A DNA stretch of 32,000 nt from Candidatus Saccharimonadota bacterium. Lineage in GTDB: Bacteria > Patescibacteriota > Gracilibacteria > BD1-5 > UBA2023. The notes under the pieces were generated by a model. The model did no database searches. It was not told the origin of the DNA and saw only the letters and a program-made list of their open reading frames with translations. Positions within the stretch are counted from its first letter, which is position 1. Every line of letters starts with the position of its first letter. The stretch covers positions 450,001-482,000 of the forward strand of contig BAAFHK010000001.1 of NCBI GenBank assembly GCA_042852035.1, read 5' to 3'. This document shows, in pieces, positions 1-32,000 of the stretch. The translations under genes and the position numbers were made by a program.

Positions 1-1
1 G

Positions 2-379
2 GAGTCCGTTGAACCTAAATTTCTTGATATAGCAATCTCTCCAGAATCCCAAAAACTGATCTCTCTTGCAATCGATATATGGAGACTAGAATGAAAAATT
101 CATAATTCATGAATATCAAAAGATTGACTTGAGGCAGAGAAGATCAAAACTAGCCTTGAGCGGTTAAAAAAATTTATGAATGACTATTGAATTGCAGTAA
201 AAGACTTCATATGAGATAAATATGTTAATGAGATTAATTTTCTTGAGCTAAAGTGAACTGAGAATACAACAGATAAATCTAAAGATTGAATAATTAAAGA
301 TACCATTGAGCCAGTAGTGTATGTCAATTGAACTGTTGTAAAAACAGCTAAGGTTATTGTTTATAAATTTATTGCTTAA
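2..379 (+). CDS. GrpE-like nucleotide exchange factor, C-terminal part (5' end lies outside the window)
   Basis: Frame 2 is open from the window edge to TAA 377-379 when TGA=Gly. The tail ...LERLKKFMNDYGIAVKDFIGDKYVNEINFLEL...DGIIKDTIEPVVYVNGTVVKTAKVIVYKF follows the GrpE helical-bundle then beta-domain pattern (G-x-x-F/Y-D/N ... GY/VY-x-x-G-x-V-x-x-x-A-x-V-x-V). It ends 10 nt before the Hsp70 start. Confidence 0.45.
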
Positions 380-389
380 AAAATCATAT

Positions 390-2891
390 ATGCCTACCAT
401 CCAAATTTGAATTGATTTATGAACCACAAATTCTGCAATTGCAATTAATAAATCAGGAAAGACCGAAATAATTAAGAATTTTGAAAGAGATGAATTTACT
501 CCTTCAGTCTACTGATTCGATAAAGCCAAGAATCCTCTTGTATGAAAGCGTGCTTATGAAAAGCTTTACAAATATGCTGATAGTGAGGATATTTGAAACT
601 TCAAATCTGAGATAAAGAGACTAATGTGAACTCCTGAAATTACTTATTTTCCAAGAGTTGAAAAAAGCATGAAAGCAGAAGATATTTCTGCTGAGATATT
701 AAAATATCTTAAAAGTACGGCACTGAAACAATATCCAGATCTTGAAACTAATTGAGTAGTTATTACAGTGCCAGCACATTTTTCAACTATAGAATCAGAA
801 GCTACTAAGAGGGCTGGTGAACTTGCTTGATTCAAAAAAGTTGTATTATTACAAGAGCCTATTGCTGCAGCAATAGCATATGGCTTTTCTGCTGATAAAA
901 ATGCAAACTGGCTCATATACGACCTCTGAGGCGGCACGTTTGATACAGCTATAATCCAATCCATGGATGGTTTATTAAATATTTTATCAAGCAAGGGAGA
1001 TAATTTTCTCTGATGAAAAGATTTTGATTGGGCTATTGTAGATAAGATATTTATTCCAAAAATCCTAGAAAAATTTAATTTACTAAATTTTAATAGAGGA
1101 AATGAAAAATACAGAAATGCATTTAACCTGTTAAAATGATTTGCTGAAAATGCTAAAAAAATGCTCACATATGATAATGAGGTTACTATTGAGATTGATA
1201 AAATTTGAATGGATGACAATGAAAAGGAAATTTATATGAATATAACTTTAACTCGAAAAGAATTTGAAGAGCTAATAAATCCTTTTATTAAGAAATCAAT
1301 ATCACTTGTAGAAGAAACTATTAAAGAATCATGAATTAGTAAAAATAAAATAGATAAGATTGTCCTTGTTGGATGAAGCACACAAACCCCTTATATTAAA
1401 GAAAAGTTAGAAAAAGAAATTGGCATCTCCGTGGACTCAAGTGTTGATCCTCTCACTGTGGTAGCATATGGAGCATCTGTATATGCACAAACTCAAGTTA
1501 TAGAAATAGAGAAAGATAATAAAAAAACTTATAATTCCGAGTTACATAATATAAAATTGAATTTCGAGACCGTTACTACTGAAAGTGAGGAAACTATAAG
1601 TGGTATAATTGACGGACTTGAGGAAAACAAGGAATACTATCTGCAAATTCAAAGTGAAAGTGGTTATTATTCAAGCAATAAGATCCTTATTAGAAATTGA
1701 AAATTTATTACAGATGTTCAAGTTGAATCAGGAAAAGTAAACCTTTATTGGATATATTTATTTGATTCATCATGATGAGTTTTAGAGCTATCTACAGATA
1801 GTTTCTCAATAACTCATGGATTAACGGTGGGAGCAATACCAATACCATCAAGTATTGGTGTGTCTATAGCGAGACAAAATAGCGATACACTGTCTTGGCA
1901 ATCAGAAATGTTTTGGTTCTTTGAAAAAAATTCAAAATTACCATTATCTAAGACTCATGAATTTAAAACAACGAGCACAATTAGAAAATGAAGTGCTGAA
2001 AATAAACTTTCCATTACTGCTTTTGAATGAGAATCACAATCTCCAAGAAATAATATCTTTATTGCTGAAATAGGAATTAACGGAAATGATATACCGTTTG
2101 ATCTTGAAGCAAATACACCAATTGATATTACTATAAACATAGATATATCCAGAGCATTAACAATCACTGCATATATTCCAAGTATGGATATATCAGTTAA
2201 TGCTCGTATGACGGTTTTAGATGAAAATATTGACTCAACTAAACTAAAGGAGGAATTAGAAAAAGAAAAAGTTAGATATGAACATATAAAAGATCATCTT
2301 ACACCTAAGCAAAAAGAAGAAATTGAGTGAGATATTTTATATATTGAATCAAGTATTGAAAGTGGAAATGATGATGCGGACTCAAAGCTAAAATCAAATA
2401 AACAACTCAAGGATCTACGAAATGAAATTGATAATCTTTGAAAAGAAACAGAATTATGAAGTTCCACTCAGGAATTTAATAATCTTATAGAATTCTTGGA
2501 TGATATTTTTAATAAGTTTACAAATCCTGATTTTGAAACACAAGAACTTATAAATAGATATAATATCATCAAAAAATGATGACTTAGGGCTATTGAAGAA
2601 CAAGATAAAGTTCTTCTTCCTGCTATAATTGAACAGCTTAATAGCTTGAAAGTTGCAATTTTCCAACATAGTTTTTGGTATTGGGAAGATTTATTTAATT
2701 CATTACTCAATGGGTGATTTGATTTTAAAGATCAAAATAATGCCGAATATTTGATTAAAAAATGAAATAGAGCAAAAGAAAATGAGGATAAAAATGAACT
2801 TGAGCAAGTAGTAAGAAATCTTATTCAGTTATTACCAACTGATGCTCGTGGGAAAATTGAGGGCTGAAATCTTTCCGGTATAACCATATAA
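390..2891 (+). CDS. Divergent Hsp70-family ATPase, 833 aa, with an extra domain between NBD and SBD and a long helical tail
   Basis: ATG 390 to TAA 2889-2891, with no TAA/TAG in frame when read codon by codon and many in-frame TGA. Motifs seen: MPTIQIGIDLGTTNS (phosphate-1), VITVPAHFSTIESEATKRAG, LLQEPIAAAIAYG, IYDLGGGTFD (TGA 927-929 at a Gly), GDNFLGGKDFD, VLVGGSTQTPYI, DPLTVVAYGASVYA. An SBD-like segment follows: SITAFEGES...IAEIGINGNDIPF...IDITINIDISRALTITAY. Confidence 0.85.
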
Positions 2892-2894
2892 ACT

Positions 2895-4967
2895 ATGATC
2901 CTAGAGAATTACTATCACATTCTTTGATTAGATATATCTGCTACGCAAAAACAAATTGATAAAAGATGAAAGGAGATATTGAAGTATCTTGCTATTTGAG
3001 ATATTCCTGATTATCCTGAAGTTGACTTTTCATTTACTAAATCCTATAGAAATGAAGCTTTCATTAAGGATGCATTAAATGGATTAAAAAATCCTAAGAT
3101 TCGTTTACAACACATATTTCTTTGGATAAATATCGAAACCGAAGCAGATAAACATATAGTAGCATTATTGCAAAATAAAAAATATGAAATAGCACTTCTG
3201 GAAATTAAGAAAATTAAAAACCTTAAAAATAAAGCGGTATTTTTACCTTTAATATTGTCTCAAAATGAAGCAATATCCATACTTTGAAAGCAAGAAGCGA
3301 TAGCTTTGTGTAAAGAGGCGATAGATTGCTGGAATCTAATTTTATTAGATGATAAAAAATGGATGAATTTTGAAAAGTCATTTTATCTTTATGACGACAT
3401 ATCAACCAATACTAGTTTAATTCAAGAATTAAGAGAGAATGCTAATAAAATTCTTGCGGATATATTTTTTGATATATCGAATATAGTAGATTCATCAGAG
3501 ATTACAAGATATTTCACAGAAATTTTTCATGTAAAGGGAACTAGATTACACTGAAAATCAGAATGACTATACCTTGAGCTTAGTAAGATTTCTGATAATT
3601 TTGAGAATATTAAAATAAGTGATGATTGAATATTTGACTCAAATGAAAAAAAGATAGTAAATAGTTGAATTAAGAAAATTCAAGATATTTTAGGTGAATT
3701 ATCTGAAATGTGACTGTGAGAAGACAGTAAGACATTAGTTATTAAAGATAAAGTTGCACATTGAATTAAATCAATTGCTTATGATCTTTGGAAAAATCTT
3801 GATACCGAAAATGAAGAGGCTATAAAGTTAATAAAAATGGCAAAAGATTTTGCCTGAACCAATTGATTGAAAGAAAGATTAAAAGAAGATATTGCAGTCA
3901 TGGAATGAGAGCAAAAACTCATGCCCATATTAACTAAACTCAATCAAATTGAAGAAAAAGATGATAATTTTGTTGAATTAGAAGATATATATAATGAAAT
4001 TAAATGAATGGAGAAGAACATTGATGTTAATGATAATAAGTTAGTCAACAATTTAAGAACTCTCAAAAGAAGAGTAGTAAATAATCTGGTATTATGAAAA
4101 TGGCTTAAATGAAGAAAATTTTATGAGGAAAAGAACTACATTAATGCCCAAAAATTATTTTGAGAAGCTGAAATATTAGCAAAACATAATGTTCATTTAT
4201 TTGATGGGATAAATGAAGAATGACTAAATAATATTATTATTTCTGTTAAGTTAAAACTTAACAATATCCGTTCCGGACAAAAATGAACTGACTACATCGA
4301 GTGAGTATTTAAAGAAATTGATGATATTCGATCCAGGGCATTAGAAAAATTATCAGAACAAGAGGGGTATTTTGTAATTGCATATATTGATTCAATATCA
4401 TATTGATTTTTATCAGAGATAAGTTTACAAAAGAAAAACAATAACAATATTTCTTCAGGAAAATGATTTCTAATAATAATTGCTGTAGTTATATGAGTAC
4501 CATGGCTAATATCATCTCTTTGAGACAATTCTTCAAGTAACTCAAAATCCTCATCCAGTTCATATTCATCACCTCAATTTGATTTATCAGATTTTAATAA
4601 AACTAATTCAACAAATAAAACAATCAATACTACTAATAATGGAAAACAAGCCGAAAAAACTCCAACAAATGATAATGTTACAGTGTGACAATATACATGC
4701 TCATCATCTAATTCAATTTACTTAAAGTCAATAGAACCAGTAGATCCTTGATTAAAAAAATTAAGTGATGAGGTTGATTCAATGCAATCAGCGTTAGACA
4801 GTACATATGTAGATCAATATTCCCAAGTGTCTGTAAACAACTATAATAAGAAAGTTAAGGCATTAAATGCAAAAATTGAGTCATATAAAGTTAAACAAAC
4901 TACGTACAATAATGCAGTTGATAAATACAATAATTATCTAGATAGAAATTGTACCAAAAGATACTAA
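2895..4967 (+). CDS. J-like domain membrane protein, 690 aa (J-like N-terminus lacking HPD, long helical region, one TM helix, Ser/Asn-rich linker, small Cys-containing C-terminal domain)
   Basis: ATG 2895 lies 3 nt after the Hsp70 stop, and the frame is open to TAA 4965-4967 under code 25. The N-terminus NYYHILGLDISATQKQIDKRGKEILKYL...AFIKDALNGLKNPKIRLQHIF matches J-domain helices I-III, but the HPD position reads AIGDIPD. A hydrophobic helix FLIIIAVVIGVPWLISSL lies at about 4467-4520, followed by SSSNSKSSSSSYSS...NKTNSTNKTINTTNN. Confidence 0.55.
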
Positions 4968-4979
4968 CAGCCTATAAAC

Positions 4980-6077
4980 ATGGAAAAACCAATTCTCTAT
5001 AATGGATATAAAATCGATTCAGAAATAAACATATCATGAAGATTAGACCGATTATTTTGAACAGAAGTATATAAGCTATCTAATAATCAATTTTTATACC
5101 TCTTTTTGGATTTAAAAGAAAATGATATAGTAAATAGAGAAATAGGATTGATTAAGTTCTCAATCAAGGATATAACATACCTTTGATTGATTGTTAATAC
5201 ATTTAATATAAAAAACCTAAGTAGCATCAAGGAAGCATTGGTATCAATTACATGATTTGATAGCATTGCTGGAATGGATTCTTTAAAATCCCATCTTCTT
5301 GAAGAGATAATAATCCCATTTAGGAATAAAGAAAAGTTTAAAAAATATAAAATATCATTACCGAATGGTTTATTATTTTATTGACCACCATGATGTGGAA
5401 AGACTTATATCTCAACAAAACTTGCAGAAGAATTAGGGTGGAATTTTATGGAAATAAAACATTCCGATATTGCCTCACCTTATATACATTGAACTGTTGA
5501 TAGAATACGACAAGTATTTGAAAAAGCCAAAATAAATACTCCTACAGTGCTATTCATTGATGAAATCTCATGACTTGTACCAAAAAGAGAGGATCTAAGC
5601 TGAGATAAAAGTCATAAAGAAGAAGAAATTAATGAATTCCTTATTAATTTAGATGAGGCATGAGAAAAGGGGATATTAGTAGTTTGAGCAACAAATTATC
5701 CAAATAAAATTGATCCAGCTATTTTGCGAACATGAAGATTTGATTTAAAGATTTTTATTTGACCACCAGATCAATCAACAAGGGTTAAATTATTTGAATT
5801 TTACCTAAATTGACGACCAATATCATCTGATATAGATTATAATACTTTGTCAGAATTAACAGAAAACTATATTGCATCAGATATTAAATTTATTGTAGAA
5901 TCTAGTGCCAAAAAAGCAGCAATAGAAGACAAACTAATATCCATGAAGGACTTAAAAGAAGGTATAGAAAATAATCAGAAATCAATATCAAATGAAGAGT
6001 TAGAATATTATGAATCAATATACTGACATGATAAAACACCTGATAAGAGTAGAAAAATTGGATTTAATGTTTGATAG
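4980..6077 (+). CDS. Classical-clade AAA+ ATPase, 365 aa (single AAA module with an unrecognised ~110-aa N-domain)
   Basis: ATG 4980 to TAG 6075-6077. Walker A is LLFYGPPGCGKT (5382-5405, both non-GGN Gly are TGA). Walker B is VLFIDEIS. The second region of homology is [28 protein letters not shown]. It lies 12 nt after the J-like gene. Confidence 0.85.
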
Positions 6078-6107
6078 TAATCATTCAGAAATAGTAAAGA
6101 AGCATTA

Positions 6108-6145
6108 ATAAAGAAAAGCTCCCAAATTTGGGAGCTTTTCTTTAT
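6108..6145. terminator. Bidirectional rho-independent terminator between convergent operons
   Basis: A 38-nt perfect palindrome, aataaagaaaagctcccaaatttgggagcttttctttatt-like (core aaaagctccca/tgggagctttt, 6114-6139). It is flanked by A-run/T-run and sits between the AAA+ stop (6077) and the minus-strand stop (6142-6144). Confidence 0.7.
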
Positions 6146-6894
6146 AGGCTTTCAATATCTATCAATAAGTACTTTCCTGTATAATTTTCTTCCAATATCT
6201 GTTTGTATTTCTCTGTTTTATGAGACCAACAGGCAATTACAAGAAATATATTCTTATTCTTGAATAATGAGAAAAAATTATCTTGCTTATTTTCTAAAAG
6301 TAGAGTTCTATAGACAAGTATTTTTTCTAAGAATTGGTTATATGAGTTTGTATTTTCTAATTCAAGACAAAATACTGTATCTCAATGTTGTAAAACAAGG
6401 TCAGGTATAGGAATAGTAAAATCAGAATATTCCTTTAGGCTTTCTTTTTCTTCTTGGGCTTTTCTCTGGAAAGTCTTGGTTCAAATTATATCATCATTTT
6501 TAGGTGTAAATTCCTTATTTTTTGATCTTATTCTATTCAATAGAACTAAAAATAGCTTTCATAATAAAATCTGATGATTATAGAGAGTAAAACTGGTGGT
6601 ATAAAAACTTGGAGTCAGGTCAATTCAGGTTTCATTTTTTATCTTCTTGAGATTATCTTTATTATTATTCAAAAGATATACTCCATATTGATTTCTATTT
6701 CTTTCTTTTGCTCATAATTCCTTAATAAACCCTGTTTTCTTGAGCATAGAGAGTCTCAAGATGAAAGTTCTATGAAGTGTATCAGGAGAGACTATTTTTC
6801 CTATGGTATCTGATTTACAGAAACCTATTTCATTGAGGATATGGAAAATCTGTAAATCTCTTTTTGTTAGCTGGATATTTGGTTTATTTTTCAT
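6142..6894 (-). CDS. Replication-relaxation (Replic_Relax)-like protein: N-terminal wHTH plus PD-(D/E)xK-like C-terminal region, 250 aa
   Basis: ATG at 6894 to TAA at 6142-6144 under code 25. The N-terminus MKNKPNIQLTKRDLQIFHILNEIGFCKSDTIGKIV...RLSMLKKTGFIKE matches the typical LT-x-RD-x-x-IL wHTH. The C-terminus has YNHQILL...IPDLVLQHGDTVFCLELENTN, a nuclease-fold-like motif. Its start overlaps the upstream ATPase stop by 11 nt. Confidence 0.45.
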
Positions 6895-8386
6895 AGTTGG
6901 TTATTGAATTAGAGAGTAATATATTTCTGAAGACTTTTTCTTTAAAATCTCATGAAAATCCAGAAATAGTCTGAACCCCTATATCAATAGTATCAAACAC
7001 AATATAAAAATTTCATCTATTTAAATTTGCTATATCTTTTTCTATTAATTCTTGTTCTGTTCATGCATTAATGATAGGGAGAAAGAAACTTCATTGTTCT
7101 GGGGGAAGGGAAAATATGATAAAAACTCAAAGATTGTTTAAAAGATCCTTTAATTCATATGAAACTGATTGATAAGCCAATATATATACTATTGAGAATT
7201 TTCTCAATTCATTAAATGCTTTTTCCAATAAATCTATAAATGGATTCTTTTCCCCCTTAATAGAGAGAAAACTTTGAAATTCATCTACAACTACATAATG
7301 TTTTGCTAGTTTTGGATTGGTATGATTTTTTCTACTACCATAAAAATATGAAGTTGATATAAGAAATGCTATTATTATCCTTCTTTCATCCATAGAAAAA
7401 TCAGCCAGATTAAATGTATAGATTCTTATCATTTCTTTTTGTGTCCTCATCATTTCCTGAAGATCAAGTGTAAGAGCTAACATTGGGACATTAAATCAAA
7501 ATGTATCACCAAGTTCATAGGAAAATACTTTAAGCTTAGTAATGGCAGTGTCATAATAAGAAGGATCTTTCTGAATATTTTTCTCCATATAGAGAAAATG
7601 CTGGTCAAGCATTTGTGCTTTTGCTTTTAAGTCTGGATATTCTGAGTAAGCAATTCACTTGATAGCTTCTTGGATATAAGCTGGAGATTTCTTACTTTTT
7701 TGAAGGTAATCGAAATAGAGAAAAATATCTTTAAGGCTATAAAATCAGCCTGTATCTCATATTCTGAGTTTTAAAGCATTGAACAAGAGAAAGGCATCTA
7801 CTATTCATTCAATAGCAGATGTATTTTTTGGTCAAAAGGAAGACCAATCAAAACAACCTTTCAAAGAAGATATAATATTATTTGTATGAATATTCAGAAG
7901 AGTGAGATCATTCCTCAGGTCAAGACAGAGAAGAGGGTTGAATCTCAGCCTTTTTTGCATTATATTTCCCTGATAAAAGAAATTCTGATTTCAAGTATGA
8001 GGGTTTTCTATATTTTTCTTATATTCATAGGTTTCTATGGTTTCATATGCTCTGTTTAAAGACACTGATATAACTTGCTCTGTTTCAGGATTTTTAGTAC
8101 TTGGATGATCTTCCAGAGGAGGTATAAAATCCCTAAGTAACTGGAACAATGGTGGAAGAAATGAATTATGTGGATCAATCAAGATATAGGTATCTCAATT
8201 CTTTTCCAGAAAAGAGGATTTGATATATCAAAAAATAGAAGATACCATAGTATAGGTTTTTCATGAACCACTTTTTCAGAAGATTCAGATATGTGAAGTT
8301 TTCAATGAATTATTATTCATGGTAATAAGAGATGTATCTTCTTTAAGAGAAGAGTTATAGGTTTTTCAAATTATTATTTTGGACAT
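6884..8386 (-). CDS. FtsK-HerA superfamily P-loop ATPase (T4SS coupling-protein/TraD-VirD4-like or HerA/DUF87-like), 500 aa, with no TM segment seen
   Basis: ATG at 8386 to TAA at 6884-6886, read codon by codon under code 25. Walker A is SHIGIFGKSGSGKT (about 8255-8278), followed by YILIDPHNSF. Walker B is HYVVVDEFQSF. The arginine/glutamine region is ELRKFSIVYILAYQSVSYEL. Confidence 0.6.
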
Positions 8387-8423
8387 AGGTTTTTAAAGTT
8401 AATGGATAGGGAAATATTGAACT

Positions 8424-9308
8424 TTATCTTTCAATAAAATTATGCTGATACAATTGAACATTTGGAGACACAATAGGAACTCATTGGTTTTCAGTAAATG
8501 TATTAGAGAGTGGAATTATCAATCATTGAGATAATAATGCCTCTCCTTGGAGCAATCTATGAGAAGATGGTATGTAGTCCCATATTTTCTTTTTTTCCTT
8601 CAAAAAATAAGAATTATAAGATGATGAATAGAGGGAAAGGTTCTTATCAATAATATTTTTAGTATTACCATAAGCAGTATTCCATTCCCAAGACCATCTT
8701 AAACTGAAGAAGTTCTGGGTATCTGTAAAAGATTTATAGAAGCTCTCTTTTTCTTCTTCTCCCATATGTTTGGATTTTGATGAATAGAGATAATCCTTGT
8801 AGAACATAGAATAGCTTCATTTGGAAAATGAAAATGATACTTTTACTGTATCTCTATCATTGATAAAGGGCAGAAGTTCCTGAAATGTAGAACCAATAAT
8901 AGAAGAGGAAGTACTAAAATTATCTCATCAAAGGGCTCATAACTTTTTGATCTGAAGGACTCCATGACTACTTAATCCAGTTTGATAACAATGAATATAT
9001 GATTGTCATTGTATGAGTTGAGTATTTACATGGGTTGAAAAAGAACACTTCTTGTTATAAAGCTTAGTAAAGAAATTGATTAAATAACTCAATCCTTCTT
9101 CATTATTAGAAGTAACATATTGATCAATCTTTACTATTCATTTTTCCTTGAATAAATAGGTTTCTAATCCGAACCAAAGATCAGGAATCCATAGGGAATT
9201 AATATCTGATTTAATGGAATTCATGAGCATTCCATCATCCTCAATTCTTGATGGAAAAATCTTCAAATAGTAAATTCACTGATGACAAAAAATAGGAAGT
9301 GAAAACAT
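8424..9308 (-). CDS. Hypothetical protein, 294 aa, first gene of the minus-strand operon
   Basis: ATG at 9306-9308 to TAA at 8424-8426, verified open codon by codon under code 25. I recognised no motif. The sequence is rich in aromatic residues and Ser. Confidence 0.5.
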
Positions 9309-9415
9309 AAAGGTAAAAAAATTAAAAAGTAAAATGGTCGTATGACCAAATAATCATTATATTAATTTTTCAACTTCATGGATTTTTTTCTATATGTCTC
9401 AAGTTATGACTCAAC

Positions 9416-9550
9416 ACATACCCCTCACTTCTATATCTTACCTTTACCTAATATAAAAAGAGGCTGGGTAGTCATAGCCTATCGCCTCTGACTACCCAGC
9501 CTCTAACCACATATATATTAGGTGGTAAGTAGATAGTGAAGGGTATGGGA
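9416..9550. repeat. Long imperfect palindrome with a perfect 16-bp core stem
   Basis: Core stem: agaggctgggtagtca (9459-9474) pairs with tgactacccagcctct (9489-9504), with a 14-nt loop. Outer arms: catacccctcacttctatatcttacctttacctaatata pairs with tatattaggtggtaagtagatagtgaagggtatgg, with small indels. Confidence 0.8.
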
Positions 9551-9616
9551 ATTAATAGTAATATAACTATAGAAATAATAATATATAATAAGTAGTATAA
9601 GTAATATTAGGTTAGT

Positions 9617-9654
9617 GGGATGGGAATGGGGCAGGGGACATGGGGCGACGGGGA
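9617..9654 (+). other. G-tract cluster (six runs of G3-4) in an otherwise A+T-rich intergenic region
   Basis: The sequence gggatgggaatggggcaggggacatggggcgacgggg is read directly. On the minus strand it is a C-rich, G-poor tract. Confidence 0.8.
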
Positions 9655-9804
9655 CTAGGAACACGAGTGAGATAAGAAAATAACAAACTGGAATGAAGAA
9701 ATAACAAAAATTAAAACATAGATAATTAATATTTGAATTATTGAAGGTATATTTTTTTATTATCGCTTATAGCCCGAACGAATCATAGGAAATTAAAAAA
9801 TGTT

Positions 9805-9832
9805 TTGACTTCACTTGTCAAAATGATAGAAT
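9805..9832 (+). promoter_or_regulatory. Sigma70-like promoter for the orphan-recombinase operon
   Basis: TTGACT (9805-9810), a 16-nt spacer, then TAGAAT (9827-9832) preceded by TGa (extended -10). The -35 lies inside the inverted repeat TTGAC-N7-GTCAA. The promoter is about 48 nt upstream of ATG 9880. Confidence 0.4.
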
Positions 9833-9879
9833 ATGTATGTCAATTTGTTAGAACTTCTATTTTTTTATACCATACTATC

Positions 9880-10524
9880 ATGGCAACAATGACTAGGGAA
9901 GAGCAGTTAAAATTAAAGGAAGAACAACTTTTTAGTATTTTTGAAAAAAGAATGAAATGAGGGGGAGTAAAAAGTCCTGAAGATTTATGATTCAAAAAGA
10001 GTGACATTATTAATGGGATAAATAGACTAAAATGATGATTCATGAGTCTGGTAAATTTCTCTCCTGAAGTAACCATCCTCAATATTTCATCACAACCTGA
10101 GCTATTAAAAGAGTATCTTAGTGCAATATTTTGATGACTTAATAAAACCTCTGATAAGAAAATATCTCATGATTTTGATTGAATCCTAGAAAAGATAGAT
10201 TCTGAAAATCCAGATAATATGCTCAGTTCATTTATTTATGACTCAATCTCATATTTCCAAGAAAATCCAATCAGCATCACTGATAGTGACTTGGGTTACA
10301 AAGAACTAAAGCTAGCTCAAGATCTCTCTAAAAGGATTGTAAATTGACCTTATAAGATTACAAAGCAAGAACCTGAAATAGAAGCAGAAAATATAGATGT
10401 ACATAAGCTTGTAAAGCTACTTGTTGAGGAAAATCCATCCCTGAGTCAAAGAGATGTAATAAATATATTAAAGAAGCTCTACTGAGTGGAAAAGCTTAAT
10501 GAACTATTGTCCAAGAATAATTAA
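9880..10524 (+). CDS. Hypothetical protein, 214 aa, upstream of the recombinase
   Basis: ATG 9880 to TAA 10522-10524 is open under code 25. I recognised no motif. It lies 10 nt upstream of the recombinase start. Its position suggests a regulatory or directionality role, but that is only inference. Confidence 0.45.
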
Positions 10525-10534
10525 TTTAAACTTT

Positions 10535-12451
10535 ATGGAAAAAGTACTACTTTATGCAAGAAGAAGTAATAAGAAGAATCAAGACAGAGCCATTTCAATT
10601 GAGAAACAATTGGAGGCAATGAGACATTATTGTCATGAAAAATGATATGAGATTGTTGAGGAATTCCATGAAATTCAAAGTAGTTTCAAGGAATGAAAAA
10701 GAATTCAATATGATAAACTCCTTACTGAGATTAAAAATAGAAATGTAAACTGAAAATGAGAAAAAATAGATAAACTCATTGTATATATTGCTTCAAGACT
10801 TTGTAGAAACTCTCAGGAAGCCTTTGAACTTCAATTATTGGTGGAGAATGAAATAGTTATAATAGAAAGTGTAACAGAAAACTTCTGACATACACTTGCA
10901 TGAAAGAGAATGCTAATCAATGCTCTTACTGCTGCTATTTATGAAAGCAAAGAGAAAAGTACTGAAGGAAAAAAGAATATGGATCTCACCTACTCAAGAT
11001 GAGAGGTTGCCTGAGTAGCACCATTCTGATATAAAAAGATTTCCAAGAAGGAGATAGTAACTGTTCCAGAAGAACAAAAGATAGTACAGAAAATATTTGA
11101 TCTTTATAAGACTTGAAAATATACCTTTGAAAAAGTTGCTAATGAGTTAAATAATCTGGGATATATAAAACATAAGAAAGTAAGACCAAGAAATGAGGAT
11201 GGTATAAGAACTATCCTAAAGCCCATTCCAATGAAATTCAATGCAAAAGATATTGAGAATATACTTATCAAAGGGTTTTACTATGGACATATAGATGTAA
11301 CCTATAAAAATCTTACTAAGGAAGAAATAGAATACTTTAAAACAAGGTATCCAGACATTAGTAGTAGCTCAAAAAAGACAATTACTATAGATTATACTCA
11401 TGCAATTCAACTCCATAAACCTTATGATTTTTTCATAGATGAAGAAACTTTTCAAGAATGCTATAGAATTAGATCAGGAAAGGATAAAAAAAAACTTCAA
11501 TTAGTTAGAACTGAAGCTTTAGATGAGGATAAAATTCATCCATGGAGATGAATTCTGAAGTGTTGATGTCAGATGCATGAAGGAAAGAATCCACTTCATT
11601 TACTGAGCTTTACTTCTGAAAAGAAGAAAGGTAAGTATATCTACTATAGATGTAGTTGATTATCAAGAAAAATTGAATGATCAGAAGAACCTGAAAAGCT
11701 CTGTATATCAAAGACTATTAACCAAAAGGAAGTGGAAGAATTACTAAAGCCAGTCCTAGAGCAGTTAGTTTTTACAGATGAAGAAATTAAGATATTTAAA
11801 GATATATTCTTATTGAGTCTTCAAGATGAAAAGAAAACCAAGGAACAAGTTATTCTAGAATTAAAGAATGATATAGCTAGTCAGCAGGGAATAAAGGATG
11901 CATTCATGAAGCAATACAGAGAAGAAACTTTTGCTCCAGTTAAAGAAGATATAAAAAAGGATATAGAGACAACAATGAAACATATAGAGCTACTTCAGAG
12001 TACACTTGAGAAAGAAGAGAATTCAGAGGATTCTAATGATGAAGTGGCAGATATTAAATTATATTTAGAAAGAGTAAAAGACCTAAAAAGTGTAATCAAT
12101 GAACCTATACCTTCAAAAAAACAAAAGAGACTACAATCAATATTTGATTATGTAGTCATATACAATGGCAATCTATTGGACTATAAACTCAATCCTGTAT
12201 TAGAATACCTTCTTAGATGCAATATAAAAAGTTCTACCATTGATAATTGAGACTCTCATAATGAGATTATCAAGGTAGAACCTAAAGAAAGCTGAACTGA
12301 AAGCCAAGAACATTTCCCCTTGTTAGGGGCTACCCCAGAGGGTAGCCCCGCTCAGAATCGAACTGAGGTTCTCGGCTTTGGAGACCGATGTACTAACCGC
12401 TGTACGACAGGGCTAAATATACCAGGAAATTCCTGGTATAAAGACTACTAG
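10535..12451 (+). CDS. Large serine recombinase (resolvase catalytic domain, recombinase domain, zinc ribbon, coiled coil). 638 aa under code 25, or 571 aa if TGA 12248-12250 terminated.
   Basis: The N-terminus MEKVLLYARRSNKKNQDRAISIEKQLEAMRHYC carries the catalytic Ser in the YARRS context. The recombinase domain shows VAPFGYKK. The zinc ribbon is LKCGCQMHEG...YYRCSG...LC, followed by a long charged helical region. There are many internal TGA codons. The first TAA/TAG in frame is TAG 12449-12451. Confidence 0.85.
12343..12414 (-). tRNA. trnW: tRNA-Trp (anticodon CCA)
   Basis: The reverse complement folds as a cloverleaf. Acceptor: AGCCCTG/CGGGGCT. Then U8. D arm: GTAC-AGCGGTTA-GTAC. Anticodon arm: TCGGT-CTCCAAA-GCCGA. 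Variable loop: GAAC. T arm: CTCAG-TTCGATT-CTGAG. Discriminator: A. The 3' CC is encoded but not a full CCA. Confidence 0.85.
12421..12437 (-). promoter_or_regulatory. Hairpin between the tsf stop and the tRNA-Trp 5' end (possible weak terminator or processing site)
   Basis: accaggaa-a-ttcctggt is a perfect 8-bp inverted repeat. It lies 10 nt after the tsf stop and 6 nt before the tRNA 5' end. Confidence 0.35.
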
Positions 12452-13236
12452 ATAGAATATCTTACGAAAGATACAACATTTCCAGCACCGATAAATTCAC
12501 CAACTTTCTGATCAGGATTAACAACAAATGGTTGAGTAAGGAGAGCATTCTCTTCACGGAACTTTGTCATTTTTCCCTCAATAATCTTTGAAAGAATTTC
12601 ATCTGGTTTTCCTGCATTCTTTGGATCTTGCTTCATGATTTCAAGTTGGATTTCACGCTCTTTTGCAACTACATCATCAGATATGTCAGTAGGAGAAACT
12701 ACCTGAGGAGCGGCAGCTACGATATGCATAGCTACTTGTTTTAATTTATCTACATCTGTTCCAGATTTTGCTACGACAACAGAAGCATTTTTCCAGTTAG
12801 AGTGAACATAAGAAGTGATAACTTCACCAGAAATTTCTGTAAGCACTTTGATTACCATATTTTCACCAACTTTGAGTGTATATTCACTTGCCTTAAGTTC
12901 TTCTGCCTTAGTAATTGCTTCCTCATCAGAGGCTGCTGATTTGCGGATATCAATAAAGTGAGAAAGCATTGCTTCAAAAGTCTCATTGCGAGCAACAAAG
13001 TCAGTCTCACAAGTAACAACAGCAACGTATGCCTTTGATCCTTCAACAACAATTTTAATTTTTCCTTCGTTTGTTTCATTTCCTGCGCGCTTAGCCGCCT
13101 TTGCAAGACCTTTTTTTCTAAGAAGATCAATTGCTGCTTCCATATCTCCATTTGCATCAACAAGGGCATTTTTACAGTCAGACATACCAACTCCTGTTCT
13201 TTCTCGGAGTTCTTTAATCATTTGAGGAGTTACCAT
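12448..13236 (-). CDS. tsf: Elongation factor Ts
   Basis: An uninterrupted 262-aa ORF. It has the UBA-like N-terminus MIKELRERTGVGMSDCKNALVDANGDMEAAIDLLRKKG, plus ETDFVARN and the dimerisation/core regions. It is in rpsB-tsf synteny. Confidence 0.95.
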   Translation of the reverse strand: MVTPQMIKELRERTGVGMSDCKNALVDANGDMEAAIDLLRKKGLAKAAKRAGNETNEGKIKIVVEGSKAYVAVVTCETDFVARNETFEAMLSHFIDIRKSAASDEEAITKAEELKASEYTLKVGENMVIKVLTEISGEVITSYVHSNWKNASVVVAKSGTDVDKLKQVAMHIVAAAPQVVSPTDISDDVVAKEREIQLEIMKQDPKNAGKPDEILSKIIEGKMTKFREENALLTQPFVVNPDQKVGEFIGAGNVVSFVRYSI

Positions 13237-13264
13237 AGAGATTCAATTTTAAAAGTTAAATATT

Positions 13265-13606
13265 TTATTTTGTAGAAAACCACTTTCCGATACCAAAAAC
13301 TTGGATAAGCTTATCTGCCTGCTCAAGTATAATTTGTATTACGTATTCCTTCCCACTAAAAGCCTGGAAGGCAAGCCAAAGAGAGACAAGAACGCAAATA
13401 AAATTTAAGAAACTCGCAATTCACATCATACCCCAAAGGAGTGACGAAACGAGAGCAAGAACAAATTCAACAATATTTATAAGAAATCCCTGTTTCATAT
13501 ACTTTACCACAAATGGGGTACGTATATTCATAAGAAACGGTACGAAGAAAGCTATAGAAGCAAATGCTGCGGCAAGCTTTTCTTGTCCTGAACGAGAATC
13601 TTCCAT
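13265..13606 (-). CDS. Small multi-pass membrane protein (DUF4870-like), 113 aa
   Basis: ATG at 13606 to TAA at 13265-13267, with one in-frame TGA (13421-13423). It has hydrophobic helices. The N-terminal QEKLAAAFASIAFFVPFLMNIRTPFVVKYMKQ pattern resembles DUF4870. Confidence 0.45.
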
Positions 13607-13624
13607 ATAAAAATAGCTTAAAGA

Positions 13625-14392
13625 TTATTCGGCTGCCTTTTCTGCTTCAGGCTTTGGTGATTTTTGTGGGAGCTTTTCTGTTTTATTTCCGAGAGGTTTT
13701 CTATCTTCAGTAGAACGACGAGCCTTGATTGAAGATTTTAATTCACCAAGAACAAAAGCAAGTGCCTTTATGGAGTTTACATTACAAGGAACAAAATAAT
13801 CAGCCTTATCAATATCACCTGTGGAACCAAGAAGAGCGATTGATGTTACACCAAGAGTATGCGCTTCAGTAAGAGCAAGATCCTCATAATGACCATCAAC
13901 AACTACAACTAAGTCTGGAGTTCGTTTCATGTCTTTTACTCAAGCATAGGCAATTCTAAGTTTTTCGAGTTCTTTTGTCTTTACTGATACTTCCTTCTTC
14001 GTAAGACCTTCAAGCATTCCATTTGCAAGAGTTGATTCAAGCTCAATATATGTAGCGATTCTTTTCTTAATAGTCGAAAAGTTTGTAAGAAGACCTGGAA
14101 CCCATTTAGAGCTAACATAATAGTGTCCAGTAGATATAGCAAGAGCCTCTACAAGATCTTTTGTTTGAACTTTTGTACCAACAAAGAGGATTGACTTTCC
14201 GCGTGAAGTAAAATCTTCAAGAAGTGCCTTCACTTCTACGAGTTTCTCTGCTGTTTTATAGAGATCGAAAACGTGGACGCCATTTTGGACGCCGTAGATG
14301 TAATCTCGCATTTTTGGAGACCAGTACTCACGCTTGTGTCCGATATGGACTGCGTTATCGAGCATACTCTTTACGAGCGCTGCATGTGACAT
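13625..14392 (-). CDS. rpsB: 30S ribosomal protein S2
   Basis: MSHAALVKSMLDNAVHIGHKREYWSPKM...LFVGTK...WVPGLLTNF...A-[TGA]-VKDMKRTPDLVVVVD...EAHTLGV. The single TGA (13940-13942) aligns with the Gly of the conserved GGIKDM motif. I chose the start at Met 14392 rather than the upstream in-frame Met at 14491. Confidence 0.9.
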
Positions 14393-14479
14393 AAGAAAAA
14401 AGTGTAAAAAAATAATCCTTAACGGGAAGTTTTGTGAGGTACGAGGCACACATAATGCGAGGAAGTACCCTTCTGTATC

Positions 14480-14524
14480 AAAAAATCCCAACTCGAACTC
14501 TCATTTTCCGAGAATGAGTCGGGA
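14480..14524 (-). terminator. Rho-independent terminator after the methyltransferase gene
   Basis: Minus-strand stem CCCGACTC...GAGTTGGG with an inner helix, followed by a TTTTTT run. It lies between the methyltransferase stop (14594) and the rpsB start. Confidence 0.55.
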
Positions 14525-14593
14525 TGATTATAGAGAAAAATAGGGAAAATCAAGTATTTATTCGATGCATTATTTCAGGAAGTCTAAAAGTAA

Positions 14594-15187
14594 TTATTTT
14601 CTATGTAAAACCCCAGTAAATACACCGTTCGAAGAGTATATAAGTCCACTCTCTCAGAAATCACGATCAAATCTATATCCTAATCTTTCAAAGAAAACTA
14701 TCCATCAGTCATGTGTTTTACAATTTATATGGGTCACATCCTTATTTGAACAGTCAAGAAAGAATGCTGTATCATCTTCAAATTGCTTTACTGGAATTCT
14801 TACGATAAGATTCTTTGGCTTATTTTTCAAGGCGGCCCGTATCTCTTCATCGGTCATATGTTCGAATACATCGAGAGAAATTACTGTATCAGGATTGATA
14901 TTCGCTGAGGGGTACATACGAGAATCTAAAGCAAAACCTCACCTTCTTGTTATTTCTCATAAAGCAAATTGGGAGATATCCACTCAAATAACGGTTGCGG
15001 ATGCTCTCTGTGAAATTTCACGAAGCAATAAACCTGTAGCAGCGCCATAATCAACAATCATTGAGATTGTTTTAGGAAAAATATGTACTCAAATAACCCT
15101 TGAGATTTCACTCATCCTTCGCAACCTTTCAGGATTATCGTATCATCCTTCATAGTTTCAAGAAGTAAAATATTTTTTATTAAACAT
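14594..15187 (-). CDS. Class I SAM-dependent methyltransferase, 197 aa
   Basis: ATG at 15187 to TAA at 14594-14596 under code 25. Motif I-like is MIVDYGAATGLL, followed by VIGVDIS, and post-II is ISLDVFEHM. Confidence 0.6.
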
Positions 15188-15200
15188 ACTACAATTCTTG

Positions 15201-15228
15201 TATATACGAATTATAGTATGTTTGTCAA
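15201..15228 (-). promoter_or_regulatory. Candidate promoter for the methyltransferase gene
   Basis: Minus strand: TTGACA (15228-15223), a 16-nt spacer, then TATATA (15206-15201). It lies about 14 nt upstream of the ATG. The AT-rich background makes chance matches likely. Confidence 0.3.
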
Positions 15229-15247
15229 TTAATCTTATTTAGCTTTA

Positions 15248-15895
15248 CTATAGAGTGGCAACTTTATCTTGCACAACTTTCTTTATTGCTACTATGTTTT
15301 CAGAATTATTTGGGATTGCCTGAAAAAAGTCTACTGGAATTCCTAATGCCTCACTCATAGCAATGTCTACTCCTTCAAAATTTTTGATACGATCGTCATA
15401 AAATTCAATCTTTCCTGGAATAAAGCCAAGTTTCAAACAAGTATAAAACATTACTAAAGGCTTTTCTTTTGCATTATAAACAAGTAGTTTTTTTGTACTA
15501 GAAGGGAATCACGATGCATCTACTTTTTCTTTTTGAAAGAAAATATTTCCTGCGGTAAGGATAAAATCATAGGGATTTTCTGGATTAAAGAAATCGCCTA
15601 TATTTTTAAAAATATGTTTCCGCGGTTCTAGAGATGCGACAAAATTCTTAAAACCACTTGGATCATCTGGTGTTGAGTATCTACCCATTATATATCATAT
15701 GGCCTCGTCACCTGAATATTGTCGTAAGTTAGGGTCTACAGCATACCTCACTTGATCATTCATGAGGGTGCCATCAAAATCAACAAATCGAAGTGTGACA
15801 TCTTCTCTTATGCCTTGAGCTCGAAGCTCGAGTAATTTTTTGATTAAGGCCGGAGGAAATTTTATTCATGATGTCTCATTTACTGACTCATTCAT
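15248..15895 (-). CDS. HAD-superfamily hydrolase-like protein, 215 aa
   Basis: ATG at 15895 to TAG at 15248-15250 under code 25. HAD motif I is present as RFVDFDGTLMND. The remainder is divergent. Confidence 0.5.
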
Positions 15896-15969
15896 GCGTA
15901 AATACTATAGTAGTACATTATTATAGTAAATATTTTATATATTGTCAAAATTTGAATTCTTTCTTTCTA

Positions 15970-17442
15970 TTAATATATCTCCGTGCTTTTATGCGAGGTA
16001 CCAACCCATTTATAAAGCATCTGTCCGATATAAAATCAAACGATGGACATAAGGAATGCAAAAAAGTGAGGCGGGAGGGTATAGACCTCTTCCCAGCCAA
16101 GATAAAACTCAAATGATATCCAAACTCAGATACCACTGAGCATCGAAAGAAGAGCAGAAATAGTATGCACCCTTTTGTGGATTATTGCAGCAGCAAGTGG
16201 CACGAAAGCTCAAGCAAGAGTTATTTTGTAAGCATTTTCCACCATGGTAAAAATCTGAGCTTCTTCTTGATTATATTTGTATACTACAAAGCTAATAATG
16301 ATAAGAAAAAAGCCAATAACTGTACCACGAGTAAGAAAAAGGGCTTTTCTGTCGGACATATCTGGAAGAGCCGGACGGAGAATATTTTCCATAAAAAGGG
16401 CTGATGGAGCTAAGAGAGTACCACTTGCCGTAGACATTATCGCTGAAAGGAGAGCTCAAAAAAACATAACCTGTACAAATACTGGAGTTGCCTCAAGTAT
16501 AAGAGTTGGAAGCACTCTTTGAGTATCATCAGAACCATTAACTAATTCTGGAGCAATCATAAATGCGGCAAAGCCAAGCATTATTGGAAGGAACGCAACT
16601 ATAATATAGAGACTTCATCCGATTACTCCTCAACGTTTAGCATTTTCCTTTGAATTTGCAGAAAGTACTCTCTGAAATACATCTTGTTGTGGTATAGATC
16701 CAAATCCCATAGTGAGTACAGCAACCAAAATCGCAATCAATCAAGAAAAGCTCAATCACTCTGGAAAAAGATTAAATTTCCCCGAAATACTCGCTTCCCG
16801 GATAACATGAGAGACTCAAGATGCACCTGGAAGATCCACCACGTATAATGCCGCTATCGTCATACCTACAACGATAATAATCATCTGAAAAAAGTCCGTA
16901 AGAGCTACTGACCACATGCCTCAAAAGAAAGTATAAATTAGCACAATAAGTCCCCCAATAATTGACCAATGCATCTGAGTAAGCACCCCAAAAGCCGATC
17001 CTTCCGTGAGAATATCAAATATAAGCCCAAGAGCAACTATCTGAGCAGAAACCCATCATACGTATGATACAATAATCATCATCGAAGCAAGAAGCTCAAC
17101 TGTCCTTCCATATTTGTTACGATAAAAGTCACCGAGAGTCTTTACTCATGCTTCATAGAGTGGTTTCGCAAAAAAGAATCCTACTAAAATCAAGCAAAGT
17201 CATGCTCAGAAAGGATCTGCCAATATTCCTAAAAGTCATTCATTGAGAAACGTGGATGATGTACCAAGTACCGTTTCGGATCAAAACCATGTAGCAAATG
17301 TTGTCGCTATAACTATATAGAGGGGGAGTCCTCTTCAAGCAAGTATATAATCTGTATCTGTTCTTACCTTTCTACTCGCATAAAGACCGATTCCTATAGA
17401 AATTACAATATAGAGGAGAATCCAAAAGAGAAGGGTATTCAT
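15970..17442 (-). CDS. Sodium:solute symporter family (SSF) transporter, 490 aa
   Basis: ATG at 17442 to TAA at 15970-15972, with the 3' third verified codon by codon under code 25. It has the SSF signature N-terminus LYASRKVRTDTDYILAGRGLPLYIVIATTFATWFGSETVLG and many TM helices. Confidence 0.75.
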
Positions 17443-17463
17443 AGTGAAAATGAAAAAAAATAA

Positions 17464-17787
17464 TTATTCACCGAGCTCAAGAAAAATTACTCAGATAATA
17501 CTGAGTCAAAGTCAAATCAACTGCAATAAGCTTAGTTTTTCATGAAAATAGAAGTAGCTTACCAAAGCAAGAAAGACAATATTTGAAGTCACAAGAATTG
17601 TATTTGCAACTCAGAGATTCTTTCACTTAAGCGTTAAAGAAAAAAGAATAATCCCAATGATATAAAAAACAAAACCTATACCATAAAAGATGTACTTATC
17701 ATGAGTGGCCCATTTTTTCATAAAAATGTCGCCGATAGTAAATAGTGCCCCTCCCGAGATGAGATATATGAGAAAAAGGTGTTTCAT
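17464..17787 (-). CDS. Small 4-TM DMT/SMR-like membrane protein, 107 aa
   Basis: Met at 17787 to TAA at 17464-17466 under code 25. It has four hydrophobic helices (MKHLFLIYLISGGALFTIGDIF...). The upstream extension of the listed ORF (to 17970) looks non-coding. Confidence 0.45.
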
Positions 17788-17971
17788 AAAAGAACCACTA
17801 CAAGTTTCCTCACAGTGGTAAAAGTTAGAATATGAAAGATAAAGAGGTAAACATAGTATGTAAATAACCTCGCACTCTGATTTTAAGAAATAGAATAGGA
17901 AAAGCAAGATTGATTTTATCTTGCCTTTTAATGGTTTTCTATAAAATAAAAACCAATCTAAAAAGCACACT

Positions 17972-18409
17972 ATGGACTATAAGTCATTATTGTTAGAACT
18001 TCTTAAAAATGAAAAGTACCTCTCTCTCGCAACTTCTACAGCATTTGGGCAGCCTTGGGCAACCCCTTTGTGCTTTGTTTATGAAGACGCGAATAGATTG
18101 TACTTCATCTCTCAGAATGAATCACTTCATGCTCTCCATATAGCAGCTAATCCTCATGTTGCATTTAGTATTTTTAATACTCGGCAACCACTTTGAACCT
18201 CATTTTGATCACAGGGAACTGGACTCGTAAAAAAACTCAGTCTTGAAAAAGTTCCCGAGACAATAAGGGAGAGACTTTTTTCTTTGGTATCAATGCCAAT
18301 ACTCCAAAAGGACTACTCATTTTTTCTCATAGAAATCGATGAAATATATCTTCCAGATGAGGAACGTTGGAAGATAGAAAACAATCTCCGAACAAAAATT
18401 GAATTATAA
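17972..18409 (+). CDS. Pyridoxamine 5'-phosphate oxidase-like FMN-binding split-barrel protein, 145 aa
   Basis: ATG 17972 to TAA 18407-18409 under code 25. The pattern LLKNEKYLSLATSTAFGQPWATPLCFVYEDANRLYFISQNESLHALHIAANPHVAFSIF is typical of the family. Confidence 0.6.
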
Positions 18410-18418
18410 TCAAATCTT

Positions 18419-19861
18419 ATGACAACTCTCAACGAAAAATACGAAATCATCATGTGACTAGAAACCCACATAAGAATCAAGTCACATACAAAAATGTTTT
18501 GTTCTTGTAAAAATGCAATAGAACTCGCTGATGAACCAAACATCAACGTATGTCCCGTGTGCATGTGATTCCCTGGTATGCTCCCCACTCTTTCTGCATG
18601 AGTTATCGATTTGGCAGTCCGAGCAAGCCATGCCCTTAGAGGTGAGCCACAGTGCCAAAGCGTGTTCGATAGAAAGAGTTATTTTTATCCTGATCTTCCT
18701 ATGGGATATCAGATAACTCAAATGTATGAACCAATATGTCAGGGTGGTGAAGTTCGAACACTGGTAGAATGAGAACTTAAAACTTTTCGAATCCACCACA
18801 TGCATATTGAAAATGATGCTGGAAAACTCGTACACGCAGGAGGTAAAACCCTCTGTGACTACAATCGTGCTGGATCACCTCTTATGGAGATTGTTACCGA
18901 GCCTGATTTTCGATCAAAGGCGGATGTTCTTGCCTATCTCGAAGAGCTCCAAAAACTCATGCGTTGGTGCTGAGCATCAGATGCCGACATGGAAAAGTGA
19001 CAACTTCGTTGCGACGTAAACATTTCTATACGTGAAAAAGGTGAAACAAAATTTCGCAATAGGGTAGAACTCAAGAATATTAACTCATTTTCTGCAATTG
19101 GTCGAGCAATAGATAATGAATATAGTCGACAAATTGAAATCTATGAGAATGGTTGATCCATCGAACAGGAAACTCGAGGTTGGAATGATGAAAAGTGATT
19201 CTCTACACCCCTCCGAAGCAAAGAAGATGCTATGGACTATCGTTATTTTCCAGATCCCGATCTTCCACCACTTATTCTATCGCCCTCATTTCTTGATGAG
19301 AGAATTATAGATGAGCTTCCGATTGATCGAAGATTGAAATATAAAAATGATTATAAACTCATAGAAGATGATGCGAGAATCCTTTCGAACGATAGGACGA
19401 CAAGTGATTTTTATGAGAAACTGGTAGAGCTTACCGGTGATCCAAAAAAATCCTGCTCATACATAACAACGGTACTTTTTGCCATCTTCGAAGCAAGTCC
19501 TGAAAAAATAGACTTAAGCTTCCTTAAATGCTCTCCCGATGAGGTGGCGAATGTTATCAAGATGGTAAATGCTGATGAGATTTCTTCAACCAATTCAAAA
19601 TCTGTTATTGAAAAACTTGTCTTCGAATGAGGAACTGCTGCTGAATGGGTAGAAAAGCTCTGAGTAAAGCAAAGTAATGATATGTGAGCTCTTGAATCTA
19701 TTGTTGATGAAGTTATTGCAGAAAATGCGAGCCAAGTACTAGAATACAAATGAGGAAAAGAATCTCTCTTTGGTTTTTTTGTGGGACAATGCATGAAGGC
19801 GTCAAAGGGGAAGGGGAATCCAAAAATATTTACTGAAATACTCAAAAAGAAGCTTTCATAA
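18419..19861 (+). CDS. gatB: Asp/Glu-tRNA amidotransferase subunit B
   Basis: [92 protein letters not shown], and a C-terminal GatB/YqeY domain. ATG 18419 to TAA 19859-19861. Confidence 0.92.
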
Positions 19862-19866
19862 TTTGA

Positions 19867-19894
19867 TTGACTAAAAGTCATAAAACTCTATATT
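19867..19894 (+). promoter_or_regulatory. Candidate promoter for carAB
   Basis: TTGACT (19867-19872), a 16-nt spacer, then TATATT (19889-19894). It lies about 29 nt upstream of the carA ATG. Confidence 0.35.
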
Positions 19895-19922
19895 GTGTGA
19901 GATACATAACTCACTCCACAAT

Positions 19923-21008
19923 ATGAAGGCCTCGCTCATACTTAAAGATGGAACAACTTTTAGGGGAGAAAGTTTCGGATATGAAGGAAATACTTCGTGA
20001 GAAGTTGTCTTCAATACAGGTATGATCTGATATCCAGAAACCCTCACCGATCCTTCATACAAGTGACAAATTCTTGTCACTACATATCCTCTTATTGGTA
20101 ATTATTGAATCCCTGATTTCGAAATCAGGGATTCTTTTTGAATAAAAACACATTTTGAGTCTGAAAGGATTCATCTTTGCTGACTTATTGTTTCTGAATA
20201 TAGCGAAAACTACAATCACTTTGAATCAAATGAGTCACTTGCTCATTTTCTTAAGAGGCAAAAAATCCCAGCTATAAGTGGAATTGATACACGAGCACTG
20301 ACGGAATATATTCGTGAAAATTGATGTACGCCTGGAAAGATAATCATTGAATGAAAAGATGATACAGAAGACTTTATTGATCCAAACGAAAGACTTCTTG
20401 CTTATGAAGTAGCAACGAAAGAAGTCACCACTTACAAAGCATTAGAAAATCGAAAAAATAAAAACTTACTCATCGTGGATATGTGAGTAAAAAATAATAT
20501 GCTTCGTCATTTTCTAAAGCTCTGAGTCGATATTATTCGTGTTCCAGGAAATTATCCATTTATGGATGGAAGCATCGATTTTGATGCTATATTTCTCTCA
20601 AATTGACCTGGCGACCCAGCCAAATATAGAGAAACCATAGAAGAAACTCAAAAAGCAATTCGTGCTGATAAAAAAATATTTGGGATATGTCTAGGAAATC
20701 AGCTTCTCGCGCTCGCAGGCTGAGGGAAAACTTATAAACTCCCATACGGACATCGAGGACAAAATCAGCCCATAAAAGATCTTGAGACGGGAAAATGTAT
20801 TCTCACATCACAAAACCACTCATTCGCAATCGATGAATCAACTCTTCCTGCGAATATTATTCCTTGGATGAAAAACATTAATGACGGAACAAATGAAGGA
20901 ATCCGCTTCAAGGATAAAACCATATCAAGTGTTCAGTTTCATCCCGAATCATCCCCTTGACCACACGATAGTACATATTTGTTTCATGACTTTATCGAAA
21001 AGATCTAG
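19923..21008 (+). CDS. carA: Carbamoyl-phosphate synthase small (glutaminase) subunit
   Basis: [49 protein letters not shown] (catalytic Cys), GHRGQNQP, VQFHPE. ATG 19923 to TAG 21006-21008. Confidence 0.92.
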
Positions 21009-21038
21009 TTTCTTCTTCATAATTTAACAAATCTTCTC

Positions 21039-24000
21039 ATGTATAAAAAAATTCTTATTCTTGGTTCTTGAGCCCTCAAAATCGGAGAGGCTGGAGAGTT
21101 TGACTACTCTTGAAGTCAGGCAATTAAGGCTCTCAAAGAGGAGGGAATAAAAACTATTCTTATAAATCCAAATATAGCCACAGTTCAGACAGACCCAGGT
21201 TTTGCTGATGAGCTCTATCTTTCCCCAATAAACCCTGAAGCTGTAGAGGAAATTATAAAAAAGGAAGAACCCGATGGAATAATGCTCTCATTTGGATGAC
21301 AGACGGCACTCAATTGTGGGCTTGAATTAGAAGAAAAAGGGGTGCTCAAAAAATATAATATCAAAGTCCTTGGAACCTCGACTGATACCATACGAATGAC
21401 GGAAGACAGAAAAATATTTAACCAAGCGTTGGATCAGATTGGAGTAAAATATGCCCGAAGTGCTACGGCTGAATCAAAAAAGCAGGCAATAAAAATTGCT
21501 GAAGATATATGATATCCTGTACTTGTACGTGCAGCTTTTGCTCTCGGAGGACTTGGTAGTGGGTTCGCTCATGATAGACATGAACTTGAGCTTCTTCTTG
21601 AAAAATCTTTTTCATATTCACATCAAGTCATCATCGATGAAAGTCTCGTCGGATGGAAAGAGCTCGAGTACGAAGTTGTACGTGATGGCAATAACAATTG
21701 TATCACTGTATGTAATATGGAAAATATCGACCCCATGGGCATACATACTGGTGAAAGTATCGTCGTTGCACCAAGTCAAACTCTTTCAGACAAGGATCAT
21801 CAAATGCTCAGAGATATTGCCCTGAAAACTATACGACACTTGAACATCATTGGAGAGTGCAATATTCAGTTTGCCCTCGATCCACATTCATCTCGATATT
21901 GTGTAATAGAGGTAAATGCTCGTCTCTCCAGATCATCTGCTCTCGCCTCAAAAGTAACCGGTTACCCACTCGCATATGTTGCTGCAAAAATTTCTCTAGG
22001 CTACCACCTTGATGAGATCAAAAATCTTGTAACAGGTACAACAACTGCTTTTTTTGAACCAAGCCTTGATTATGTTGTTATAAAAATCCCAAGGTGGGAT
22101 CTTGAAAAATTCGAAAAGGTAGACCAAAAAATAGGATCTGAAATGAAAAGTGTTTGAGAAGTAATGGCTATAGGTCGAAATATCGAGGAGGCTCTCCAGA
22201 AATGATTTCGTAATCTCGACATCGGAGCAGTATGACTCATATGAAATACAAAAGACTACGATTTTTCACCCAGCGATCTTGATTTTGCTACACCAAAGCG
22301 AATGTTTGCAATAGTACGAGCTCTTCTTTATGGAAAAAGCTTAGAGGAAATTGAAAGGAAAACTCATATTGACCCATTCTTTCTTAGTAAAATACAAAAC
22401 CTCGTAAATACCTATAAGATTCTTAAGGAAACTTCTAACTGGAAGAACAAAGAACTTTTGCAAAGAGCAAAAAAACAAGGCTTCTCGGATCTTCAACTTT
22501 CAAAAATACTCAAATGTACTGAAAGAGAGGTGAGAAATTTTAGACATGAAAATCAACTCAGACCCAAAATAAACAAGATAGATACACTTGCTGGCGAATT
22601 TCCAACAAATACAAATTACCTCTATATGACATACCATTGAGCATCTTCAGAAATTCAGTCTTTTACCGTGAGTCCAAAGATACTTATAATAGGTTCTTGA
22701 CCTTATCGAATTTGATCATCAGTAGAGTTTGATTGGTGCTCAGTATCAGCACTTCGAGCCCTCAAAAAAATGTGATACGAGACGATAATGCTGAACTTTA
22801 ACCCTGAAACAGTTTCTACTGATTTTGATGTCTCTGATAGACTATATTTCGATGAGATTAGTGTTGAGTCAATTAGTGAGATATATCATTCTGAGAAACC
22901 AATCTGAGTCATTGTATCAATGTGAGGCCAGATAGCCAATAATCTTGCCATGAAGCTCAAAGATTTTTGAATCCCTGTACTTGGCACAAGCCCTGAGAAT
23001 ATCGATAGAGCCGAAGATTGACATAAGTTCTCGACTCTTTGCGACCAGATTGGAGTAGTACAACCTACTTGGAGCGAGCTCACAACAAAAGATGAGGCGA
23101 CTATGTTTTGAGAAAAGTATTGATATCCAGTTATTATTCGTCCATCATATGTTCTCTCTTGAGCAAATATGCGAGTTTGTGCTGACTCTGTCCAACTCAG
23201 TGAATTTCTTGAAAAAGCAACAATTTCCAAAGATTATCCAACGGTTATCTCAAAATTTGAAATTTGAGCAAAAGAAATAGAGATTGATGGGGTAGGGAAG
23301 AATGGAAGGCTTGAGCTCTATGCCCTCTCTGAACATGTTGAGAATGCATGAGTTCACTCAGGAGATGCAACTGTAATATTTCCAGCACAAACGCTTCATA
23401 TCGAAAGTGTGAATCGAATAAAAAAAATAACAAAAAAAATAATTAAAGAGCTCAATATTACCTGACCATTTAATATTCAATTTCTCGCAAAGAATGATGA
23501 AATAAAAGTAATAGAATGTAATCTCCGAGCCTCTCGGAGTTTCCCATTTGTATCAAAAGTAAGTGGATATAACTTTATCGAAATTGCAATCCGATGAATT
23601 ATGGGGGAAGACATAAGCTACGATTATAATACTCTTGATTTAGATCATGTGGGAATAAAAGCCCCTCAATTCTCATTCCATAGACTTAAGTGAGCTGATC
23701 CAAAGCTTGGCATAGAGATGGCTTCCACTGGGGAAGTTGGATGCATCTGAGATACCGTTCCTGAAGCCTTTTGGATGGCAATGAGTTCAGTATGATTTAC
23801 ACTAAAATGAAAAAATATACTTCTCTCCCTCTGAAGCCTTTGAGATAAAAGTGAATTTCTCCCTTCAGCAAGAATACTCTCCGTTCTTTGATATAGTCTT
23901 TTTGCAACACCAGGAACATCAAGAGTCCTCAGTGATGAAGGAATAAAAAATAGAATGGTTGAGAAGTGAGCTATAAAATCAGAAAACCATGTACTCAGTA

Positions 24001-24230
24001 TGGTTGAGGGGAAAAAATTTGATCTTATTATCAACACTCCAAGTAATGATTATCGCGAAGAGGAAAAAAGTTGATATTTTATTAGAAGAGTTGCGGTAGA
24101 TAGAAAAATTACACTTATTACAAACATAAAACTTGCAAAACTCTTTACAAGGTGTATCGAGATACAATCGAGGCAGGGGAAGTTTACACATTATCCTTAT
24201 AAACATTTCGTGAAGAACGCAGAGGAATAG
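21039..24230 (+). CDS. carB: Carbamoyl-phosphate synthase large subunit, 1063 aa
   Basis: [24 protein letters not shown], two ATP-grasp halves ([16 protein letters not shown] and [16 protein letters not shown]) and a C-terminal MGS-like domain. ATG 21039 to TAG 24228-24230 under code 25. Confidence 0.93.
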
Positions 24231-24264
24231 TTGTAATATATGAAACATGTGGTAAAATATACAC

Positions 24265-25035
24265 ATGTTACGAATTTTTATCTTCATAGGTTTTTTTATT
24301 TTTTCTATACATCAGACCCTTGCGGCTGAGATGTTAAAGCCATCTCTCTATGCACAAATGGAGTATCAAGAAAAAATTAATCGAACAAATGCAATAATCG
24401 AAAAAAGATTAAAAAATAAAATGCGTCTTGCTGAAATTCAATCAAAAAAGAATGCTAAAAAGTATGCAACTTCTCCTCAATATCACATATCTTCTCAACT
24501 AAATAGTGCGCAACAAAAAACAACCCCATGAGTAAATCAAGTACAAAACGTTAATATGTCAACCGTAAGGGCAACTTGGCTTGGTTGGTATAATGAGTAC
24601 CGTTCTTCTCTTAAGCTCTGAAGTTATACATATGATAGCAGACTTGATTCAACGGCCCATGATTGGAATATAGTATTCTCAACAGGAAAATGAGAGAATC
24701 ATCATCGACGTAACTCAAGTGATAGCTATTATGATTTTTCTATTATTGATAGTTGGTTTAAAAATAGATGAATCGACCCAAAAGTAATAAATCGATCGAA
24801 GCATACGGAAAATGTTGGCTACTGATACTATAATTGTTCAGACTCTGACTGCACGAATGAGCTCATAGCAAGCATTCGCACTACTTGGGATTTTTTTATG
24901 AGTGAAAAAGGGAAGTCTTATGATGCTCACTATAGGAGTATTATTAATCCTTATTTTACAAAAGTGGGTATGGATATCATAGTTGTTCCGAGTGAGAAAC
25001 GATATTATCTTACGATGCATTTTATAACAGAATAG
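24265..25035 (+). CDS. Secreted CAP/SCP (YkwD-like) domain protein, 256 aa
   Basis: The signal peptide is MLRIFIFIGFFIFSIHQTLAAE. The CAP-like elements are NEYRSSLKLG...LDSTAHDW...ENVGYG...AHYRSIINPYFTKVGMDI. ATG 24265 to TAG 25033-25035. Confidence 0.55.
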
Positions 25036-25132
25036 GTATTTTTTGGCTCGAGATTCATGATTTTAAAATGTTTCTTTTTGCAAAAGAACGATTTAAATAT
25101 ATATTTACAAAATATATTTGATAAAATGCGAA

Positions 25133-26713
25133 ATGGACAGTCTTCCAACTATTTCTCTAGACTGAAGTGCCAACTCAAATCTTGCTCAAGCTTTTAAAAA
25201 TGATGATTACCAAAGGCTTATAGTTCGTATTAATGAGTGAATAAATCAAGCCTCCACACCCTCGGAGGATTCCATTGATCTTCAGGATGCGGTTTTGAAG
25301 TTCCAGGAGCTTCTCCTTTGACTTAAATGAAAAATAAGTGACGATACAATAGTAGAGCTCATTGGGAAAATAGAGCTTATTCGTGCCAAAGTATCATGAA
25401 AAAATATAGATGAGGTCCTTCGGTTTATACCGGAACCATTACGGGAAGATGTAGTTCGTGTTTTTAATGATCCAAAATTACAAAGAATACTTACTCAAGA
25501 ATTACTTGGGTATAGTATGGGGTTTCTGGCACAAAATGTCTGAATTCATATGAACTTTGTTACTCTTTGATGAGAAAATCATGCTGATGTGGGTGGACTT
25601 TTTCAGATTCCTTATAATGGAAAAAAACTCTATATATTTTGGGTTCAGGGACGCATGATGATGGCAGATTCAAGTGAGAAGGCACTCGATGCTATGAGTC
25701 TCGCTGTAAAAAATCCCGTCTTTGCATATTACCTAGTTGATAATAAAGGTAATATAAAAGCAAGGGTTGAGACTCAGCTTTCAGAATTCATGAGAGATCA
25801 ACTCTTTCCGACAGAGAAAATAGTCGAATGATGGATAAGAAAGCAAGGGATGATTCCTGAATGAGTAACCCTTAGTCTATCAACAGGAAATACAGGAAAA
25901 AGAGTAACTTTAAGTAAAAAAAATGCTGATACTGGGCTCTTTATTTTGCTCGGCATCTCCGAATCTGAAATAGGAACCCTAAAAGTCTCAAGTGAGAATA
26001 TCACTCTTGGATGGAGTTATACAGGAAAAAACAATACCTTTACAATTTACACAACGAAATCTAGAGTTCACTTCTCTAATCCTGAATTTCAGGCAGCAGA
26101 TGGTTGGTCCATTTGAACCTTCTGAGATACCACCATTTATAAAGATGATGAAGTGAGATTTGGCCTCTCACGCTGGAGCCATTTAGCCCTTCAGTCTACA
26201 GGAAACGATTGGAGACATCCACAAACAGCCGAAATTCGTTGAGGAATATCACTTGATTGAGAGTTTCCTATTTGAAGCAATACTCATTGATGATTTTCGA
26301 TAAAAAGAAATTGATTCTGGGCACCAAATGTATTTCCAAATACTTTTGATCATATAAATAGTTCTGAAAGGCGCTACCTTCATTTTCTTTGAGAGAATTG
26401 ATACAGCGCGAGAATTCAACATATTCTTTGATGAAGAAAAAGCATCTCGCTTGATTTTTCCCATATGCAATGATCTTATAGCGCTACCCAATCTGAGGGA
26501 TTTCAATACTGATCAAATTGAATGAAGATGAGCTTCTCGCACTCCCATACGCGAAGTATGCATCCACTTATATCTTCAAAGGATGAAACAGTACTGGAAG
26601 TACGAAGAATGATTGCACGATCGGTAGAAATCAGCCTCAGAGGTTCGCATATTCGATATTGATCTCAAAGCCAAAAGCAGGTATCTTGATCACTTGTTAT
26701 ACAGATACCTTAG
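25133..26713 (+). CDS. Hypothetical protein, 526 aa (orphan)
   Basis: The first ATG after in-frame TAA 25094-25096 is at 25133, and the frame is open to TAG 26711-26713 under code 25. I recognised no motif and saw no obvious signal peptide. Confidence 0.5.
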
Positions 26714-26720
26714 ATATAAA

Positions 26721-26751
26721 ATCCCTTTCATAATTCATGAAAGGGATTTTT

Positions 26752-26753
<2 letters not shown>
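26721..26753. terminator. Terminator hairpin shared by the convergent orphan gene and gyrB
   Basis: atccctttcat / atgaaagggat forms an 11-bp stem with a 5-nt loop, followed by a T-run (26747-26753) on the plus strand. Confidence 0.65.
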
Positions 26754-28662
<1,909 letters not shown>

Positions 28663-28693
28663 GAGTGAGCATTAGAAAACGCATGGAGTATAT

Positions 28694-28735
28694 AAAAAAA
28701 GGGGGGAAAGTAAAGCTTTTTGCTCTACTTTCCCC
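28694..28735 (-). terminator. Rho-independent terminator upstream of gyrB
   Basis: ggggaaagta (28703-28712) pairs with tactttcccc (28726-28735), with a 13-nt loop. On the minus strand it is followed by a TTTTTTT run (28694-28700). Confidence 0.65.
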
Positions 28736-28755
28736 TACTTTTGAAGCATTCTTTT

Positions 28756-29211
28756 TTAGAGTCTCATCGTATGTATAATCTTATCGGTTCTTGTCCAGTC
28801 CGCATTGGCATCATAAGGAATCACACTTAAAAGAAAATCCTTAAGGGAAGCGCTATCAACTTCTGTTGTAAATGGAATATCAATAACGGATGAAATTCCT
28901 TTTTTTATAAATAACCTCAGCATAATAGGGTTTCATTCTCCGTCAGATAAAAGTGCAAAACGATCAATTTTGTCAAACTCATAAATAGTATCATTCACTT
29001 TTATAATCCGATCGTTTATATCAACGGTTGAAATAGGGATAGCATTATTTTCCATAAGAATATAAACTCATGCAAAAAGGAATGCCACAATGGACATCAA
29101 ATACATGCCCTCTATAACTCCATAAATAACTAGTGAAAGAACCACTACAAGAGCGATAATATACCAGCCTTTTGGCTTTCCGGGGGAAGTAGAAAATTGC
29201 CAATGAAACAT
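28756..29211 (-). CDS. Hypothetical membrane protein (N-terminal TM hairpin plus soluble domain), 151 aa
   Basis: I chose Met 29211, which lies 6 nt after the upstream gene's stop. The listed ORF start at 29310 would overlap the pilin-like gene by about 94 nt. The stop is TAA at 28756-28758 under code 25. The hydrophobic segment is WYIIALVVVLSLVIYGVIEGMYLMSIVAFLFAGVYIL. Confidence 0.45.
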
Positions 29212-29216
29212 ATGAT

Positions 29217-29645
29217 TTAAGTTATTCCTGCAAATATTGATACTAACTTTGTCATAATGAACCAAGCTGACATAGATAGTACGAATCACATAAGGGCGCT
29301 GTAGATTCATTTTTTTGCCTTATCAACACCAGAACTATCTCAAAGAATACCGCTCGCAAGTTGCATGCGCACAGCATGATATACAATAGCTACTACACAG
29401 ATTGTACCAACAAGCACAAGGAGCATTTCGATTGCGGATACTATTATTGCTGGTATTTGATCCATGCTAACTTTTCCATTTCTGATATCATCCTGAATGA
29501 GTCATGCGCCTCAGTAAATACCCGTAGTTTCATCACCAAGTCAGGGAGATTCTCACAAGCTTTGAACCGCAAATCAAGACACTGGAATAAGGAATGCTCC
29601 AATGAAAAAAAACGTGGAAATTTTATATAAAAAATTGGAATTCAT
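29217..29645 (-). CDS. Small secreted/membrane protein resembling T4SS (TrbC/VirB2-type) pilins, 142 aa
   Basis: ATG at 29645 to TAA at 29217-29219, verified codon by codon under code 25. It has an N-terminal signal-like helix. Two TM helices (IPAIIVSAIEMLLVLVGTICVVAIVY and IYSALMGFVLSMSAWFIMTKLV) are separated by a short loop with the GVDKAKK motif. Confidence 0.45.
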
Positions 29646-29695
29646 GAGTCAATTATACAAGAACTCGTAGAATAATCCAAATTTTTCACATCCTT

Positions 29696-29723
29696 TTGCA
29701 AAGAAAGTGCTTTTCCATATAGT
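29696..29723 (+). promoter_or_regulatory. Candidate promoter for pheT
   Basis: TTGCAA (29696-29701), a 16-nt spacer, then TATAGT (29718-29723). It lies about 36 nt upstream of ATG 29760. Confidence 0.35.
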
Positions 29724-29759
29724 ATTTCTCATCAATAGTAATTTTTCTTTCGTTTTTTT

Positions 29760-32000
29760 ATGCGCATTCCTCTTTCGTGGGTTTCTCTTTATACTCCTAT
29801 TAGTCATCTTCTTAAATCAAGCAACATTCGAGATCTTGCTCACATTTACTCCACTCATACAGCAGAAATTGATGGAATTGAAGAATATCTCATCGATAAG
29901 GTAGTTGTAGGGAAGGTGATTTCATGCGAAAAACATCCCGATTCAAAAAAACTCTCTATTGTACGAGTGAATCAGGGTGAGTTCTGAGAGGAAACAATAC
30001 TCACCTGAGCTCCGAATATCTCCGAAGCAAAATATGTGGCTGTAGCACTCGTAGGAGCGCGCCTACCTGGAGATTTTCTCATTTCTGAAAGGCCCATGGC
30101 AGGAATGATGAGTCGTGGAATGATTTGTGGTGCGGATGAAATATGACTTTCTAAAGAATCAGATGGCGGAATCATGATACTTGAGCAATTATGGGAAGAA
30201 GATACTCTTGAAAAAATGCTTGGAAAATCTTTGTTTGATTTAAGTCTTCCTTTCCCATGAAATAACTGAAAAGTTTTTGAGTACTCGATTGGGGAAGCTA
30301 TGTTTGAGATAGACAATAAATTTATCACAAACCGACCTGATCTTTTTTCGGTACTGTGAAATGCAAGAGAATTTCATGCCATCTTTGATACACCGACTTT
30401 TCTCACTCACACTTATTCATATTCAAATGAAAAAACCGTACAAAATCTCAAGAAACTTGATACAAAAATTGAGACTCGTGCCTGCCTTTCTTACCACCTC
30501 CTTGAAATGAAGGATATAGTGGTAGGGAAGAGTCCATTTGGAATAAAACTTATGATGGAACGCGCCGATCTGACTGTAAAAATGGATATCGTGGATATAA
30601 CAAACCTTATCATGACAGAACTCGGGCAACCTATGCACGTATTTGATAGTGATAAGCTCGTAGGAGGAATTACTGTAAGACAAGCTAAAGAATGAGAATC
30701 GCTCCTTGCATTAAATGGAGTCACCTATAAGCTCTCTCCACTTGATATGGTAATAGCCGATGAAAGATGACCTGTTGCTCTTGCGTGAGTTATAGGCGGA
30801 ATGGAAACAGCCGTGAGCGAAGAAACAAGAAATATTCTCTGGGAATCTGCCTGTTTTGATGCAACTTCAGTCCGACTCACTGCGCAAAGACATGGCATTC
30901 GAACTGATGCCAGTACACGATATGAAAAATCTTTAGATCCAATACTTGCGAGCACTCCCTTTCCTCGTGTTATAGAATACTTAGAGTTTTTGGGGAAAAA
31001 TATACATCTCACTTGAGCATCTGAATATATTGATGCATCACAAATTCGAGAAATAGAGCTTGATGTTACAGAAGAGTTTATTGACATGAAAGCTGGTGTA
31101 CATATACCAAAAAATGAAATAACTGCCATACTGAACCGCTTAGGCTTTACTCTCTCAGGTGTTTTCGAAAATACCATCCACATCAAAGTTCCTTCATGGA
31201 GATCAAGCAAAGATATAAATATAAAAGAAGATATTGCTGAAGAAATAGCTCGAATTTATGGATATGACAAAACGCCTCTCGCTTCACTTGGATGAGGCTT
31301 TAGCATATGAAAAAAGAATCTCGATGCAAAACTTCGAAATATGATTCTTTCCTATCTTTCTCAAAAAAATTGGAATGAAGTCTATACGTACTCATTTACG
31401 AATGAGAAACTCGAAAGAGCCATAAAAAAAGAAAATCTTGATGATGCAATCACTGTTATTAATGCATTTAATGAAGAATACACTCACATGCGGACGTCTC
31501 TTGCCCCAAGACTCCTGTTGGCAGCAAGCGAAAACATAAAACAGAGTAAATCATTCGGATTTTTCGAAATAGGAAAAGTGTATAGTAAAAATTGAGTGAA
31601 TGCCAGCCCTCTTCTCGAAGAGATTGAAAAAAAACCATTCTCTGAAAAAAAGAAAATTGCTTGAATCCTTATTGGATGAAGTCTCGAAAAACTCCGAAGT
31701 GACATAGAGTGACTTCTGAATCAATCTCTTTCATACATTCCACCGGTTCACACTGGAACTCGTCTCTCATTTTTACACCCAGGCGCGAGCGGAACCTATA
31801 ACGAATGAGAAACTGTTATTGCAGAATTTGGCAATATTCATCCTGCCGTATCAAGTGCATTCTGACTCTGAGATTGCCTCTATTTTGAAATAGACTTTGA
31901 AATACTGCTTTCACATATGAAGGAAAGTGAAGTTCGTTTTGAACCAATTTCACGCTACCAGACTATTGCAAGAGAACTCAATTTTCTAATGGATGAACAT
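29760..32000 (+). CDS. pheT: Phenylalanine-tRNA ligase beta subunit (3' end lies outside the window)
   Basis: The N-terminal tRNA-binding (OB) domain is VVGKVISCEKHPDSKKLSIVRVN. Also present are the B3/4 domain, IMTELGQPMHVFD, the B5 domain with PSWRSSKDINIKEDIAEEIARIYGYDK, and a C-terminal catalytic-like region. The frame is open to the window end under code 25. Confidence 0.9.

What the first reader, a model, noticed from the sequence alone, without database searches (positions are those of the whole stretch)
1..6077. Four-gene GrpE-like / divergent Hsp70 / HPD-less J-like membrane protein / AAA+ ATPase cassette is a candidate undescribed chaperone-based system
Seen: four same-strand genes are separated by only 10, 3 and 12 nt and end at a strong bidirectional terminator, so they are almost certainly one operon. 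Each is a diverged version of a chaperone part. The first has a GrpE-like C-terminus. The second is an 833-aa Hsp70 that keeps the ATPase motifs but has an inserted domain. The third resembles a J domain without the HPD tripeptide and is anchored by one TM helix. The fourth is a single-module classical AAA+ ATPase with an unrecognised N-domain. Established: housekeeping grpE-dnaK-dnaJ encodes a roughly 600-640 aa DnaK and an HPD/Gly-rich/zinc-finger DnaJ, with no AAA+ gene. HscC with membrane-anchored DjlB/DjlC is the closest known analogy, and it lacks a GrpE and an AAA+ partner. Inference: this is an accessory Hsp70 machine coupled to an unfoldase or segregase at the membrane. It sits in A+T-rich, TGA-dense DNA next to a recombinase-bearing element, so it could be mobile-element cargo with a role in defence, host interaction or secretion-substrate handling. 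I cannot confirm novelty without searches.
Basis: partly seen in the sequence, partly recalled or inferred. Interest (0 to 1): 0.85.

Follow-up and report, generated by a model that had tools for sequence, protein, structure and literature searches.

The report
Mobile membrane-tethered Hsp70 chaperone cassette
A mobile element in a bacterium that reads TGA as glycine carries a conserved, apparently undescribed Hsp70 chaperone set with its own exchange factor, an atypical membrane co-chaperone and an AAA+ unfoldase; its role is unknown, possibly protection against phages.

Summary
With TGA read as glycine (code 25), window 1-6077 encodes four intact same-strand genes with gaps of 10, 3 and 12 nt, ending at a 17-bp hairpin.

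- g1 is a GrpE-like protein. It lacks 34 codons at the window edge, and relatives have an N-terminal membrane anchor.
- g2 is an 833-aa Hsp70 with an intact ATPase site and a ~100-aa insertion. The residues that receive the DnaJ HPD motif are replaced.
- g3 has an HPD-less J-like N-terminus, a TPR-like solenoid, one TM helix and a Cys-bracketed ectodomain.
- g4 is a classical AAA+ ATPase.

The same gene order recurs in 57 species-level genomes. Most are candidate phyla radiation (CPR) bacteria; others include Omnitrophota, Proteobacteria, Bdellovibrionales and two archaea. Usually the membrane module of g3 is a separate gene. That gene carries an N-terminal "LDIDLEFLDK" tag, which alternative Yip1 or RDD membrane partners share.

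The cassette sits next to tRNA genes, large serine recombinases and terminase genes. In the window it lies in a low-GC island bounded by tRNA-Trp. It is therefore mobile-element cargo, not the housekeeping dnaK operon.

No Pfam, NCBIfam, PADLOC or PHROG model and no paper found describes it. Function is inferred; a conflict or defence role is plausible but unproven.

The parts
2..379 (+). g1: GrpE-like nucleotide-exchange-factor homologue, 3' 125 codons. The first ~34 codons, including an N-terminal TM helix, lie beyond the window edge.
   Evidence: Pfam GrpE matches 31 of 33 family members, best 2.8e-9, on profile positions 88-162 of 165. The window copy alone gives no hit. A relative with about 90% g1 identity (L068) has a 159-aa g1 with an N-terminal TM helix. 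dN/dS is 0.06.
390..2891 (+). g2: 833-aa Hsp70-family ATPase (whole gene)
   Evidence: Pfam HSP70 2.5e-79. NCBIfam DnaK scores 271 bits against a cut-off of 648, so it is not an equivalog. More than 120 full-length homologues of 832-849 aa were found. dN/dS is 0.04.
390..1526 (+). g2 nucleotide-binding domain. Catalytic residues are intact; the residues that contact the J-domain HPD are replaced.
   Evidence: D8, T11, K70, E171, D194, T199 and D201 (DnaK numbering) are conserved. R167 is V/A, N170 is Q, T173 is I and R151 is S/A across the family. HscC keeps all four.
1527..1835 (+). g2 inserted domain of ~100 aa between the NBD and the beta substrate-binding domain, including the conserved YYIQIQSESG and WIYLFD motifs
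   Evidence: BLASTP against HscC shows the offset. The family profile has no PDB sequence match for these columns. The region is highly conserved.
1836..2213 (+). g2 beta substrate-binding domain
   Evidence: BLASTP against the HscC SBD gives 4e-8. The family profile matches the substrate-binding domain and helical lid of human Hsp70 and DnaK at E ~1e-3.
2214..2888 (+). g2 extended helical C-terminal region: the lid plus ~140 extra residues, ending in SGIT
   Evidence: The distal part has no PDB sequence match.
2895..3134 (+). g3 N-terminal J-like region without HPD (YYHILGL...KEILKYLAIGDIPDY...ALNGLKNPK)
   Evidence: Family-wide motif; HPD is present in only 2 of 102 representatives. Pfam DnaJ matches 7 of 33, best 0.015. 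Three of the four PDB hits are J domains, E 0.18-0.56. hhalign gives probability 65%, E 6e-5. AF2 pLDDT is low here.
3135..4463 (+). g3 all-helical TPR-like solenoid (cytoplasmic scaffold)
   Evidence: AF2 model of homologue P0200: mean pLDDT 81, 23 helices. Foldseek finds only generic TPR or solenoid proteins, E > 1e-3. No Pfam family matches.
4464..4523 (+). g3 transmembrane helix (GFLIIIAVVIGVPWLISSLG)
   Evidence: Hydropathy scan.
4524..4964 (+). g3 extracytoplasmic module: Ser-rich linker plus a coiled-coil hairpin bracketed by Cys602 and Cys686. In most relatives this is a separate gene.
   Evidence: It is fused in 10 loci and a separate 160-340-aa gene in at least 30 loci. The separate form carries the N-terminal FLD tag; the fused form does not.
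4980..5264 (+). g4 N-terminal domain (~95 aa, beta sheet plus helix), fold unassigned
   Evidence: No PDB sequence match. AF2 pLDDT is 70. The best Foldseek matches are protein-kinase N-lobes, E 0.035, not significant. The Haliscomenobacter relative has a full kinase domain at this position, but hhalign between the two is not significant.
5265..6077 (+). g4 classical-clade AAA+ module: Walker A GPPGCGKT, Walker B FIDEIS, pore loop YIHG, AAA lid
   Evidence: Pfam AAA 3.7e-34, with a weak AAA_lid_3 match (5.5e-4, 19.9 bits, below the 27.2-bit cut-off). NCBIfam CDC48 5.7e-50 and FtsH 1.1e-47, both below cut-off. PADLOC IetA 4.9e-38 on the AAA module only.
6108..6145 (.). Bidirectional terminator-like hairpin (17-bp stem, A-run and T-run) that closes the operon and the convergent gene
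   Evidence: -27.2 kcal/mol, z = -6.8.
6142..12451 (.). Rest of the low-GC island: three minus-strand genes (250 aa; 500-aa HerA/DUF87-type P-loop ATPase; 294 aa), a 263-aa plus-strand gene, and a large serine recombinase at 10535-12451
   Evidence: Pfam DUF87 1.4e-8; Resolvase, Recombinase and Zn_ribbon_recom. GC is 27-31% against 31-39% to the right.
12340..12415 (-). tRNA-Trp (CCA) at the island-chromosome boundary
   Evidence: ARAGORN. The genes to its right are tsf, rpsB, gatB, carA and gyrB.

Best explanation
The region encodes a self-contained accessory Hsp70 machine that works at the cytoplasmic face of the membrane. It is carried as cargo by an integrative mobile element.

Shown.
- g2 is an ATPase-competent Hsp70 with a ~100-aa insertion and an extended tail. 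It comes with its own GrpE-like exchange factor (g1), which is membrane-anchored in relatives.
- g3 is a scaffold. It has a J-like N-terminus that lacks HPD, a TPR-like solenoid, a TM helix and a Cys-bracketed coiled-coil ectodomain.
- g4 is a classical AAA+ ATPase with a pore loop.
- The Hsp70 has replaced the residues that read the HPD of canonical J domains. It is therefore probably insulated from the host's DnaJ proteins and paired with its own partner.
- In most relatives the membrane module is a separate gene with an N-terminal cytoplasmic tag (h-x-h-E/D-F-L-D). Alternative Yip1 and RDD membrane proteins in the same operon position share this tag. In the window the tag is replaced by direct fusion to the scaffold.

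Inferred.
- The scaffold docks the tagged membrane protein or proteins and recruits the Hsp70.
- GrpE-like g1 resets the Hsp70 cycle.
- The AAA+ ring unfolds or extracts a client at the membrane.
- Because the cassette travels on integrative elements, its most likely role is a conflict function that benefits the element. That could be exclusion of, or an abortive response to, incoming phages or other elements. The ectodomain or the chaperone would act as sensor and the membrane proteins as output.

Likelihoods. I put about 0.9 on 'dedicated accessory Hsp70 system carried by mobile elements'. I put about 0.4 on the conflict or defence role.
For: Code 25 and intact genes under purifying selection: and dN/dS 0.04-0.06.

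Domains.
- HSP70 2.5e-79 and AAA 3.7e-34.
- GrpE in 31 of 33 family members.
- J-like motif.
- TPR-like AF2 model.
- Insertion and SBD.
- Catalytic residues kept while R167, N170, T173 and R151 are replaced.

Conserved gene order in 57 species-level genomes of many phyla at 35-85% identity (best tblastn segment) over the C-terminal 460 residues. Full-length g2 is 46-65% identical to homologues from other lineages. The g3 family has 196 clusters at 50% identity with E <= 1e-30.

Fusion versus separate membrane module.

Tag present in 47 of 59 membrane partners against 3 of 1081 other proteins, p = 3e-68, and absent from fused g3.

Mobile context.
- GC step and tRNA-Trp boundary with core genes beyond it.
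- Serine recombinase in the window and in 24-25 of ~58 loci.
- Terminase in 9 loci, DNA methylase in 10, and an Xre-type HTH just upstream of g1 in 14.
- tRNA genes 0.1-0.9 kb upstream of g1 in at least 8 loci.
- Defence genes nearby in several loci: AbiEii, SLFN_AlbA_2, HsdM, UvrD, Fic, HsdR.
- A distant variant sits beside BREX on a plasmid.

No existing model or paper was found (9, 20, 36, 63, 86, 112). A 2026 review calls bacterial DnaK derivatives unexplored 'dark matter'.
Against: - No recognisable effector (nuclease, NADase, protease or pore former) is a fixed part of the cassette.
- Defence genes among the nearest neighbours are present but not dominant.
- Only one IMG/VR contig and no INPHARED phage carry the cassette.
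- The J-like assignment is weak. Pfam matches are below threshold and AF2 confidence is low for residues 1-60.
- The GrpE match covers only the C-terminal half, and the window copy itself does not score.
- The g4 N-domain could not be assigned.
- I could not check whether the same genome has a canonical dnaK-dnaJ-grpE.
- The pattern-based genome scan under-detects genomes that use TGA for Gly, so the frequency in the window's own lineage is uncertain.
- No interaction or phenotype has been measured.
Confidence: 0.55

Rival explanations
1. The cassette serves the mobile element's own life cycle. It would act as a private chaperone set for replication-complex remodelling, particle assembly, packaging or release at the membrane, much as lambda depends on host DnaK, DnaJ and GrpE. 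It would not be a defence function.
For: The cassette makes up a large share of compact islands that also hold a serine recombinase, small and large terminase genes and a DNA methylase. It is strongly conserved. Its hosts are often CPR bacteria with reduced genomes.
Against: - Many loci have no terminase or recombinase within 10 kb.
- Variants occur on conjugative and non-mobilisable plasmids and beside BREX.
- Almost no viral contigs carry the cassette, and no PHROG family matches it.
- The membrane anchoring and the variable tagged membrane partners are not explained.
Confidence: 0.2
2. The cassette is a host-beneficial membrane proteostasis or trafficking module. It would insert, extract or control the quality of particular membrane or surface proteins, for example those used in episymbiotic or predatory contact. 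It would spread by transfer because it is useful.
For: - The GrpE-like and J-like partners are membrane-anchored, and the clients carry tags.
- The architecture resembles organelle import motors (own knowledge).
- Carriers are enriched in host-dependent or predatory lineages: CPR, Bdellovibrionales, Omnitrophota, Vampirococcus and DPANN.
- Prepilin-peptidase-like and S49 peptidase genes lie nearby in some loci.
Against: - The cassette is rare and patchy even within those lineages.
- It lies at island edges beside integrases and tRNAs.
- The only candidate clients are the tagged proteins encoded in the operon itself.
- Free-living Proteobacteria and plasmids also carry it or its variants.
Confidence: 0.15
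3. The cassette is simply the highly diverged housekeeping grpE-dnaK-dnaJ set of a fast-evolving bacterium that uses an altered genetic code.
For: No canonical dnaK lies in the 32-kb window. I could not search the rest of the genome. In two Gracilibacteria assemblies hrcA lies about 2.3 kb upstream of the cassette.
Against: - The window copy lies in a low-GC island bounded by tRNA-Trp and a serine recombinase, next to core genes.
- The same cassette at 46-50% full-length identity occurs in Gammaproteobacteria, Akkermansia, Omnitrophota and archaea.
- It was detected in only 57 of 185,579 species genomes.
- It scores far below the NCBIfam DnaK cut-off.
- It lacks an HPD J protein and the residues that read HPD.
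- In the hrcA case a tRNA-Cys separates the host genes from the cassette.
Confidence: 0.03
4. The cassette is a member of an Hsp70-containing conflict system that has already been described. The candidates are the GAP1-N2 GTPase-centred systems with Hsp70, GrpE and DnaJ fusions (Kaur et al. 2020) and the CoCoNuT CnuD Hsp70-like proteins linked to McrBC.
For: Those systems show that Hsp70, GrpE and DnaJ domains are used in conflict loci.
Against: - No GTPase, tubulin, FNIII, McrB or McrC gene is conserved with the cassette.
- CnuD proteins have degenerate ATPase motifs, whereas g2 keeps all catalytic residues.
- PADLOC has no match for g1, g2 or g3.
Confidence: 0.02

Closest known systems
E. 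coli HscC with membrane-anchored J proteins DjlB and DjlC
   Same: It is a specialised non-housekeeping Hsp70 encoded next to dedicated partner proteins. Those partners have an N-terminal J-type domain, a helical middle part and a C-terminal membrane anchor. DjlB and DjlC also depart from HPD; they read HPE in the MG1655 sequence.
   Different: - HscC is 556 aa with a short lid, no insertion and intact R151, R167, N170 and T173.
- The g3 family profile has no detectable homology to DjlC.
- The HscC locus has no GrpE-like gene and no AAA+ gene.
- NBD identity is only 30%.
Housekeeping DnaK-DnaJ-GrpE with the ClpB disaggregase
   Same: It combines an Hsp70, a J-type partner, a GrpE-type exchange factor and a co-operating AAA+ unfoldase.
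   Different: - This AAA+ is a single-ring classical-clade ATPase, not a two-ring ClpB; it scores only 9.3e-5 against the ClpA model.
- The J-like partner lacks HPD, the Gly-rich region and the zinc finger.
- The partners are membrane-anchored.
- All genes lie in one operon on a mobile element.
- DnaK equivalog cut-offs are not met.
Mitochondrial presequence translocase motor: mtHsp70, Pam18, the HPD-less J-like Pam16, Tim44 and Mge1 (own knowledge)
   Same: It is a works-like analogy. An Hsp70 is held at a membrane by anchored J and J-like proteins and is served by a GrpE homologue.
   Different: There is no evidence of common descent beyond the shared domains. No translocon gene is present. 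An AAA+ partner is present here. The resemblance was not tested.
IetA, the AAA+ ATPase of the Ietat anti-phage system
   Same: g4 matches PADLOC IetA models at 4.9e-38 and is of similar size.
   Different: - The match covers only the generic AAA module.
- NCBIfam IteA scores 114 bits against a cut-off of 510.
- CDC48 and FtsH models score higher.
- No IetS protease partner is present.
Hsp70-containing conflict systems: GAP1-N2 GTPase systems (PMC7159879) and CoCoNuT CnuD (PMC11090510)
   Same: Hsp70, and sometimes GrpE and DnaJ domains, are recruited into mobile or defence loci.
   Different: The core partners differ: GTPases and FNIII proteins, or McrBC. None of these is linked to this cassette.
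Distant variants of the same superfamily on plasmids: Haliscomenobacter hydrossis pHALHY02 and Pseudomonas hygromyciniae pSDM007
   Same: - Both have an ~835-aa Hsp70 that aligns across the insertion and tail.
- The Haliscomenobacter partner has a g3-like N-terminus (hhalign 95%); the Pseudomonas partner shares a g3 core segment (76%).
- The Haliscomenobacter AAA+ is 46% identical to g4.
- A bitopic coiled-coil membrane protein is present.
   Different: - In Haliscomenobacter the AAA+ carries a full protein-kinase domain, and a TerB gene is added.
- In Pseudomonas the gene order differs and no AAA+ gene is present. The 117-aa gene only looks GrpE-like by eye; hhalign is not significant.
- All of these genes are annotated only as 'Hsp70 family', 'AAA family ATPase' or hypothetical.

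Membership tests
Hsp70 superfamily (PF00012) | Actin-like nucleotide-binding domain with catalytic D8, K70, E171, D194, T199 and D201 | tested here: met
   Pfam 2.5e-79. All catalytic residues are conserved in the window copy and nine relatives.
Hsp70 superfamily (PF00012) | Beta-sandwich substrate-binding domain followed by a helical lid | tested here: met
   BLASTP against the HscC SBD gives 4e-8. The family profile matches the substrate-binding domain and lid of human Hsp70 and DnaK at 7.5e-4 to 4e-3.
Canonical DnaK (housekeeping equivalog) | Score above the NCBIfam DnaK equivalog cut-off, ~600-640 aa, NBD joined directly to the SBD | tested here: not met
   271 bits against a cut-off of 648, matching the NBD only. 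The protein is 833 aa with a ~100-aa insertion.
Canonical DnaK (housekeeping equivalog) | Residues that receive the J-domain HPD signal (R167, N170, T173, R151) | tested here: not met
   They are replaced by V/A, Q, I and S/A across the family. HscC retains them. The role of these residues is taken from my own knowledge of the DnaK-DnaJ literature.
Canonical DnaK (housekeeping equivalog) | It is the only, or the core, Hsp70 of the genome | not testable with these tools
   Only 32 kb of the genome is available, and no dnaK lies in it.
GrpE (PF01025) | C-terminal four-helix-bundle and beta-sheet region that contacts the Hsp70 NBD | tested here: met
   31 of 33 family members match PF01025, best 2.8e-9, on profile positions 88-162 of 165. 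The window copy alone does not score but aligns throughout.
GrpE (PF01025) | Long N-terminal paired helix of the GrpE dimer | tested here: not met
   The N-terminal half of the Pfam profile is not matched. A TM helix and a short linker take its place.
J-domain proteins (PF00226) | His-Pro-Asp tripeptide between helices II and III | tested here: not met
   The position reads x-P-[E/D], for example IDDxPEY. HPD occurs in 2 of 102 representatives.
J-domain proteins (PF00226) | Four-helix J fold and sequence profile | tested here: inconclusive
   Pfam matches 7 of 33, best 0.015, below the gathering score. PDB J domains score E 0.18-0.56. hhalign gives probability 65% over 56 columns. AF2 predicts helices at 3-12, 21-34, 56-67 and 69-77, but pLDDT is 46-67.
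HscC-DjlB/DjlC system | Homology of the partner protein to DjlB or DjlC | tested here: not met
   hhalign of the g3 family against DjlC gives probability 0.1%.
Classical AAA ATPases (PF00004) | Walker A, Walker B, AAA lid and a pore-loop aromatic residue | tested here: met
   Pfam AAA 3.7e-34, with a weak sub-threshold AAA_lid_3 match (5.5e-4). GPPGCGKT, FIDEIS and YIHG were located.
Ietat defence system (IetA and IetS) | IetA equivalog score and an adjacent IetS serine protease | tested here: not met
   NCBIfam IteA scores 114 bits against a cut-off of 510. No protease gene is in the operon.
GAP1-N2 GTPase-centred Hsp70/GrpE/DnaJ conflict systems | A linked GAP1-type GTPase and an FNIII-repeat protein | tested here: not met
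   None appears among the conserved neighbours or in the family counts. The system definition is from PMC7159879.
Known anti-phage defence systems (PADLOC 2.0) | A match to any system model for the specific components | tested here: not met
   g1, g2 and g3 give no hit at E <= 0.1. Only generic AAA matches were found for g4.

The most novel reading that the evidence does not exclude
The cassette is a new class of anti-phage or anti-element immunity carried by mobile elements and built on a private Hsp70 cycle. A chaperone insulated from host J proteins, with its own membrane-anchored exchange factor and an HPD-less scaffold, would sense infection. The signal could come from the ectodomain or from a flood of foreign client proteins. 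The chaperone would then hand tagged membrane proteins to an AAA+ unfoldase to trigger exclusion or abortive infection. The system would be shared across bacteria and archaea, including CPR lineages thought to be poor in defence systems.
Probability: 0.35. Interest if true: 0.9.

Novelty: new variant of a known kind. Interest (0 to 1): 0.74.

Why it matters
Apart from HscA, and to a lesser degree HscC, bacterial DnaK derivatives are functionally unexplored; a 2026 review calls them 'dark matter' (PMC13580251).

This cassette is a clean, recurrent case of a complete private Hsp70 cycle packaged in one operon. It holds an ATPase, an exchange factor, a J-like scaffold, an AAA+ partner and tagged membrane partners, and it moves between phyla on integrative elements.

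Two features are of direct interest to chaperone biochemists. One is the matched loss of HPD in the partner and of the residues that read HPD in the Hsp70. This suggests a way to insulate a chaperone from the host network. The other is a short shared tag on alternative membrane partners, which gives a binding hypothesis that can be tested at once.

If the role is immunity, it would add a chaperone-based mechanism to the defence repertoire. It would also show that CPR bacteria carry more defence than is currently assumed. Standard-code orthologues from Gammaproteobacteria and plasmid variants in cultured Pseudomonas and Haliscomenobacter make experiments feasible.

Tried and rejected
- Table 11 and table 4 readings were rejected. 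TGA sits on invariant glycines.
- Direct Pfam, NCBIfam and PADLOC scans of the window's g1 and g3 found nothing.
For the same reason, structures had to be predicted from homologues.
- The profile of the g1 family against PDB sequences gave no GrpE hit, although Pfam did.
- The g3 family against DjlC showed no homology.
- Foldseek of the g3 model returned only generic TPR or solenoid matches.
- The g4 N-domain gave no PDB sequence hit. Foldseek gave kinase N-lobes at non-significant E. hhalign against the Haliscomenobacter kinase domain was not significant. I therefore do not assign this fold.
- The word-indexed search with the g4 N-domain returned only 25 fragments, which limited the depth of the model's alignment.
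- The viral contig scan found 1 locus. The INPHARED phage search found none. PHROGs had no family for the cassette-specific parts.
- CoCoNuT CnuD and the GTPase-centred Hsp70 systems were considered and rejected.
- Eight of the ten allowed literature searches and targeted reads of eight papers found no description (11, 12, 87, 105, 106, 113).
- The simple terminator scan missed the hairpin; folding confirmed it.

Full report
**1. Checking the observation**

Under the standard bacterial code, window 1-8000 has no ORF longer than 191 aa. When only TAA and TAG are treated as stops, four long same-strand ORFs fill 1-6077. In-frame TGA codons fall on invariant glycines of the Hsp70 phosphate loops (IGIDLGTTNS, LGGGTFD) and of the AAA+ Walker A motif (GPPGCGKT).

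The genes are g1 2-379 (partial), g2 390-2891 (833 aa), g3 2895-4967 (690 aa) and g4 4980-6077 (365 aa). The gaps are 10, 3 and 12 nt. The operon ends at a perfect 17-bp hairpin at 6108-6145, flanked by an A-run and a T-run. It folds at -27.2 kcal/mol, z = -6.8, and faces a convergent gene. Against a relative whose g2 is 93% identical, dN/dS is 0.04 for g2 and 0.06 for g1, at dS of about 0.8-0.9. The genes are therefore functional.

**2. The four proteins**

*g2.* Pfam HSP70 matches only residues 6-379 (2.5e-79). NCBIfam DnaK and HscA models score far below their cut-offs. BLASTP against E. coli HscC aligns the NBD at 30% identity and then picks up the beta substrate-binding domain about 100-130 residues later than in HscC. 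A profile of the C-terminal 460 residues matches the substrate-binding domain and lid of human Hsp70 and DnaK in its middle part. The first ~135 and last ~140 columns match nothing. So g2 consists of an NBD, a ~100-aa insertion, an SBD-beta, a lid and an extra helical tail.

All catalytic residues are kept. The positions that in DnaK receive the J-domain HPD signal are not: R167 is V/A, N170 is Q, T173 is I and R151 is S/A in the window copy and in all nine relatives examined. HscC keeps all four. The role of those residues comes from my own knowledge of the DnaK-DnaJ literature.

*g1.* The window copy gives no family hit. An alignment of 33 homologues shows an N-terminal hydrophobic helix and a conserved C-terminal half. 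Pfam GrpE matches 31 of the 33, best 2.8e-9, always on the C-terminal part of the profile. A relative with about 90% g1 identity has a 159-aa g1 with a clear TM helix and a sigma-70-like promoter upstream. The window therefore lacks the first 34 codons. Some Gracilibacteria copies lack the TM helix.

*g3.* No Pfam, NCBIfam or PADLOC family matches. All database homologues are annotated as hypothetical. The N-terminus is strongly conserved: NNAYxILGL-x3-AS-QKEI-KR-KEI-x3-LKIDDxPEY ... A-QKL-PKKR. This parallels helices I to III of a J domain, with x-P-[E/D] in place of HPD. HPD occurs in only 2 of 102 representatives.

Support for homology to J domains is moderate.
- Pfam DnaJ matches 7 of 33 members, best 0.015.
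- Three of the four PDB sequence hits are J domains, at E 0.18-0.56.
- hhalign against an alignment of J domains gives probability 65%, E 6e-5 over 56 columns.

An AlphaFold2 model of a homologue is an all-helical solenoid with mean pLDDT 81, but confidence is low for residues 1-60. Foldseek returns only generic TPR-like proteins. E. coli DjlC is not detectably related.

In the window, the solenoid is followed by a TM helix (aa 524-543) and a 147-aa ectodomain. The ectodomain has a Ser-rich linker and a coiled-coil hairpin bracketed by Cys602 and Cys686.

*g4.* This is a classical-clade AAA+ module. Pfam AAA scores 3.7e-34; CDC48 and FtsH models score 1e-47 to 1e-50, below their cut-offs. It has Walker A and B motifs, a lid and a YIHG pore loop. 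The PADLOC IetA match (4.9e-38) covers only this generic module.

The 95-aa N-domain has no PDB sequence match. Its model (pLDDT 70) is a small beta sheet plus a helix. The best Foldseek matches are protein-kinase N-lobes at non-significant E of 0.035 or more.

**3. Recurrence**

A search with g2 found more than 120 full-length homologues of 832-849 aa. They share 46-90% identity as scored against stored translations. The closest, listed at 90%, is 93% identical when both are read with code 25.

A scan of one genome per species (185,579 species) found 57 loci. Most are Patescibacteria/CPR: Saccharibacteria, Parcubacteria, Uhrbacteria, Peregrinibacteria and Gracilibacteria. Others are Omnitrophota, Gammaproteobacteria, Bdellovibrionales, Elusimicrobia, Akkermansia, Acholeplasmataceae, a melainabacterium, a Woesearchaeote and a Methanoregulaceae archaeon.

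My own ORF calling and iterated profile searches on these loci show the same order almost everywhere: g1, g2, g3, then zero to two membrane-protein genes, then g4. Counts are g2 in 59 loci, g3 in 57, g1 in 56 and g4 in 52, out of 59 loci. An exhaustive profile search finds 196 g3-family clusters at 50% identity with E <= 1e-30.

The scan patterns contain glycines and an I/V position that differs in the window's lineage. Genomes that use code 25 are therefore probably under-counted.

**4. A fifth component and a shared tag**

The TM-plus-ectodomain module is fused to g3 in 10 loci, including the window. In at least 30 loci it is a separate gene of 160-340 aa directly after g3. That is a Rosetta-stone argument that the scaffold and the membrane module act together.

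The separate proteins begin with a short cytoplasmic motif, for example KDHLDIDLEFLDKKEP. The Yip1-family and RDD-family multi-pass membrane proteins that occupy the same operon position in other loci carry the same motif. It is present in 47 of 59 such proteins: bitopic 34 of 45, Yip1 8 of 8 and RDD 5 of 6. It is present in 3 of 1081 other proteins in the same loci (Fisher p = 3e-68). It is absent from the fused g3 proteins.

I read this as a docking tag for one of the soluble components. The TPR-like scaffold is the obvious candidate, but this is inference.

**5. Context**

In the window, positions 1-12,000 have 27-32% GC and the rest 32-40%. Gene by gene, the island genes have 27-31% GC and use TGA for 50-100% of glycine codons. 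The genes to the right have 31-39% GC and use TGA less. Both parts use code 25.

The island also holds a HerA/DUF87-type ATPase and a large serine recombinase at 10535-12451. It ends at tRNA-Trp, 12340-12415. Beyond that lie tsf, rpsB, gatB, carA and gyrB, all above the NCBIfam cut-offs.

In the related loci the recurrent neighbours are:
- a large serine recombinase in 24-25 of ~58 loci;
- a 104-aa DUF6804 membrane protein in 25 loci, directly after g4 in about 20 and upstream of g1 in the rest;
- an Xre-type HTH gene just upstream of g1 in 14;
- a DNA methylase in 10;
- a large terminase in 9 and a small-terminase-like gene in 7.

tRNA genes lie 0.1-0.9 kb upstream of g1 in at least eight loci. 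Several loci show the compact arrangement methylase, terS, terL, serine recombinase, cassette.

Defence genes occur nearby in some loci: AbiEii, SLFN_AlbA_2, HsdM, UvrD, SoFic, a restriction-modification pair, Fic, Bro-N and HsdR. They do not dominate.

Only one IMG/VR contig and no INPHARED phage carry the cassette.

Distant variants sit on plasmids of cultured bacteria.
- In Haliscomenobacter hydrossis pHALHY02 the operon runs: a g3-like protein (hhalign 95%), a DivIC-like bitopic protein, an 841-aa Hsp70, an AAA+ 46% identical to g4 but fused to a full protein-kinase domain, and TerB. It lies next to BREX.
- In Pseudomonas hygromyciniae pSDM007 the operon runs: a 706-aa TPR protein sharing a g3 segment, a 117-aa gene and an 833-aa Hsp70.

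**6. Interpretation**

What is shown: this is a conserved, horizontally mobile operon. It encodes a complete private Hsp70 cycle plus an AAA+ ATPase, with two or more components anchored in the membrane.

It is not the housekeeping set, for four reasons: its island context, its patchy spread across phyla, its failure to meet DnaK equivalog thresholds, and the matched loss of HPD and of the residues that read it.

What is inferred: how the parts assemble and what the system is for.
- The scaffold docks the tagged membrane proteins and recruits the Hsp70.
- GrpE-like g1 resets the Hsp70 cycle.
- The AAA+ ring unfolds or extracts a client at the membrane.

Its position as cargo at the edges of integrative elements next to integrases is the classic site of exclusion and defence genes. 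I therefore favour a conflict role, at about 0.4. The rivals are a helper function in the element's own life cycle (0.2), a host-beneficial membrane proteostasis or trafficking role (0.15), a diverged housekeeping set (0.03), and membership of already described Hsp70 conflict systems (0.02).

**7. Comparison with what is known, and novelty**

The nearest characterised analogue is HscC with DjlB and DjlC. It shares the design but not the partner family, the insertion, the GrpE-like gene or the AAA+ gene. The DnaK-ClpB pair and the mitochondrial import motor are functional analogies only. IetA, the GTPase-centred Hsp70 systems and CoCoNuT CnuD fail their defining features.

No Pfam, NCBIfam, PADLOC or PHROG model covers g1-g3 as a system. 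Eight full-text literature searches and targeted reads of eight papers found no description. A 2026 review states that bacterial DnaK derivatives other than HscA and HscC are unexplored.

I class the cassette as a new variant of a known kind, namely specialised Hsp70 systems with dedicated co-chaperones. There is a real chance that it is a new type of mobile-element-borne immunity.

**8. Limits**

- I could not search the window's own genome for a canonical dnaK.
- Structures had to be predicted from homologues, because the tools check sequences against a table-11 translation.
- The J-like and kinase-lobe resemblances are weak.
- No interaction or phenotype has been measured.

Noticed in passing
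window 6142-12451 and 12340-12415: The cassette lies in a low-GC island of at least 12.4 kb (27-31% GC, against 31-39% in the genes to its right). The island ends at tRNA-Trp(CCA). It also holds a large serine recombinase (10535-12451), whose code-25 reading frame runs through the tRNA gene, a 500-aa HerA/DUF87-type ATPase (6884-8386, minus strand), and three genes with no family match. The left end of the island lies beyond the window.
   Followed up: partly
window 1-32000: Both the island and the chromosome use TGA as a glycine codon, but to different degrees. TGA makes up 50-100% of glycine codons in the island genes and 0-55% in the chromosomal genes. The element therefore appears adapted to hosts that use code 25.
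   Followed up: partly
window 12448-28662: The chromosomal side encodes core genes: tsf (12448-13236, minus), rpsB (13625-14491, minus), gatB (18419-19861), carA (19893-21008), a 1063-aa gene that looks like carB (21039-24230; not scanned) and gyrB (26752-28662, minus). No dnaK, dnaJ or grpE lies in the window.
   Followed up: partly
L001 14104-15435; L014 13031-13633; L020 13026-14272; L009 12997-14581 and other loci: Three unrelated kinds of membrane protein sit between g3 and g4: a bitopic protein with a Cys-bracketed ectodomain, Yip1-family proteins and RDD-family proteins. They share an N-terminal cytoplasmic motif, such as LDIDLEFLDKK. It occurs in 47 of 59 of them against 3 of 1081 other proteins. 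It is absent where the membrane module is fused to g3, as in the window.
   Followed up: yes
L014 14797-20398; L025, L022, L057, L028: A compact module recurs next to the cassette in about 9 loci from different lineages. It holds a ParB-like or N6/N4 DNA methylase, a small-terminase-like HTH protein, a large terminase and a large serine recombinase, often with a tRNA gene on the other side. No portal or capsid genes follow the terminase within the fetched DNA. This may be a satellite-like or otherwise unusual integrative element.
   Followed up: partly
L067 (Haliscomenobacter hydrossis pHALHY02) 5076-12601: A distant variant of the system has its AAA+ ATPase, 46% identical to g4, fused to a complete Ser/Thr protein-kinase domain. 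It also has a DivIC-like bitopic protein and a TerB gene, and it lies directly beside a BREX system (brxL, pglZ).
   Followed up: partly
L066 (Pseudomonas hygromyciniae pSDM007) 5271-10251: A conjugative IncP-type plasmid of a cultured Pseudomonas carries a three-gene relative: a 706-aa TPR protein that shares a g3 core segment, a 117-aa protein that looks GrpE-like by eye, and an 833-aa Hsp70. An IS66 element follows. This could be an experimentally tractable entry point.
   Followed up: partly
L001 16646-16960 and 24 other loci: A ~104-aa multi-pass membrane protein of family DUF6804 is present in 25 of ~58 loci, directly after g4 in about 20 of them and upstream of g1 in the rest. It may be a further optional component. 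It is absent from the window.
   Followed up: no
L069 1244-16210 and L070: In two Gracilibacteria assemblies the cassette follows hrcA, aroA and a tRNA-Cys. After it come Fic, Bro-N and a type I restriction HsdR gene. hrcA usually heads the canonical dnaK operon, so its nearness is curious, but the tRNA separates it from the cassette.
   Followed up: no
L025 and L055: Two loci labelled Peribacteria gave only 0.33-0.35 long-ORF coverage under table 11. They may use a recoded TGA or be mixed. I treated them as recoded without further checks.
   Followed up: no
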